Below, piece after piece: positions 1 through 64,000 of a DNA stretch of 64,000 nt. A program made the position numbers and the translations under genes. The DNA comes from Clostridia bacterium (GTDB taxonomy: Bacteria; Bacillota; Clostridia; TANB77; CAG-508): NCBI GenBank assembly GCA_017430135.1, contig JAFRNM010000007.1, positions 6,266 through 70,265 on the forward strand, in the 5' to 3' direction. The notes beneath the pieces were generated by a model. That model was not told the origin of the DNA. It saw nothing but the letters and a program-made list of their open reading frames with translations, and did not search any database. Positions within the stretch are counted from its first letter, which is position 1. Every line of letters begins with the position of its first letter.

Positions 1-8
1 TTAATCGG

Positions 9-257
9 ATGTTGAAAGCAAATAATAATTCTATTATATGGGGAGAAGATGTTTTAGATAGTCTCCATTATAATGATAAAGTTGAAAAGGCTTTTTTGTT
101 TTACGTTGGTAATGATAGCCAAAAGCAAATGTTGCAAATGCATTTTACTGGAAATTGCTCTGATTATATGCAGTTAACATACTTTGCTACAAAAGGCATT
201 ATTTATCGTCACTATCTAAATGGAATGAAAAGAATTCTAATAGTTAATTCTGACTAG
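9..257 (+). CDS. hypothetical protein, possibly the 3' part of an ORF that starts upstream of the window
   Basis: 82-aa ORF from the track. The frame stays open back to nt 3, so the ATG at 9 may be internal. No motif I can name. Ends just before hairpin terminator 263-297. Confidence 0.3.
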   Translation: MLKANNNSIIWGEDVLDSLHYNDKVEKAFLFYVGNDSQKQMLQMHFTGNCSDYMQLTYFATKGIIYRHYLNGMKRILIVNSD

Positions 258-262
258 AACCC

Positions 263-297
263 AAAAAGGTTGTTGCAAATTTTGCAACAGCCTTTTT
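263..297. terminator. bidirectional intrinsic terminator between convergent genes
   Basis: AAAAAGGTTGTTGCAAA/TTTGCAACAGCCTTTTT hairpin (one mismatch) with an A-run before and a T-run after. Overlaps the stop codon of the Fic gene. Confidence 0.7.
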
Positions 298-1249
298 AGT
301 CAGTCATAAAATTTGTTACTAAATCAATAATAATTTCTTTTTCCTTTGGATTTGATTCGGCAATTAGAAGTGTTAAAGCTGCCAAAGTGTTATTATCTAT
401 TAATTGTTTTCCATCTTTAAAAAGAATATTATAATAATTTAAGAAATATATAAATAGTGTTGCAGCAATTCTCTTATTTCCATCTATAAATACATGATTT
501 TTTACTATTAAATATAAAAAGTTAGCTGCTTTTTCTTCTATGCTTTTATAAATATCTTGTCCAGCAAAACTTTGGTAAATATTGTTAATTATTGACTCTA
601 ATCCTTTATCTCTTTCAACTCCAAATATTTCACTTTTCTCATTGAATTTAAGCTTATGTATAATATCCATACAATCTTGATATTGAATTATTCTGCTATC
701 TGTATTACCTTTTATTTTTTTCAAAGTCCTGTGATCATAATCATCTAATAAATCTAAAGCTTTTGAGTATGAACCTATTACTTTTAAAATTTCTTTTGCA
801 TCGTCGCCTTCTAATCTGTCATCTATACGATTTGCTATATCAATTAATTTTACTGTTTTTTCTAAGTAATCTAATCTTGCTTGATTAACTGCATAACCTT
901 TTAACATATAATCTTTTAAAATTTTGTTAGCCCATTGCCTAAAAAGAATACCATTCTTTGACTTTACACGATAGCCTATTGATATAATCATATCTAAATT
1001 ATAATATTCAATATTCCTTGTAATCGTTCTGCCACCTTCGTTTTGAACTGTTGCAAAATTTGCAACAGTTGAAATTCCCTGCAATTCTTCACTTATAGCA
1101 TTTTTAATATGTCTAGAAATAACAGATTTATCTCTTCCAAACAATTCTGCCATTTGCTCTAAACTTAGCCAAACTGTTTCATCTTTCAAATTCACCTCCA
1201 ATTTCACACCTTGATTTTCAAATAAAATAATTTCGTTTTTCTTATCCAT
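296..1249 (-). CDS. RhuM-family / Fic-Doc domain protein
   Basis: N-terminal RhuM-like block (TVANFATVQNEGGRTITRNIEYYNLDMIISIGYRV) and C-terminal Doc-type Fic motif HVFIDGNKRIAA (HxFxDGNKR). The track ORF starts at GTG 1258; ATG 1249 lies 10 nt after AAAGGA. Confidence 0.75.
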   Translation of the reverse strand: MDKKNEIILFENQGVKLEVNLKDETVWLSLEQMAELFGRDKSVISRHIKNAISEELQGISTVANFATVQNEGGRTITRNIEYYNLDMIISIGYRVKSKNGILFRQWANKILKDYMLKGYAVNQARLDYLEKTVKLIDIANRIDDRLEGDDAKEILKVIGSYSKALDLLDDYDHRTLKKIKGNTDSRIIQYQDCMDIIHKLKFNEKSEIFGVERDKGLESIINNIYQSFAGQDIYKSIEEKAANFLYLIVKNHVFIDGNKRIAATLFIYFLNYYNILFKDGKQLIDNNTLAALTLLIAESNPKEKEIIIDLVTNFMTD

Positions 1250-1485
1250 AAAGCACACATCCTTTCTATAAATTTCTGTTTGTATAATATCATGTAAAAT
1301 TTAACCTGTCAATACAATTTAAACCACTTTTCATCGACAAAATTCGACAAAAATGGAAGATTTTACCAGCTCGTTCTTTTAATAAAAAAGTTTTTTAATT
1401 TTCTTGCATTTAATATTCATTATTGGTAAAATAAAAATAAGAGATATAAAAATATTGCTCTTTTTAACAAAGGAGGAAATAAATA

Positions 1486-3840
1486 ATGAGTAAAATTAAG
1501 GATAAATTTGAAAAACATTACACAAAATCAGGATTTTACGTAATAAATAATGTAAGAGGTATAACTTTAACTACATTGGTAATTACAATAATAGTTTTGC
1601 TTATTTTAGCAAGTGTTGCTACATTTACTGGGATTGAGGCTATTGAAAATACAAAGCGAACTAAATTTATTGCAGAATTAAAGATTATGCAAAGCTATGT
1701 AAATCAGTGGTATGAGGACTGTAAGCCTAGTGTAAATGCTACAGAATATGATAAACAATTTGCTACAAATGTTCAAACAAAGTTCACAATAGATGGCAAT
1801 GTTGCAGTAAATGCTACAAGCTCTGAGCCATTAGTTAGTGATAAAGTTGCACAAGCTCAAAGCTCTTTAAATAATGCAAACGTGGAACCCAAATACCATG
1901 GGAATTTTTATATTTTAGAAGAATCCCAATTACAAGCTTTAGGGGTTGAAGGCGTTAGCCAGTCAGTTTTAGTAAGTGTACAAGATAGAAAAGTTGTAAG
2001 TTACCTTGGTTTGAAATATAAAAATCAAATGTATTACACAATTGATAGCATAGATGGTGAAAATGGAATTGATGCTATTTATAATGTTGGGTACGAAAAT
2101 CCAAATAAAAATCCACCAAGCATTCTAGTTACAGGTAGGTCAGTTTATAATGGTGAAACTGCCAAAGGTGCAAAATATAAATTTATAGTTGATGTAACAC
2201 AAGGCTCAAGATATATAAACAAAGGCGATTTGTATTATGGTAAAATTGAAAATGGAAATGTTGGAAGTTGGAACAAAACAGAAGATAAAAGTTTTATTGT
2301 AGATAGAGAAGGAACTTATAAAATATATTACAAAGATGCTGCTGGGAATGAAAGTGAACAAGTGGAATATAAAATTGAGCCAAAGGCAACATTGTTAGCT
2401 GGTCCAAACCTTAATCAGAAAATAAAAACTATAGCTGGAGATACATCTGCAACATATGATACAGAAAACACAAGTATAATTGAAATAAAAACGGCTCTAG
2501 AAAAACCTGATAATTCAATTTTAACAGATAATAATAAAATATCAGCAGATAATTCACAATATCCAGTATATAGCTGGTTTAATAATGGTACAATATGGGT
2601 TTGGTCAGAAGAAAATTGGTTTAAATTACAAGCTGATTGTGGATATTTGTTTAGAAAATTTAAAAATACTAAAACTATAGAGCCATTATATATGTTTTAT
2701 ACCCCTAATGTATCAAGTATGCATGCAATGTTTTATGGATGCACTAATTTAGAAAAACTTAATTTATCTAGTTTTGATACAAAAAATGTTAATTCTATGT
2801 CTCATATGTTTAATGGTTGTAATTCATTAGCTGATTTGGATTTAAGTGGTTTTGATACTAGAAATACTACTGCTATGAATGATATGTTTAGTGGATGCAC
2901 TAAATTAACAAATTTAAATGTTTCAAATTTTGATACAGCAAAAGTAAATAACATGACATATATGTTTTATAGTTGTAAAGCCTTAACTAATTTAAATCTA
3001 TCAAGTTTTAATACATCAATAGTATCTAATATGTTAGGTATGTTTATGGAATGTACTAATTTAGTAAATTTAAATTTAACAAATTTTGATACAAACAAAG
3101 TAGAAAATATGCAATATATGTTTTATAACTGTAATAGATTAGCCAGTTTAGATTTATCTAGTTTTAATACTCAAAAAGTTAAAACTATGAATGCAATGTT
3201 TTATAATTGCAAAACTTTAACAAATTTAGATTTATCTAGTTTTAATACTGAATCTGTTATAACTATGGTCAATATGTTTCATGCTTGTAGCAGTCTTACA
3301 AATTTAAATATTTCTAGTTTTAATACAAGTAATGTAACTAATATGCAAGCAATGTTTGCAAGATGTTCAAACTTAACCAACTTAAATCTAAGTAAATTTG
3401 ATACAAATAAAGTAACTACTATGTCAAGTATGTTTAATAGCTGTAATAAATTAACTGAATTAGATTTATCTAATTTTAATACTGAAAATGTTACAACTAT
3501 GAATAATATGTTTTATGGATGTAGTGGATTAACAAGTTTAGATTTATCTAGTTTTGATACAAGTAAAGTAACAACAATGTGGTGTATGTTTTATGGATGT
3601 AATAATTTACAAACTATATATGCTTTAGATAATTTTGTAACAACTGCTTTAACTAATGCCCCAATAGCAAATCAAGCAGAAGGAAATACTAATTCATCTC
3701 ATTTATTTGTAAATTGTACAAAATTAGTAGGTGGTGCAGGAACAACATATAATTCATCTAATACAGACAAAACTTATGCTAGAATAGACGATCCAACAAA
3801 TGGAAAGCCAGGATATTTCACACGAAAACAAAATGTATAA
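1486..3840 (+). CDS. surface protein: pilin-like N-terminal leader/hydrophobic helix fused to BspA-type (DUF285) leucine-rich repeats
   Basis: 784 aa with RBS AGGAGG. N-terminus ...NNVRG|ITLTTLVITIIVLLILASV closely resembles the pilin at 55918 (KG|ITLIALVITIIVLLILAG). About 12 units of a 26-aa repeat (LTNLdLSsFdTskVtnMxxMFxxCxx). C-terminal GGAGTTY...GYFT tail. Confidence 0.8.
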   Translation: MSKIKDKFEKHYTKSGFYVINNVRGITLTTLVITIIVLLILASVATFTGIEAIENTKRTKFIAELKIMQSYVNQWYEDCKPSVNATEYDKQFATNVQTKFTIDGNVAVNATSSEPLVSDKVAQAQSSLNNANVEPKYHGNFYILEESQLQALGVEGVSQSVLVSVQDRKVVSYLGLKYKNQMYYTIDSIDGENGIDAIYNVGYENPNKNPPSILVTGRSVYNGETAKGAKYKFIVDVTQGSRYINKGDLYYGKIENGNVGSWNKTEDKSFIVDREGTYKIYYKDAAGNESEQVEYKIEPKATLLAGPNLNQKIKTIAGDTSATYDTENTSIIEIKTALEKPDNSILTDNNKISADNSQYPVYSWFNNGTIWVWSEENWFKLQADCGYLFRKFKNTKTIEPLYMFYTPNVSSMHAMFYGCTNLEKLNLSSFDTKNVNSMSHMFNGCNSLADLDLSGFDTRNTTAMNDMFSGCTKLTNLNVSNFDTAKVNNMTYMFYSCKALTNLNLSSFNTSIVSNMLGMFMECTNLVNLNLTNFDTNKVENMQYMFYNCNRLASLDLSSFNTQKVKTMNAMFYNCKTLTNLDLSSFNTESVITMVNMFHACSSLTNLNISSFNTSNVTNMQAMFARCSNLTNLNLSKFDTNKVTTMSSMFNSCNKLTELDLSNFNTENVTTMNNMFYGCSGLTSLDLSSFDTSKVTTMWCMFYGCNNLQTIYALDNFVTTALTNAPIANQAEGNTNSSHLFVNCTKLVGGAGTTYNSSNTDKTYARIDDPTNGKPGYFTRKQNV
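2638..3621 (+). repeat. tandem 78-bp (26-codon) LRR units inside the CDS
   Basis: The SSFDT/SSFNT motif recurs every 26 residues at aa 428, 454, 480, 506, 532, 558, 584, 610, 636, 662 and 688. Confidence 0.8.
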
Positions 3841-3949
3841 ATAACCCAAAGCCTTTGCAAATGCAAAGGCTTTAAAAAATTTCTAAAACAATTGAATAAA
3901 TAAAAAAAATGTGCTATAATACCAAAAGATTAAAAAGGAGAGAAGAAAA

Positions 3950-5611
3950 ATGAATTATAAAGACTTAGCCGATTTAATATTTCCAGATGTAAAGGAAATA
4001 TCATATTATGAAGAAAAATATCCAAGAAGAAATTTACCAGAAGGAGCAATGGTATTAAGAGTTGCACCAAGTCCAACAGGAAATGTACATATAGGTACTA
4101 TATACCAAGCATTAATTGGTAGAATAGCATCTAAAAAAACAAATGGTGTGTTTTATGTAAGAGTTGAAGATACGGACCAAAAAAGAGAAGTAGAAGGTGG
4201 AATTTCTCAAATAATAAAATCAATGCATGATTTTGAAATAATCCCAGATGAAGGAATGACAACAGAAGAAGAATGGAAAGGTAACTATGGGCCATATAAA
4301 CAAAGTATGAGAAAAGAGATTTATCAAGCTTATGCTAAATACATGATAGAGCAAGGAAAAGCGTATCCATGCTTCTGTTCTCAAGAAGAATTAGATGAAA
4401 TAAGAGAAAAGCAAACTGCTGCAAAAATAAGACCAGGATACTATGGTGTTTGGGCAAAATATAGAACACTTCCAGTAGAAGAAGCTGCAGAAAAAATAAA
4501 AAATGGAGAACACTATATAATAAGATTTAAATCTCCTGGTAGAGAAGATAGAAAAATAAAACATAAAGATGTAATAAAAGGAAATGTAGAATTCCCAGAA
4601 AATGACCAAGATATAGTAATTATAAAAGCTGATGGACTTCCAACATATCATTTTGCACATGTTGTAGATGACCACTTAATGGGTACAACACATGTAACAA
4701 GAGGAGATGAATGGTTATCTTCTGTACCATTACACTTACAATTATTCCAAGAAATTGGATTTAAAGCCCCAAAATATGCACATACACCAACATTATTAAA
4801 AAATGATAATGGAAATAAAAGAAAAATTAGTAAAAGAAAAGATGCAGAGGCAGCTACAAGCTATTACCTAGAAGAAGGAATACCAGCATTGGCTGTAAAG
4901 GAATATTTATTAAATATAGCTAATTCATCTTTTGAAAATTGGAGAAGAGCAAATCCAGATAAAGATATTGAAGAATTTGATTTCCAATTAAACAAAATGA
5001 GTGTAAGTGGTGCATTATTCGATATGGTAAAACTTTTAGATGTATCAAAAATAGTAATATCAAGAATGACTGCAGAAGAAGTATACGAAAAAGCTTCAAA
5101 ATGGGCATCAAAATATAACCCAGAATTAAATAAATTACTTGAAAACAAAGAATATGCTCTAAAAGTATTTGGAATAGAGAGAGGAAACAAAAAGCCAAGA
5201 AAAGACATTGCAAAATGGTCAGATGTTATGGAAAACATAGATTATATGTATGATGAATATTTCTATGCAAAAGAACAAAATAGAGAATATCAAGTAATAA
5301 ATGAAAAAGAAGATATTGCAAAAATCTTATCACTATACATAGAAAAATACTATGATGAAAATGATGACAAACAAGCATGGTTTGATAAAATAAAAGAACT
5401 AGCAGGAGAACTTGGATATGCAAAAGAAGTAAAAGAATTCAAAGCAAATCCAGATGCCTACAAAGCACATGTTGGTGATGTAAGTACAGCAATTCGTGTT
5501 GCGCTTACAGCAAGAACAAATACACCAGATATGTATGAAATAATGCAAGTTCTAGGAAAAGATGCTGTAGTTGCAAGATTACAAAAAGAAATTGAAAGAT
5601 TAGAGAAATAA
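3950..5611 (+). CDS. gltX: glutamate--tRNA ligase
   Basis: Class I aaRS signatures PSPTGNVHIGT (HIGH) and KISKRK (KMSKS); RVEDTDQKRE block typical of GluRS; RBS AAGGAGAG. Confidence 0.85.
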   Translation: MNYKDLADLIFPDVKEISYYEEKYPRRNLPEGAMVLRVAPSPTGNVHIGTIYQALIGRIASKKTNGVFYVRVEDTDQKREVEGGISQIIKSMHDFEIIPDEGMTTEEEWKGNYGPYKQSMRKEIYQAYAKYMIEQGKAYPCFCSQEELDEIREKQTAAKIRPGYYGVWAKYRTLPVEEAAEKIKNGEHYIIRFKSPGREDRKIKHKDVIKGNVEFPENDQDIVIIKADGLPTYHFAHVVDDHLMGTTHVTRGDEWLSSVPLHLQLFQEIGFKAPKYAHTPTLLKNDNGNKRKISKRKDAEAATSYYLEEGIPALAVKEYLLNIANSSFENWRRANPDKDIEEFDFQLNKMSVSGALFDMVKLLDVSKIVISRMTAEEVYEKASKWASKYNPELNKLLENKEYALKVFGIERGNKKPRKDIAKWSDVMENIDYMYDEYFYAKEQNREYQVINEKEDIAKILSLYIEKYYDENDDKQAWFDKIKELAGELGYAKEVKEFKANPDAYKAHVGDVSTAIRVALTARTNTPDMYEIMQVLGKDAVVARLQKEIERLEK

Positions 5612-5613
5612 CA

Positions 5614-5744
5614 AAAAGCAAATATATTAAAATAAAGTGACGCGCAGCTTGGAAGGAGAATATGAAGTTGTTAAAAGCTTTGCTTTTATACAACTTCAAT
5701 TCGCACGACCAGTAAGGAACGGCTATTTTAATATATTTGCTTTT
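5614..5744 (+). repeat. structured 3'-UTR repeat, divergent relative of family B
   Basis: The 21-nt arms AAAAGCAAATATATTAAAATA / TATTTTAATATATTTGCTTTT are perfect inverted repeats. They enclose a GC-richer core (GTGACGCGCAGC...GAAGTTGT-loop-ACAACTTC...CGCACGACCAGTAAGGAACGGC). Starts 3 nt after the gltX stop. Confidence 0.7.
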
Positions 5745-5835
5745 ATATTATATGTCGAAATTTGTAACAATTTCTTTTTGAAATCATAGAATATAGTATA
5801 GCAGGAAGTTAACTGCTATACTGGAGGTGAGAAAT

Positions 5836-6078
5836 ATGGAACCTCAAGAACAAAAAATATATTGTTATTGTAATAAAGATTGTAAAAAGAAAAGTTGCAT
5901 AGGAACAGCAGTTGCGATATTCTTTGTAGCGTTTGCTTTTACAATTGGATTAATTATAGGAGCTGCAGTAAGTACAGCAATTTTAGATGCTTTAGCTGCT
6001 GTAATAGTATTAGCTATAGTTTTATTTATATTATTTGTAGTTGCATTGATACTACAATATTGTAGAAGACGTTGCTAA
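5836..6078 (+). CDS. small Cys/Lys-rich membrane protein (two predicted TM helices), unknown function
   Basis: ATG 5836 lies 8 nt after GGAGG (the track start GTG 5827 overlaps the RBS). Sequence MEPQEQKIYCYCNKDCKKKSC, then a long hydrophobic stretch, then CRRRC. Confidence 0.55.
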   Translation: MEPQEQKIYCYCNKDCKKKSCIGTAVAIFFVAFAFTIGLIIGAAVSTAILDALAAVIVLAIVLFILFVVALILQYCRRRC

Positions 6079-6251
6079 AATTTTTAAATAATTGGCGAAT
6101 TTCGTTGTTGAACTGCATTCGATAATCCAGCACAAGGCATACTGACGCTGTAACATGCAAAGCATTAACAGCCTCAGCATCGACGTGCAACAAGCACGCC
6201 TCCGGTTATCTCATTTATTCGCCTAGAAATTCGCTCAATTATTTAAAAATT
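6079..6251 (+). repeat. structured 3'-UTR repeat, family A copy 1 (long apex)
   Basis: AATTTTTAAATAATTGGCGAATTTCGTTGTTGAACTGCATTCGATAATCC...GCACGCCTCCGGTTATCTCATTTATTCGCCTAGAAATTCGCTCAATTATTTAAAAATT. Homologous to 39795-39914 and 62780-62901. Confidence 0.85.
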
Positions 6252-6255
6252 GCAT

Positions 6256-6289
6256 AAAAAAATGGAAGAAAATTTTTCTTCCATTTTTT
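6256..6289 (+). terminator. intrinsic terminator
   Basis: ATGGAAGAAAA/TTTTCTTCCAT stem followed by a T-run; lies directly after repeat A1. Confidence 0.7.
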
Positions 6290-6362
6290 ATGCTTGAATT
6301 ATTGAAATATTGTATAAAATATTGTATAATGCAAACTATATATATATAAAGGAGGAATTACG

Positions 6363-6626
6363 ATGGAAGAAGCAGTAACAGGAAAAGTGTATCGTCACTT
6401 TAAAGGAAATTACTATTTTGTTGAGAATATAGGGTTTGACTCGGAAACACAAGAAAGACTAGTAATATACAAACCGCTATATCCAAGAGAGGATGGAAGA
6501 GCAATTTGGGTAAGACCAGAGAAAATGTTCTTAAGTGAAATTCCATCGGATAGACCAGATAATATAACAGGACAAACTGTAAGATTTAAATTATGTGAAG
6601 AAATGAACATGAATTATATAAAATAA
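6363..6626 (+). CDS. DUF1653-like protein
   Basis: The YRHFKGNYY...VIYKPLY...WVRPEKMF pattern is typical of DUF1653; RBS AAGGAGG. Confidence 0.6.
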   Translation: MEEAVTGKVYRHFKGNYYFVENIGFDSETQERLVIYKPLYPREDGRAIWVRPEKMFLSEIPSDRPDNITGQTVRFKLCEEMNMNYIK

Positions 6627-6640
6627 AAGGAGCAATAATT

Positions 6641-7927
6641 ATGATAGATATAAAATTTTTAAGAGAAAATCCAGAAATTGTAAAAGAAAATATAAAGAAA
6701 AAATTTCAAGATCATAAATTAGTTTTAGTTGATGAAGTTATTGAACTAGATAAGAAAAATAGAGAAGCTCAATTAAAAGGAGATAATTTAAGAGCAGAAA
6801 GAAAACAAATAAGCAATGAAATTGGAAACTTAATGAAACAAGGCAAAAAAGAAGAAGCAGAAGAAGTAAAGAAAAAAGTTCAAAAAATAAATGAAGAACT
6901 TGAAGAAAACGAAAAGAAAGAAGCAGAATATTCAGAAGAAATTAAACAAAGAATGATGAAAATACCTAATATAATGGATGCATCAGTTCCAATAGGGGAA
7001 GATGATAGCAAAAATGTTGAAGTTCAAAGATTTGGAGAAGCTACAAATCCAAGTTATGAAATTCCTCATCATGCAGATATTATTGCACAATTTAATGGTT
7101 TAGATAAAGAGGCAGCAGGAAGAACGAGTGGTGTTGGATTTTATTATTTAATTGGAGATATTGCAAGACTTCACGAAGCAATGCTTGCTTATGCAAGAGA
7201 TTACATGATAAATAATGGATTTACATATGCTATACCACCATTTATGATTCGTTCAGATGTTGTAACAGGAGTTATGAGCTTTGAAGAAATGGATGCAATG
7301 ATGTACAAAATTGAAGGAGAAGACTTATATCTAATAGGAACAAGTGAGCATTCAATGATAGGAAAATTCAAAGAGCAAATTATTAAAAAAGAAGAACTTC
7401 CTATAAACATGACATCATATTCTCCATGCTTTAGAAAAGAGATTGGTTCTCATGGATTAGAAGAAAGAGGATTATATCGTGTTCATCAATTTGAAAAACA
7501 AGAAATGATAGTTATTTGTGAGCCAGAAGAATCAATGGATTGGTACAATAAAATGTGGAAACTAACTGTTGATATATTTAGAAGTTGGAATGTTCCAGTA
7601 AGACAATTGGAATGTTGTTCAGGAGATTTAGCAGATCTAAAAGTTAAATCTTGTGATATTGAAGCATGGAGTCCAAGACAACAAAAATACTTTGAAGTAG
7701 GAAGCTGTTCAACTTTAGGAGATGCGCAATCTAGAAGACTTGGAATTCGTGTAAAAGGCGAGAAAGGAAACTATTTCCCACATACTTTAAACAACACAGT
7801 TGTTGCAACTCCAAGAGGACTTATTGCTGTTCTTGAAAACAACTATAATGAAGATGGTTCAATTACTGTTCCAGAAGTTTTAAGACCATACATGGGCGGA
7901 TTAGAAAAAATAACTAAAAAACAATAA
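6641..7927 (+). CDS. serS: serine--tRNA ligase
   Basis: 428 aa. N-terminal coiled-coil arm (MIDIKFLRENPE...) and a class II core (FRKEIGSHGLEERGLYRVHQFEKQE). Confidence 0.9.
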   Translation: MIDIKFLRENPEIVKENIKKKFQDHKLVLVDEVIELDKKNREAQLKGDNLRAERKQISNEIGNLMKQGKKEEAEEVKKKVQKINEELEENEKKEAEYSEEIKQRMMKIPNIMDASVPIGEDDSKNVEVQRFGEATNPSYEIPHHADIIAQFNGLDKEAAGRTSGVGFYYLIGDIARLHEAMLAYARDYMINNGFTYAIPPFMIRSDVVTGVMSFEEMDAMMYKIEGEDLYLIGTSEHSMIGKFKEQIIKKEELPINMTSYSPCFRKEIGSHGLEERGLYRVHQFEKQEMIVICEPEESMDWYNKMWKLTVDIFRSWNVPVRQLECCSGDLADLKVKSCDIEAWSPRQQKYFEVGSCSTLGDAQSRRLGIRVKGEKGNYFPHTLNNTVVATPRGLIAVLENNYNEDGSITVPEVLRPYMGGLEKITKKQ

Positions 7928-8031
7928 AAAACTACAAAAAGCCTTGACTTTAAAGGGATTATAAATATATAATACAAAAAATAGCAAAAGAAGAAAAATA
8001 AATAACGGACTTTTGGAGGTAGTAAAGGCAA

Positions 8032-8685
8032 ATGAGTGAGCAACCAAACAATATATATTTCAAGACAAATGAATATGAAAACATGCCAGATGAAGAAGTT
8101 GTAAAACTAATAAAACAAGGTGATGATGATGCCTTTTCATACTTGTGCGAAAAATATAAAGATATAATAAATGTAAAAGTTTCAAAATACTACATAATAG
8201 GGGCAGAAAGGGATGACACTGTTCAAGAAGGAATGATTGGCTTATTTAAAGCAATAAAAAGTTATGATGAAACAAAGCAAAATTCCTTCAAAACTTTTGC
8301 AAATATATGTGTAGAAAGACAATTAATAACAGCAATAAAAAGCTCAAATAGGCAAAAACATCAACCTTTAAATTCATATTTATCATTAAATAATTCAGCA
8401 TATGACAATGATGATAATGACGAAGAATTAATAAACACATTCGATAGTAAAACAATAGAAGATCCACTAGATACTGTAATGAAAAAAGAATACATAGCTC
8501 ACATAGAAAACACAATTGATAGAACTTTAAGCGGTTTTGAAAAACAAGTTTTAAATAGATACATAAAAGGTGAAAGCTATGTGGATATTGCAAATAAATT
8601 AGATGCACCTGTAAAGTCTGTAGACAATGCGATACAAAGAATACGTAAAAAAGCAATTAAAAATTTATATGATGATGTAAATTAG
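8032..8685 (+). CDS. sigH: RNA polymerase sporulation sigma factor SigH
   Basis: VQEGMIGLFKAIKSYDETKQNSFKTFANICVERQLITAIKSSNRQKHQPLNSYLSL closely parallels the Bacillus SigH signature (RQIITAIKTATRQKHIPLNSY). Confidence 0.85.
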   Translation: MSEQPNNIYFKTNEYENMPDEEVVKLIKQGDDDAFSYLCEKYKDIINVKVSKYYIIGAERDDTVQEGMIGLFKAIKSYDETKQNSFKTFANICVERQLITAIKSSNRQKHQPLNSYLSLNNSAYDNDDNDEELINTFDSKTIEDPLDTVMKKEYIAHIENTIDRTLSGFEKQVLNRYIKGESYVDIANKLDAPVKSVDNAIQRIRKKAIKNLYDDVN

Positions 8686-8694
8686 TTAAAAATG

Positions 8695-8739
8695 AAATCT
8701 GGGGTACTGAAAATAATATTTTTTCAGTACCCCAGATTT
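8695..8739. terminator. hairpin between sigH and the convergent tRNA-Thr
   Basis: AAATCTGGGGTACTGAAAA-loop-TTTTCAGTACCCCAGATTT, a perfect 19-bp stem. The T-run is weak on the + strand and better on the - strand. Confidence 0.5.
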
Positions 8740-8765
8740 CAAGTTGTTAAAAAAACAAAAGAATG

Positions 8766-8841
8766 TGGTGCTTCCAACGGGAATCGAACCCGTGACCTCA
8801 GCCTTACCAAGGCTGCACTCTACCTACTGAGCTATAGAAGC
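8766..8841 (-). tRNA. tRNA-Thr (anticodon GGU), CCA encoded
   Basis: The reverse complement folds as a cloverleaf. Acceptor GCTTCTA/TGGAAGC; D arm GCTC-AGTAGGTA-GAGT; anticodon arm CAGCC-TTGGTAA-GGCTG; T arm ACGGG-TTCGATT-CCCGT; 3' ACCA. Confidence 0.9.
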
Positions 8842-8945
8842 AAATTAAGGGTTTTAGTAATTTTAAAAGCTAATTGACAACTTTTTTGACAACTAAAACT
8901 AGAAGTGATTATATACTATAAATTTTAAAAAGTAAACAATTTCTA

Positions 8946-8974
8946 TTGACTTTTTTGAAAAAAAGTTTTAGAAT
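8946..8974 (+). promoter_or_regulatory. sigmaA-type promoter for the thrS leader
   Basis: TTGACT, 17 nt spacer, TAGAAT. Confidence 0.55.
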
Positions 8975-8980
8975 AGTTAG

Positions 8981-9215
8981 TAACATAATATTAGCGAATA
9001 AGAGAAGAGTAAAATAAAGGTTGCTTAAAGAGAGAGCAAGTTATAAGCTGAAAGCTTGCTTAAGTAAACATATTTGAAAACTACCTCTTTATGCTTTTGG
9101 TGAATAAGCCAAACGGAGTAAGATACGTTATAATCTGTAAATTAAGAGAAAAATAGGATGGAACCGTGTAATTAACACTCCTATGGGTACAAATATTCCC
9201 ATAGGAGTTTTTTGT
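8981..9215 (+). promoter_or_regulatory. T-box leader (threonine specifier) upstream of thrS
   Basis: AGAGAG bulge and GCTGAAAGC distal loop. Specifier region GAAAACTACCTC contains ACU/ACC. T-box sequence AATAGGATGGAACCGTG. Terminator CTCCTATGGG...CCCATAGGAG followed by TTTTTT. Confidence 0.8.
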
Positions 9216-9242
9216 GCCGCAAAAAAGAATGGAGGGATTTTT

Positions 9243-11171
9243 ATGATTAAGGTAACACTTAAAGATGGCTCAATTATTGAAGTCGAAGAAAAGTCTACAA
9301 TTTTAGATGTAGCAAAAAAAATAAGCGAAGGGTTGGCTAGAGTTGCAACTTGTGGAACTGTTGATGGCAAAGTAGAGGATTTAAGATATGAATTAAATAA
9401 AGATTGTGCTTTATCAATAGAAACATTTGATGGTAGTCTAGATGGTAAAAAAGCATATTGGCATACAACATCTCACATTATGGCACAAGCAGTTCAAAGA
9501 TTATTCCCAGGTGTAAAATTTGCAATTGGACCAGCAATAGATAATGGTTTTTATTATGATTTTGATGTAGAAAAACCATTTACAGATGAAGATAAGACAA
9601 ATATCGAAGCTGAAATGAAAAAAATAATAAAAGAAAATCTTGCAATTGAAAGATTTAGTCTTCCAAGAGAAGAAGCATTAAAACTTATGGAAGGCCAACC
9701 ATATAAGCAAGAACTAATAAACGACTTACCAGAAGGAGAAGAAATAAGCTTCTATAAACAAGGCGATTTTACAGATTTGTGTGCTGGACCACACTTAGAA
9801 AGTACAGGAAAAGTAAAAGCTGTAAAAATCCTTTCATCATCTGGAGCTTATTGGAGAGGTGATGAGCATAACAAAATGCTACAAAGAATTTATGCAATCT
9901 CTTATCCAAAAGCAAGTCAATTAGAAGAATATTTACAATTATTAGAAGAAGCAAAACAAAGAGATCATAGGAAAATAGGAAAAGATTTAGCACTATTTAT
10001 GACACACCCATTAGTAGGCTCAGGTTTACCAATGTATTTACCAAATGGTGCAACAATTAGAAGACTTCTAGAAAGATATATTCAAGATAAAGAATTAAGA
10101 CTTGGATATTGGCATGTATATACACCATCACTTGCAAATGTTGATTTATACAAAACTTCAGGACATTGGGATCACTACAAAGATGATATGTTCCCAGTTA
10201 TGAAAATGGAAAATGAAGAATTAGTTTTAAGACCAATGAATTGCCCACATCACATGTTAATTTATAAAAGTGAAATGCGTTCATATAGAGATTTACCAAT
10301 AAAAATTGGAGAGCTTGCAAATGACTTTAGATATGAATCAAGTGGTAGTGTTTGCGGATTGGAAAGAGTTCGCCAAATGTGTCAAAATGATGCGCATCTA
10401 TTTGTAAGACCAGATCAAATTAAAGAAGAAGTTGGAAAAGTTCTTAACTTAATATTTGAAGTATATATGAAAGATTTTGGCTTCCCATCATCAGCATTTT
10501 CATTTAGATTATCTTTAAGAGATAAAAATAATAAAGAAAAATATATAGACAATGATGAAATGTGGGAGACAGCAGAGAGCCAATTAAGACAAATTCTAAC
10601 AGATTTAAAAATTGACTTCTATGAAGCAGAAGGAGAAGCTGCATTTTATGGCCCTAAAATAGATATCCAAATAAAAACAGCTCTAAACCATGATGTAACA
10701 ATACCAACATGTCAATTAGATTTTGCTTTACCAGAAAGATTTGACTTGAATTATATTGGAGAAGATGGAAAAGAACATAGACCTGTTGTAATACATAGAG
10801 CAATACTTGGTTCTTCAGATAGATTTATATCATTCTTAATAGAAGAAACAAAAGGATTCTTCCCATTATGGCTTGCACCAACACAAGTAAAAATCTTACC
10901 AATAAGCGAAAAACAATATGATTACTGCAAGGAAATACAAGAAAAACTTCAAGCAGAAGGCATTAGAGTAAAATTTGATGATAGAAACGAAAAAGTTGGT
11001 TATAAAATCCGTGAAGCACAAATGCAAAAAATTCCATATATGCTAGTAATAGGTGACAAAGAAAAAGAAAATAATCAAGTAGCAGTGCGTTCTCGCGAAG
11101 ACGGAGATATTGGCGTAATGAGTCTTTCAGATTTTATTTCTCAATATTTGAAAGAAGCGAAGAAAGCATAA
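9243..11171 (+). CDS. thrS: threonine--tRNA ligase
   Basis: Starts MIKVTLKDGS (TGS domain) behind GGAGGG; class II core and anticodon-binding domain follow. The track start 9183 would run through the T-box terminator. Confidence 0.9.
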   Translation: MIKVTLKDGSIIEVEEKSTILDVAKKISEGLARVATCGTVDGKVEDLRYELNKDCALSIETFDGSLDGKKAYWHTTSHIMAQAVQRLFPGVKFAIGPAIDNGFYYDFDVEKPFTDEDKTNIEAEMKKIIKENLAIERFSLPREEALKLMEGQPYKQELINDLPEGEEISFYKQGDFTDLCAGPHLESTGKVKAVKILSSSGAYWRGDEHNKMLQRIYAISYPKASQLEEYLQLLEEAKQRDHRKIGKDLALFMTHPLVGSGLPMYLPNGATIRRLLERYIQDKELRLGYWHVYTPSLANVDLYKTSGHWDHYKDDMFPVMKMENEELVLRPMNCPHHMLIYKSEMRSYRDLPIKIGELANDFRYESSGSVCGLERVRQMCQNDAHLFVRPDQIKEEVGKVLNLIFEVYMKDFGFPSSAFSFRLSLRDKNNKEKYIDNDEMWETAESQLRQILTDLKIDFYEAEGEAAFYGPKIDIQIKTALNHDVTIPTCQLDFALPERFDLNYIGEDGKEHRPVVIHRAILGSSDRFISFLIEETKGFFPLWLAPTQVKILPISEKQYDYCKEIQEKLQAEGIRVKFDDRNEKVGYKIREAQMQKIPYMLVIGDKEKENNQVAVRSREDGDIGVMSLSDFISQYLKEAKKA

Positions 11172-11190
11172 ATAATAGAAAATATAAAGG

Positions 11191-11298
11191 CTAAATATAT
11201 ATTCTGGGAGTGGTCAAGTGGGGACCGTTCCATAGTTCTTAGAGATTTATCTCTTAGAACTATGTGAATGGGGAGACCCGGGAAGAATATATATTTAG
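11191..11298. repeat. hairpin-flanked GC-richer element (single copy in window)
   Basis: Arms CTAAATATATATTC / GAATATATATTTAG enclose TGGGAGTGGTCAAGTGGGGACCGTTC, a central stem CATAGTTCTTAGAGA-TTTA-TCTCTTAGAACTATG, then GAATGGGGAGACCCGGG. Starts 20 nt after the thrS stop. Confidence 0.6.
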
Positions 11299-11340
11299 TC
11301 AAGATAAGTATTAATTCGAAAGAAAGGAATGAAACAAAAT

Positions 11341-12432
11341 ATGAAACTAGGAATTGTAGGACTTCCAAATGTAGGAAAAAGTACAATGTTTAACAGTATA
11401 ACAAAAGCAGGAGCAGAATGTGCAAACTATCCATTTTGCACAATAGAACCAAATGTTGGTGTAGTTCCTGTTCCAGATGAGAGATTAGATGCATTAACAA
11501 AAATGTATAATCCACAAAAAACAACACATGCAGTAATTGAATTTGTTGATATAGCAGGGTTAGTAAAAGGCGCAAGCAAAGGAGAGGGGCTTGGAAATAA
11601 GTTCCTATCTCACATTCGTGAAACGGATGCAATAGTTGAAGTTGTAAGATGTTTTGAGGATGGTAATGTTGTGCATGTAGACGGAAGTGTAGACCCAATA
11701 AGAGATATAGAAACAATAAACTTAGAATTAATTTTTTCAGATATCGAAATAGTAAATAAAAGATTAGATAAAGCAAGAAAAAATCTTAAAGCAGATAAAA
11801 AATATCAAGAAGAAATTGATTTATTAGAAAAAATTCTAAAAACTCTAGAACAAGGAATATCAGCAAGAGCGATAGATTTTACAGATGATGAAAAAATACT
11901 TGTAAAAGATATGTTTTTATTAACAACAAAACCAATTTTGTATATTGCAAATGTTGCAGAAAATCAATTAGATACAATGGAAAATGATCCACTTGTAATG
12001 AAAGTAAAAGAATATGCTAAAAAAGAAAATGCAGAAGTAATTCCACTTTGTGTAAAAATTGAAGAAGAATTATCTGGCTTAGAGGATGAAGATAAAAAAG
12101 AAATGCTAGAAGCGCTTGGATTAGAAGAATCTGGATTAGACAAAGTGATAAAGAAAAGCTATGATTTATTAGGATTAATGTCATTCCTAACTGCAGGAGA
12201 ACCAGAGGTAAGAGCTTGGACAATAAAAAAAGGAACAAAAGCACCACAAGCTGCTGGAAAGATACATTCAGATATAGAAAGAGGTTTCATAAAAGCAGAA
12301 GTTGTATCATTTGATGATTTAATGAAAGAAGGTTCAATGGTTGCAGCACGTGAAAAAGGCTTGGTTCGACAAGAAGGAAAAGAATATGTAATGCAAGATG
12401 GAGATATTGTATTATTTAAATTTAATGTGTAG
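11341..12432 (+). CDS. ychF: redox-regulated ATPase YchF
   Basis: MKLGIVGLPNVGKST P-loop and C-terminal TGS-like domain. The track start 11329 abuts the RBS, so ATG 11341 is preferred. Confidence 0.85.
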   Translation: MKLGIVGLPNVGKSTMFNSITKAGAECANYPFCTIEPNVGVVPVPDERLDALTKMYNPQKTTHAVIEFVDIAGLVKGASKGEGLGNKFLSHIRETDAIVEVVRCFEDGNVVHVDGSVDPIRDIETINLELIFSDIEIVNKRLDKARKNLKADKKYQEEIDLLEKILKTLEQGISARAIDFTDDEKILVKDMFLLTTKPILYIANVAENQLDTMENDPLVMKVKEYAKKENAEVIPLCVKIEEELSGLEDEDKKEMLEALGLEESGLDKVIKKSYDLLGLMSFLTAGEPEVRAWTIKKGTKAPQAAGKIHSDIERGFIKAEVVSFDDLMKEGSMVAAREKGLVRQEGKEYVMQDGDIVLFKFNV

Positions 12433-12656
12433 AATTTTGTAATATTTTTGTAATAATTATGAAACAAAAAAGTAATAAAAAAATACACATAAAATGCTTG
12501 ACTAATAAATAATAAAAGTTTAAAATATATATAGGAATCAAAAGAAAATACAATATATTTCTATAAAAAAACTTGAAATTGCATGGCTTGTGTGGTATAA
12601 TATTTTTCGCAAGTATAATAATAATAGAAATATATGAGAAAAAAGGAGAAAAAATT

Positions 12657-13130
12657 ATGAATAAATCAAGTTTAATTAAAACAATATTAGTTATTATGTT
12701 AGGAATGGTGTTAATGTTTTCAACAAGTGTATTTGCAGCAGATGAGCTAGATGATATTTTAGATCTTAGTGGTGATGATGATACATCAACTACAACAACA
12801 ACTACAGGAGATGATACATCTTCTTCAATTATAGCTGATGATAATCAACCATCAAGTACAAAAGCACAATCTACAAGTGGAACATCAACAGATGGAAATA
12901 AATTAGAAGTTGAGAATACATCTACTCCAACAAATAACACATCAAATACTCCAGCAAATAATACTAGTGTATATGGAAATACAAATAATACACAAAACAC
13001 TACAAATACTCCAAATACTATTTCAAAAGCTGGTTTGGAAGATTCATTACCAACAATAGTATTAATAGCTGTATTTGCTGTATCTGCAGTATTTGCTTAT
13101 AAAAAAATAAATGAATACAAAAATATTTAG
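12657..13130 (+). CDS. secreted/anchored Thr/Asn/Ser-rich low-complexity protein
   Basis: ATG 12657 behind AAAGGAG. Signal-like MNKSSLIKTILVIMLGMVLMFSTSVFA, a T/N/S-rich body and a C-terminal TM anchor LPTIVLIAVFAVSAVFAYKK. Confidence 0.55.
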   Translation: MNKSSLIKTILVIMLGMVLMFSTSVFAADELDDILDLSGDDDTSTTTTTTGDDTSSSIIADDNQPSSTKAQSTSGTSTDGNKLEVENTSTPTNNTSNTPANNTSVYGNTNNTQNTTNTPNTISKAGLEDSLPTIVLIAVFAVSAVFAYKKINEYKNI

Positions 13131-13135
13131 TAAAT

Positions 13136-13163
13136 AAAAACCTAAGCATAAGCTTAGGTTTTT
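13136..13163 (+). terminator. intrinsic terminator
   Basis: AAAAACCTAAGC-ATAA-GCTTAGGTTTTT. Confidence 0.75.
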
Positions 13164-13229
13164 GGTTTATATAGAAGGTAAAAAGGGACTCGTATATTTC
13201 TATACAAGTCCTTTTGGATTTAGATGAAC

Positions 13230-13490
13230 TTAAGCAACTGCTGAATAATTCTTTAAAGCATTCTCAATTTCAGAAATTGAGTGATTTCCAAAATAGAATG
13301 CTACAGAGTTAATGCCTCTTAAATTGCCAAATTTCTGAGCAAATTCAAGGCCGAGTTGGTCAACTGCATCATACACATGTAATTGACCTAGCCATGAAAT
13401 CTCATGGTAGAGACCAATGTAAACAAGGTCTCCATATGGCTGCATTAAAAACTTAAGTCCTTTTTGTGAAGTTATTGTTTTAACTTCCAT
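13230..13490 (-). CDS. hypothetical protein
   Basis: 86-aa ORF with RBS GGAGGT. Upstream TTGACA-17-TATAAT promoter on the - strand near 13590-13560. No recognisable motif. Confidence 0.5.
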   Translation of the reverse strand: MEVKTITSQKGLKFLMQPYGDLVYIGLYHEISWLGQLHVYDAVDQLGLEFAQKFGNLRGINSVAFYFGNHSISEIENALKNYSAVA

Positions 13491-13754
13491 CGGTTATTAC
13501 CTCCAATCAAATGATTTTCATGAACAAACGAACTGTAGCTGTCTACTCGAGGTATACAACTTATAATGTTTTCTAATTATATCATAAAAATACCATACTG
13601 TCAAGTTATGTAAAATTTGTAAAAACATGTCAAACTGTGAAATATTTTGATATTTCTGTATAATTAGATAAGCGTTTTACTAGATTATAAAAGAAAATTT
13701 AGTAAAATACTTGATTTTTTTCATAAAAAATGTAATAATATATAAAATAAATAA

Positions 13755-13996
13755 AAACGAGGAAAAAGAGGAGTAAGTTTATACTAGTTTAAAAGAGAAT
13801 AGAAGTCATCGGCTGAAAGCTTCTAAAACAAAAGGTAAACTGAAGGTAGCTTTGGAGTTGATATATTGAAATAAAAGTAGATATATTCGCGTTGGCTGCG
13901 TTAAAAGCTAAAATGAGATAATGTTTTATAAACATTAATTAAGGTGGTACCGTAAGATTCAAGTCTTGCCCTTATTATAGGGTAAGACTTTTTTGA
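13755..13996 (+). promoter_or_regulatory. T-box leader (probable valine specifier GUA) upstream of the lacX-like/valS pair
   Basis: AGAGAA bulge and GGCTGAAAGC distal loop. GGTAAACTGAAGGTAGC region contains GUA twice. T-box AATTAAGGTGGTACCGTAAG. Terminator AAGTCTTGCCCT...AGGGTAAGACTT followed by TTTTT. Confidence 0.8.
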
Positions 13997-14025
13997 TTAA
14001 TTAAGATAATGAAGGAGGATAAAAA

Positions 14026-14862
14026 ATGCTTGAAATAAAAAGTTCAATACATGGTGCCGAATTAACAAGCATCAAAATGAATGGAATAGAAAAATTACAT
14101 CAAGCAAATGATGTCTTAGATGAAAATGGAAAAGCTTATTGGGGAAGACATGCGCCAATTTTGTTTCCAATTGTAGGAAAATTAAAAAATAACAAAACTC
14201 AAATTAATGGCGAAGTATATGAAATGTCACAACATGGTTTTGCTAGAGACATGGATTTTGAAAAAATTGAAGAAAACAAATATCTATTAAGATTTAACGA
14301 AGAAACATTAAAAAAATATCCTTTTAAATTTGAATTATATGTTGAATATAAAATTAATGAAAATGAACTCACAACAGAATATACGGTTGTAAATAAAGAT
14401 GAAAAAGAAATGCTATTCGGACTTGGCGGTCATCCTGCATTTATTTGTAATTATAGCAGTGAAAAATTTGAAATAGAATTTGAAAAAATAGAAGATAAAA
14501 TAGAATTTTATAAATTACAAGAGGGATTAATAAAAAGTGAACCAATTCCATCAATGTTAAAAGATAACAAAATCAAATTAACAAAAGATATATTTGATGA
14601 AGATGCTATAATAATGAAAAATATAAATTCTAATAAAGTTATTTTAAAAGAAAATAATAATAAGTACTTAGAATTTGATTTTGAAGGTTTTCCATATCTT
14701 GCTATATGGTCAAAAAAAGGAGCACCATTTGTCTGCATAGAACCATGGCAAAATCATACAGATAGTGTTAATTCAAATGGAAAGTTTGACGAAAAAGAAA
14801 ATATATTAAAATTAAAAAAAGATGAAAAATTTAATTGTAAATATAAAGTATTATTTTATTAA
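14026..14862 (+). CDS. aldose 1-epimerase family (LacX-like) protein
   Basis: The PILFPIVGKL, HGFARD and GGHPAF motifs are typical of the LacX/aldose-epimerase superfamily; RBS GAAGGAGG. Confidence 0.65.
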   Translation: MLEIKSSIHGAELTSIKMNGIEKLHQANDVLDENGKAYWGRHAPILFPIVGKLKNNKTQINGEVYEMSQHGFARDMDFEKIEENKYLLRFNEETLKKYPFKFELYVEYKINENELTTEYTVVNKDEKEMLFGLGGHPAFICNYSSEKFEIEFEKIEDKIEFYKLQEGLIKSEPIPSMLKDNKIKLTKDIFDEDAIIMKNINSNKVILKENNNKYLEFDFEGFPYLAIWSKKGAPFVCIEPWQNHTDSVNSNGKFDEKENILKLKKDEKFNCKYKVLFY

Positions 14863-14874
14863 GGAGGAAAAAAG

Positions 14875-17550
14875 ATGAGTAAAGAAGAATTAGAAGGAAA
14901 ATACAATCCACAAGAATTTGAAGGAGAATTGTATAAAAAATGGGAGGAAAAAGGCTACTTTAAACCAAGCATGGACAAAACAAAAGAAGCTTTTTGTATA
15001 ATGATGCCACCTCCAAATGTAACAGGAAAACTACACATGGGGCATGCATTGGATGGTACAATTCAAGATATTTTAATAAGATTTAAAAGAATGCAAGGAT
15101 ATAATACTTTGTGGTTACCTGGTTCAGACCATGCAGCAATTTCAACAGAAATGAAAGTTGTTCAAAAATTAGCAAAAGAAGGTAAAACAAAGCAAGATAT
15201 AGGAAGAGAAAAATTCTTAGAAGAAACATGGGATTGGACACACGAATATGGTGGAATAATTCAGAAACAACAAAGAATGCTTGGTTGTTCTTGTGATTGG
15301 GATAGAAATAGATTTACAATGGACGAAGGCATGAGCGATGCAGTTTTAGAGCAATTTATTAAACTATATGATAAAGGATTAATCTACAAAGGTAAAAGAA
15401 TGGTAAACTGGTGTACAAGTTGTAATACATCAATTTCAGATGCAGAAGTTGAATATAAAGAAGAACCATCACATTTATGGCATATTAGATATAAAATTTC
15501 TGGAACAGAAGATCAATACATAATAGTAGCAACAACAAGACCAGAAACAATGCTTGGAGATACAGCAGTAGCAGTGCATCCAGATGACGAAAGATATAAA
15601 GATTTAGTTGGAAAAACATGTATCTTACCAATAATGAACAAAGAAATTCCAATAATAGCAGATGAATTTGTTGAAAAAGAATTTGGAACAGGTTGTGTTA
15701 AAATTACACCTGCACACGATATGAACGATTATCAAGCTGGTTTAAGACATAACTTAGAAATAATAGAAGTATTTGATGAAAACTTCAAAATGGGAAATCT
15801 AGTTCCAGAATATAAAGGAATGGATTTAATAGAGGCAAGAAAACTAATAGTAGAAAAATTAAAAGAAATAGGAGCATTAGTTAAAGAAGAAGAATACACA
15901 CACAATGTTGCAAAATGTGAAAGATGTAAGCATACAATAGAACCTAAAATTTCTACACAATGGTTTGTAAACATGAAAGATATGGCTAAAAGAGCAGCAG
16001 ATAGCGTACGTAATGGTGAAATGAACTTTATTCCAAAAAGATATGAAAAACAATACTTCAATTGGTTAGATAATATTCAAGATTGGTGTATATCTCGTCA
16101 ATTATGGTGGGGACATAGAATTCCTGCATATTATTGTGAAGATTGTGGAGAAATAAATGTAGCAAAAACAAAACCAGAAACATGTAAAAAATGTGGAGGA
16201 ACACATTTACATCAAGATGAAGATACACTAGATACATGGTTTAGTTCAGCATTATGGCCATTTTCAACATTAGGCTGGCCAAATACTGAAACAGAAGACT
16301 ATAAAACATTCTATCCTACAAATGTATTAGTTACAGGTTTTGATATTATAACTTTCTGGGTATCTAGAATGATGACACAAGGTTTAGAATTTACAGATGT
16401 ACCACCATTTAAAGATGTTGTAATACATGGTTTAGTAAGGGATAGCCAAGGAAGAAAGATGTCAAAAACACTTGGTAATGGTATTGATCCAATAGATGTT
16501 ATAGATAAATATGGAGCAGATGCATTAAGATTTTCAGTTATATCTGGAACAACAATGGGAAATGATATAAGATTTATGGAAGAAAAACTTGAACAAGCAT
16601 CAAATTTTGCAAACAAGATTTGGAACGCATCTAAATTTATATTAAATTCATTAGTTGACGAAGAAAAAATAAAAGAATTCTTTATGAAAAACATCAATAC
16701 TGAAACAAACAAATTAAATGATGATTGCCTAAGAATTGAAGATAAATGGATAATTTCAAAATGCAACGAACTAATAAAAGAAGTTACTAAGAACCTAGAA
16801 AACTATGAGTTAGGAATTGCACTAGATAAAATTTATACATTTGCATGGAACGAATTTTGCGATTGGTACATAGAAATTGTAAAACCAAGATTATATAGTG
16901 AAAACGAAGAGGAAAAAGTAAGAGTTTGCTTTACACTAATAAATGTATTTACAAATGTATTAAAATTATTACATCCATTTATGCCATTTATAACATCAAA
17001 AATTTATAGTGCAATGATGTCAGATCCACATGATATTATGGTTTCACATTTTCCAGTGGCTATACCAAACATGGGATATGAAAAAGAAGAAGAGTTCATG
17101 GAAAAAATGAAAGACATAATTACACAAATTAGAAATGTTAGAGCAAACATGAATATACATCCATCTAGAAAATCAGAATTGATTTTTGTAACAGAAGATG
17201 GAGAAAAAATAATTCAAGCAAAAGACTTTATTTTAAAATTAGGTTTTGGAAGTGAAATAAAAGTTCAAAACAATAAAGAAGGAATAAAAGAAAATGCTAT
17301 AAAAATCTTAAAAGATGATATAGAATTATATATTCCATTTGAAGGGTTAGTAGATTTTGAAGCAGAAAAAGAAAGATTGCTAACTAAAAAAGCAAAAATT
17401 GAAGAAGAAGCAGCAAAAGTTGAAGCAATACTTACAAAACCAGGCTTTGTAGACAAAGCACCTGAAAAGGTTGTAAATGAACAAAGAAAGAAATTTGAAG
17501 AATACAAAGCAGTATTAGCAGACATAGATGAAAAACTTGCTAATATGTAG
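14875..17550 (+). CDS. valS: valine--tRNA ligase
   Basis: 891 aa. PPPNVTGKLHMGH (HIGH), KMSKTLGN (KMSKS), CP1 editing domain and a C-terminal coiled coil. Confidence 0.92.
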   Translation: MSKEELEGKYNPQEFEGELYKKWEEKGYFKPSMDKTKEAFCIMMPPPNVTGKLHMGHALDGTIQDILIRFKRMQGYNTLWLPGSDHAAISTEMKVVQKLAKEGKTKQDIGREKFLEETWDWTHEYGGIIQKQQRMLGCSCDWDRNRFTMDEGMSDAVLEQFIKLYDKGLIYKGKRMVNWCTSCNTSISDAEVEYKEEPSHLWHIRYKISGTEDQYIIVATTRPETMLGDTAVAVHPDDERYKDLVGKTCILPIMNKEIPIIADEFVEKEFGTGCVKITPAHDMNDYQAGLRHNLEIIEVFDENFKMGNLVPEYKGMDLIEARKLIVEKLKEIGALVKEEEYTHNVAKCERCKHTIEPKISTQWFVNMKDMAKRAADSVRNGEMNFIPKRYEKQYFNWLDNIQDWCISRQLWWGHRIPAYYCEDCGEINVAKTKPETCKKCGGTHLHQDEDTLDTWFSSALWPFSTLGWPNTETEDYKTFYPTNVLVTGFDIITFWVSRMMTQGLEFTDVPPFKDVVIHGLVRDSQGRKMSKTLGNGIDPIDVIDKYGADALRFSVISGTTMGNDIRFMEEKLEQASNFANKIWNASKFILNSLVDEEKIKEFFMKNINTETNKLNDDCLRIEDKWIISKCNELIKEVTKNLENYELGIALDKIYTFAWNEFCDWYIEIVKPRLYSENEEEKVRVCFTLINVFTNVLKLLHPFMPFITSKIYSAMMSDPHDIMVSHFPVAIPNMGYEKEEEFMEKMKDIITQIRNVRANMNIHPSRKSELIFVTEDGEKIIQAKDFILKLGFGSEIKVQNNKEGIKENAIKILKDDIELYIPFEGLVDFEAEKERLLTKKAKIEEEAAKVEAILTKPGFVDKAPEKVVNEQRKKFEEYKAVLADIDEKLANM

Positions 17551-17592
17551 AAAAAAAGAACTGATGAGCAATCTTGCAAAATGGTGCAAAAT

Positions 17593-17634
17593 GGGACACT
17601 CTAAAAATGCCACATAGCATTTTTAGAGTGTCCC
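17593..17634. repeat. family D palindrome (GGGACAC type)
   Basis: GGGACACTCTAAAAATGC-CACATA-GCATTTTTAGAGTGTCCC. Lies between the valS stop and the convergent small ORF. Confidence 0.8.
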
Positions 17635-17645
17635 TAAATTCCTTT

Positions 17646-17825
17646 TTACTTAATCCAAATTATTACATCAACAAAAAGTGTAACCAAAACAGAAAAAGCA
17701 ATAACACTTATTCCGCCACTTTTATTATTTTCGGTATTTATTTCATAAATTCCATAGGTAATTGCTTTTGCCAAAATGTAGAGGCTAGCAATTGCAAAAA
17801 TAAAATCATAAATAAAATTAAACAT
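17646..17825 (-). CDS. 59-aa two-TM membrane protein not in the ORF track (candidate germinant-receptor D-type subunit)
   Basis: ATG preceded by AAGGAG with a 7-nt spacer. My translation: MFNFIYDFIFAIASLYILAKAITYGIYEINTENNKSGGISVIAFSVLVTLFVDVIIWIK. Lies downstream of gerAC on the same strand. Confidence 0.5.
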   Translation of the reverse strand: MFNFIYDFIFAIASLYILAKAITYGIYEINTENNKSGGISVIAFSVLVTLFVDVIIWIK

Positions 17826-17837
17826 TAAAAATCTCCT

Positions 17838-18047
17838 TAATCATATTATAGAGGCAGTTATATATTATTATTAAGCAAGTTATATTAAACCGTTCGTCCT
17901 TATCATATTATAGAGGCAGTTATATTATGAAACGAGGACGCGTAGGCGGAGCGGAGCGAAGCGGTGAAGCGACCCGACGAACTAGTATTTTTAAAATAAG
18001 GAGGGTCGTGACAACAAGGACGAGTGTAATAATATAACTGCCTAGAA
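17838..18047 (+). repeat. family B copy 1, composite (partial inverted end, 29-bp direct duplication, full copy)
   Basis: CCTTA(A)TCATATTATAGAGGCAGTTATAT occurs at 17836-17863 and 17898-17925. AAACCGTTCGTCC at 17888 is an inverted element end. The full core is GACGCGTAGGCGGAGCGGAGCGAAGCGGTGAAGCGACCCGACGAACTAG...GGAGGGTCGTGACAACAAGGACGA. Confidence 0.8.
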
Positions 18048-19271
18048 TTATGTTTCAGTTAGTAATATGCTTGACTCTACCATACTATCGATTTTTACAT
18101 CAAAAAAAGCATTTTTGTAATTTTCATTCCAATTATAATTATTAAAATCATTTGTAGTTAAAAACAAAGAAAGTGCATATTTTCCAAATTCATTGATATC
18201 AACTTTAAATTCTTTTGAAGTTTTGTATAAATAATCTGAAAAGGCTGATTCTAAGTAACTATCACAAATATCAGAAATTGCTTCTAACTTGTTCTTATCT
18301 AAATATTGTCTGTTTGAGTCAACCGAATAAATTCTACCTGAAAAATAACAGTTAACTTTAATGTATGGAGAGCCATTTGTGATTTTTATAGATATTTTGG
18401 TAGGATTTGTAGGGGACATATAAATATCTAAATAACTATTTTCAGATTCAGGGTCAGGAATTGTTATAAAAAAGCCTTTGGCTTTATTTGTCATGTTTAA
18501 GTAAGATAAACATTCAAATGCATTTAATTCACCAACTAGCTTGTCATCTCTAAAAACGGCAAGTCCAATATTTTCAGAGCCTCGTTTACCAGAAATTGTA
18601 GATTCATTTGCTTTAACACTTGAAGATTGATTTTCGGTTATATCAGTTGGGTAAAATATATTTTCTGTATTCATTCCTCCCAAAATTGCAACAGGATTAC
18701 AGGTATCACATTCAAGTTTATTTAAGAAATCTCCAATAGTTGCATCAGATGAATATCCTGTGAAATTGCTAGAATAGTCAAATATATCGTAATATTTAGT
18801 TATTAAATTCTCCAAAATTGGTTTTGAATTTTGTATATAATATTTGGCTGTACACTTGCTTACAACTATGTTTGCAGAAGGTCTAATTTGAGTATCATTC
18901 ATTAAAGTATAAATATGTTTAGAAATTCCTTCTGAAGCAACCTCTTCAGAAATTACAATAACTTTACAATGGGATAAATTGATTCTTTTTCCAATATAAG
19001 AATTCATTAAATTTATAGCAGAGCCTATTGAATTTGCTTCAACATTATTAACAATTGATGGACTTTTTTCTGCAGTTCCAGATTCTGAATTTGATGTTAC
19101 ATTTGTAAATTGAAAACTGAAATTGTAACCTTGAGAAGAAGATTTGTCTATTCCAATAGCAACAACATAAGCCAGTTTATCAATACTTAAAGATTTATAA
19201 GAGCCAGAAAATGCAACTAATAAAAGTACAATAATAGTTAATACAAAAATTCTTTTAAATGTATATTTCAT
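18048..19271 (-). CDS. Ger(x)C-family spore germination protein
   Basis: 407 aa. KLAYVVAIGIDK start of the GerAC fold; third gene of a gerA-type operon. The usual lipobox Cys is replaced (VAFSGSYKS). Confidence 0.8.
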   Translation of the reverse strand: MKYTFKRIFVLTIIVLLLVAFSGSYKSLSIDKLAYVVAIGIDKSSSQGYNFSFQFTNVTSNSESGTAEKSPSIVNNVEANSIGSAINLMNSYIGKRINLSHCKVIVISEEVASEGISKHIYTLMNDTQIRPSANIVVSKCTAKYYIQNSKPILENLITKYYDIFDYSSNFTGYSSDATIGDFLNKLECDTCNPVAILGGMNTENIFYPTDITENQSSSVKANESTISGKRGSENIGLAVFRDDKLVGELNAFECLSYLNMTNKAKGFFITIPDPESENSYLDIYMSPTNPTKISIKITNGSPYIKVNCYFSGRIYSVDSNRQYLDKNKLEAISDICDSYLESAFSDYLYKTSKEFKVDINEFGKYALSLFLTTNDFNNYNWNENYKNAFFDVKIDSMVESSILLTET

Positions 19272-19343
19272 TTTAAAATCCTTTCTTTTTATTCAAAAAA
19301 GCTATATATTCAAATTTGTAGTTAAGTGAAAAAATGTTAAAAA

Positions 19344-20429
19344 CTAAAGATTTTTTCGCTTTTTTATGTTAGCAAGTATTAGAATACTAATACCAAAAAC
19401 AAATATTATTGCTATAGAAAAATAACTATAAATTTTTGTTTCCCAAAATGTTGATACAGCAAGGTTTTTGGGAAACATAGAAATTGCAATAGTCAAAAGC
19501 CCAAAAACATTTATAATTTCTTTAGTGTTTTTTATATTAGTCATTTTTTGAAAAATACTAATAGCAAACTTTGTAGCAATTGTTAAATAACTTATAAATG
19601 ACAAAATCCATACCATCATAAAAATAGATTCAAGTCTTTGCAGAAAGTTACCAAAAGAAATGTATCTTGCAGCAGAGTAGAGAGGCATGATTTCGTTTGT
19701 TGTAAAAAATGATGGAAATATAAACAATATAATAGAAACACATAAAATTAAATATGTTCCAGTTAAAATTGCAGATAATACAGATATTTTTTTGTATTTT
19801 TCAGGCTCTTTTAAATATGGTGGAATGAAATATAAATATTTTAAACCTTCAAATGCAGAGATATTAAGCAATCCAGTAACAAAAGTGTCTTTAAAACCGC
19901 CACCTAAAATAGGGAATATTTTTTGTATATCGAAACTTTTAAAATTAGCAATAAAAATAAAAACTATACTAACTAGCGCAATGGGTAGAATTAGAAGATT
20001 GACTTTTAAAGAAACATTGAAGCCGAGCCTATTTGAAATGCACGAACCAATTACAAATAATAATATTAAAAATATAATTGGTGTCATTTGAAAGTATACA
20101 AGCCCAAGAGCTTCGCAAAAGTTTCTTAGCAAAATAGCAGAGCTTACCATATAATAAAAAATGAAAATAGCTCCAACTATTTGCTTAAATAATTTTCCAC
20201 CTAAATATTCAGAAATGTCCAAAATATCAGCATTTCCAAACTTTTTAAATAGCTTTGCAATTAGCAATGCTAAAAGGGTACAAATTATTGTAATAAAAAT
20301 AATATTTAAAATTGTTGCTGATTTTGTTCTTACTATCAAATCTCTTGGAAGGGATAAAATAGAGTGGCTTATTATCACTGTTAAAATTATTAAAACTGCT
20401 TCGGTTGTTCCTATTTTTGACCTTGACAT
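19344..20429 (-). CDS. GerAB-family spore germination permease
   Basis: 361 aa polytopic membrane protein of the spore-permease/APC type, sitting between the GerAA and GerAC homologues. Confidence 0.8.
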   Translation of the reverse strand: MSRSKIGTTEAVLIILTVIISHSILSLPRDLIVRTKSATILNIIFITIICTLLALLIAKLFKKFGNADILDISEYLGGKLFKQIVGAIFIFYYMVSSAILLRNFCEALGLVYFQMTPIIFLILLFVIGSCISNRLGFNVSLKVNLLILPIALVSIVFIFIANFKSFDIQKIFPILGGGFKDTFVTGLLNISAFEGLKYLYFIPPYLKEPEKYKKISVLSAILTGTYLILCVSIILFIFPSFFTTNEIMPLYSAARYISFGNFLQRLESIFMMVWILSFISYLTIATKFAISIFQKMTNIKNTKEIINVFGLLTIAISMFPKNLAVSTFWETKIYSYFSIAIIFVFGISILILANIKKRKNL

Positions 20430-20445
20430 TTTCTTATCAGTCCTT

Positions 20446-21297
20446 TCATTTATAAGAATTCTTCCACTTCATTGAAATATTTTCTTGTGAATTAGGCTTT
20501 TTAGAAGAAATATAACTTGCCCTGTGTTCTCTTTTCCAGATAGGAGAAAGAAAATATCCATTTTCTTCTGTTTTAATTTTTGGGGCAATTGGAACTGTTA
20601 AAGGAACTCCAAAAGAATTCAAACTGCATAAAACAGATAAATAAACAAATAAGCCTATTCCAATTCCTAAAAAACCAGCCATATATCCTAGCAATATAAA
20701 TGCAAATCTAAAATATCTTAAATGAAATCCAAATATAAAATCTGGAATTGTAAAAGAAGCAATACCAGTAATTGCAACTATTATAATTAAAATAGGGCTT
20801 ACAATATCAGCACTAACAGCAGCTTGACCTAAAACCAAAGCGCCTACTATTCCAATTGTTGGACCAACAGGGGAAGGAACTCTTAAACCTGCTTCTCTAA
20901 TTAGCTCAAAAGAAATTTCCATAATCAATATTTCGAAAATTACAGGGAATGGAACATTTTCTCTAGAAGCTAAAATAGAAAATAATAATTCTGTTGGCAA
21001 AATCTCTTCGTGGAAGCTGGTTATAGCTACATAAAGACCAGGCAAAAGTAAAGTTAGGAATGCACCAATAAAACGCAACATTCTTAAAAAATTTGCAAAA
21101 TTCGTTTTTAAATTTTTATCTTCAGGAGAAGTCATATAATCTATTAAAGTTATTGGGAGTATTATTGCATAAGGAGAACCATTTACAATAATAATAACTC
21201 TGCCTTCCATTAAAAATTCACAAGCTTTGTCAGGTCTTTCTGTTGACATTGTTTCAGGAATTCCGAAGTTCATTTTCTTCAGAAATAAGTTGTTCAA
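20446..21297 (-). CDS. GerAA-family germination protein, C-terminal (membrane) fragment
   Basis: Contains TERPDKACEFLMEGRVIIIVNGSPYAIILP and the TM region. The only start is a TTG that overlaps the stop of the upstream fragment by 4 nt. Confidence 0.7.
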   Translation of the reverse strand: MNNLFLKKMNFGIPETMSTERPDKACEFLMEGRVIIIVNGSPYAIILPITLIDYMTSPEDKNLKTNFANFLRMLRFIGAFLTLLLPGLYVAITSFHEEILPTELLFSILASRENVPFPVIFEILIMEISFELIREAGLRVPSPVGPTIGIVGALVLGQAAVSADIVSPILIIIVAITGIASFTIPDFIFGFHLRYFRFAFILLGYMAGFLGIGIGLFVYLSVLCSLNSFGVPLTVPIAPKIKTEENGYFLSPIWKREHRASYISSKKPNSQENISMKWKNSYK

Positions 21298-22154
21298 GTT
21301 CTCCGAGAAGAGAGTAAGGAGTCAACTCCTAAATTATTTAGTCTGTATTTTGCTTCTGCTACTAAATCTGAATTTGTAATGTTTTGCATATAGCAAATAC
21401 CACATTTTGTTTTAGTAATTTCTCCAACTTCAACATTTTCTATAATTAGATTTTCATTATTTATAATTCTTCTTAAAATTGAAGTATTAGTTCTCAAATT
21501 TTCTACAAAAGCCTCTTGTGAGCCTTTTATTACGACTTCGTTATTAGGAGCATCAATGCTTCTTTGCTTAAAACCTTTTACTTCAATATCAAAAGCAATG
21601 TCTAAAGTATCTATAAATAAAGCACAATTACCAGAGTTGACGCCAGAGAATACCTTCTCAAAATATTCTTCAACTTTAACACTATTTTGAGGCATTAGGC
21701 AGTTTAACAAATATTGAGTTATATCAAATTTTTTTACTTTTCTAATAGTTACATTATTTATTTTGGTTTCCGAAATAACTCTTGTTTGCTCTCCTGCATA
21801 AGAATTACTTTGATTTTTTAGCATTAAAGGCTTTAAAACAAAGTCGTTCATTATATTTGTATCTATCATTCCATCTATATAAAGTAAGAAGGCTTTATAT
21901 TGCTGATTTCTGGCGTTTAAGATAAATTCTCTAATTACAATATCACTATTTATTAAAGTATTATAAGAAGTTTTTACATGATTTAAATTATTATCATATT
22001 GTTTTTCTATCTTAGTCTTTTGAGGATTTTCTGTTGCATCATTAGTTGAATTTTGATTTTCTACGTGATCTAAAACACTGAAGACATAGCTCTTTTCAGG
22101 CTTATATGAAAAGAAGTTTTTAATACTATTTTTTATATCCATTTTTATAATCAT
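21294..22154 (-). CDS. GerAA-family germination protein, N-terminal (soluble) fragment
   Basis: 286 aa ending ...LNNLGVDSLLSSRRT*. The homologous sequence continues in another frame (see finding). Confidence 0.7.
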   Translation of the reverse strand: MIIKMDIKNSIKNFFSYKPEKSYVFSVLDHVENQNSTNDATENPQKTKIEKQYDNNLNHVKTSYNTLINSDIVIREFILNARNQQYKAFLLYIDGMIDTNIMNDFVLKPLMLKNQSNSYAGEQTRVISETKINNVTIRKVKKFDITQYLLNCLMPQNSVKVEEYFEKVFSGVNSGNCALFIDTLDIAFDIEVKGFKQRSIDAPNNEVVIKGSQEAFVENLRTNTSILRRIINNENLIIENVEVGEITKTKCGICYMQNITNSDLVAEAKYRLNNLGVDSLLSSRRT

Positions 22155-22204
22155 TCCTTTTAGAATTATTTAATACTTATATTTTCAAATAATTTTTCCA
22201 AAAT

Positions 22205-22233
22205 TAGTATGTGAAAAAATTCCAAAATTATAC
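22205..22233 (-). promoter_or_regulatory. forespore sigma (G/F)-type promoter candidate for the gerA-type operon
   Basis: On the - strand: GTATA, 17 nt spacer, CATACTA, about 50 nt upstream of the gerAA start. Confidence 0.4.
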
Positions 22234-22312
22234 TGGCTTTTTTAATATTAAAATGTTATAATTAAATTATAACGGAGATTTAAAAGTGTTCCAAAAGATT
22301 GGAGGAAAACAA

Positions 22313-23473
22313 ATGAAAAGTAAATTCACTTCAATACTTATGTTTTTCATAATATTAGCAATAATAGGTGCTGCGGGAATTATAGGAATAACAATATTTA
22401 AAGATATTTTTGGAATTAATATTCTAGAACCTGCAAGTGAGCAAGAAGCAGAAAATTTTGATGGTGATGCATATTATTATAATAGTGAGGAAGAATATGC
22501 TTCATCTAACGACAGAAAAACATTAGAAAAACTTGAAATACCTGAAGTAAAGAATATCAGAAGTTCAAATGCTTCTAATTCAAATCAAACATCTGTAAAT
22601 TATGATAATGTAAATGTTAATAAATATTTTTATAATCAACTAAATAATTATTCACAAACAATATATAAAGCAATAGAAAGCAATAAAGAACAAATGAAAA
22701 CAGGAACTCATCAAGTTGACTTGGGTTCAACATTTACAAGTGTTTTATCTAGAGATGATGGTCAAGAAAAATTGGGGGATTATTTTCAATCTGCAATAGA
22801 AGCATATTTTTATGACAATCCAGATGTATTCTATTTGAGTCCAAGCAAAATGTACTTAAATATTGAAACAACAACAAGAGGAAGCAAAAAAACTTATAAT
22901 GTTTTTATAAATAATGGTGAAGCTGAGAATTATTTAATAGACGAATTTAATTCTAAAGCTCAAGTAGATGCAGCAGTTGACAGAGTTTCAAGAGTAAGAA
23001 ATAATCTGATTAGCAAAAAAACAAGTAGTGTTTATGATAATATAAAAATGGTTCATAATTATTTAATTGATAATATTGAATATGACAAAGATGTAAATAG
23101 TAGAAATACATATGATATCTATGGAGCATTAGTAAATGGTAAATGTGTGTGCGAGGGATATGCAAAAGCATTTAAATATATATTAGATGGAATGGGAATT
23201 GAATGTACATTAGTAATAGGAAAAGCAACAAATTCATCTGGAAAAAGTGAAAGCCATGCATGGAACTATGTAAAATTAGATGGAAATTATTATGCAGTCG
23301 ACTGCACATGGGATGACCCAATAGTAATTGGAGGAGTTGCAACAGATAGCATGAGATATAAGTATTTCTTAAAGGGATATGGAGAAATGAATAAAGACCA
23401 TTTTCCATCTGGAAAATTTACAGAAGATGGGATGGAGTTTAGTTATCCTGCAGTAAGTTATACTGCTTATTAA
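22313..23473 (+). CDS. membrane-anchored transglutaminase-like cysteine protease domain protein
   Basis: ATG 22313 behind GGAGG; N-terminal TM. Core GKCVCEGYAKAFKY...SHAWNYVKLDGNYYAVDCTWDD (Cys-His-Asp triad pattern). Confidence 0.7.
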   Translation: MKSKFTSILMFFIILAIIGAAGIIGITIFKDIFGINILEPASEQEAENFDGDAYYYNSEEEYASSNDRKTLEKLEIPEVKNIRSSNASNSNQTSVNYDNVNVNKYFYNQLNNYSQTIYKAIESNKEQMKTGTHQVDLGSTFTSVLSRDDGQEKLGDYFQSAIEAYFYDNPDVFYLSPSKMYLNIETTTRGSKKTYNVFINNGEAENYLIDEFNSKAQVDAAVDRVSRVRNNLISKKTSSVYDNIKMVHNYLIDNIEYDKDVNSRNTYDIYGALVNGKCVCEGYAKAFKYILDGMGIECTLVIGKATNSSGKSESHAWNYVKLDGNYYAVDCTWDDPIVIGGVATDSMRYKYFLKGYGEMNKDHFPSGKFTEDGMEFSYPAVSYTAY

Positions 23474-23523
23474 AAAATACAATTTTGACTATGTCAGATT
23501 ACATTCAAAGAATGGGTGATTGA

Positions 23524-23964
23524 ATGAATATGGAAATAAAAAAAATGACAATAGAAGATTTAGAAGAAATAAAAGATGTTTTAAAAAATGACTTTGATGA
23601 TTTTTGGAATTACAATATTTTAAGCCAAGAACTTCAAAATGAAAACTCATATTATATTGTTGCAAAAGACGAACAAGAGCAAATTGTTGGATTTGCAGGT
23701 GTTCAGTTTATATTAGATGAAGCAGATATAACAAATATAGTAACGAAAAAAAGTGCAAGAAATTGTGGAATAGCAACAAAACTAATGGAAAAACTAATCA
23801 AAATTTGTGAACAAAAAAATATTTCAAATATTACATTAGAGGTAAATGAAAATAATATTTATGCTATAAAACTATATGAAAAATTTGATTTTAAAGAAAT
23901 AGGACGAAGGAAAAAATATTACAATGGAATAGATACTGCTATTATAATGGAATTAAAAAAATAA
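23524..23964 (+). CDS. rimI: GNAT acetyltransferase, RimI-like (ribosomal protein S18-alanine N-acetyltransferase)
   Basis: 146 aa GNAT fold (RNCGIATKLMEKLI). Next to tsaB/tsaE but on the opposite strand. Confidence 0.7.
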   Translation: MNMEIKKMTIEDLEEIKDVLKNDFDDFWNYNILSQELQNENSYYIVAKDEQEQIVGFAGVQFILDEADITNIVTKKSARNCGIATKLMEKLIKICEQKNISNITLEVNENNIYAIKLYEKFDFKEIGRRKKYYNGIDTAIIMELKK

Positions 23965-24009
23965 ATAAATAAATGAAAGTTGCCTATGGCGACTTTCATT
24001 TATTTATTT
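23963..24009. terminator. bidirectional terminator between rimI and tsaB
   Basis: AAATAAATAAATGAAAGT-loop-ACTTTCATTTATTTATTT, a perfect 18-bp stem followed by a T-run. Overlaps the tsaB stop. Confidence 0.65.
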
Positions 24010-24697
24010 TTTCTTTTTCTTCCAATTGTCTTTGGGCTTGTGGCTTTTTTAAATAAAGTGGGGTAAGAGGTATCTCTGAATTATTAGATATTTTATTAAA
24101 ACCAGCAAGTGCAAGATTCTCAGTGTTTATGATATTTAAACAGTTATCTGCATAAATCGCATTTTTGTTGTTTGATAATATTTCGTTTTTATAGCTAGTT
24201 ACTCCATCACCTACAAATGTAATTTGTTTATTTGTTGCGTTATTTAAGTGGTCAAACATTTCGAAAATAGAAGCGGCAGTAGGTGGTATAATTTCAATAT
24301 ATTTTCCATTATTATGTTCATAAAGTGCATAATAACAATTATTATTTTTACAATCAATAACGCTAGCAATAAAGCCATCTTCTTTAATATTATAAGCCAA
24401 TGCTTCTAATGAACTAACACCAGTGAATTTAGAACTATTAGAACTATCAACAAAAGCCATAGCAGTTGCAACACCAATTCTAATTCCTGTAAAAGAACCA
24501 GGCCCAATATCACAAACGAAAGCTTCAATATCTGAAATTGAAAGCTTATTTTTTTCTAACAAATCCTTAATCAAAGGCATTAAAGTCTCAGAATGAGTTA
24601 AGCCATTATCAATTTCTAATTTATCAATTATTATATCATTTTCACATAAGCAAGCTCCACATAGCTTGCCAGAAGTTTCTATTGCCAAAAGTTTCAT
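23996..24697 (-). CDS. tsaB: tRNA t6A37 threonylcarbamoyltransferase complex subunit TsaB
   Basis: Starts MKLLAIETSGKLCGA behind AAAGGAGG (track start 24739 is further upstream). GPGSFTGIRIGVA motif. Confidence 0.85.
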   Translation of the reverse strand: MKLLAIETSGKLCGACLCENDIIIDKLEIDNGLTHSETLMPLIKDLLEKNKLSISDIEAFVCDIGPGSFTGIRIGVATAMAFVDSSNSSKFTGVSSLEALAYNIKEDGFIASVIDCKNNNCYYALYEHNNGKYIEIIPPTAASIFEMFDHLNNATNKQITFVGDGVTSYKNEILSNNKNAIYADNCLNIINTENLALAGFNKISNNSEIPLTPLYLKKPQAQRQLEEKEKINK

Positions 24698-24732
24698 TAT
24701 ATCCTCCTTTAAAAATATGGTTCCAACTTTTT

Positions 24733-24773
24733 GGGACACCCTAAAAAAGTTACGACTTTTTTAAAGGGTCCCC
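24733..24773. repeat. family D palindrome between tsaE and tsaB
   Basis: GGGACACCCTAAAAAAGT-TACG-ACTTTTTTAAAGGGTCCCC. Confidence 0.75.
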
Positions 24774-24799
24774 AAAAGTCCCAAAAAGTATCTATGGAA

Positions 24800-25234
24800 T
24801 TAAATTGAAATGTTTTTGTTTATTGTTAAGTTACGCACATTTTCATCTTCATAATCTTTTGAAAATGTTATTTTTATATATTCTGGTGGTAGCAAATTTT
24901 CAATCATTTCGCCCCATTCAATAATGCAAATTCCTTTTTCAAAATATTCTTCGCCACCAATTGCTAAAAATTCATCTTCATCTTCCAACCTATAAACATC
25001 AAAATGAAAAACAGGTGGGGTTGAATTATATTCATTTACAATAGTAAAAGTTGGGCTAGAAATTTCATTTGCCATGCCGAAATACTCCAGAATACCTTCA
25101 GTAAACTTGGTTTTACCAGAGCCAAGCTCACCAGAAAGTACAATAATATCTCCAATTTTTAATGTACTTGCTAACTTTTTTGCAAATTGCTTTGTTTCTT
25201 CTTCACTATGAGATTTAAAATGAAATTCATTCAT
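24800..25234 (-). CDS. tsaE: tRNA t6A37 biosynthesis ATPase TsaE
   Basis: 144 aa. GELGSGKTKFTEG P-loop and SPTFTIVNEY motif. Confidence 0.85.
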   Translation of the reverse strand: MNEFHFKSHSEEETKQFAKKLASTLKIGDIIVLSGELGSGKTKFTEGILEYFGMANEISSPTFTIVNEYNSTPPVFHFDVYRLEDEDEFLAIGGEEYFEKGICIIEWGEMIENLLPPEYIKITFSKDYEDENVRNLTINKNISI

Positions 25235-25462
25235 TTTTCAAGCATTCCTTTCTTAATTTATGTAAATATTATATTATAAAAAATAAATTAGGTCAAGTGC
25301 AAATAGTAATGTGATTTTGCCCTGTGACATAGGGTAATATGCTTTTTAAGAGTGTCCCAAATCGCATAGAGGAAGTGAAACAGACTGGGCAGGAATTACA
25401 GGTGTTAATCAATCCAATATTGTTATAAATCAATATAACTATACTGGAGATTAAAATAAAAA

Positions 25463-25507
25463 ACAAGGCTTAAGAAAAACTTAAGCCTTGTTTTTATTTT
25501 TTTTCTT
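25463..25507. terminator. orphan bidirectional intrinsic terminator
   Basis: ACAAGGCTTAAG-AAAAA-CTTAAGCCTTGT flanked by an A-run and a long T-run. No intact gene ends here. Confidence 0.6.
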
Positions 25508-25598
25508 ATAAACCACTTGATAAATATAGATAAATGTAATATAATTGCAATACAATTGAAAAGAAAATGTAATATAAACCAAAAGGAGTTTGAGTTAT

Positions 25599-26609
25599 AT
25601 GTTTAAGTTTGATTTTGGTCAAGATATTGGAATAGATTTAGGTACAGCAACGGTTATAGCTTATGTTAAAGGAAAAGGAATTGTATTAAGAGAACCTTCT
25701 GTTGTTGCGGTAGATAGTAACACAGGAGATGTAGTTGCTGTTGGACAAGAAGCAAGAAGAATGCTTGGTAGAACACCAGGAAACATAGTGGCTACAAGAC
25801 CATTAAGAGATGGTGTAATTTCAAATTATACAGTAACAGAAAAAATGCTTAAATATTTTATAAATAAAGTTGGAGGAAGATTTATATTTGCTCCAAGAAT
25901 AATGATTTGTATACCTTCACAAGTTACAGAGGTTGAGAAAAAAGCTGTAATAGATGCTGCTACACAAGCAGGTGCTAGAAAAGTATATTTAATTGAAGAA
26001 CCTCTAGCTGCAGCAATTGGAGCAGGGTTAGATATTTCAAAACCTTGTGGAAACATGGTTGTAGATATTGGTGGAGGAACAACAGATATAGCGGTTATTT
26101 CACTTGGTGGAACTGTTGTAAGTAGTTCTTTAAAGGTTGCAGGAGATAAGTTTGACGAATATATTGTAAAATATGTTAAGAAAAAATATAACATGATGAT
26201 AGGGGAAAGAACAGCAGAAGATTTAAAAGTAAATGTTGGATGTGTTTATCCCAAAATTCAAGATGTAGAAATGGACATTAGAGGAAGAGACTTAATTACA
26301 GGGCTTCCAAAAACAGTAACTGTACATTCAAGTGAAATGCTACAAGCTCTATATGAACCAGCAATGATGATTGTAGATGCTGTCCATGGAGTTTTAGAAA
26401 AAACACCACCAGAATTAGCAGCAGATATAAGCGATAGAGGAATTTACATGACAGGTGGAGGTTGTCTAGTTGATGGATTAGACAAGCTTTTACAAGAAAA
26501 AACAGGAATAAGTGTAATGATAGCACAAGATTCAGTTTCATGTGTTGCTTTAGGAACAGGAAAAGCATTAGATAATCTAGATGTATTAGAAGGAAAAGTT
26601 AAAAAATAA
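25599..26609 (+). CDS. mreB: rod shape-determining protein MreB
   Basis: MFKFDFGQDIGIDLGTATV...REPSVVAV actin-like ATPase motifs. ATG 25599 lies about 10 nt after AAGGAG. Confidence 0.88.
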   Translation: MFKFDFGQDIGIDLGTATVIAYVKGKGIVLREPSVVAVDSNTGDVVAVGQEARRMLGRTPGNIVATRPLRDGVISNYTVTEKMLKYFINKVGGRFIFAPRIMICIPSQVTEVEKKAVIDAATQAGARKVYLIEEPLAAAIGAGLDISKPCGNMVVDIGGGTTDIAVISLGGTVVSSSLKVAGDKFDEYIVKYVKKKYNMMIGERTAEDLKVNVGCVYPKIQDVEMDIRGRDLITGLPKTVTVHSSEMLQALYEPAMMIVDAVHGVLEKTPPELAADISDRGIYMTGGGCLVDGLDKLLQEKTGISVMIAQDSVSCVALGTGKALDNLDVLEGKVKK

Positions 26610-26732
26610 AGTTTACAAATAGCAAATATATTATTATAATATATTTGTTATTTTTATAAGAAGGAGTAGATATGAAAAAAGTTACATTCATAACTTTGCG
26701 GTTGCAAGGTTAACCAATACGAATCAAATGCG

Positions 26733-27965
26733 ATGGCAGAGCAATTTATGGAACATGGCTATGAGCTTGTAGAAAAACAAGAAGTAGCAGATATATGTAT
26801 AGTAAATACTTGCACAGTAACAAATATGTCAGATAGAAAATCAAGACAAATGTTAAGAAGAGTGAAAGAAATTAACCCAAATGCAATTGTTGTTGCTTGT
26901 GGTTGCTATGCACAAGTAGCCAAAGAAGAATTAGAAAAAATGCAAGAAATTGACGTAGTTCTTGGAAATAATGAAAAAAAGGACATAGTAAAATTTGTAG
27001 AAAAATATATTGCTGAAAAAAATAAAGTACAAGAACTTGAAGATGTAATGAAAACAAACGAATTTGTTGATTTTGGAGATGTAACATTTACAGAGAAAAC
27101 AAGAGCAGTAATAAAAGTTCAAGATGGATGTAATAGATTTTGTACATATTGCATCATTCCTTACGCAAGAGGAAAAATAAGAAGTAGAAAGCCAGAAAGT
27201 GTAATTTCAGAAATAGAGAAAATTGCAAAAACAGGAATTAAAGAAGTTGTAATAACAGGAATTCATGTTGCATCATATGGAAAAGATTTAGGTGAAGATA
27301 TAGGTTTAATAGATCTATTAGAAAAAATAAACGAAGTTGAAGGTATACAAAGAATAAGACTTGGCTCTTTGGAACCAACTTTAATAACAGAAGAATTTCT
27401 TGAAAGACTTGTTAAATTAGAAAAAATATGTCATCATTTTCATTTATCTTTGCAAAGTGGGTGTGATGAAACATTAAAAAGAATGAATAGAAAATACACA
27501 ACTGAGGAATTTGGAAAAATTGTGGAATTGTTAAGAAAAACATATAAAGATGTAATACTAACAACAGACATAATAGTTGGTTTTGCAGGGGAAACAGATG
27601 AAGAATTCGAAAAAACTTATGAATTTCTAAGTAAAATAAAATTTTATAAAATGCATGTATTTAAATATTCTCAAAGAAAGGGAACACCTGCAGCCAAAAT
27701 GCCTAACCAAGTTGATGGCAATATAAAAGAACAAAGAAGTAGAAAATTATTAGAATTATCTGATAAAAATGAGCAGGAATATAATAAAACTTATATCGGA
27801 AAAAATGTAAAAGTTTTATTTGAAGAAGAAAAACAAGGGGTATACAAGGGACATACACAAAACTATATATTAGTTTATTGTGAATCTAGTGAAGATTTAT
27901 CTAATAAAATAATTGAAGTACAATGCAGTGGTATTAAAAATGATTACCTAATTGCAACAATATAG
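26733..27965 (+). CDS. mtaB: MiaB/RimO-family radical SAM methylthiotransferase (MtaB-like); 5' end displaced by a frameshift
   Basis: CNRFCTYC radical-SAM motif and TRAM-like C-terminus. The natural start MKKVTFITL... is at 26672 in another frame (see finding). Confidence 0.8.
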   Translation: MAEQFMEHGYELVEKQEVADICIVNTCTVTNMSDRKSRQMLRRVKEINPNAIVVACGCYAQVAKEELEKMQEIDVVLGNNEKKDIVKFVEKYIAEKNKVQELEDVMKTNEFVDFGDVTFTEKTRAVIKVQDGCNRFCTYCIIPYARGKIRSRKPESVISEIEKIAKTGIKEVVITGIHVASYGKDLGEDIGLIDLLEKINEVEGIQRIRLGSLEPTLITEEFLERLVKLEKICHHFHLSLQSGCDETLKRMNRKYTTEEFGKIVELLRKTYKDVILTTDIIVGFAGETDEEFEKTYEFLSKIKFYKMHVFKYSQRKGTPAAKMPNQVDGNIKEQRSRKLLELSDKNEQEYNKTYIGKNVKVLFEEEKQGVYKGHTQNYILVYCESSEDLSNKIIEVQCSGIKNDYLIATI

Positions 27966-28126
27966 AAAAATATATTTATTTTTAAAACCTTGTCGTCGCA
28001 ACTTCCTTAGTTGTACAGAAAAATTGCTAAGCAATTTTTCGCACAACTAGGATGTCAGTTGCTCCAGGTCGCACTCGCCAAAGGCTCGTTTGGCGCTTTC
28101 GCGGTTTTAAAATAAATATATTTTTC
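27965..28126 (-). repeat. family B copy 2 (long apex), inverted orientation
   Basis: Arms GAAAAATATATTTATTTTTAAAA / TTTTAAAATAAATATATTTTTC enclose CCTTGTCGTCGCAACTTCC...GTTGCTCCAGGTCGCACTCGCC...GCGCTTTCGCGG. Starts at the mtaB stop codon. Confidence 0.85.
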
Positions 28127-28255
28127 TTTTGTAACAAATTGGTAACATTCTAGTAACAAAAATGTAAAGAAATTTTAATACAAATGTGCTTGTAATTATT
28201 TTCCAAGTATAGTATAAATAATATGAATTCAATAGTTACAAAGGAGGAAATGGCC

Positions 28256-28642
28256 ATGGCAAACATAAACGAAGTTAATGGAGTATTTGGTGGAGTTGAA
28301 ATAGGAACAATAGGAGAAGAAAATAACGGAACTGGATTTTTTGAAAATGGAGCTGAATATGCTGGAAACGGCGTAGAAAATGGCATTAAAGGCAATATTG
28401 AAAATAATATTGTAAATAGAAAATCAAATTTACCAACTAAAACAGGCTTCTGGAATAAATTTAAAGCTGTTATGTTCCAAGATATTCCTTGGAACCATGA
28501 AATTAAAGTTGTTCTAACTCCATATCAACAAAAAGTAGAAGACGAAATCAATGAATTCTTACATCAAGAAATTACTTGGGAAAAAGTACATGATTTCTTA
28601 TTCCAAGAAGTTACATTCGGTAGTAAGAAAAAAAGAGCATAA
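28256..28642 (+). CDS. hypothetical protein (Gly/Asn/Glu-rich N-terminus)
   Basis: ORF with AAGGAGG 9 nt upstream of ATG 28256. No recognisable motif. Confidence 0.45.
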   Translation: MANINEVNGVFGGVEIGTIGEENNGTGFFENGAEYAGNGVENGIKGNIENNIVNRKSNLPTKTGFWNKFKAVMFQDIPWNHEIKVVLTPYQQKVEDEINEFLHQEITWEKVHDFLFQEVTFGSKKKRA

Positions 28643-28667
28643 AAAGAGCATTAAAAATTTTAAAAAG

Positions 28668-28705
28668 TTATAGCATAATTCGAAGAATTATGCTATAATT
28701 TTTTT
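28668..28705 (+). terminator. intrinsic terminator
   Basis: TTATAGCATAATTC-GAA-GAATTATGCTATAA followed by TTTTTTT. Confidence 0.75.
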
Positions 28706-28735
28706 AAATTTTTATATAAAAGGAAGGAAAATTTT

Positions 28736-30097
28736 ATGGCAAAATCTAAAACAGTTTTTGTATGTAATGAATGTGGAAATGAGTCTTCTAAGTGGCTTGG
28801 AAAGTGCCCTGCTTGTGGCAGTTGGAATACATTTTTTGAACAAAAAGTTGTTGAGACAAAAAGTTCAAGTATAAAAAAAGACAAAGCAACAAATATACCA
28901 CAAAAGTTAAACGATTATACTGCAAAAGATACAATAAGAATTCCAACTGGCTTTGGAGAGCTTGATAGAGTACTTGGTGGAGGATTAGTTAAAGGCTCTT
29001 TAACATTGCTAGGTGGAGAACCAGGTATTGGAAAGTCAACTCTTATACTGCAATTATGTGACAAAGTTAAAGGAGAAGGCAAGGTTTTATATGTATCCGG
29101 AGAAGAGTCTGCAGAGCAAATAAAATTAAGAGCTGATAGACTTGGAATAAATAATGAAGATATTTTATTTTTGGGAGAAACAGATATAGATATTGTAAAT
29201 CAGGCTATAATAGATATAAATCCCAAACTTGTAATAATAGATTCTATACAAACTATGTATTCTGAGGAAATAACAGCAGCTCCTGGGAGTGTAAGTCAGG
29301 TAAGAGAAATTACAGCTCAAGTTATGAGAATTTGTAAACAAAATGCAATTACAACAATTATAATTGGCCATGTTACAAAAGATGGTAACATTGCTGGACC
29401 AAGAGTTTTGGAACACATGGTAGATACAGTTTTGTACATTGAAGGTGAAAGATATTTTTCTTATAGAATTTTACGAGGAGTAAAAAATAGATTTGGTTCT
29501 ACAAACGAAATTGGAATGTTTGAAATGAAAGAAGAAGGAATGTGTGAAATTCTAAATCCATCAGATATACTGATTTCTGAAAACGATGAAAACCCTTCAG
29601 GCTCATGTATAATATGCTGCATGGAAGGAACAAGACCTATGCTAATAGAAATTCAAAGTTTAACAACACAAAGTGTGTTTGGTTTTCCAAAAAGAACTGC
29701 AAATGGTGTAGATTATAACAGATTAGCGCTTTTAATTGCGGTATTAGAGAAAAAAGCTGGGTTGAACTTAGGAAACCAAGATGTATATTTAAATATTGTT
29801 GGGGGATTGAAAATAAATGAACCATCAATAGATTTAGGAATTATTTTAAGTGCAACCTCATCTTTTAAAAATACACCAATTCCAAAAGATATGGTTGTAA
29901 TGGGCGAAGTTGGCTTAACAGGTGAAGTTAGAAGAATTAATTATATTGAAAAAAGGCTAAGAGAAGCAGAAAAATTAGGATTCAAATCATGTATAATTCC
30001 AGAAAGTAACAAAAAGGTCTTGAAAGATAAATTCAAATTAGATATAATTGGCGTTAGAGATGTTAATGAGGCAATGAGAAAGGCTGGGTTAAAATAA
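28736..30097 (+). CDS. radA: DNA repair protein RadA (Sms)
   Basis: N-terminal zinc ribbon CNECGNESSKWLGKCPACGSW, RecA-like GEPGIGKST P-loop and a Lon-like C-terminal domain. Confidence 0.9.
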   Translation: MAKSKTVFVCNECGNESSKWLGKCPACGSWNTFFEQKVVETKSSSIKKDKATNIPQKLNDYTAKDTIRIPTGFGELDRVLGGGLVKGSLTLLGGEPGIGKSTLILQLCDKVKGEGKVLYVSGEESAEQIKLRADRLGINNEDILFLGETDIDIVNQAIIDINPKLVIIDSIQTMYSEEITAAPGSVSQVREITAQVMRICKQNAITTIIIGHVTKDGNIAGPRVLEHMVDTVLYIEGERYFSYRILRGVKNRFGSTNEIGMFEMKEEGMCEILNPSDILISENDENPSGSCIICCMEGTRPMLIEIQSLTTQSVFGFPKRTANGVDYNRLALLIAVLEKKAGLNLGNQDVYLNIVGGLKINEPSIDLGIILSATSSFKNTPIPKDMVVMGEVGLTGEVRRINYIEKRLREAEKLGFKSCIIPESNKKVLKDKFKLDIIGVRDVNEAMRKAGLK

Positions 30098-31176
30098 TGA
30101 GAAATACAGAAAATTCTATAACTCAAATTTTAAAGTTAATTGCACCTGGAACACCAATAAGAGACGGATTGGAGAACATTTTAAGAGCTAAAACAGGAGC
30201 ATTACTTTTAATTACAGATAATACAGATGTTTTAAAAGAAATTGTAGATGGAGGATTTACAATAAATGAAGAATATTCTTCATCTAAATTATATGAACTT
30301 GCTAAAATGGATGGAGCAATAGTTTTAAGTGGTGACTTTAAGAAAATTCTTTTTGCAAATGCCCAACTAATTCCGTCACATAATATACCAACATTAGAAA
30401 CAGGAACAAGACATAGAACAGCTGAAAGAACTGCGAAACAGACGGGGGAATTAGTAATAAGCATTTCACAAAGAAGAAATATAATTACAATTTTTAAAGG
30501 AAATGAAAGATATATTTTAGAAAATACAAATACAGTATTAAATAAGGCAAATCAAGCAATTCAAACGCTAGAAAGATATAAAAAGGTATTTGATAGTAAA
30601 CTAAATACTTTAAATGAATATGAATTCAATGATATTGTAACACTTCAAAATGTAATTGTAGCAATACAAAGAGCAGAAATGGTTATGAGGATTGCGGAAG
30701 AAATAGAAGTAAATATTGCAGAACTTGGAAGTGATGGAAGGCTTGTTAGAATGCAATTGGAAGAATTACTTGGAGATATTGAAACAGAAGAGCTTCTAAT
30801 AATAAAAGATTACATGATTAAAAAAAGAAAAAAATCACAAATAGAAGATATTTTACAAAAATTATCAGATCTTTCATATGAAGAATTAAACAATGAAAAT
30901 TCGATTGCAAAAATTTTAGGGTATGAAATGTTTGAAAACTTTGACGAAGTTGGAGTATATACAAAAGGTTATAGAATTTTAAATAAAATCCCGCGAATGC
31001 CAAGTTCAATTGTAGAAAATTTAATTTCTTCTTTTAAATCTTTTCAACATATTTTAGCAGCCGATATTGAACATTTAGACGAAGTTGATGGGATTGGAGA
31101 AGTTAGAGCTCGTACAATTAAACAATCTTTAAATAGAATGCAAGAACAATTTGTATTTGACAATTTATTAATTTAG
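30097..31176 (+). CDS. disA: DNA integrity scanning protein DisA (diadenylate cyclase)
   Basis: LIAPGTPIRDGLENILRAKTGALLLI DAC domain and C-terminal HhH (GIGEVRARTIKQSL). ATGA overlap with radA. Confidence 0.9.
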   Translation: MRNTENSITQILKLIAPGTPIRDGLENILRAKTGALLLITDNTDVLKEIVDGGFTINEEYSSSKLYELAKMDGAIVLSGDFKKILFANAQLIPSHNIPTLETGTRHRTAERTAKQTGELVISISQRRNIITIFKGNERYILENTNTVLNKANQAIQTLERYKKVFDSKLNTLNEYEFNDIVTLQNVIVAIQRAEMVMRIAEEIEVNIAELGSDGRLVRMQLEELLGDIETEELLIIKDYMIKKRKKSQIEDILQKLSDLSYEELNNENSIAKILGYEMFENFDEVGVYTKGYRILNKIPRMPSSIVENLISSFKSFQHILAADIEHLDEVDGIGEVRARTIKQSLNRMQEQFVFDNLLI

Positions 31177-31188
31177 TAATACAATGCT

Positions 31189-31336
31189 TTTATAATTTTA
31201 TTATATTTTTTTTAATTCCTTGGTGTCGCAATTTCCATATTTTAAAATACTAGTATGTAAATTGCTCCAGTCGCCCTGCGCTTCGCTTCGGTTGGTCGCT
31301 TACGCGGAATTCAAAAATAATATAATAAAATATAAA
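31189..31336 (-). repeat. family B copy 3 (short apex), inverted orientation
   Basis: CCTTGGTGTCGCAATTTCCATATTTTAAAATACTAGTATGTAAATTGCTCCAGTCGCCCTGCGCTTCGCTTCGGTTGGTCGCTTACGCGG between AT-rich inverted arms. Confidence 0.85.
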
Positions 31337-31366
31337 TAGATTATATTTAAAAGGAGAATTAAAAAA

Positions 31367-32137
31367 ATGAGTAAATCAAGTAAAATAATATGGACAATAG
31401 CACTAGTAATTTTAGTAGTTTTAATAGGAATGGTAGCATTTGGCTATTTTCAAAAATTAACAGTTAAAGACCAAAAGCCAATTGCAACAATGGAAGTTGA
31501 AAATTTTGGAACAATAAAAATGGAATTATATCCAGATATAGCACCAGAGTCAGTAGCAAACTTTATAACACTTGCTAATAGAGGATTTTATGATGGTTTA
31601 ACATTCCACAGAATAGTAAAAGACTTCATGATTCAAGGTGGAGACCAAGCTGGAGATGGAACAGGTTCAGCAAAATTAAGCAATTTAAGAGATTTAAAAG
31701 AAGGCGAAGCTGACGAAGAATATACAATAAAAGGTGAATTCTTATTAAATAAAGTTGAAAATAAGCTAAAGATGACAGAAGGAGTTCTTGCAATGGCAAG
31801 ATCAAATTCTTATGATTCAGCATCATCACAATTCTTTATTGTAACAAAAGATACAGCATCTCTAAATGGTTCTTATGCTGGTTTTGGAAAAGTTATTGAA
31901 GGAATGGATATAGTTCATAAAATAGAAGAAGTTGAAGTAAAAGCGAAAGATAATTCAGGAGAAAATGCAGAAGTTAGTACACCAGTAAATACAGTAAAAA
32001 TAACTTCAATAAGAGTTGAAACAAATGGAATAGATTATGGAATGCCAAATACAATTGCACCACAACCTGCTTATGATTATTCTTCATTATATGAGCAAAT
32101 GGGAATTGATCCAAGTACAATTGTAACAAACGAATAA
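31367..32137 (+). CDS. membrane-anchored cyclophilin-type peptidyl-prolyl isomerase
   Basis: N-terminal TM followed by FHRIVKDFMIQGGD...MARSNSYDSASSQFFI cyclophilin motifs. Confidence 0.85.
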   Translation: MSKSSKIIWTIALVILVVLIGMVAFGYFQKLTVKDQKPIATMEVENFGTIKMELYPDIAPESVANFITLANRGFYDGLTFHRIVKDFMIQGGDQAGDGTGSAKLSNLRDLKEGEADEEYTIKGEFLLNKVENKLKMTEGVLAMARSNSYDSASSQFFIVTKDTASLNGSYAGFGKVIEGMDIVHKIEEVEVKAKDNSGENAEVSTPVNTVKITSIRVETNGIDYGMPNTIAPQPAYDYSSLYEQMGIDPSTIVTNE

Positions 32138-32166
32138 AAAATAGAACTTTAAAGTTCTATTTTTTA
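32136..32166 (+). terminator. intrinsic terminator
   Basis: AAAAAATAGAACTTT/AAAGTTCTATTTTTT. Confidence 0.75.
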
Positions 32167-32227
32167 TGCTTCAAAATATAAATTGTATAGTAAAATACAT
32201 AAATTTATATTTGGAGGAAAAAATAAA

Positions 32228-32602
32228 ATGGAAACAAAAAGTAATTCAATCAATAATATAATGAAAGGCGTTGGAATATCACTAGTTTCAACAACAGCTT
32301 TCTTATTGATTTTCTCTGCAATGTTAGCATATACAAATATTTCAGAACAAGTAATAAAGCCGGTAGTAATAGTAGTTCTGGCTATTAGCGTTTTAATAGG
32401 AAGTTCAATAGGAAATAACAAAATTAAGAAAAATGGACTGATAAATGGAGCTTTTATTGGTTTTACATATATGATAATTATTCATTTGGTTTCAAGTATA
32501 TTAAATTCAGATTTTGGATTAAACCTTTATTCTGTGATATTTATTATTTCAGGGGTTTTATTTGGAATTGTAGGAGGTATAATTGGAATAAATAAAAAGT
32601 AA
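32228..32602 (+). CDS. small polytopic membrane protein (YrzE/TIGR04086-like)
   Basis: ATG 32228 behind GGAGG. 124 aa with four hydrophobic segments. Family assignment is tentative. Confidence 0.45.
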   Translation: METKSNSINNIMKGVGISLVSTTAFLLIFSAMLAYTNISEQVIKPVVIVVLAISVLIGSSIGNNKIKKNGLINGAFIGFTYMIIIHLVSSILNSDFGLNLYSVIFIISGVLFGIVGGIIGINKK

Positions 32603-32689
32603 ATAATTTTTTGAAAAAATGGTTGATATTTTTTTACATTTAATATAAAATCAAATGGACAAAAAATTATAAATGAGAGGATGAAAAAG

Positions 32690-34114
32690 ATGAAGAAAAA
32701 CAAATTAAAACTAATCACACTTATTTTATTAGTAATATTAATAATAATGGTAGGATTTTTTGGCGTGTATTCTAGAGAAAAAGGAATTGCTAAAAACAAT
32801 GTAAAAGACTATGAATATGCTACAAATATAAATGGGGCTAGAATTGCAAAATTTGAACTTAGTACATCAACAAAAGAGACAATAAAAGATGCTGATGGAA
32901 AAGTTATAGAAGATGCTACAGAAGAGGAAATAGCTGAAAAAGGTTACACAAAACAAGAAGAACCTGTAAATAAAGATGAAAATAAAACACATGAAAATTA
33001 CGAATTAACAAAACAAATTATAAAATCAAGATTAGATAAAATGGGAGTTAAGAGTTATGTTTTAAGATTAGATGAAGAAACAGGAAATCTAATTGTAGAA
33101 CTTCCAGAAAATGACAACACAGATAGTATTATAAATATTATTTCAACAGTTGGAAAATTTGAAATAGTTGATGCAGATACAAATGAAGTTTTATTAAATA
33201 ATGATGATATCAGCACAAGCAATATATATAGAAATACAACTGCTTATGGTACAGAAATGTCATTTTCAATAGAGTTTACTTCTGAAGGTGCTAAAAAGTT
33301 AGAAGAAGTTAGCAAAAACTATGCAACTATAAAAGAAGATAATAAATCAGAAGAAACATCAGAAAATTCAGAAGAGGCTACGGTAAGTGAAAATAATGAG
33401 GGAACTGCAACTGAAGAAAAGAAAGAGAAAAAAGTATCTTTAAAATTAGATGATACAGAATTAATGTCAACAAGTTTTGACGACCCAGTAACAACAGGAA
33501 AAATGTATTTAACAGTAGGACAAGCTGCAACAACATCTGAGGATTTAGAAAGTAATTACACACAAGCTCAAAGAATGTCAACATTATTATCTACAAAACC
33601 AATGCCATTAACATATAATAGTGATAGCAGTACATTTGTAGAAGGAGCTTTAAAAGAAAATATTACAAATAAAATATTAATCGGAGTTGCAATAGTAATA
33701 ACAATAGCTGTTGTAATATTATTAGCTAAATACAAAGTAAAAGGATTATTTGCAGGAATTTGTTTTGCAGGATTATCAGCATTATTATTATTAACAGTAA
33801 GATATTGGAATGTTGAATTATCAAAAGAAGGCATTGTTGCTATATTTGCTGTATTAGTTTTAAACTTTATCTTAGTATATAAAATGTTAAATGGTTTAAG
33901 AAAAGAAGAAGATAATAAAAAGGTAGAAACAAAACATGTAATAAATATGGCAATAAAAGACTTTACACTAAAAGTAATTCCATTATTTATATTTGCTGTA
34001 GTATTTGCATTTGGAACATGGGAAGCAGCAAGCAGCTTCGGAATGGTAATGTTCTGGGGATTAACTTTAATAGAGTTGTATAATTTATTCATAACAAAAA
34101 ATATATTAAAATAG
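32690..34114 (+). CDS. SecD-like membrane protein (divergent)
   Basis: N-terminal TM. Periplasmic head resembling SecD P1 (IIKSRLDKMGVKSYVLRLDEETGNLIVELPENDNTDSIINIISTVGKFEIVD). C-terminal multi-TM bundle. The canonical GMAVDANV-type motif was not found. Confidence 0.5.
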   Translation: MKKNKLKLITLILLVILIIMVGFFGVYSREKGIAKNNVKDYEYATNINGARIAKFELSTSTKETIKDADGKVIEDATEEEIAEKGYTKQEEPVNKDENKTHENYELTKQIIKSRLDKMGVKSYVLRLDEETGNLIVELPENDNTDSIINIISTVGKFEIVDADTNEVLLNNDDISTSNIYRNTTAYGTEMSFSIEFTSEGAKKLEEVSKNYATIKEDNKSEETSENSEEATVSENNEGTATEEKKEKKVSLKLDDTELMSTSFDDPVTTGKMYLTVGQAATTSEDLESNYTQAQRMSTLLSTKPMPLTYNSDSSTFVEGALKENITNKILIGVAIVITIAVVILLAKYKVKGLFAGICFAGLSALLLLTVRYWNVELSKEGIVAIFAVLVLNFILVYKMLNGLRKEEDNKKVETKHVINMAIKDFTLKVIPLFIFAVVFAFGTWEAASSFGMVMFWGLTLIELYNLFITKNILK

Positions 34115-34126
34115 AGGTGGAATGAG

Positions 34127-34774
34127 ATGAAAAAATCATTAGTATTGATTTTAATTGTATCAATTATTGCTGGCTTAATAGTAATCTTTACAGTAGGATT
34201 TAACCTAAAAGTTACAACAAAAGCTCATCAAGAAATACTAGTAAACATAGGTGAAGAATATAAAAACGAAGAAGTTAAACAACTTGCAAAAGAAGTAATT
34301 GGAAATGATATAGAAGTACAAAAAACAGGGGACTTTGAAGATCAAGCAGTTATTTCAGCTGAAACTATTTCAAAAGAGCAAGTTACTGAAATTGTAAACA
34401 AAATAAATGAAAAATATGGAAAAGAAATATCAGATGGAAGCATAACAATAAATGATGTTCCAGCAGCAAGAGTATCAGAAATGTTTATGCCACAAATTTG
34501 GAGTTTTATAATTGCAACAATAATAATATTTGTATATTTTGCTATAAGATATAAAAAACAAGGTGTAGCTAGAGTATTACTAACAGCAATTATAGGATTG
34601 GGACTTTTGGAACTATTAGTATCAAGCATTATAGCTTTAATTAGAATACCAGTAGGACAAAATATAGTATCAATTATTTATATAACTTATGCAATAGCAA
34701 TGTTAGTTGTTACAACAATGTTTGAAAAAAAGGCACAACAACTAAAGCTAGAAGAAGAAAAGAAGAAAAAATAA
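34127..34774 (+). CDS. SecF-like membrane protein (short, divergent)
   Basis: 215 aa: TM, about 100-aa extracytoplasmic domain, then YFAIRYKKQGVARVLLTAIIGL... resembling the SecF TM2-4 region. Shorter than a typical SecF. Confidence 0.4.
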   Translation: MKKSLVLILIVSIIAGLIVIFTVGFNLKVTTKAHQEILVNIGEEYKNEEVKQLAKEVIGNDIEVQKTGDFEDQAVISAETISKEQVTEIVNKINEKYGKEISDGSITINDVPAARVSEMFMPQIWSFIIATIIIFVYFAIRYKKQGVARVLLTAIIGLGLLELLVSSIIALIRIPVGQNIVSIIYITYAIAMLVVTTMFEKKAQQLKLEEEKKKK

Positions 34775-34778
34775 AAAT

Positions 34779-34887
34779 GAGCAATTCGGGGACACTTCCT
34801 GAGCAATTCGGGGACACTTCCCAAAATGTACAAATTTTGTACATTTTGGGAAGTGTCCCCGAATTGCTCAGGAAGTGTCTCAAAATT
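34779..34887. repeat. family D nested palindrome (about 109 bp)
   Basis: GAGCAATTCGGGGACACTTCC appears twice, then CAAAATGTACAAA|TTTGTACATTTTG, then GGAAGTGTCCCCGAATTGCTC and AGGAAGTGTCTCAAAATTG. Near-perfect two-tier inverted repeat. Confidence 0.85.
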
Positions 34888-34967
34888 GTTTAAAAATTTT
34901 CATTTGTTCGCTTTAATTTAAAAACAAAATATGATAAAATTCGACTATATAAAAAGGAGAGATAAAT

Positions 34968-37900
34968 GTGGCAGAAAAGAACAAAAAAATAGGGGAGGTT
35001 TTTCCAGATTATAAAACAAACAGTAACATCAAATATGCATATGTTCAGGCTTTAAAGGTAAATAAAAAGACCAATACACTATGCATTATGATAGGAATAG
35101 ATGAGTATATCGAAGTAAAAGAGATTTGGTTTTTAGAAAAATTTCTAATGGAACGTTTTAATTTTGGAAATATTGATACATATATTAAATATACAGACAA
35201 TGTTGAAATAAAAAGCATTCAAGAAGAATGGAAAAACGTTATTTGTTATATGGCACATAAGTATCCACTAGCAAAGCCAATGCTTTTAATGAATGCCGAT
35301 ATAGATGTTCAAGATAATAAAATAAATGTAAAAATGCATATAAAAGGTGCAGATTTTCTAAGGGCTAAAAAGTCTGATAAAACTTTAGAAATGCTTATAA
35401 AAAATATAATGGGAAAAGAATATAAAATCGAAATTACAGAAGATTTAAACCAAGACGCAATAAAGAAAATAGAAGAAGAAGCAAGAAAAGCAGAAAATAG
35501 TGTTGTAAGCAAAGTAATGGAAAGTCTAGAAAGTGCTAAAAGAGAGCAAGAAGCAAGTAAAGAAATGGCGTTTGAAAATGAAGCTGCAAATGGTGTAGAC
35601 CCTAATTATATGCCTCCATCTGATAGCGATATGCCATACATGGGAGGCGAAGGAATGCCAGAAGATTATATGCCACCAGAACTACCAGAATATGAACAAG
35701 AGCAAACTCTGATTTTAGGAAAAGCAACAAAAGCAAAAGAAAATAGAGTTAAAATAAAAGAAATAACTCCAAGCGATGCAAGAATTACACTAGAAGGAAG
35801 AGTAAGTAATGTAGAAAAAAGACTTACAAAATCAGAAAAAGTATTATTAATATTTGAATTGTTTGATGGCTCTGGTACAATAACTTGTAAATCATTTACA
35901 ATTCCAGATGAAGCAGAAGCTGTAATTGCAAAATTAGAAGAAGCAAATACAGTAAAACTAATAGGAAAAGCAAATCTTGATGCTTATGCAGGAGATGTAA
36001 CAGTAATTGCAAATACAATTTTTCAAACCAATAATGATTCAATTCCTAAGAAAGAAGATGTGGAAGAAGAAGAAACACCACTAATTTTAGGGTTTAACCA
36101 AAATGTTGGGGAAAAAATAACAAAAATAACTGATTTAGGGCCAGAAGATGGAAAAGTTGTACTTAAAGGAGAAGTGCTTAACATGGAGCCACGAGAATTA
36201 AAATCAGGAAAAACATTACTAAGTTTTGACTTATATGATGGTACAAGTACATTAACATGTAAAGCATTTTTAAATAAAGACCAAGCCAAAAAGGTTCCAA
36301 AAAGATTAAAGAAAGCTAAAGGAATAAAAATTGAAGGTAATGCTGGAATGGACAACTTTTCTGGTGAACTTTCTGTAATGGCAAATACAATAATAGAAAC
36401 AGAAGGCTTGAAAAAAGAAATAAGAATGGATAACGCACCTGTAAAAAGAGTTGAGTTACACATGCATACCAAAATGAGTCAAATGGATGCCATGACATCA
36501 GCACAAGATTTAATTAAAAGAGCTATGAAATGGGGCATGAAATCAATAGCAATAACAGATCATGGAGTTGTTCAAAGCTTCCCTGAAGCACATAAATTAC
36601 TTGGCGTAGATAATCCGGATATGAAGGTGTTGTATGGAGTAGAAGCTTATTTAGCACCAGATAATACTCAAAATGTTTACAATTCAAAAGGTCAAAATAT
36701 AGATACAACATATTGTGTATTAGACTTGGAAACAACTGGTTTTTCAGCAAAAACAGAAAAAATAACAGAAGTCGGAATAATGAAAGTACAAAATGGAGAA
36801 GTTGTAGACGAATTTAGCTGTTTTGTAAATCCAGAAAAACATATTCCAGAAAGAGTTACAGAAGTTACACATATTACAGATGAAATGGTAAAAGATGCAG
36901 AAACCATAGAAAAGGTATTTCCGAAAATTTTAGATTTTTTAGGAGACACTAAAAATACTGTAATAGTAGCACATAATGCAAATTTTGATGTTGGATTTTT
37001 AAGACAAAATGCAATAAATTTAGGTTTAGACTTTGATTATACATATTTAGATACATTAAGTTTAGCCAAAGATTTATTCCCAGATTACAAAACCTATAAA
37101 CTAGGAAAAATCGCAGAAAGGCTGGGAATTAAGGTAGAAGTAGCACACCGTGCATTGGATGATGTAGATACAACAGTTAAAGTGTTTAATGTAATGATAG
37201 ATATGTTAAAAGACAAAGGTGTAAAAACAATAGATGATATAGATTTAATGGCAGCTGATGAAGAAACAAAGAAAGAAGAATACAAAAAATTAAAAACATA
37301 TCATGCAATAATTTTAGCTAAAAACTATGTTGGTTTAAGAAATTTATATAGATTAGTTTCACTTTCGCACTTACATTATTTTTATAGAAAACCAAGAATT
37401 CTAAAAAGCTTGTATAAAAAATATTCGGAAGGTTTAATATTAGGAAGTGCATGTGAAGCTGGAGAATTATATCAAGCAATAGAATTAGGAAAGACAGATG
37501 ATGAAATAGAAGCAATTGCAAACGATTATGACTATCTAGAAATTCAACCAACTGGAAACAATAATTTCTTAATTAGAAATGGTACGGTTCCAGATGAAGA
37601 AGCATTAAGAGATATAAATAGAAAAATTGTTGAGGTAGGAGAAAAACTAGGAAAACCAGTATGTGCAACATGTGATGTTCACTTTATGGACCCACAAGAT
37701 GAGATTTATAGAAGAATATTAGAAGCAGGTCAAAAATATGATGATGCAGATAATCAAGCACCATTATATTTAAGAACAACAGAAGAAATGCTCGAAGAAT
37801 TCAAATATTTAGGCGAAGAAAAAGCTTATGAAGTTGTTGTAACAAACACAAATAAAATAGCGGATATGTGTGAACAAATAAGCCCAATATCACCAGAAAA

Positions 37901-39794
37901 ATGTCCACCACATATTCCAGGCTGTGAAGAAGATATAAAAAACATAGCATACAAAAAAGCGTATGAATTATATGGAAATCCATTACCAGAAATAGTTGAA
38001 ACAAGATTGGCTAAAGAATTGGACTCTATTATAAGCAATGGATATTCCGTAATGTATATTATAGCTCAAAAACTAGTGTGGAAATCAAATGATGATGGAT
38101 ATATAGTAGGTTCTAGAGGTTCGGTTGGTTCATCTTTAGCTGCATTTATGACAGGTATAACAGAGGTTAATTCACTTCAACCACATTATAGATGTAAAAA
38201 ATGTAAATACTCAGACTTTACAGATTATGGCTATCAAAATGGATTTGACTTACCTGATAAAAAATGCCCAAATTGTGGAGAAATGCTTGTAAAAGATGGA
38301 ATGGACATACCATTTGAAACTTTCTTAGGCTTTAACGGAGATAAAGAGCCAGATATAGACTTAAACTTCTCAGGAGAATATCAAGCAAAAGCCCATAAAT
38401 ATACAGAAGTAATATTTGGAAAGGGAACAACCTTTAAAGCTGGAACAGTTGGTACAGTTGCAGATAAAACAGCATTTGGTTATGTAAAAAACTATTTTGA
38501 AGAAAGAGGCATACCAATAAATAAAGCAGAAATTGCAAGGCTTTCACAAGGATGTACAGGGATAAAAAGAACAACAGGACAGCATCCAGGTGGAATTATA
38601 GTTGTACCAAAAGGTAGAGAAATATATGAATTTACTCCGGTTCAGCACCCTGCAGATGACCCAAATTCAGATATTATAACAACACACTTTGATTACCACT
38701 CAATAGATGCAAACCTTTTAAAACTAGATATACTTGGACACGACGATCCAACAGTAATTCGTATGCTTCAAGATTTAACAGGAATAGCACCAACAGAAAT
38801 CCCATTAGATGACAAGGAAACAATGTCAATTTTCAATTCAACAGAAGCTTTGGGAGTAACACCTGAACAAATACATTCAGAAGTTGGAACTTATGGGATA
38901 CCAGAATATGGAACAAAATTTGCTAGAGGAATGCTTTTGGATACAAAACCAACAACATTCGACGAATTAATTCGTTTATCTGGTTTATCACATGGTACAG
39001 ACGTATGGCTTGGAAACGCTCAAACATTAATAGAACAAGGAGTAGTTACACTTCAAGAAGCAATATGTTGTCGTGATGATATAATGATTTACTTAATAAA
39101 AAAAGGAGTACCACCAGACAAAGCTTTCAAAATAATGGAAACAGTTCGTAAAGGAAAAGCGTTAAAAGACCCAGAAAAATGGGCAGGATTTAAGGAAATA
39201 ATGAAAGAACATGATGTGCCAGATTGGTATATAAAATCTTGTGAAAAAATTAAGTACATGTTCCCTAAAGCTCATGCAGCAGCTTATGTTACAAATGCCT
39301 TCAGAATAGCGTGGTTTAAGGTTCATATTCCACTTGCATATTATGCAGCATATTATTCAATAAGAGCAAAAGCATTTGATGCAGAATTTATGATAAATGG
39401 AAAAGAAAAAGTAAAAAACAAAATGAAGGAAATAGAAATAAAAAATCAGAAAAAGGAAGCAACAAATGCAGAATTAGATATGTATGATGATTTAGAAATT
39501 GTACTGGAAATGTATGAAAGGGGCTTCGAATTCCTTCCAGTAGATATATATGAATCAGACGCAACAAAATTTAAAATACAAGATAATAAATTAAGACCAC
39601 CACTAAATAGTATTGCAGGATTTGGAACAGTTGCAGCACAGGGAATAGTAAATGCAAGAAAAGATGGAACTTTCATGTCAATAGATGAATTAAAAATAAG
39701 AGCAAAGATTGGAGACTCTGGTGCAGAATTGCTTAAAAAATTTGGATGCTTGGAGGGGATGAGTCAATCTAATCAGATGAGCTTGTTCGACTAG
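34968..39794 (+). CDS. polC: DNA polymerase III PolC-type, 1608 aa, with two tandem OB-fold domains
   Basis: GTG start behind AAGGAGAG. PHP (VELHMHTKMS), DnaQ-like exonuclease (CVLDLETTG...AHNANFDVGFL), Zn module (CKKCKYS...CPNCGE) and polymerase core. Confidence 0.92.
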   Translation: MAEKNKKIGEVFPDYKTNSNIKYAYVQALKVNKKTNTLCIMIGIDEYIEVKEIWFLEKFLMERFNFGNIDTYIKYTDNVEIKSIQEEWKNVICYMAHKYPLAKPMLLMNADIDVQDNKINVKMHIKGADFLRAKKSDKTLEMLIKNIMGKEYKIEITEDLNQDAIKKIEEEARKAENSVVSKVMESLESAKREQEASKEMAFENEAANGVDPNYMPPSDSDMPYMGGEGMPEDYMPPELPEYEQEQTLILGKATKAKENRVKIKEITPSDARITLEGRVSNVEKRLTKSEKVLLIFELFDGSGTITCKSFTIPDEAEAVIAKLEEANTVKLIGKANLDAYAGDVTVIANTIFQTNNDSIPKKEDVEEEETPLILGFNQNVGEKITKITDLGPEDGKVVLKGEVLNMEPRELKSGKTLLSFDLYDGTSTLTCKAFLNKDQAKKVPKRLKKAKGIKIEGNAGMDNFSGELSVMANTIIETEGLKKEIRMDNAPVKRVELHMHTKMSQMDAMTSAQDLIKRAMKWGMKSIAITDHGVVQSFPEAHKLLGVDNPDMKVLYGVEAYLAPDNTQNVYNSKGQNIDTTYCVLDLETTGFSAKTEKITEVGIMKVQNGEVVDEFSCFVNPEKHIPERVTEVTHITDEMVKDAETIEKVFPKILDFLGDTKNTVIVAHNANFDVGFLRQNAINLGLDFDYTYLDTLSLAKDLFPDYKTYKLGKIAERLGIKVEVAHRALDDVDTTVKVFNVMIDMLKDKGVKTIDDIDLMAADEETKKEEYKKLKTYHAIILAKNYVGLRNLYRLVSLSHLHYFYRKPRILKSLYKKYSEGLILGSACEAGELYQAIELGKTDDEIEAIANDYDYLEIQPTGNNNFLIRNGTVPDEEALRDINRKIVEVGEKLGKPVCATCDVHFMDPQDEIYRRILEAGQKYDDADNQAPLYLRTTEEMLEEFKYLGEEKAYEVVVTNTNKIADMCEQISPISPEKCPPHIPGCEEDIKNIAYKKAYELYGNPLPEIVETRLAKELDSIISNGYSVMYIIAQKLVWKSNDDGYIVGSRGSVGSSLAAFMTGITEVNSLQPHYRCKKCKYSDFTDYGYQNGFDLPDKKCPNCGEMLVKDGMDIPFETFLGFNGDKEPDIDLNFSGEYQAKAHKYTEVIFGKGTTFKAGTVGTVADKTAFGYVKNYFEERGIPINKAEIARLSQGCTGIKRTTGQHPGGIIVVPKGREIYEFTPVQHPADDPNSDIITTHFDYHSIDANLLKLDILGHDDPTVIRMLQDLTGIAPTEIPLDDKETMSIFNSTEALGVTPEQIHSEVGTYGIPEYGTKFARGMLLDTKPTTFDELIRLSGLSHGTDVWLGNAQTLIEQGVVTLQEAICCRDDIMIYLIKKGVPPDKAFKIMETVRKGKALKDPEKWAGFKEIMKEHDVPDWYIKSCEKIKYMFPKAHAAAYVTNAFRIAWFKVHIPLAYYAAYYSIRAKAFDAEFMINGKEKVKNKMKEIEIKNQKKEATNAELDMYDDLEIVLEMYERGFEFLPVDIYESDATKFKIQDNKLRPPLNSIAGFGTVAAQGIVNARKDGTFMSIDELKIRAKIGDSGAELLKKFGCLEGMSQSNQMSLFD

Positions 39795-39914
39795 GTTGCA
39801 AAATAATTGGCGAATTTCGGCGTTGAACTGCATTCGATAATCCTCAACGTGCATCAGCACGCCTCCGGTTATCTCATTTGTTCGCCTGGAAATTCATCCA
39901 ATTCTTTCGCAACC
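39795..39914 (+). repeat. family A copy 2
   Basis: GGTTGCAAAATAATTGGCGAATTTCGGCGTTGAACTGCATTCGATAATCC...GCACGCCTCCGGTTATCTCATTTGTTCGCCTGGAAATTCATCCAATTCTTTCGCAACC. Starts directly after the polC stop. Confidence 0.85.
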
Positions 39915-40011
39915 GGATGCGTTGAGAAAGTTCTCTTTGCCAAAATTTAATTCTGTCCCAACGGGGAGTGCTAAGAATATGTTTAATATTAATTAAAAAG
40001 GAATAAAGAAA

Positions 40012-40293
40012 ATGAAAGAAATAATAACTAGTCAAAATTTTATAATATATTTAGTAGTAATTAATTTAATAGGATTCGCCATAATGTTTATTGATAAGGA
40101 AAAGGCAAAAAGAGGAAGCTGGCGAATACCTGAAAAAACAATTTTTATAGTAACAGCAATAGGTGGAGGAATAGGCACAATTGCTGGAATGTATAAATTT
40201 AGACATAAAACTAAAAAAGGTATTTTTAAATATGGTTTACCATTTTTACTAATACTTGATATTGCTTTAGTTATTTCTATTTGTATAATGTAA
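40012..40293 (+). CDS. DUF1294 family membrane protein
   Basis: MFIDKEKAKRGSWRIPEKTIF...GGGIGTIAGMYKFRHKTKK is the typical DUF1294 signature. Confidence 0.7.
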   Translation: MKEIITSQNFIIYLVVINLIGFAIMFIDKEKAKRGSWRIPEKTIFIVTAIGGGIGTIAGMYKFRHKTKKGIFKYGLPFLLILDIALVISICIM

Positions 40294-40312
40294 TTTTTAT
40301 TATGTGTAATTT

Positions 40313-40357
40313 AAAAATATATTGATTTTTGAAGGTTCTAAAAATCAATATATTTTT
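40313..40357 (+). terminator. intrinsic terminator
   Basis: AAAAATATATTGATTTTT-loop-AAAAATCAATATATTTTT followed by a T-run. Confidence 0.65.
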
Positions 40358-40452
40358 TTCTTTGTAATAAAAATGTAAAAAAATAGAAAAGTACACATAA
40401 TAATATTAAATAATTATAATAAAAAACAATATACAAATTGTAAACAATGTAA

Positions 40453-40537
40453 TGTGAACAAAAAATGAACGCTTTATGACTATTTGTAGTTATTCACACA
40501 CTTTTCCACATTATCCACATAAAAAGCGTGTGCATAA
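40453..40537. promoter_or_regulatory. cluster of five DnaA-box-like 9-mers
   Basis: TGTGAACAA (40453, rc TTGTTCACA), TTATTCACA (40490), TTTTCCACA (40502), TTATCCACA (40511, perfect) and TGTGCATAA (40529, rc TTATGCACA). Confidence 0.55.
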
Positions 40538-40643
40538 TATCAACAACAATAAAAAACAAAAAGTAACATAATTCGAAGTAAAAAACAAAACAATATGTCA
40601 AATTTATTACAAAAATGTAATATTATATATTAAGGTGATTATT

Positions 40644-41009
40644 ATGTTTAATAAAAAATGTTGTAAAAAAAATTATTGCCAATATAAAAAATATTGTAGA
40701 GAATGTTATAATAGAAGCATGGATAAATTTGATTTAACAATGGAGCAGCTAAAACTAATGCAGGCACAAGGAGCAATAGTATGTGATATAAGAAGTCCAC
40801 AAGAATATAATGAAGGACATTTGCCGGGAGCAATTTTACTTCCAGAATATGATATATTTAGAAATGCAATAAGAATATTCCCCAATAAGCAACAAGCAAT
40901 TATTCTATATTGTGGAACAGGCTCAAGAAGTTACAGCTCACTTAGAAAATTTCAAAGATTAGGTTACACTAATGTTTACAATTTATATAAAGGCACTGAA
41001 AACTATTGA
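40644..41009 (+). CDS. rhodanese-domain protein with a Cys/Lys-rich N-terminal extension
   Basis: ATG 40644 behind AAGGTGA. Rhodanese core (DIRSPQEYNEGHLPGA...YCGTGSRS active-site loop). N-terminus MFNKKCCKKNYCQYKKYCRECYN. Confidence 0.75.
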   Translation: MFNKKCCKKNYCQYKKYCRECYNRSMDKFDLTMEQLKLMQAQGAIVCDIRSPQEYNEGHLPGAILLPEYDIFRNAIRIFPNKQQAIILYCGTGSRSYSSLRKFQRLGYTNVYNLYKGTENY

Positions 41010-41049
41010 GATTTTTAATAATTTATGCTAAAATGTCTATATATAAAAA

Positions 41050-41210
41050 TTAAAATATATTATTTTGTTTTCCGCGTAAGCGACCAACCGGAGCGAAGCG
41101 CAGGGCGACTGGAGCAACTTACAGACTAGTTGTGCGAAAAATTGCTTTGGAATTTTTCTGTACAACAAGGGAAGTTGCGACACCAAGGAAAACAGAAATA
41201 ATATATTTTA
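41050..41210 (+). repeat. family B copy 4 (long apex)
   Basis: CCGCGTAAGCGACCAACCGGAGCGAAGCGCAGGGCGACTGGAGCAACTTACAGACTAGTTGTGCGAAAAATTGCTTTGGAATTTTTCTGTACAACAAGGGAAGTTGCGACACCAAGG between arms AAAATATATTATTTTGTTTT / AAAACAGAAATAATATATTTT. Confidence 0.9.
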
Positions 41211-41237
41211 ATTATATACATAGAAAAGGAAATAATT

Positions 41238-43043
41238 ATGGAACAAAAATATATTAGAAATTTTAGTATAATAGCACATATAGACCATGGAAAGTCAACT
41301 TTAGCGGATAGGCTAATAGAAATGACAGGTGTGCTTTCAAAAAGAGAAATGGAAAGCCAAGTGCTAGATAATATGGACATAGAAAAAGAAAGAGGAATTA
41401 CAATAAAATCTCAATCTGTAAGAATGAAATACAAAGCAAAAGATGGACAAGAGTATACTTTGAATTTAATAGATACTCCAGGTCATGTGGATTTTAATTA
41501 CGAAGTTTCTAGAAGTTTAGCTGCATGTGATGGAGCAATTTTAGTTGTAGATAGTAGCCAAGGTGTAGAAGCTCAAACACTAGCAAATGTATATCTAGCA
41601 ATAGATAATAACTTAGAGATTTTGCCAGTAATTAATAAAATAGATTTACCAAATGCAAGACCTGATGAGGTAAAAAAAGAAATAGAAGATATAATAGGAA
41701 TTCCAGCAGAAGATGCACCATGTGTTTCTGCAAAATCTGGTTTGAATATGGAAGAGGTACTTGAAAGAATAGTAACAGACCTTCCAGCACCTAAAGGAGA
41801 TGTAAATGCAAAAACAAAATGCTTAATTTTCGATTCATATTATGATAATTACAAAGGTGCCTTAGCTTATGTAAGAGTAATGGATGGAAGCGTAAAAGTT
41901 GGCGATGAAATAAAACTAATGGCTGCTAACAAAGTATTTACAGTTGCAGAAGTTGGATATTTTGTGCCAGGTTCATATATGCCTACAACCGAAATAAAAG
42001 CAGGAGAAGTTGGGTATATTGCAGCAAGTATAAAAACATTACAAGATATTCATGTTGGAGATACAATAACATTAAAGGATAATCCTGCTGATGAACCATT
42101 AAAAGGATACAAAAAAGTTACACCAATGGTTTATTGTGGATTATATCCTGTAGATGGTAGTCAATATGAAGAACTAAAAGAAGCTTTAGAAAAACTTCAA
42201 TTAAATGATGCTGCTCTAGAATTTGAACAAGAAAGCTCAGTTGCATTAGGCTTTGGATTTAGATGTGGATTTTTAGGCTTACTTCATTTGGAAATAATAG
42301 AAGAGAGGCTAGATAGAGAATTTGATTTAGGATTAATTACAACGGCTCCATCAGTTATATACAAAGTACACAAAACAACTGGAGAAGTAGTAGAATTATA
42401 CAATCCAGAAGACTTACCAACAGCTCAAGAAATTTCATATATAGAAGAACCATTTGTAACAGCAAATATTCTTACACCAAAAGAATATGTAGGAAATATA
42501 ATGGAACTATGTCAAAGAAGACGTGGAATTTACATTGATATGAAATATTTAGATGAAAACAGAGTAACAATTCAATATGACATGCCATTAAATGAAATAA
42601 TATATGACTTTTTCGATAATCTAAAATCAAAAACAAAAGGATATGCTTCACTTGATTATGAATTTAAAGAATATAAAAAGTCAAGCCTAGTAAAACTAGA
42701 TATACATATAAATGGCGAGCCGGTAGATGCCTTATCATTTATAGTTCATAAAGATAGCGCTTATGAAAGAGGAAAGAAAATGGTAGAAAAGCTAAAAACA
42801 GTAATACCAAGAAAACTATTTAAAATACCTATTCAAGCAGCTATAGGTGGACAAATAATAGCAAGAGAAACAATCTCAGCGATGAGAAAAGACGTACTTG
42901 CAAAATGTTATGGTGGAGATATAACAAGAAAGAAAAAGCTTTTGGAAAAACAAAAACGTGGAAAGAAAAAAATGCGTGAAATTGGAAATGTAGAAATACC
43001 ACAAGAGGCATTTTTATCTGTACTAAAATTAGATGATGAGTAA
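41238..43043 (+). CDS. lepA: translation elongation factor 4 (LepA)
   Basis: [21 protein letters not shown]1 motif, [14 protein letters not shown] and the LepA-specific C-terminal domain. Confidence 0.92.
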
Positions 43044-43078
43044 AAAATAGAAAAAACAAAACAAAGTTCGCAAAACTA

Positions 43079-43107
43079 TTGACTTAATATTGGACTTTTG
43101 GTATAAT
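43079..43107 (+). promoter_or_regulatory. sigmaA-type promoter of the small-ORF transcript
   Basis: TTGACT, 17 nt spacer, TATAAT. Confidence 0.6.
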
Positions 43108-43246
43108 TGCTCCAAGTTGGGACGCTAATCGAATTTAGGCATAAGTGCATAGATTAGAAAGTATCTATGTGAATGTGCTGGCTAATCTATGCATTTATGC
43201 CTTCAAGGCTAAATGTATAAAGTGCAAAAGAAGGAGGTTGGCAGCT

Positions 43247-43408
43247 ATGAAGTTATTGACAATATTAGTATTACTTTTAGCTTTCTTTCGAGGAATAGGC
43301 TTTTTAATACATATTTGTTCTAAGAATAAATGTGCCTTAAGAATAATTTCCAAGAAAAGAAAAATTGAGATCTGCCCTTTGGACAAATCTCACCCACAGA
43401 TCAGATAA
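43247..43408 (+). CDS. 53-aa hydrophobic-N / basic-C small protein (type I toxin-like)
   Basis: ATG behind AAGGAGG. MKLLTILVLLLAFFRGIGFLIHICSKNKCALRIISKKRKIEICPLDKSHPQIR. Own promoter, about 130-nt structured leader and own terminator (GATAAGAG...CTCTTATC then TTTTT). Confidence 0.5.
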   Translation: MKLLTILVLLLAFFRGIGFLIHICSKNKCALRIISKKRKIEICPLDKSHPQIR

Positions 43409-43499
43409 GAGCTTAGTCTCTTATCTTTTTATATTATTATAATAACACATGTATATAAATATGTCAATAGTTAGAATATAAAATTAGGGAGAATGTGAT

Positions 43500-44252
43500 A
43501 TGAATAATAAAGAAAGAAATTTTGATGACCAAGTTGAAGGGAGAAATGCAGTTCTAGAATTACTAGAAAGTGGAAAAGACATTAACAAAATTTTTGTGGC
43601 ACGTGGAGAAAAACATGGTTCTATAAATAAAATTATTGCAATTGCTAGAGAAAGAAAAATAATAATTGTAGAAAAAGATAAAAGACAAATGGATCAAATG
43701 GCTCAAAACGAGAATTATCAAGGAGTAATTGCAATTGTACCACCATTTGAATATTGCGAAATTGATGACATTTTAGCATTAGCTAAAGAAAGAAATGAAG
43801 CTCCATTTGTAATAATTCTAGATGGAATAGAAGATCCTCACAATTTGGGTTCAATTATTAGAACAGCAGAAACAGCAGGAGTTCATGGAATCATAATTCC
43901 AAAACATAGAGCAGCTTCAGTAAATAGCACAGTAAATAAAGTATCAGCAGGAGCAGTTCAACATATGAAAATTGCAAGAGTAACAAATATTTCAGATGCA
44001 ATAACAGAATTAAAAGAAAAAGATATGTGGATTTGCGGTACAGATATTTCAACTACGAAATATTATTATGAACAAGATTATCGTGGACCAATTGGAATTG
44101 TAATAGGAAATGAAGGAAAAGGAATGAGCGATAAAGTAAAGAAAAATTGTGATTTCTTAGTTAAAATCCCAATGAAAGGAAAGGTTACTTCTCTTAATGC
44201 TTCGGTTTCAGCTGGTATTGTTATTTATGAGGCTATGAAACAGCGTATTTAA
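43500..44252 (+). CDS. rlmB: 23S rRNA (guanosine-2'-O)-methyltransferase RlmB (SpoU/TrmH family)
   Basis: 250 aa. N-terminal substrate-binding domain (GRNAVLELL) and SPOUT motifs (LDGIEDPHNLGSIIRTA, IVIGNEGKGM, SLNASVSAGI). Confidence 0.85.
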   Translation: MNNKERNFDDQVEGRNAVLELLESGKDINKIFVARGEKHGSINKIIAIARERKIIIVEKDKRQMDQMAQNENYQGVIAIVPPFEYCEIDDILALAKERNEAPFVIILDGIEDPHNLGSIIRTAETAGVHGIIIPKHRAASVNSTVNKVSAGAVQHMKIARVTNISDAITELKEKDMWICGTDISTTKYYYEQDYRGPIGIVIGNEGKGMSDKVKKNCDFLVKIPMKGKVTSLNASVSAGIVIYEAMKQRI

Positions 44253-44276
44253 TGTATAGATATAAAGCATAAAAAA

Positions 44277-44307
44277 ACGGTCAACTTTGCGAACGATGAC
44301 CGTTTTT
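44277..44307. terminator. bidirectional intrinsic terminator
   Basis: AAAAAAACGGTCA-loop-TGACCGTTTTT. Confidence 0.7.
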
Positions 44308-44325
44308 AATCTAGTATATAAAATC

Positions 44326-44583
44326 TTAATGTCTCTCGCATACGCCACTGTTAATAACACCTATACCGCTGCCTATAGCAGCTACATTGTCGTTTCGAAC
44401 GACACCAGTAGGTTGTTGGCAAATTAAAGTGTCATTAGTAGCACAAACAGCATCATTTGCAGCATAGTTAGAGTTTTGACAAAGTAGTTCATTTCCGTAG
44501 ACACATTTTGAGTCATTTGAAACTTGTTCTGCATTGTTTTTAGAGACTATACTAGATATGGCTTTTTTGAGTTTTACAAACAT
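44326..44583 (-). CDS. 85-aa protein with five N-[DES]-x2-3-C repeats, unknown function
   Basis: RBS TAGGAG. MFVKLKKAISSIVSKNNAEQVS, then NDSKC, NELLC, NDAVC, NDTLIC and NSGVC. Structured 5' leader. Confidence 0.5.
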   Translation of the reverse strand: MFVKLKKAISSIVSKNNAEQVSNDSKCVYGNELLCQNSNYAANDAVCATNDTLICQQPTGVVRNDNVAAIGSGIGVINSGVCERH

Positions 44584-44727
44584 ATGTAATCTCCTAATGT
44601 ATATTTTTGTTTAAGGTTACCCTTAAACTTTGCCGGTTATACCGACACCATCTAAAATATGTATATTATTAGATGGACTGACCATAATATAATTATACTA
44701 CAAAATTATGTAAATGTAAATAATAGT

Positions 44728-44757
44728 GAATAAAATTTCCCACTTTCTACCATAATA
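44728..44757 (+). promoter_or_regulatory. forespore sigma (F/G)-type promoter candidate for gpr
   Basis: GAATA, 18 nt spacer, CATAATA, about 25 nt before the gpr ATG. gpr is sigmaF/G-dependent in Bacillus. Confidence 0.45.
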
Positions 44758-44780
44758 TTGAAAGAAAGTGGTGATTTTTT

Positions 44781-45719
44781 ATGTATAATTTTAGAACAGA
44801 CTTGGCTGTTGAAAGAAGAGATGTCTATAAAAAGGCAAATAATCTTGAAAATGAGATAGATGGGATTGAGAGCCAAAAAGAAGAAGTAGATAAAAATCTT
44901 AAAATCGAAAGAGTTTTTATTACGAATGAAAATGGAGAAAAGGCAGTTGGAAAGCCAAGAGGAACTTATGTAACAATAGATATAAAAAATTTGAAAATTG
45001 CAAGAGATGAAGAAATTCAAAAAGCTTCAGATGTTTTAACAAGTGAACTTAGCAAAATTTTAGATAAACATGTAACAAGAAAAGAAGAAATGCTTGTTGT
45101 AGGTTTAGGCAATGTTTATGCAACTCCAGATAGTTTAGGACCTAAAGTAATAAATGAAATAGATGTAACCAGACATTTAATAAAATATTTACCGCAATAT
45201 GTAGATGAAAATACAAGAAATGTGTGTGCAATAGCACCAGGAGTTCTTGGAACAACAGGAATGGAAACATTAGAAATATTAAAGGGTATAGTTGAAAATG
45301 TAAAGCCTAAGGTTGTAATAGTAATAGATAGTTTAGCATCAAGGAGCATAGAAAGAATAAGTTCAAGTCTTCAAATTTCAGATACTGGAATTGTTCCAGG
45401 AGCTGGAGTGGGAAATGCAAGAGCAGAACTAAGTCAAACTACTTTAGGAATTCCAGTAATAGCTTTAGGAATACCAACAGTTGTTGAACTTGCAACACTT
45501 GTATCAGATGGAATTGATATATTTATAAATAGATTACAAGAAAAAGCTCAGTCAAACGATTACTTAAATCAGCTTCAGAAAAATGATAAATATGAAGATG
45601 TAAAAGACGCCCTGAATATTGGAGAATACAACATGATAGTTACTCCAAAAGAAATTGATGATTTAATAGAAAATATGAAAGATATTGTAGCACGTGGAAT
45701 AAATCAAACAATTTCTTAA
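44781..45719 (+). CDS. gpr: GPR endopeptidase (spore germination protease)
   Basis: MYNFRTDLAVERRD N-terminus and GLGNVYATPDSLGP / DSLASRS motifs of peptidase family A25. Confidence 0.88.
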   Translation: MYNFRTDLAVERRDVYKKANNLENEIDGIESQKEEVDKNLKIERVFITNENGEKAVGKPRGTYVTIDIKNLKIARDEEIQKASDVLTSELSKILDKHVTRKEEMLVVGLGNVYATPDSLGPKVINEIDVTRHLIKYLPQYVDENTRNVCAIAPGVLGTTGMETLEILKGIVENVKPKVVIVIDSLASRSIERISSSLQISDTGIVPGAGVGNARAELSQTTLGIPVIALGIPTVVELATLVSDGIDIFINRLQEKAQSNDYLNQLQKNDKYEDVKDALNIGEYNMIVTPKEIDDLIENMKDIVARGINQTIS

Positions 45720-45726
45720 AAAGCTC

Positions 45727-45755
45727 TTGACAAAAGTTGGAAAAAGTATTAAAAT
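45727..45755 (+). promoter_or_regulatory. sigmaA-type promoter of the infC operon
   Basis: TTGACA, 17 nt spacer, TAAAAT. Confidence 0.6.
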
Positions 45756-45761
45756 AGATTT

Positions 45762-45886
45762 TGTTACAAGAAGAAATTAAAAGTTTCTCACCTTATCTTA
45801 AGGAAAAAGGTTAAACATATTTCAAATAGCGAAACGCTATTACTATGTTTAATTGACTTGTAACAAAGTCAATTTTTTTATTTTTT
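45762..45886 (+). promoter_or_regulatory. ribosomal protein L20 leader-like attenuator upstream of infC-rpmI-rplT
   Basis: About 125-nt leader ending in AATTGACTTTGTTACAAGTCAATT-type hairpin (AATTGACTTG-TAAC-AAAGTCAATT) followed by TTTTTTTATTTTTT. Position matches the Firmicute L20 leader. Family not verified. Confidence 0.5.
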
Positions 45887-45899
45887 GGAGGTGTTTTTT

Positions 45900-46418
45900 A
45901 TAAAACAGGAATTACCAATTAATGGTCAAATTAGAGCAAAAGAAGTTCAATTGATAGGGGCTCAAGGAGAAAAATTAGGAGTAGTTAGTTTCAGAGAAGC
46001 TATGGAAAAAGCTGAAGAAGCAAATTTGGATTTAGTATTAGTTGCGCCAAATGCAACACCAGTAGTTTGCAAAATAATGAACTATGGAAAATACAAATTT
46101 GAACAAGCTAAAAAAGAAAAAGAAGCTAAGAAAAAACAAAAAGTTCTAGAAGTTAAAGAATTAAGAGTTACTCCAAACATCGAAAAACATGATTTTGAAT
46201 TTAAATGTAGAAATGCAAAAAAATTCTTAGAAGATGGAAATAAAGTAAAAATAACTGTAAGATTTAGAGGAAGAGAAGTAAACAATGCAAAAGCTGGAGA
46301 AGTTGTTTTAAATAACTTTATCGAGCAACTAGCTGAAGTAAGCCAAGTAGAAAAGGCACCTAAGCTAGAAGGAAGAAATATGTTTACTATACTAGCTAAA
46401 AAGACTGACGGAAAATAA
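45900..46418 (+). CDS. infC: translation initiation factor IF-3, probable non-AUG (ATA) start
   Basis: IKQELPINGQIRAKEVQLIG matches the IF-3 N-terminus. GGAGG at 45887-45891 lies 8 nt before ATA 45900. The in-frame TTG 45885 and GTG 45891 overlap or abut the RBS. Confidence 0.8.
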   Translation: MKQELPINGQIRAKEVQLIGAQGEKLGVVSFREAMEKAEEANLDLVLVAPNATPVVCKIMNYGKYKFEQAKKEKEAKKKQKVLEVKELRVTPNIEKHDFEFKCRNAKKFLEDGNKVKITVRFRGREVNNAKAGEVVLNNFIEQLAEVSQVEKAPKLEGRNMFTILAKKTDGK

Positions 46419-46489
46419 TAATGCTAAAAAATCAGATAAATAATCTGATAAAATATAAACAAAAAGAAATGGAAAGGAGCGAAAAGCAA

Positions 46490-46693
46490 ATGCCAAAATT
46501 AAAAACAAATAAAGCAGCTAAAAAGAGATATTCTTTAACAGCTACTGGAAAAGTAAAAAGAACAAAATCAAACAGAAGACACTTACTAGCAAATAAAACA
46601 GCAAGACAAAGAAAATCTGGTAAAGTACAAAATGCTTATGCAGATAAAACATGTGAAAATACAATTAAAAAATTATTACCATATGGTAACTAA
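46490..46693 (+). CDS. rpmI: 50S ribosomal protein L35
   Basis: MPKLKTNKAAKKRYSLTATGKVKRTKSNRRH behind AAAGGAG. The track ORF start 46421 is upstream of the RBS. Confidence 0.88.
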   Translation: MPKLKTNKAAKKRYSLTATGKVKRTKSNRRHLLANKTARQRKSGKVQNAYADKTCENTIKKLLPYGN

Positions 46694-46815
46694 GAATTTT
46701 TGGGGACGGGTACAAAAAATACGGTTTTTCGTTTTTTGGAAGACACATCCCATTGCAAAAATTGTTAGAATGAAATATTTGATATTAGAAAATAAATAAG
46801 GAAGGTGAAAATAAA

Positions 46816-47166
46816 ATGGCAAGAGTAAAAACAGCTAGAACAACAAGAGCAAGACACAAAAAAATATTAAAAAGAGCAAAAGGATATTATGGTGCAAAAC
46901 ACTATAGATTTAGAAATGCAAACCAAGCAGTTATGAAATCTTTAAGATATGCATATGTTGGAAGAAAAGATAAAAAAAGCAATTTCAGAAAACTATGGAT
47001 AACAAGAATTAACGCTGCTGCAAGAATGAATGGTTTAACATATAGCAAATTAATAGCTGGATTAAAGAAAGCAAATGTTACAATAAACAGAAAAATGTTA
47101 GCAGAAATCGCTGTAACAGACGAAAAAGCTTTTACAGAAATCGCAGAATTAGCAAAAAAAGCATAA
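46816..47166 (+). CDS. rplT: 50S ribosomal protein L20
   Basis: [28 protein letters not shown]. Confidence 0.92.
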
Positions 47167-47183
47167 TTAATTATGCTTTTTTT
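47154..47183 (+). terminator. intrinsic terminator after rplT
   Basis: AGCATAATT/AATTATGCT stem flanked by an A-run and a T-run. Confidence 0.75.
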
Positions 47184-47211
47184 ATTACTTTTTGTGACTT
47201 TTTTTGGATGA

Positions 47212-47237
47212 CTTTTTGGGACACTCTTAAAAATCAA
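47212..47237 (+). repeat. family D half-site, left inverted repeat bracketing the spoVA operon
   Basis: CTTTTTGGGACACTCTTAAAAATCAA. Matches the reverse complement of 49423-49448 at 25 of 26 positions. Confidence 0.85.
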
Positions 47238-47251
47238 GCCCCAATAAAATG

Positions 47252-47644
47252 TTATTGTTTTTTTATTTTAGGCTTTGCAATTAGTGAGGCAATGTAGCCA
47301 AAGAAAACAGCAGCAGCGATTCCACCAGCAGCAGCTTTAACACCGCCAGTAAATACACCAATCAAACCATTTTGTTGAGCTCCTTCAATTGTTCCTTTTG
47401 CTAAATTGTATCCAAAACCTGTAAGGGGAACAGTAGCACCTGCACCAGCAAAGTCAACAACATATTTATAAATCCCAAGTCCACCAAGGATTGCTCCTGT
47501 TGTAACAAATATTACGAGAATTCTTGCTGGAGTAAGTTTTGTTTTATCAATTAAAATTTGACCTATCACACATATTGCTCCACCAACTGCAAAACATTTT
47601 AATAATTGCATCCAATCAAATACATTTGACCAATCTAGATTCAT
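47252..47644 (-). CDS. spoVAE: stage V sporulation protein AE (SpoVAEb type)
   Basis: 130 aa. CFAVGGAICVIGQILID...TVPLTGFGYNLAKG pattern of the SpoVAC/AE family; last gene of the operon. Confidence 0.85.
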   Translation of the reverse strand: MNLDWSNVFDWMQLLKCFAVGGAICVIGQILIDKTKLTPARILVIFVTTGAILGGLGIYKYVVDFAGAGATVPLTGFGYNLAKGTIEGAQQNGLIGVFTGGVKAAAGGIAAAVFFGYIASLIAKPKIKKQ

Positions 47645-47664
47645 TTATATCATTCCTTTCGTAT

Positions 47665-48666
47665 TTAAATTTCAATTGCAACTGCATGGGCAATTCCAGG
47701 GATGCTTTCACCTTGTTGGGAACTTGTAGAATTCATTAAGGCACCGGTTGCAATAAGCAAAAGTTTTTTAACTTTCTTCTCTTTTAATTGTCTAAACCAA
47801 TAACCAGAAAAAACTGACGCGCAGCAACCGCAACCACTTCCACCAGAATGAGTGTCTTGTTTATTTTTGTCAAAAATCATTACACCACAATCGTTGTAAT
47901 TAGATGCAATATTATACCCACGAGATTTAGCAATATCAATAGAAATATCTTTTCCAATATAACCTAAATCTCCACTAATTATTGCATCATAATAACTTGG
48001 ATTTCTGCCGGTATCTTTAAAATGTGTTATTAGTGTATCTACAAAAGCGGGCGCCATAGCAGCTCCCATGTTATTAGCATCTTTTATACCTAAATCGACA
48101 ATTTTTCCGGGGGTGATGTGAGTAATATAAGGACCTTCGCCTTCTTTACTAAGCATAGCAGCTCCACTTCCTGTAACAGTCCATTGAGCTGTTGGTGGCC
48201 TTTGATTTCCTAATTCAAGAGGAAATCTAAATTGTTTTTCTGCACTACAAAAATGACTAGATGTAGCACATATAATATTTTTGGCAAAGCCTTCAACCAA
48301 TATTGAACCAATACATAAACTTTCTGCAAAAGTTGAACAAGCGCCAAAAACTCCTAAATAGGGAATATTGGTATCGCGAAGCCCAAAGCTTGAAGAAATA
48401 CATTGGTTTAGTAAATCGCCAGCAATAACAAAATCTATATCAGTTGTTGCTAAACCTGATTTAGCAATTAAACCTGAAACATTTTCTTTAATAATTTTAC
48501 TTTCTGCTTTTTCCCAAGTTTCTTCACCCCAAAATTCATCTTCTAAAGTTTGGTCAAAATATTTACAAAGCGGACCATCTGCTTCTTTGGGACCAACAAT
48601 ACTAGAGCATACTTTAATTGTTGGTGGAGCATCAAATTTTATAGTTTGTTTTCCTAATTTTTGCAT
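47665..48666 (-). CDS. spoVAD: stage V sporulation protein AD
   Basis: Thiolase-like fold (GVFGACSTFAESL). Start moved to MQKLGKQTIKF, 8 nt after AAAGGA (track start 48684). Confidence 0.88.
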   Translation of the reverse strand: MQKLGKQTIKFDAPPTIKVCSSIVGPKEADGPLCKYFDQTLEDEFWGEETWEKAESKIIKENVSGLIAKSGLATTDIDFVIAGDLLNQCISSSFGLRDTNIPYLGVFGACSTFAESLCIGSILVEGFAKNIICATSSHFCSAEKQFRFPLELGNQRPPTAQWTVTGSGAAMLSKEGEGPYITHITPGKIVDLGIKDANNMGAAMAPAFVDTLITHFKDTGRNPSYYDAIISGDLGYIGKDISIDIAKSRGYNIASNYNDCGVMIFDKNKQDTHSGGSGCGCCASVFSGYWFRQLKEKKVKKLLLIATGALMNSTSSQQGESIPGIAHAVAIEI

Positions 48667-48705
48667 TTTTATATCCTTTCTCATAATTAAAATTTTTTTA
48701 TGAGA

Positions 48706-48899
48706 TATAATATATTAATTTTCAATACCCGCGTAAGCGACCAACCGAAGCGAAGCGTAGGGCGACTGGAGCAACCATCAACAGAATTAGCACAAACATA
48801 CAATTTCTTATAGCGAAGAGCTATTAGAAATTGATAGTTTGTGGTAATTTTTAGATTGAAGGTTGCGACACCAAGGGTTTGAAAATTCATATATTATAT
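48706..48899 (+). repeat. family B copy 5, inside the spoVAC-spoVAD spacer
   Basis: CCGCGTAAGCGACCAACCGAAGCGAAGCGTAGGGCGACTGGAGCAACC, about 85-nt apical hairpin, GGTTGCGACACCAAGG. Arms ATATAATATATTAATTTTCAATAC / GTTTGAAAATTCATATATTATAT. Confidence 0.9.
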
Positions 48900-48925
48900 C
48901 TAATTAATTAGCTTATTACATAATA

Positions 48926-49390
48926 TTAAACAAGTGTAACAGTCTGAGTATTAAAAATTAAAAATATTAGTCCAACAATTATAGCACTGGTAATTCCAAA
49001 AACAAGCACAGGACCGGCAACAGTAAACATTTTGCCACCAACCCCCATAACATATCCTTCTGATTTATACTCCATAGCAGGAGAAACAATTGAATTAGCA
49101 AAACCTGTAATTGGAACTAAAGAACCAGCACCACAAAATTTTCCAATTTTATTAAAAATATTCAGACCAGTCAAAATAGCAGCAATTGCAATTAAAATAA
49201 TAGAAACAATCGTGCCAGAAGTAGTTTGATCAAAACCACGTTCTTTGCATATATTCATAATAATTTGTCCAATAGAACATATCAAACCGCCAGTCCAAAA
49301 AGCATTAAAAATATTTTTCGCAATTGGAGAATTTGGAGATTTTTTATCAACATATTTTTGATATTCTTGTTTAGATTCTGTTGGATCCAT
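48926..49390 (-). CDS. spoVAC: stage V sporulation protein AC
   Basis: FWTGGLICSIGQIIMN...LVPITGFANSIVSPAMEYKSEG. The first two ATGs (49399, 49396) abut the RBS, so ATG 49390 is preferred. Confidence 0.88.
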   Translation of the reverse strand: MDPTESKQEYQKYVDKKSPNSPIAKNIFNAFWTGGLICSIGQIIMNICKERGFDQTTSGTIVSIILIAIAAILTGLNIFNKIGKFCGAGSLVPITGFANSIVSPAMEYKSEGYVMGVGGKMFTVAGPVLVFGITSAIIVGLIFLIFNTQTVTLV

Positions 49391-49422
49391 ATTCATCATC
49401 CTTTCATTTGAATTATTTAACT

Positions 49423-49448
49423 TTGAATTTTAAGAGTGTCCCAAAAAG
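49423..49448 (-). repeat. family D half-site, right inverted repeat bracketing the spoVA operon
   Basis: TTGAATTTTAAGAGTGTCCCAAAAAG on the + strand, i.e. the reverse complement of CTTTTTGGGACACTCTTAAAATTCAA. Confidence 0.85.
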
Positions 49449-49450
49449 TT

Positions 49451-49660
49451 TTAGCGATTTAGGTCTAGTGTGAATCCTAAATCTAAATCTACAAGATATT
49501 TTTCAATCTTATTTCCATCAATTTCTGCTCTTTGCTCTATTACTTTGATTGAAGAAATGTAGTCAATACTTTTTGAGGCTTCTTCAATTGTTTTTACAAT
49601 AGCATCTTTCCAAGAAACATCAGAACTTCCTGTTAGTATTAAATGTTTTTCTATATCCAT
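49451..49660 (-). CDS. dodecin-like small protein
   Basis: MDIEKHLILTGSSDVSWKDAIVKTIEEASKSIDYISSIKVIEQRAEIDGNKIEKYLVDLDLGFTL parallels the dodecin pattern (VGSS..S.EDAI..A...A.KT......EV.E.RG....G....Y.V.L.VGF.L). Confidence 0.6.
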   Translation of the reverse strand: MDIEKHLILTGSSDVSWKDAIVKTIEEASKSIDYISSIKVIEQRAEIDGNKIEKYLVDLDLGFTLDLNR

Positions 49661-49690
49661 TTTTTTCATCCTTTCAAATTTGTTTTTTTA

Positions 49691-49719
49691 TATTATGCTC
49701 AAAAAATTTTTTATTATTC
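49691..49719 (-). promoter_or_regulatory. forespore sigma (G/F)-type promoter candidate upstream of the dodecin-like gene and spoVA operon
   Basis: On the - strand: GAATA, 17 nt spacer, CATAATA, about 25 nt upstream of the dodecin-like start. Confidence 0.4.
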
Positions 49720-49834
49720 TTTTTCTTGTTTAAATTGTAAAAATATGCTATATTATTATAAAAAGCTAAATATTACTATTTTCAAGCAACATTCGGAGGG
49801 CCCGACAATTGTGGTAAAAGAGAAAGGAATAAAA

Positions 49835-51301
49835 ATGATAGATAAACCAAGAGAAATAGCTTTAAAAGCTTTATATAAAATAGAAAAAGAAAATGCATTT
49901 TCAAACATTGCCTTAGATGAAGAACTACATAAAAACTATAAAATATTAAGTGAAAAAGACATTGGATTAATTTCACAAATTGTTTATGGAGTAACAACTT
50001 GGCGTTTATCGTTAGATTGCATTATACAAAAACATTCAAAAATAAAACTAAAAAAGATTTCTCCATGGATTATAAATATTTTAAGAATGGGAATTTATCA
50101 AATAATATTTTTAGACAAAATTCCAAAATCTGCAGCAGTGGATGAAAGTGTGAATTTAGCAAAAAGATATGGGCACAAAACAAGTAGTGGCTTTGTTAAT
50201 GCTATTTTACGAAAAGTTGAACTAAAAGATTATGAAGAATTATTACAAATAGATAATACTGAAAAACAAGAAGAACTACATGATGAAGCGCCAAATAAAA
50301 CGAAAAAAGAAAATTGCCTAAATAAGCAAATAGAAAAAATTTCTAAAACACAATCTATGCCGAAATGGTTAATAGAAAGATTAATAGAAAATAATAGCTT
50401 AGAAAATGTAGAAGAAATATGTAAAAATCTAAATTTAAAACCACAAATTTCCATTAGAATAAATAAACTAAAAACAAATAAACAAGAATTAATAAACAAA
50501 CTAGAAAACAGGAAAATAGAAGTAAAACAGGGAGAATTAGAAGATTTTCTAATAATCAGAAATGTAAAAAATATTGAGAATTTGCAAGAGTTTAAACAAG
50601 GATTTTTTACTGTTCAAGATGAATCAGCAGGACTTGCAGCTTTATTTTTAAACCCTAAAAAAGGTGAAAAAGTTTTAGATGCATGTAGTGCTCCAGGTGG
50701 GAAAACTACACATTTAGCTGAACTAATGAAAAATGAAGGAAAAATAGAGGCGTGGGATATATATGAACATAGATTGAATTTGATAAGAGAAAACTGCCAA
50801 AGACTTGGAGTAAAAATAGTTGAAACAAAAATACAAAATGCAGAAAATCCAATGCAAAATAATTCTAATCAAGAACCAAATCAAAACACTGAAAGTATAA
50901 ATCAGGAATTACCACAATATGACAAAATTTTATTAGACGTTCCATGCATGGGAACAGGTGTAATAAAAAGAAAGCCGGATATAAAATGGCAAAGAAAACC
51001 GGAAGATATAGAAGAAATAACAAAAATACAATTTAACATTTTACAAAATTGTTCTAAATTATTAAAACAAGGTGGAGAACTTGTATACTCAACATGTAGT
51101 ATTTTAAAAGAGGAAAATGAAGAAATTATAGAAAAATTCCTAAAATTAAATCCAAATTTTGAAATAATAACAGAACACGAAATACAAAATTATAAACAAT
51201 TTGAAAAATATTTAAAAGATAAAAAATACTTAAATATATTGCCAAGTAATGAACATGATGGATTTTTTATATGTAAATTAAAATATAAAAATAAAAAATA
51301 A
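49835..51301 (+). CDS. rsmB: 16S rRNA (cytosine-C5)-methyltransferase RsmB
   Basis: ATG 49835 behind AAAGGA. NusB-like N-domain (REIALKALYKIEKENAFSNIAL) and SAM MTase motifs (LDACSAPGGKTTHLA, DVPCMGTG, YSTCS). The track extension to 49643 overlaps the divergent gene. Confidence 0.85.
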   Translation: MIDKPREIALKALYKIEKENAFSNIALDEELHKNYKILSEKDIGLISQIVYGVTTWRLSLDCIIQKHSKIKLKKISPWIINILRMGIYQIIFLDKIPKSAAVDESVNLAKRYGHKTSSGFVNAILRKVELKDYEELLQIDNTEKQEELHDEAPNKTKKENCLNKQIEKISKTQSMPKWLIERLIENNSLENVEEICKNLNLKPQISIRINKLKTNKQELINKLENRKIEVKQGELEDFLIIRNVKNIENLQEFKQGFFTVQDESAGLAALFLNPKKGEKVLDACSAPGGKTTHLAELMKNEGKIEAWDIYEHRLNLIRENCQRLGVKIVETKIQNAENPMQNNSNQEPNQNTESINQELPQYDKILLDVPCMGTGVIKRKPDIKWQRKPEDIEEITKIQFNILQNCSKLLKQGGELVYSTCSILKEENEEIIEKFLKLNPNFEIITEHEIQNYKQFEKYLKDKKYLNILPSNEHDGFFICKLKYKNKK

Positions 51302-51404
51302 AAACATTGACAAAAATAAACATTATTTGTATTATATTTTCAAACGAAAAAGGAAAAAAGCGACAACTGTTTTAGTGGACAGAATATATACTAAGGGGAA
51401 AGTA

Positions 51405-52724
51405 ATGGAAGAAATAAAAGAGGGAAACAAAAGAAAAAGTATTAATGAAATTTTTAATAAACAAATAACAAAAGAAGATGTTAAAAATTTCTTTTTTTCA
51501 AAAGGTCTTTTAAAATATTTAATAATAAATATTTTATATATTCTAATAGGTAGTTATCTTAGAACAATAGATGAACTACTTTTTAGCGATTATTCTAGGG
51601 GCTATATATTTTTGATGTTTATAAATATTATAGCAATAATTATCCATTTAATAAAAAACAAATATCAAAAAAATAGTGCGCATATTTGTGTATTGTTTAT
51701 ATTTGCATTTACTCTGATCTCAACAATGTTTGCTCTTGTGCAAAGGGTAGCGTTGTTAGGATTTCAAGATAGATATGAAGGACTATTTTCCATAGCATAT
51801 TATCTAACACTTCTAATACTAAGTTCATTTATTGACAAAAAACATAAAAAAATAATTGTGAATTGCATAATATTTACGGGAATAATTCAAACTATTTATG
51901 CAATTTTACAAATATACAAAGTACCGGGAATATATAATGGGCATCCAGGTTCTGCACAAGGTTTTATAACAAATCCCAATTTTTTTGGAACATATATGAT
52001 ACTATGTGTTTGCTATTCTCTAGGACTATTTTTAGATGAAGAAAAAATATCTAGAAAAATAATATATGTAGTAACTAGCTTAATTTTAATGATAGGATTA
52101 CTAATAAGTAATGCGTCAAGTGCAGGAGTTGCATATTTATTTGTGTTTATTTACATTTTAATTTTCTGCATAAAAAAGAAAAAAATAGCAAAATTACTAG
52201 CAACAATTGCAATTTTAGCCGTTTCAATAATTATAACAATGAATTTAGGGAAAACAAATATGTTAAATGATTTAAATCAAACTGCAAAGGAAGCGACAGA
52301 AGTGGCTAAAGGCAATACAAATGACAATTTTGGCTCAGGTAGAATGTTTATATGGAAAAACACTTTGCCAATAATTCCTAAATATTTATTACATGGAGCT
52401 GGAGTAGATAATTTCTATTTTGCATTTGGGGATAAACCTCTTCAAACAAGTGATGGAAGAATTTTTTTTGATAAAGCTCATAATGAATATTTACAAACAT
52501 TGGTAACTCAAGGGATTTTTAGCTTGATTTCGTATTTAGCATTATTTGCAATAGTTACCAAAAAAGGAATAAAACATAGTTTTAAACAAAATGAAGTATT
52601 TTTAGTTTTACCTATAATAGGATATTTAGTACAAGCATTTTTTAACATAAGTGTAATAGAAGTTGCTCCAATATTCTATATAGCGCTTGGATTATGTAGC
52701 AGTGTAAGTACAAAAAAAGAATAA
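51405..52724 (+). CDS. O-antigen ligase / Wzy_C family polytopic membrane protein
   Basis: ATG 51405 behind AAGGGGA. About 10 TM segments and the periplasmic-loop motif FDKAHNEYLQTLVTQGIFSL typical of Wzy_C/O-antigen ligase-like proteins. Confidence 0.7.
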   Translation: MEEIKEGNKRKSINEIFNKQITKEDVKNFFFSKGLLKYLIINILYILIGSYLRTIDELLFSDYSRGYIFLMFINIIAIIIHLIKNKYQKNSAHICVLFIFAFTLISTMFALVQRVALLGFQDRYEGLFSIAYYLTLLILSSFIDKKHKKIIVNCIIFTGIIQTIYAILQIYKVPGIYNGHPGSAQGFITNPNFFGTYMILCVCYSLGLFLDEEKISRKIIYVVTSLILMIGLLISNASSAGVAYLFVFIYILIFCIKKKKIAKLLATIAILAVSIIITMNLGKTNMLNDLNQTAKEATEVAKGNTNDNFGSGRMFIWKNTLPIIPKYLLHGAGVDNFYFAFGDKPLQTSDGRIFFDKAHNEYLQTLVTQGIFSLISYLALFAIVTKKGIKHSFKQNEVFLVLPIIGYLVQAFFNISVIEVAPIFYIALGLCSSVSTKKE

Positions 52725-52899
52725 TGATTTTACAATATTACAATTATATTACATTTGCGTGACATTTTAATTATATATATTGACTTTTTTAAAAAAAATA
52801 ATAAAATAAACTTATAAAAAATGACAAATTATTCAAGTATGTAAAATAAGAAAAAAACACAAAATATAAAGAAAAAATGATTTAAAAAAGGAGCTCAAA

Positions 52900-54519
52900 A
52901 TGCCTAGTTGTCTTGGAATATATGTACAAAACAATTTAATTAAATATGCAAAAGTTTCTAAAGATCATGATGTAAAGAAGGTTGATTCTTTTGGCGTAAA
53001 ATTCTATGACAACAATGTAGAAGAAGCAATAAAACAAGTTATAGAAGAAACATATAGTTTTAAAACACCAATAAGTATAAATTTGGAAAGCGAAAATTAT
53101 AACTACTTCAATATGTTTGCATTGCTAAACAAAAAAGATTTAAGCAAAGCAATAAAAACAGAATTTGATATGTACTGCAATGAAAAAGGCTATAACCCAA
53201 ACGTTTTTGAAACAAGATATGCTATTTCTCCAAACGTGGATGATAAACAAAAAATAAAAGTTATCCATGTAAGTAGTAATAAAATTGAACTCAATAAAAT
53301 TTCTGCATTTGTTTCAGGTTATAAAGTTGCAAGCATTACGCCAATTTCTATGATAATATCAAATTTACAACAACTTGATGAACAACAAAATTCTATAATT
53401 GTAAATATTGAAGATATAACAACTGTAACTACAATGATAGGACAAACTGTTTATGATGTTGAAACTATTGCCCAAGGAAGCAAAGAAATTCTAGAAAAAA
53501 TAACTTTAAAAGAAAATTCTTATTCGAAAAGCTATGAAATGTGCAAAAATACTACAATATATACATCAGAAGGAAAAGAGCTTGCTGAAGAAGAAATTAG
53601 TCACTTAGAAGATATAATGCCAACATTATATTCAATTGTTGGACAAGTACAAAAAATAATAAATTCACAAACTCAAAAAATAGACAAAGTATATATAACA
53701 GGAACGGCAGCTTTGATAAATAATATTGATTTATATTTCCAAGAATATTTAGATGGAATTAAATGTGAAATATTAAGACCATATTTTATTACAAATACTA
53801 AAGATATAAGTATAAAAGATTATATAGAAGTTAACTCTGCATTATCATTAGCTGTAGCAGGAATAGGCGAAGGAATAAAAGGATTAAACTTCAGAAGTAA
53901 ATCATTACAAGATAATTTACCAGAATTCCTAAAAGTTGAAAAGAAAACTAAATCTGGAAAAACTACAGGCCAAACAAAAGTTGGTATAAGATTTGATTTA
54001 GGGGAAAAACTAGATTTTATAGAGAAAAATATGCTAAGAGGTGTAAGTGGACTACTTATATTATTGGTAATATATGGCATTTTCTCTGGAATTTTGAAAA
54101 ATCAATATGAACTAAAAGAAAAAGAAGTAGAGGAAAGAATAAACAGTATAAATTCACAAATATCTCTTGCGAAAGCAGATAACACAAAAGTACTACAAAG
54201 AACAAGTGAATATACAAACTTAATCAAAAACTTACAATCCATAAATGAAAAAGTAAATGAAAGATTAAGAACAAGAAATGCAATACCTAATTTGTTAGAA
54301 CAAATAATGTTCATTATACCTGAAAATGTTCAAATTACATCAATACAGAATACACAAGATAGACATATAGAAATATATGCGCAATCTGATAAATATGAAC
54401 AATTAGGATATTTAAAAGCAAAAATTAAATCAGAAAATTATTTAACAAATGTAATTTCAACAGCGGGACAAAAAGAAAGTAACATTGTTACTGTAAAAAT
54501 AGAGGGAGATTTACCATGA
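52900..54519 (+). CDS. pilM: type IV pilus assembly protein PilM fused to a PilN-like TM/coiled-coil domain
   Basis: N-terminal ~370 aa is actin-like PilM (CLGIYVQNNLIKYAKV...KVYITGTAALINNI). Then TM GVSGLLILLVIYGIFSGIL at about aa 380, a coiled coil and a PilN-like domain. Confidence 0.75.
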   Translation: MPSCLGIYVQNNLIKYAKVSKDHDVKKVDSFGVKFYDNNVEEAIKQVIEETYSFKTPISINLESENYNYFNMFALLNKKDLSKAIKTEFDMYCNEKGYNPNVFETRYAISPNVDDKQKIKVIHVSSNKIELNKISAFVSGYKVASITPISMIISNLQQLDEQQNSIIVNIEDITTVTTMIGQTVYDVETIAQGSKEILEKITLKENSYSKSYEMCKNTTIYTSEGKELAEEEISHLEDIMPTLYSIVGQVQKIINSQTQKIDKVYITGTAALINNIDLYFQEYLDGIKCEILRPYFITNTKDISIKDYIEVNSALSLAVAGIGEGIKGLNFRSKSLQDNLPEFLKVEKKTKSGKTTGQTKVGIRFDLGEKLDFIEKNMLRGVSGLLILLVIYGIFSGILKNQYELKEKEVEERINSINSQISLAKADNTKVLQRTSEYTNLIKNLQSINEKVNERLRTRNAIPNLLEQIMFIIPENVQITSIQNTQDRHIEIYAQSDKYEQLGYLKAKIKSENYLTNVISTAGQKESNIVTVKIEGDLP

Positions 54520-55301
54520 AAAAAATTCTAATTTCTCTTCTTATCTTACTACTATTTATTTTAAATTTTATTGGCATAACGAAAGGAATACAATTATTTG
54601 GGTTAGACATTTTGAGTATTGAACAAATAAAAGAAAAAAATGCTAACCTAGATACAAAAATTGGTCAAGCAACAACATTAGCAAGTACAGATTATCCAAA
54701 AGTCCTTTCAGAAATGGAAGTGAATTTAAAAAAATTAGAGGAAGAAAAGAAAAATTATGAAGATATGGTTACAATTAGTACAGATGATCAAGTACAACTT
54801 GCAAACCAATATCAAAAATATGAAGTTGAATATTTGTGGACTATAATAGGTAACCATGCAACTAAAGAAGGCGTAGTTATTAAAATAGACATTGTTGCAG
54901 CATCAGGCGAAAATAACTATAATCTTAACTTTACTGTAACTGGTAGCTATATTGGAATAACAGAATTTATTTCAGATATAGAAAATGATAGTGCTTTAGG
55001 ATTCAAAATTGAGAATTTCTTAATGAAACCCGGAGCAAGTACTCAAGATTTACAAGCAACATTTATATGTAAAGATATAGTTATAAAAGATATTAATAAA
55101 AGTACAGCAACATCAAATAGAAATGTAACAAATGATAGTACACAAAAACAAGAGACAAACACAGCAGAAGGTACAGCTCAAAACACAACTGATAATTCAA
55201 ATGATGTCAATACCGATACAACTGGAAATACTACAAATAATACAAGTGCTACAGGAAATAATACAACAAATCAAAGTGCAGTTGACTTAAACAATAATTA
55301 G
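54516..55301 (+). CDS. pilO: PilO-like pilus assembly protein with a Thr/Asn-rich tail
   Basis: ATGA overlap with pilMN. N-terminal TM, coiled coil (LKKLEEEKKNYEDM), PilO-like ferredoxin-type domain and a T/N-rich C-terminus. Confidence 0.6.
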   Translation: MKKILISLLILLLFILNFIGITKGIQLFGLDILSIEQIKEKNANLDTKIGQATTLASTDYPKVLSEMEVNLKKLEEEKKNYEDMVTISTDDQVQLANQYQKYEVEYLWTIIGNHATKEGVVIKIDIVAASGENNYNLNFTVTGSYIGITEFISDIENDSALGFKIENFLMKPGASTQDLQATFICKDIVIKDINKSTATSNRNVTNDSTQKQETNTAEGTAQNTTDNSNDVNTDTTGNTTNNTSATGNNTTNQSAVDLNNN

Positions 55302-55323
55302 TAAATAAAAAGGAGAAGACCTT

Positions 55324-55830
55324 ATGGCAAAAAGTATTATAAAGGAAACAATAATAGTGTTACTATTGATATTTGCAATACTATTATTAATGGGTGTATT
55401 ATTATATGAATATGTGCCATCAAACAAGCAATTGCCTGAGGCTATATCATATACAACACCACAAAATGTAAAAGAAAAATTGGTTTCAATAGAGGGTGTA
55501 GATGAAGACCAAGTAATACTTACCTATGAACTTAATCAAGCAGATTTATACAATTATCAAAGAATAAACGAATATAGACCAGGTAAATCTAACCCATTCT
55601 CTACTTACGAAACACAAAAAGCCGAAGAAAAAGATGGAAATACTCCAAGTTCATCAAGTGGAGGAAACTCATCATCAAGTTCAAGTTCTAGCTCAAATTC
55701 TAGTTCTTCATCAAGTTCTAGCTCAAGCTCATCTGGTAACTCTTCATCAAGTAGTTCAACATATACAGCACCTACATCACAAGGTGGAGTAAACCCAGGA
55801 ACGTACACTAATAAAAGTGGTACAAAATAA
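55324..55830 (+). CDS. membrane-anchored protein with a poly-serine tract (pilus-cluster associated)
   Basis: RBS AAGGAGA. TM IIVLLLIFAILLLMGVLLY. About 45-residue Ser-rich tract (SSSSGGNSSSSSSSSSNSSSSSSSSSSSSGNSSSSSS). Confidence 0.55.
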   Translation: MAKSIIKETIIVLLLIFAILLLMGVLLYEYVPSNKQLPEAISYTTPQNVKEKLVSIEGVDEDQVILTYELNQADLYNYQRINEYRPGKSNPFSTYETQKAEEKDGNTPSSSSGGNSSSSSSSSSNSSSSSSSSSSSSGNSSSSSSTYTAPTSQGGVNPGTYTNKSGTK

Positions 55831-55917
55831 TTTTAGTTTTTAACGTTATATTTCTAAAAATGTAGAAATATAGGTTATAATATATTATATTTTTATTTAA
55901 ACAAAGGAGGAATTTTT

Positions 55918-56409
55918 ATGTTTAAACAACAAAAAGGTATAACATTAATTGCCTTAGTAATTACAATCATTGTATTATTAATTTTAGCAGGAATCACAAT
56001 CGCTATGTTAACAGGAAGTGATTCTGCTCCAGCAAAAGCAAACGAAGCGAAACAAAAACAAGATATAGGAGCTGCAAAAGATCAAATCTATATCCAAGTT
56101 CAAAATGCACAATTAAAATATTATGATGATACTTATGTGAAAGCAGGATCTACTGATTCAGGAGATGGCATTACAGCTGCTAAAACAGCTGTTGGTAAAT
56201 ATGTTGCTGATCAAATCGTAACATATGTTGGAACATCAGGAAATGAAAAAGTTGGAGATGCAACAATATCAGTTGGTTCAGCTTCAACAACATCATCTGT
56301 AACAGGAGATTGCCTAACTATAACAATAGAAACAAGAGATTATACTGTTACAGGAAAAGTTAAAGGAAATGGTACTTTAACATGGACAACTATAGGAACA
56401 CGTTCATAA
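55918..56409 (+). CDS. type IV pilin-like protein, probable major pilin (non-canonical leader)
   Basis: Strong RBS AAAGGAGG and own hairpin downstream. MFKQQKG|ITLIALVITIIVLLILAGITIAML: Ile at +1 and Ala at +5 instead of Phe/Glu. Confidence 0.7.
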   Translation: MFKQQKGITLIALVITIIVLLILAGITIAMLTGSDSAPAKANEAKQKQDIGAAKDQIYIQVQNAQLKYYDDTYVKAGSTDSGDGITAAKTAVGKYVADQIVTYVGTSGNEKVGDATISVGSASTTSSVTGDCLTITIETRDYTVTGKVKGNGTLTWTTIGTRS

Positions 56410-56502
56410 TTATAAATTAAATAATACAATAGATAAAAGCCATACGCACACTAAGTGTGTATGGCTAAATTTATAAAAACACTAAAAATATAAGGAGTAA
56501 AA

Positions 56503-57315
56503 ATGGAAGCAATAATATATGTAACAATATTCATAATTGGAGCGCTATTTGGAAGCTTTTACACACTAGCTACATACAGAATCCCACGCCATCAGGATAT
56601 AACACATACTCGCTCATATTGTCCTAAATGTAATCATAAATTAGGATTTTTTGACATGTTTCCAATTTTTAGTTATATATTTTTAGGTGGAAAATGCAGA
56701 TATTGTAAAAATAAAATAAGTCCAAGATACCTTATTTTAGAAGTATGTTCAGGATTAATATTTGTTTCTTTATTCTACTTAATGAAAATCGATATTCATA
56801 ATATTGATGTAAAATTACTAATTAAATATGGTTTCATGTCATTATTTTTATCATACATATTTATTACAGCATGGATTGATAAAGAAAATAAAAAAGTAGA
56901 AAATAAAGTAACAATATATGGTATTACAATATCATTGCTATATATAGCATATCTATGTATAGTAGAAAACGCTAATATATATAAATATGCCATGTATATG
57001 TGTTTTTATGCATTAGTACTTATTGCAGATATTACATCTGTAAAAAATAAAAAACAAGACAATTACATAGCTGGAATAATGTTTGCACTTATAACAATGG
57101 GAGTATTTACAGGAGAAAATGCTATTCTTTATACATTATGTATTTTTATTACAATGATTATTTTATATATGTGTTTTGAATGGATGGATAGATATTCAAA
57201 GAAAAAATCAGATTTAAAAGAACCATTATATAAAAGTATAAGATTAGCATATTATCTATGTATTGCAAATGTTATTTCAATATTTACAATTTTACTACAA
57301 GAATTCATTATATAA
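56503..57315 (+). CDS. pilD: prepilin peptidase (A24 family), divergent
   Basis: N-terminal domain with CPKCNHKL...CRYCKNKI. First Asp context AWIDKENKKV. The second catalytic motif appears as LIADITSVK rather than GxGDxKL. Confidence 0.65.
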   Translation: MEAIIYVTIFIIGALFGSFYTLATYRIPRHQDITHTRSYCPKCNHKLGFFDMFPIFSYIFLGGKCRYCKNKISPRYLILEVCSGLIFVSLFYLMKIDIHNIDVKLLIKYGFMSLFLSYIFITAWIDKENKKVENKVTIYGITISLLYIAYLCIVENANIYKYAMYMCFYALVLIADITSVKNKKQDNYIAGIMFALITMGVFTGENAILYTLCIFITMIILYMCFEWMDRYSKKKSDLKEPLYKSIRLAYYLCIANVISIFTILLQEFII

Positions 57316-57331
57316 AAATGAAAGGAAAAAT

Positions 57332-57772
57332 ATGAAATTTATAAAGAATGAAAAAGGATTTACACTTTTAGATATAATAGTTGCATTGATTATAATACTA
57401 TTATTTATGTCTGTAATATCTGTTTTATTTTTCAATATAACAAAAACTTCAAAAGAAATAGAAAGAGAATCGCAGGCGACATATATTGCAACAAATATAT
57501 TGGAGTCATATAAATCCAAAAAATATGATGATATACCAATTGTTACAAATAAAGCAATAGCTGATGGAGAGGTTGTTGTTGATGGACAACCTATCCCTGT
57601 AAAGGATGGGTATACAGCTTTGGTAACAGTTGAAAACTATGTTCCAAAGACAGAAACTGCAACTAGTTCAAAGCAAAATGACTTAGTAAAAAAGATTACT
57701 GTAACTGTAAAATATAAGGTTGCTAATAAGGAAAAACAAGTTGAATTGCAAGCATCTGTTGTTAGAAAATAA
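57332..57772 (+). CDS. pilin-like (minor pilin/pseudopilin) protein
   Basis: MKFIKNEKG|FTLLDIIVALIIILLFMSVISVLF. Asp at +5. Confidence 0.65.
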   Translation: MKFIKNEKGFTLLDIIVALIIILLFMSVISVLFFNITKTSKEIERESQATYIATNILESYKSKKYDDIPIVTNKAIADGEVVVDGQPIPVKDGYTALVTVENYVPKTETATSSKQNDLVKKITVTVKYKVANKEKQVELQASVVRK

Positions 57773-57809
57773 CTTTTTGTATTAATATTTTAAACTTAAG
57801 TATTATAAT

Positions 57810-57938
57810 GCAATATGTAAAATGTGAGTGAGTCCGCGTAGGGCGGAGCAAAGCGTAGCGTTGGAGCGACCTTTCATACTAGTATTTTAAAAATATGGAA
57901 GGTCGTGACAACAAGGACGAACGGGTTTTACATATTGC
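57810..57938 (+). repeat. family B copy 6 (short apex) between two pilin-like genes
   Basis: CCGCGTAGGGCGGAGCAAAGCGTAGCGTTGGAGCGACCTTTCATACTAGTATTTTAAAAATATGGAAGGTCGTGACAACAAGG. Outer arms ATATGTAAAA / TTTTACATAT. Confidence 0.85.
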
Positions 57939-57964
57939 AGGTAAAAAATAAAGGAAGAGTATAT

Positions 57965-58432
57965 ATGATTAATATTAAGTCAGAAAAAGGTATAACCTTA
58001 ACTTCACTAATAATATATGTAATAGCCATGTTAATAACAATTACAATAATAACAGTTGTAACAGGATATTTCAAAAAAAATGTAGAAATAGATACAGATA
58101 ACTATACATTTTATGGTGAATTTACTAAATTTCAAAGTTTTTTCTCAGAGGAAGTTAATAGGGAAAATAATAGAATATTAGAAATCTCAAATGGAGAAAC
58201 GGACAGAGATCAAAGCTATATAGCATTTTCTTCTGGGAATCAATATACATTTGTACCAGCTAATAATGCAATATATCAAAATAATGTAAAAATAGCAAAT
58301 GGTGTTCAAAGTTGTAAATTTACTGAAATTAATGATAGTGGTAAACCAGGTGTTAGAGTAACTATCAAAATAAAGGGAAATAAAGAAAGTAATGCTCAAA
58401 TAAGAACACTAAATTTTATTTTAGAGAACTAA
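57965..58432 (+). CDS. pilin-like protein (non-canonical leader)
   Basis: MINIKSEKG|ITLTSLIIYVIAMLITITIITVV. Ser at +5. RBS AAAGGAAG. Confidence 0.6.
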   Translation: MINIKSEKGITLTSLIIYVIAMLITITIITVVTGYFKKNVEIDTDNYTFYGEFTKFQSFFSEEVNRENNRILEISNGETDRDQSYIAFSSGNQYTFVPANNAIYQNNVKIANGVQSCKFTEINDSGKPGVRVTIKIKGNKESNAQIRTLNFILEN

Positions 58433-58526
58433 TTGGTAATTTTATGTAATTATAATTAAAATGAGCAAAGAATATAAAAATATAGTATAATAAATATGAG
58501 GTACAAAAGAAAGGAAGGTAAAAAAC

Positions 58527-60170
58527 ATGGATGTTAGAAGAAGACAACCATTAGGAGTTGAATTAGTTAAAAGAAACATTGTTACAGAGGAAGACATTGA
58601 AAAAGCTCTAGACTACCAAAGAGAACACCCAAATAGAAAGCTAGGAGATATTATATATATATTAAATTTATGTGATCCACAAGAGTTAATAGAAGCAATA
58701 GGTGCAATTGTAGGAACACCTGGAATTGTTTTAGAAAATAGCAAAATTAAAGTAGATTTAACAGATTATATCTCAATAGATATTGCAAAACAAAATAAAG
58801 TTGTTCCATTTGAATTGGCTTCTGGAAAGATTAAAGTTTGCTTTGCAAATACTGCAAACAATCGTCAAATCGAAACAATTAGAATGTTAATGCTAAATAA
58901 AGGGCTAGTAATGGAAAAATATATTACTTTTGAAAGTGATATAGAAAGATACTTAAAATCTCTTGAAGGTGAGGCTGTATCAGAGGCAGCAGGAGTTCCA
59001 GCTACTGGTGCTACTATTACATCACTTATAGATAGTATTATAAAAACTGGTATGGAAAAAAGAGCTAGTGATATTCACATAGAGCCTATGGAGAATCAAA
59101 TAAGAGTAAGATACAGAATAGATGGTGTGCTTGTTGATGCTGTTACAATAGGAAAAGACAAGCAAAGTCAAGTTATAGGAAGATTAAAGGCAATATCAAA
59201 TATGCATCAAGAAAAACAAATTTCACAAGATGGTAGAATTGTTTTGTATAATGATTACAATATCCGTGTATCTTCACAACCTAATATTTATGGTGAAAAA
59301 TTTGTGCTAAGATTATTAAAGAAAAATGCTGATATTAAGCAAATATTTGACCTTGGATATCCAGGAGATGAACAAAGTTTAAATAAAAGCATAAATAAAA
59401 GAAATAGTATCACAATAATTGCAGCACCAACTGGTGAAGGTAAAACAACAACACTTTATAGTATAATAGACTTTTTAAATAGACCAGATATAAATATTAC
59501 AACAATTGAAGATCCAGTAGAAATTAGAATTTCAGGTTTAAACCAAATCGAAATAGATAATACAAAATCAACATTTTCAGGTTCATTAAGAACTGTTTTA
59601 AGACAAGACCCAGATGTTATACTTGTAGGAGAAATAAGAGATTTAGAAACTGCAGAAATAGCAATTCAAGCTGGACAAACAGGACATTACGTTTTGTCAA
59701 CAATACATACAATTGATGCAATTGAGGTAATAAACAGATTAAGAAAACTTGGAGTTTCAGATTACGATATAGCAAGTACACTTGCAACATCAATTTCTCA
59801 AAGATTGGTAAGAAGATTATGCACAAATTGTAGAAGAGAAAGAGAATATACACAAGAAGAAAAAGATTTAATAATGTCAGTATCAGATAAATATAATCTT
59901 GGAATAAATTTGGAAGGTTTAAAAACATATGAAGCTGTTGGATGCAAACATTGCAACAATACAGGTTATTACGATAGAATTGGTATTTTTGAAACATTAG
60001 ATATTGATGACGACATAAAAGATTTAATTGTTAAAGGTGCATCTACATTAGAAATTAGAAATAAAGCAATAGAAAAATCATATAGACCACTTATAGCAGA
60101 TGGAATTATAAAAGTTGTAAATGGGGTTACAGATTTAAAAGAACTAAATAATAAATTAATAATTTATTAG
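58527..60170 (+). CDS. pilB: type IV pilus assembly ATPase PilB (GspE family)
   Basis: N-terminal MshEN-like domain (LGVELVKRNIVTEEDIEKAL), Walker A APTGEGKTTT, Asp/His boxes and tetracysteine CTNC...CKHC. Confidence 0.88.
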   Translation: MDVRRRQPLGVELVKRNIVTEEDIEKALDYQREHPNRKLGDIIYILNLCDPQELIEAIGAIVGTPGIVLENSKIKVDLTDYISIDIAKQNKVVPFELASGKIKVCFANTANNRQIETIRMLMLNKGLVMEKYITFESDIERYLKSLEGEAVSEAAGVPATGATITSLIDSIIKTGMEKRASDIHIEPMENQIRVRYRIDGVLVDAVTIGKDKQSQVIGRLKAISNMHQEKQISQDGRIVLYNDYNIRVSSQPNIYGEKFVLRLLKKNADIKQIFDLGYPGDEQSLNKSINKRNSITIIAAPTGEGKTTTLYSIIDFLNRPDINITTIEDPVEIRISGLNQIEIDNTKSTFSGSLRTVLRQDPDVILVGEIRDLETAEIAIQAGQTGHYVLSTIHTIDAIEVINRLRKLGVSDYDIASTLATSISQRLVRRLCTNCRREREYTQEEKDLIMSVSDKYNLGINLEGLKTYEAVGCKHCNNTGYYDRIGIFETLDIDDDIKDLIVKGASTLEIRNKAIEKSYRPLIADGIIKVVNGVTDLKELNNKLIIY

Positions 60171-60284
60171 AATGTAGCAGAGTGATTTATGGGCTATATA
60201 AACTCGTATCAGAGCACAGAAGTGAGATACAAAAAAAGAGTTACAAAGAGCTCAACCAAACCAAAGATTAGGGGGAATTTTAAT

Positions 60285-61394
60285 ATGAATATGGATAAAG
60301 TTTTAGATAAAGCAATAGAACTAGATGCATCAGATGTTCACATGATATGTGGAAATAAACCAATACTTAGAATTTCAAGAGAATTAAGACCAATTGAAGA
60401 AATGGAAGTACTAACACCAGAGGATATGAATGAAATGTATGATTACTTAGTAAGAGGTAATCTTGACAAAGATGAAATATTCAATAAAACAAGAAAACTT
60501 GATACATCTTATGAATACAAAGGAATGCGTTTAAGAGTAAATATATCATTTTCAGATAATATTCCATTATGTACTCTAAGATTAATAAAAAATACACTTC
60601 CATCTTATGAATCACTTGGAGTTCCAGACATAGTAAGAAGAATGACATATCAACCCCAAGGGTTAATATTAGTAACAGGAAAAACGAACTCTGGTAAAAC
60701 TACAACATTAAATGCATTAATAAATGATATAAATGAAAATCAAAATAGAAAAATACTAACTTTGGAAAACCCAGTAGAATATAAACATCATTCAAAAAAA
60801 TCTCTAATAGTACAAAAAGAAGTAGGAAGAGGAAGAGATACATTATCATTTAGTGATGGTGTTAAAAACTCTTTAAGAGAAGACTGCGATATTCTTGTAA
60901 TAGGAGAGATTAGAGATAAAGAAACAATGGAAGCCGGAATAGAAATGGCAGAATCAGGTCACTTAGTTATAGGAACTCTTCATACAAAATCATGTGCTGA
61001 AACAATAGATAGAATGATAAACTTCTATGATGTAAGAGACCAAGCACAAATAAAATACTTATTATCTTCACTATTAAAATTAGTTGTATCTCAAAGATTA
61101 TTAAAAGGAACAGATGGAAAATTGATGCTTGTTCCAGAAGTAATGGTTGTAGATAATATAGTTGCAGGTGTAATAAGAAAAGACAAATTAAGCGTTTCAG
61201 AGATAGAAGATGCAATACAAAGTAATCTAGATAAAGGAAGCGTTGGATTAACAAATTCTTTAGCTAAATTATTTGTAGAAAACAAAATTACACTTGACCA
61301 AGCAAAAGCACAAGTAGAAGAAAAGAATATAGATACTTTAAACAGAACAATTATGCAGCTTAAGATTAAGCGTGACGCCAATGGAGTATTTTAA
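60285..61394 (+). CDS. pilT: type IV pilus retraction ATPase PilT
   Basis: ATG 60285 behind AGGGGGA. ASDVHMICGNKPILRI, Walker A GKTNSGKTTT, IGEIRD and GHLVIGTLHT. Confidence 0.85.
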   Translation: MNMDKVLDKAIELDASDVHMICGNKPILRISRELRPIEEMEVLTPEDMNEMYDYLVRGNLDKDEIFNKTRKLDTSYEYKGMRLRVNISFSDNIPLCTLRLIKNTLPSYESLGVPDIVRRMTYQPQGLILVTGKTNSGKTTTLNALINDINENQNRKILTLENPVEYKHHSKKSLIVQKEVGRGRDTLSFSDGVKNSLREDCDILVIGEIRDKETMEAGIEMAESGHLVIGTLHTKSCAETIDRMINFYDVRDQAQIKYLLSSLLKLVVSQRLLKGTDGKLMLVPEVMVVDNIVAGVIRKDKLSVSEIEDAIQSNLDKGSVGLTNSLAKLFVENKITLDQAKAQVEEKNIDTLNRTIMQLKIKRDANGVF

Positions 61395-61429
61395 TTTGAA
61401 AATAATAAAGAAATGAAAGGAGAATAGTA

Positions 61430-62779
61430 ATGCCTACATACAACTACAAAGCAGTAACTAAAACAGGATTAGTTGTTAGAAACAGGGTTGAAGCACCAAG
61501 TAAGCAATCTTTAATGAAGGCAATAAAGGAAAATGATTTAACACCAATTAATGTTGAACAGCGTTCATATAGATCAAGGTCTAACAAAGCAAAGCAAAAG
61601 AAAAATATTTCTAATATGCAAGAACTTATGAAAAATGTTAATACAACAGAAATAAATAGAACTCCTCAAAGAAGTATGTCAACAAAAGAAAAGATTTCTA
61701 CATACTTTGAACAAACTAAAAAGATAACATCAAGAGATTTAGTTGTATTCACACAGAATTTCTATTTGTTGAAAAAAGCTGATTTTAACAATATACATGC
61801 TTTGCGTACACTGATTGAAGGAACAGAAAACTTGTCTTTAAAAGGTATAATTGAAGATATTTTAGCTGGTGTTGAAGCCGGAGAAAACATGTATACAACA
61901 ATGGAATACTATTCAGATGTATTCCCATACATATATGTAAACATGATAAAAGTTGGTGAGCTTTCAGGTTCGCTTACAAATTCTTTGCAACAAGCTGTTG
62001 AATATTTAGATGATACAACAAGATTAAACAAAAAAATAAAGGGAATATTGATTCCTAATATAGCGCAATTCTTACTATTATTTGTATTATTAATTGTAGG
62101 TTCATTAGTTGCAATCCCTACAATTCAAGATATTTTCGAAGAATTAGGAACAACAGAAGAATTACCAGCATTAACAGTAGGATTCTCTAATTTTATAAAA
62201 GGCGCGGTAAATATGTGGTATATACCACTTGCTATAATTGCGGGAATAGTTGCAGCTATTATAGCTTATATAAATACCCCTAAAGGAAAATATAATTTTC
62301 ACTATTTTAAATATAAGATGCCTATATTTGGTAATTTGATATTTTCATTAGATTTTTCAAGATTTATGAAAGCAATGCTTTTAAACTTGAAAAATGGTGT
62401 AAGAATTCAAGAGGCTTTGGAAGTAAGTAAAAATGTTGTAAAAAACTATGTAATGCTTTCAATGATAGAAACATCTATAAACAATATTTTAGTTGGTTCA
62501 TCATGGATAGAGCCATTTGAAAAATCAGGCTTATGTTCATTCATGTCAATTGAAATGTTGAAGGTAGGTATGCAAACAGACTTGCCAGAGATGATGGAAA
62601 AATTAGTAGAATATATGGAAATAGATATTGATAATACATTGGCTAAAATAACAAAGACATTACCTCAAGTTATGTATGTAATTGTTGGTGTTGTGCTAAT
62701 TTTCGTTGTATTGGTTGTACTTGTACCATGTATTCAAGTTTATATGGGAAACTTTCTATTCTCAGCTTATGGAGTTTAA
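61430..62779 (+). CDS. pilC: type IV pilus platform protein PilC (GspF family)
   Basis: 449 aa with two GspF-type repeats and three TM segments; follows pilB/pilT. Confidence 0.8.
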   Translation: MPTYNYKAVTKTGLVVRNRVEAPSKQSLMKAIKENDLTPINVEQRSYRSRSNKAKQKKNISNMQELMKNVNTTEINRTPQRSMSTKEKISTYFEQTKKITSRDLVVFTQNFYLLKKADFNNIHALRTLIEGTENLSLKGIIEDILAGVEAGENMYTTMEYYSDVFPYIYVNMIKVGELSGSLTNSLQQAVEYLDDTTRLNKKIKGILIPNIAQFLLLFVLLIVGSLVAIPTIQDIFEELGTTEELPALTVGFSNFIKGAVNMWYIPLAIIAGIVAAIIAYINTPKGKYNFHYFKYKMPIFGNLIFSLDFSRFMKAMLLNLKNGVRIQEALEVSKNVVKNYVMLSMIETSINNILVGSSWIEPFEKSGLCSFMSIEMLKVGMQTDLPEMMEKLVEYMEIDIDNTLAKITKTLPQVMYVIVGVVLIFVVLVVLVPCIQVYMGNFLFSAYGV

Positions 62780-62901
62780 CTTTAAAAATAATTGGCAAAT
62801 TTCGGTGTTAAACTGCATTCGAAAATCCTGCAACGTGCAACAAGCACGCCTTGGATTCTTCTCATTTGTTTGCCTAGAAATTTACTCAATTCTTTTTAAA
62901 G
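62780..62901 (+). repeat. family A copy 3
   Basis: CTTTAAAAATAATTGGCAAATTTCGGTGTTAAACTGCATTCGAAAATCC...GCACGCCTTGGATTCTTCTCATTTGTTTGCCTAGAAATTTACTCAATTCTTTTTAAAG. Starts directly after the pilC stop. Confidence 0.85.
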
Positions 62902-62920
62902 TAGTTATAAAAACAGTAAA

Positions 62921-62951
62921 AAACAAATCTCGCTTTGCGGGATTTGTTTTT
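62921..62951 (+). terminator. intrinsic terminator downstream of repeat A3
   Basis: AAACAAATC-loop-GATTTGTTT followed by TT. Confidence 0.55.
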
Positions 62952-62965
62952 GAAAGGAGAGAAAA

Positions 62966-63871
62966 ATGAAAATTGGAATAGACCTTGGTGGAAGCCATGT
63001 AGCTATTGGAGTTGTAGATAACAATGGAGTAATAATTGAGAAAAAGGAAAGAAGAATACTGGCAAAAGAAAAGAAAGATATATGTTCTTTTATTGAAGAA
63101 TATATAGTAGAGAATGTAAATGAAATAATTCAAAAACACAATATATCTTCAATAGGTATTGCTATTCCGGGAACTCTTAACAAAACAACAGTTATAAAAT
63201 CTGTTAATTTAGGCTTAGAAAATTATAATATTGTTGAAAGATTAAAAGAAAAAATATCTTTACCTATAAAAATAAAAAACGATGCAAAATGTGCAGCTCT
63301 TGCTGAAAACAAATTTGGTAGTCTAAAAAATTATAAAAGGTCAGTATTTCTAACACTTGGAACAGGAATAGGCGGAGCAGTTATAATAAACAACCAATTA
63401 CTAGATACAGGCGATTTACCAGGAATGGAAATAGGTCACATGGTTATACATAAAGACGGATTGCCATGTAATTGTGGAAACAAAGGGTGTTTCGAAAAAT
63501 ATGCATCTATGAAGGCACTTAAAAATAATTTAAGAGCAGAGTTAGGGCTAGACGAAACAACAAGAGGACAAGAGTTACTAGATATGATAAGAAATAATAA
63601 TTCATCTAATAAAAGCTATTTAAAAATAGAAAAAATAGTAAATGAATTTATAGAAAACTTAGGAGTAGGAATTGGAAATTTAATAAACCTATTCGAGCCA
63701 GAAGCAATAGTAATTGGCGGAAGTTTTGTATACTTTGAAGATGTTTTATTAGACAGATTAAAAAACATTTTTATTTACAAACCATATATTTTTAATAAAA
63801 GAAATGAAATTATTATTAAACCTGCAATACTTGGAAATGATGCAGGGATAATTGGAGCAAGTTTATTATAA
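62966..63871 (+). CDS. glcK: ROK family glucokinase
   Basis: MKIGIDLGGSHVAIGVV, GTGIGGAVI and the zinc motif GHMVIHKDGLPCNCGNKGCFEKYAS. Confidence 0.8.
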   Translation: MKIGIDLGGSHVAIGVVDNNGVIIEKKERRILAKEKKDICSFIEEYIVENVNEIIQKHNISSIGIAIPGTLNKTTVIKSVNLGLENYNIVERLKEKISLPIKIKNDAKCAALAENKFGSLKNYKRSVFLTLGTGIGGAVIINNQLLDTGDLPGMEIGHMVIHKDGLPCNCGNKGCFEKYASMKALKNNLRAELGLDETTRGQELLDMIRNNNSSNKSYLKIEKIVNEFIENLGVGIGNLINLFEPEAIVIGGSFVYFEDVLLDRLKNIFIYKPYIFNKRNEIIIKPAILGNDAGIIGASLL

Positions 63872-63876
63872 GCAAT

Positions 63877-63978
63877 GAATTTGGAGCCACCTTGAATTTG
63901 GGGACACTCTTAAAAATCAAGGTTTTTGAAAACCTTGATTTTTAAGAGTGTCCCCAAATTCAAGGTGTCTCCAAATTC
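63877..63978. repeat. family D nested palindrome (about 100 bp)
   Basis: GAATTTGGAGCCACCTTGAATTTGGGGACACTCTTAAAAATCAAGGTTTT|GAAAACCTTGATTTTTAAGAGTGTCCCCAAATTCAAGGTGTCTCCAAATTC, followed by a further partial unit AAGAGTGTCC. Confidence 0.85.
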
Positions 63979-64000
63979 AAGAGTGTCCAAAAAAGTTAAC

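Follow-up and report, generated by a model that had tools for sequence, protein, structure and literature searches.

The locus at 41 kb raises the question of what a G+C-rich, strongly folding sequence represents in the spacers of an otherwise A+T-rich clostridial genome: a structured RNA, a mobile DNA that carries its own A+T-rich arms, or a core that enters the loops of hairpins already in place. We report that this repeat, family B, is, as judged from its sequence, a genuine and undescribed structured repeat that fills gene-to-gene spacers. With a probability of roughly 0.55 we interpret it as a non-coding, non-autonomous foldback (MITE/BIME-like) mobile DNA repeat, the copies of which are reshaped through template switching and slippage during replication. 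On this view it behaves as unstable, "junk-like" palindromic DNA and not as a conserved RNA gene.

To describe the family in the window, i.e. the whole 64-kb stretch of DNA that was analysed, a covariance model was built from 28 copies of related genomes. The model recovered six strand-specific copies with scores of 57-163 bits, each far above the score of its opposite strand, and a 26-nt core probe with ≤3 mismatches gave three matches in the window compared to none in 100 shuffles. The copies belong to two subfamilies, B1 (28k, 31k, 41k and 48k) and B2 (18k and 57k):

41036-41224, + strand: focal copy of subfamily B1, complete palindromic unit with its core and both arms; 114-124 bits (+) vs 16 bits (-)
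31187-31339, - strand: B1 copy, core short (90 nt), in the spacer between disA and a cyclophilin gene; 163 bits
27956-28135, - strand: B1 copy with a variant 5' module, beginning at the stop codon of an mtaB-like gene; 84-94 bits
48696-48908, + strand: B1 copy with an 86-nt apical hairpin, in the spoVAC-spoVAD operon spacer; 83-123 bits
57801-57947, + strand: B2 copy between two pseudopilin-like genes; 69 bits
17906-18051, + strand: B2 copy adjoining the gerAC stop; 57 bits

The first-pass annotation had counted six to seven copies. Six were recovered by the model, while the proposed seventh, at 5614-5744, scored 25 and 22 bits on its two strands, which means that it is the hairpin alone that the model matches; its core bears no resemblance to that of family B (z about 0) and we consider it an unrelated hairpin. 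As had been described, all six copies are intergenic and start 0-40 nt past a stop codon, two in sense and four in antisense orientation. The GC content of the window is 25-34% and the earlier count of 32 G/C in the 47-nt left part of the focal core was reproduced. Moreover, the Pfam domain tables list no transposase or recombinase domain in the 64-kb window, in keeping with the original remark on the lack of a transposase.

The model match of the focal copy spans 41041-41220(+), and the unit (core 41072-41188, arms on both sides) folds with a predicted energy of -60.2 kcal/mol (z = -7.9). It may be viewed as a set of nested palindrome layers, from the A+T arms and the closing CC...GG to the G+C-rich 5' module, the hairpin module with its exchangeable apex, and the 3' tail:

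41036-41071, + strand: left arm; inner part fits the consensus AATATATT-n-ATTTT-nnnn (arm table, alignment and arm comparison)
41072-41109, + strand: 5' core module with CC, a GCG-TAAG-CG mini-hairpin, RAGCG pentamer repeats and the first GCGAC; conserved terminus common to B1 and B2
41110-41181, + strand: hairpin module TGGAGCAACTT...AAGTTGCGAC with exchangeable apex and GCGAC direct repeats at both bounds; 72-nt segment absent in strain L072
41182-41188, + strand: 3' core tail ACCAAGG; its terminal GG pairs with the initial CC (pairs 36/211 and 37/210, invariant C-G)
41189-41224, + strand: right arm, A+T-rich (arm table)

Within the hairpin module the P2 stem is formed by 41114-41120 paired with 41172-41178. 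Alignment of the copies revealed that the core ends are asymmetric and conserved and that the interior is variable; paralogue cores are about 95-100% alike while their arms differ. The apex, originally referred to as variable, is indeed exchangeable overall, with the exception of ACTAGT and GGAAG, which are conserved among copies. Apex modules were found joined to differing 5' modules, indicating that modules recombine between copies. The 72-nt hairpin module is missing exactly at the focal site in L072 and the equivalent segment is missing at 48k in L071 and L073, i.e. the GCGAC-to-GCGAC deletion had an independent origin at two loci. A group I, group II or BHB intron was ruled out by size and boundary bases, as reasoned from established intron rules.

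Do the arms belong to the element? The arms are 20-35 nt long and complementary in every copy, and the arms of one copy have a pairing score of 22.2 compared to 9.2 for arms of different copies. They had been described as locus-specific, which holds for the outermost 3-10 bp; these are nevertheless complementary, e.g. AACGTGGGA/TCCCACGTT and TCAAGTG/CACTTGA, and the pairing extends into the upstream stop codon (ATAG/CTAT). The inner approximately 20 nt instead follow a family consensus, AATATATT-n-ATTTT-nAAAn followed by CC, and conservation falls off with distance from the core. A mismatch 4-6 nt from the core recurs in ≥60% of independent copies, paralogues inside the MAG CAMBEE01 have 22-28 nt of arm in common, and only one arms-only hairpin was found in 434 kb vs about 50 filled ones. 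On the basis of the consensus, the recurrent mismatch, the arm identity of paralogues and the near-absence of arms-only hairpins, the A+T arms thus appear to be mostly part of the repeat, with only the outer 3-10 bp being locus-specific. This goes against the proposal that the arms are target DNA, and it is an outcome that the first-pass annotation had itself named as refuting its model.

The longest flanking direct repeat averaged 3.0 nt compared to 3.1 nt in mismatched-flank controls, i.e. no target-site duplication (TSD) was detected by a test that is blind to short palindromic TSDs, e.g. TA. An 8-bp direct duplication of the AATATATT block was considered and rejected, given that its non-palindromic variants are inverted, not direct, in L001, L012, L037 and L120. 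Of the five bases before GCG (AATCC, ATACC, AACCC, ATTCC, GGAAC and others) CC alone is constant, and this CC is missing from single-arm empty sites. No GTAG or CGTC tag is present at the hairpin foot; the arms begin with variable A/T sequence. Asymmetric conserved core ends together with the absent duplication argue against classical DDE cut-and-paste transposition of family B.

Comparison with sister strains provides further insight, since presence/absence, orientation and module content vary among strains that are 97-99% identical. The window itself carries one core-less allele:

40303-40367, no strand assigned: arms-only hairpin AAAAATATATTGATTTTTGAA-GG-TTCTAAAAATCAATATATTTTT, core-less allele of a family B site; sister strains carry the core in the loop

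At this site a 150-nt core is present in (-) orientation in L040, L041, L071 and L073 and in (+) orientation in L072 and L117. The junction reads AGAA-CC-TTC in the arms-only allele vs AGAA-CC[GCG...CAAGG]TTC in the filled one; it is precise to the nucleotide, without microhomology, and the arms are unchanged. Because L072, L071 and L073 are filled and the window lineage alone is empty in the strain phylogeny, loss of the core is the more likely origin of the arms-only allele. At 28k the copy is missing from six sister-strain contigs, where a single arm is retained in either orientation; these alleles are two mirror images with exactly one arm each, such that the empty alleles lack the core plus one arm. 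Another species has a different core with different outer arms at the same post-stop position. At 31k, L083 and L084 have the core in the opposite orientation within different outer arms; a look-up with DisA recovered near-identical strains only. The 18k allele series comprises L084 and L085, with an inverted core in other arms, and L082, which is devoid of a 60-nt duplication. At this site the local flank was copied in direct as well as inverted orientation, making new arms: the left arm of 17906-18051 duplicates the nearby segment 17841-17863, and a remnant of an inverted copy lies at 17888-17899. Hence, core orientation differs between closely related strains at three loci, and alleles of opposite orientation differ also in outer arms and adjacent flank. 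Between orthologous pairs the core identity is 99.3% vs 97.7% for the flanks. In species L039 the 57k gene pair is about 18 nt apart with no hairpin; more generally, syntenic spacers of other species hold no AT hairpin and the insertion sites differ between species.

The suggestion that the core had been inserted into a pre-existing hairpin is therefore compatible with the 40303-40367 allele, and is contradicted by the arm consensus, the shared paralogue arms and the scarcity of arms-only hairpins. Terminator hairpins predating the core are likewise not borne out by the other empty alleles, which lack the core and an arm, or by the spacers of other species. We emphasize that every empty allele can also be read as a deletion, and none represents an insertion of known polarity.

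Beyond the window we identified about 70 further copies, all of them on contigs low in GC that come from uncultured Clostridia of gut and rumen. Specifically, 39 loci are present in about 10 MAGs and 26 on metagenome contigs, all AT-rich and with complete 89-150-nt cores, and the host range covers about a dozen of these Clostridia with differing intergenic sites. Several contigs end inside family B copies. The spacers are tandem in 40 cases, convergent in three and divergent in none, and relative to the host genes 27 copies are antisense and 13 sense. Six matches on contigs with 59-68% GC were discarded as chance 19-mers. Among about 75 copies no coding insert was found. A search for autonomous copies, covering one genome per species and the JGI metagenomes (39 genome loci and 26 metagenome loci), yielded none; AT-rich left ends had a right end within ≤150 nt in 43/43 and 26/26 cases. 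BLAST gave no plasmid or phage match and a pattern scan no match to viral contigs. Moreover, neither TnpA nor TnpB was seen, no related IS was found, and no copy has an invertase gene nearby. A mobilising enzyme was not found in the MAGs and the 8-kb flanks, which are poor places for such a search.

According to the foldback interpretation, at least the inner approximately 20 nt of the arms would be inherited with the element, and mobilisation would depend in trans on an enzyme whose gene lies at another place in the genome. After insertion, replication template switching and slippage would reshape the copies at the DNA level by homogenising and extending the arms, inverting the core, deleting modules between short direct repeats and shuffling modules between copies. 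Homogenised and lengthened inverted-repeat arms, as well as inverted spacers, are documented outcomes of template switching (PMC8604942, PMC8794818, PMC13100816). How this interpretation accounts for outer arms that are locus-specific yet complementary is something that we only infer. To the host the unit presents a very stable hairpin just past stop codons, whichever its orientation, and it would likely act as a 3'-end or processing barrier for transcripts.

The alternative that survives best, and that we still consider unlikely, is that mobility resides in the core alone (GCG...CAAGG, about 90-150 nt), which is inserted into and excised from the loops of AT-hairpins seamlessly, e.g. as ssDNA by an HUH (IS200/IS605-type) enzyme; the arms would then be target DNA and their consensus a target preference. 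The exact junction at 40303-40367, with unaltered arms and no microhomology, fits such an enzyme better than it fits slippage, and the conserved asymmetric core ends around a variable interior, the absent TSD and the near-identity of paralogue cores in differing arms are also as expected. Furthermore, the 10-nt tail past the P2 hairpin presumably resembles the right-end geometry of IS608, which we regard as a lead only. Set against this, core-free target hairpins are nearly absent, paralogues share 22-28 nt of arm and have inherited an inner-arm mismatch, no conserved tetra- or pentanucleotide is present 5' of the core, and TnpA and TnpB were not seen; in addition, the strain phylogeny makes it likelier that the arms-only allele is a loss, and the empty sites of other species lack an AT hairpin. 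If it is true that the core alone mobilises into hairpin loops, this would represent a new transposition target logic.

More doubtful still is the idea that the GC-rich core is structure-guided mobile DNA that enters and leaves hairpin apices without a TSD, that fold-back makes inverted copies of the neighbouring sequence, and that long hairpins thus arise de novo and leave arms-only scars. If true, a selfish element or a replication error would generate intergenic hairpins in low-GC Firmicutes.

Could the family spread with no enzyme at all? A nascent strand might switch from an AT-rich site to the similar arm of a donor copy, copy the GC core, fold back on the core hairpin so that the sequence upstream of it is copied into a second arm, and return to its first template, i.e. 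a self-propagating replication error. Outer arms that are locus-specific and perfectly complementary into a stop codon, the inverted flank copy of the 18k series, the 28k "empty" alleles of exactly one arm, the outward decay of arm conservation and the failure to find either TSD or transposase are all in line with this, and template switching creates and extends hairpins (PMC8794818, PMC13100816). The recurrent uncorrected inner-arm mismatch and the subfamily-specific arms of up to 28 nt speak against it, since fold-back copying would erase both, and the conserved unpaired core ends suggest recognition by a protein. Also counting against it, we know of no precedent for inter-locus template switching that disperses a sequence to dozens of distant loci. 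Taken together, we judge enzyme-free spread to be improbable.

An equally poor prospect in our view is that family B represents structured non-coding RNA genes or cis-acting RNA (a 3'-UTR stabiliser, terminator or protein sponge) with helices selected on RNA folding. In its favour is strong covariation: 96.3% of alignment cells are paired vs 78.5% in shuffled alignments and 36-45% in slid controls, and 27 stem pairs are changed on both sides. The Watson-Crick pairing of the apex-closing helix that had been pointed out was confirmed through the compensatory variants GCAACTT/AAGTTGC, GCAATTT/AAATTGC, GCAATCT/AGATTGC and GCAAACT/AGTTTGC, and a second helix, CAKA/TMTG, covaries too; P2 and P3 covary. 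The stable predicted fold, the conserved GNRA-like CGC-GUAA-GCG and several GGA motifs, and the position of the copies, always just past stop codons, with divergent promoter spacers free of them, would also suit an RNA. Three weak hints of some strand-specific constraint are the slightly higher conservation of the core than of its flanks, the G.T excess over A.C among core-stem mismatches (12 vs 4, not independent; as G.U over A.C in an RNA) and the antisense lean.

However, the opposite strand of the focal copy folds nearly as stably (z = -6.7) and the arm mismatches show no strand bias (G.T 13 vs A.C 12). Copies occur in both orientations to host genes and near-identical strains differ at three loci; whole modules are lost or swapped in healthy strains, copies lie within operons (spoVAC-spoVAD, pseudopilin genes), and sites are unconserved between species. 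No known RNA family was matched at either gathering or permissive thresholds: with Rfam 15 the whole window gave only T-box and tRNA at gathering thresholds, and the focal copy at E<10 only hairpin noise far below threshold, e.g. MIR6140 with 18 bits vs a threshold of 140. Covariation, though strong, does not show an RNA, given the lack of arm strand bias, the orientation flips at three loci and the fact that the whole unit is a DNA palindrome; palindromic DNA maintained by template switching yields the same signal (PMC8794818). Considering the remodelling of the palindrome at the strain level, the "compensatory" changes would, on the foldback interpretation, reflect palindrome maintenance and descent rather than RNA selection, and they add nothing to the RNA reading implied at the outset for what is a DNA palindrome of strain-variable orientation. 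A consensus scan for intrinsic terminators (a short G+C-rich stem, a 3-8-nt loop and a U tract) detected none at the elements, where A+T-rich stems close over 90-150 nt. T5 runs at the ends of some arms might allow weak bidirectional termination.

Invertons, in which the inverted arms would serve as substrate for a site-specific recombinase that flips the core and so redirects a promoter- or terminator-like signal, are very improbable: both orientations occur at one locus among closely related strains (three loci) and a weak outward promoter-like match is present at 31229-31200 (core TTGCGACA, then TATAAT/TATATT 18-19 nt on in the arm), but the opposite alleles differ in outer arms and flank and are not simple flips, the promoter-like spacing is usually 19 nt with 111 matches vs 106 expected by chance in AT-rich arms, no invertase gene was seen near any copy and no recombinase domain in the window, and a dispersed family with dozens of copies is atypical of invertons. 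The outward promoter (TTGCGACA plus arm TATAAT) was accordingly dropped as a candidate, as was a crossover by a serine or tyrosine recombinase in which a core dinucleotide or overlap is duplicated, given that the filled site has CC...GG, which is not a direct repeat.

Returning to the foldback interpretation, family B shares traits with several known systems. Like the REP/BIME elements of proteobacteria, its copies are short, extragenic, high-copy palindromes located after stop codons and inside operons, with mosaic modules, both orientations, no TSD and a mobilising gene apart from most copies. REPs are paired 20-40-nt GC-rich units, whereas family B is one large nested 135-215-nt hairpin of a low-GC Firmicute lineage in which AT-only arms enclose an asymmetric GC-rich core, and it lacks the GTAG or CGTC tag of REPs (PMC3733652). 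As for bacterial MITEs (Correia/NEMIS, RUP, ERIC and RPE; PMC2229807), the copies are non-autonomous, 100-200 bp, dispersed and intergenic, with terminal inverted repeats (TIRs) that fold as stable transcript stem-loops and with presence/absence polymorphism among strains; family B differs in having no detectable TSD, asymmetric core ends, no related IS found, and a conservation that peaks centrally and decays to the ends, which is the reverse of what TIRs recognised by a transposase show. Palindromic GC clusters in the mitochondrial genomes of yeast and other organisms (PMC4478555) are also G+C-rich mobile hairpins in very A+T-rich spacers, with fast strain turnover, module merger and shuffling, and no encoded enzyme. 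They are however organellar, 30-60 nt long, without long AT inverted arms and with a reported AG/TAG putative target duplication (PMC4478555), and have no sequence relationship to family B.

When the core is taken alone, IS200/IS605-derived PATEs are similar in having ends without TIRs, no TSD and hairpins near asymmetric ends, and the core was possibly lost seamlessly; the differences are that family B has no conserved 5' target tetra- or pentanucleotide, that TnpA and TnpB were not seen, and that long inverted arms are foreign to that family while those of family B behave as part of the unit. Finally, quasipalindrome template-switch mutagenesis (PMC8604942, PMC8794818, PMC7202029) explains homogenised arms, arms that extend into unique flank, inverted spacers and, in the absence of selection, seemingly compensatory substitutions, effects that are seen in the strain alleles of family B. 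It is a mutational process and not an element family, and alone it leaves dispersal to many loci unexplained.

In a little-known clade of gut and rumen Clostridia that form spores, family B offers a testable cause of much of the intergenic strain variation, and its copies break short-read assemblies. The allele series (arms-only, single-arm, module deletions and inverted cores) provides a natural system for studying palindrome instability in anaerobes. For RNA discovery it calls for caution, since a DNA palindrome kept by template switching can give highly significant "covariation" without any RNA function. We also note that the hairpin at 11181-11308 belongs to another family, of which one more copy occurs in L121.

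The focal copy of family B, a repeat with a G+C-rich core between A+T-rich inverted arms, is referred to as 41k and has the following parts:

41036-41071, left arm, A+T only
41072-41188 (+), G+C-rich core, which opens with CCGCGTAAGCGACCAACCGGAGCGAAGCGCAGGGCGACTGGAGCAAC, followed by an apical hairpin and then GTTGCGACACCAAGG
41189-41224, right arm, complementary to the left arm

The left 47 nt of the core include 32 G/C, and the GC content of the window is 25-34%. A 26-nt core probe gave three matches in the window and none in shuffled sequences, and repeat finding grouped 41k with 28k, 31k and 48k, and 18k with 57k. A covariance model trained solely on copies from other genomes gave six matches in the window (57-163 bits; 14-29 bits on the opposite strand at the same sites), which represent two subfamilies, B1 and B2:

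17906-18051 (+), copy 18k, B2
27956-28135 (-), copy 28k, B1
31187-31339 (-), copy 31k, B1
41041-41220 (+), copy 41k, B1
48696-48908 (+), copy 48k, B1
57801-57947 (+), copy 57k, B2

These data confirm the repeat family noted in the first-pass annotation, including its description of the focal sequence. All six copies are intergenic, start 0-40 nt past a stop codon (four antisense, two sense) and have housekeeping and sporulation genes as neighbours; no transposase domain was found within the window. A proposed divergent seventh copy at 5614-5744 was rejected: its two strands score 25 and 22 bits, the model therefore matching the hairpin only, and alignment of its core with family B is no better than that of shuffled sequences. 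It is a different core inside a hairpin of similar design.

A degenerate left-end pattern identified 39 loci in approximately 10 MAGs from uncultured human-gut and buffalo-rumen Clostridia, and a left-end 19-mer matched 26 low-GC metagenome contigs (plus six chance matches in high-GC contigs). Searches of viral contigs, plasmids and phages gave no match, nor did Rfam at curated or permissive thresholds. In the genome and metagenome loci a right end lies 89-150 nt from every left end, and hence no copy carries a gene. Among 47 independent loci the flanking genes are co-directional in 40, convergent in three and divergent in none, with 27 copies antisense and 13 sense to them. The unit typically occupies the entire spacer from the stop codon to the next ribosome-binding site, and its insertion sites differ between species. 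In several samples short-read contigs end inside or at the edge of a copy (L044, L045, L075, L093, L098, L119 and L067), i.e., the repeat is a recurrent assembly breakpoint in these genomes.

Alignment of 28, and later 62, copies revealed a nested hairpin, which from the outside inwards comprises the arms, a closing CC/GG pair and a CGC-GNAA-GCG mini-hairpin, followed by a variable stretch rich in RAGCG pentamers, helix P2 (GCAAyyy/rrrTTGC) and helix P3 (CAkA/TmTG, with conserved ACTAGT and GGAAG). The apex is exchangeable, the core tail reads GACACCAAGG, and the core has three direct-repeat copies of GCGAC. Paired cells amount to 96.3%, whereas column shuffles reach 78.5% and slid controls 36-45%. 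Both sides have changed in 27 of the 40 pairs; the compensatory stem changes reported earlier are therefore real.

The arms had been interpreted as pre-existing, locus-specific hairpins, which for the most part they are not. A consensus, AATATATT-n-ATTTT-nAAAn|CC, describes their inner ~20 nt, and most independent copies have a recurrent mismatch 4-6 nt from the core, so the arms were inherited rather than created locally. In one MAG (CAMBEE01) five paralogues with different flanks have 22-28 nt of arm in common, and arms-only hairpins are nearly absent (one in 434 kb). In another species the two pseudopilin genes flanking 57k are ~18 nt apart with no hairpin; at other sites, alleles without the unit have either a spacer of 25 nt or an ordinary terminator with a GC stem. 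Pairing scores were 22.2 for a copy's own arms versus 9.2 for arms from different copies. Complementarity includes the outermost 3-10 bp, even though these are specific to each locus (e.g. AACGTGGGA/TCCCACGTT and TCAAGTG/CACTTGA), at one site the pairing extends into the upstream stop codon, and no direct target duplication was detectable flanking the copies. The earlier interpretation is partly supported: it holds for the compensatory stems and the lack of a transposase, but for the most part not for the origin of the arms.

Same-species strain contigs, found by exact-protein matching, were compared at family-B sites. At 28k, six contigs lack the core and one arm but keep AAAAATAAATATATTTTT, in one strain as its exact reverse complement, a pattern consistent with slippage between the two arms at their A5T/AT5 ends; at this post-stop position another species has a different core subtype in opposite orientation with different outer arms. 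A deletion from the second to the third GCGAC is present at 48k in two strains and, independently, at 41k in another. One 18k allele has an inverted core in different arms, and a 12-nt remnant of that copy persists in the window allele, whose present arms both copy a sequence 60 nt upstream, one in direct and the other in inverted orientation. At 31k the inner 19 nt of each arm accompany a differently oriented core, and the outer arms and neighbouring flank are different. These alleles show a highly unstable palindrome, the unit usually being arms plus core.

The DUF1294 spacer (40303-40367) gives a hint of a core that may also be handled on its own: the window lineage has only arms and GG, and three other lineages have a 150-nt core (99% identical, in one or the other orientation) precisely in the loop, with no microhomology at the junctions. 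A core-only element targeting hairpin loops would account for these alleles, and we regard it as unlikely, though less so than the other alternatives. Loss in the window lineage would be more parsimonious, since the more divergent strains are filled.

We do not think that the covariation means RNA. The unit is a DNA palindrome, and its reverse strand has almost as good a fold (z = -6.7 versus -7.9). Selection on RNA from one strand would favour G.U, and G.T and A.C arm mismatches are equal (13 and 12); the 12 G.T versus four A.C in core stems are few and not independent. Core orientation is opposite at three loci (DUF1294 spacer, 31k and 18k) among strains with 97-99% identical flanking genes, entire modules are absent from other strains or replaced there by different ones, and different species do not have their sites in common. 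An RNA gene is accordingly improbable. Orthologous copies are 99.3% identical in the core, 99.0% in the arms and 97.7% in the flanks, a weak signal that could reflect constraint, gene conversion or indel-prone AT flanks. Template switching at inverted-repeat arms homogenises and extends arms, inverts spacers and mimics compensatory evolution (PMC8604942, PMC8794818, PMC13100816).

Family B is dispersed, modular and unstable. No coding copy was present among the genome and metagenome loci examined, and mobilisation would be in trans, by a putative enzyme encoded elsewhere, with template switching and slippage probably remodelling the unit after insertion. Core ends that are conserved and asymmetric, together with the lack of target-site duplications (TSDs), would point away from classical DDE cut-and-paste. 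Enzyme-free fold-back propagation has as little probability, in our judgement, as an RNA gene, and an inverton is very improbable.

In function and architecture, family B comes closest to REP/BIME mosaics and to bacterial MITEs that form hairpins (PMC2229807, PMC3733652). In genome ecology the nearest analogy is with the palindromic GC clusters in the AT-rich mitochondrial DNA of yeast, which turn over rapidly, merge and shuffle with no known enzyme (PMC4478555). Since family B lacks the TSD and autonomous partner of classical MITEs, the size and GTAG/CGTC tag of REPs, and the conserved target motif of IS200/IS605 derivatives, we file it as a small palindromic interspersed repeat, outside any named family; it is undescribed, though its general kind is familiar.

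Other structured elements were seen in the window. Hairpins at 5608-5750 and 11181-11308 have AATATATT-type A+T arms and unrelated, G+C-richer structured cores; no second copy of the former core was found, and metagenome locus L121 has a copy of the latter with 94% identity. Another repeat family, ~110-130 nt long (AATAATTGGCGAATTTCGGYGTTGAACTGCATTCGATAATCC...AGCACGCCTCCGGTTATCTCATTTGTTCGCCTGGAAATTC; no Rfam match at gathering thresholds), lies directly past stop codons at 6078-6272, 39793-39907 and 62778-62923, with more copies in L001 and L117; the 62.8k copy is precisely missing from the syntenic spacer of MAG locus L012. Near-perfect long palindromes built on TTTGGGGACACTC/GAGTGTCCCCAAA (34774-34896 and 63876-63979; -81 to -95 kcal/mol) are accompanied by single half-sites at 17611-17638, 25335-25362 and 49419-49446, and such a palindrome stands in the window at the stop codon of the ROK gene, where L012 has a family-B copy.

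The lepA-spoU spacer (43044-43499) is 457 nt in the window versus 61 nt in sister strains L040, L044 and L045; the extra DNA, which may be a small toxin-type or sRNA cassette, includes a strong promoter-like site (43079-43107), a 78-nt perfect hairpin (43131-43208), a small hydrophobic ORF and terminator-like hairpins. The rplT-spoVAE spacer (47167-47250) lacks ~7.3 kb present in sister strains L071, L075 and L078-L080, encoding an ECF-type sigma factor, a 429-aa protein, a Spo0A-like response regulator and several unannotated proteins. The sole Rfam matches in the window are a T-box leader (13751-13976, 112 bits) upstream of aldose-epimerase-like and valS genes, and a tRNA gene (8769-8841, minus strand). 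Finally, ten tandem 78-nt repeats (2695-3680; 61-72% identical) encode DUF285/LRR units inside ORF 1486-3840, the product of which is a 784-aa surface-type protein, and a RhuM/Fic-domain protein gene (296-1258, minus strand) lies upstream of this ORF.
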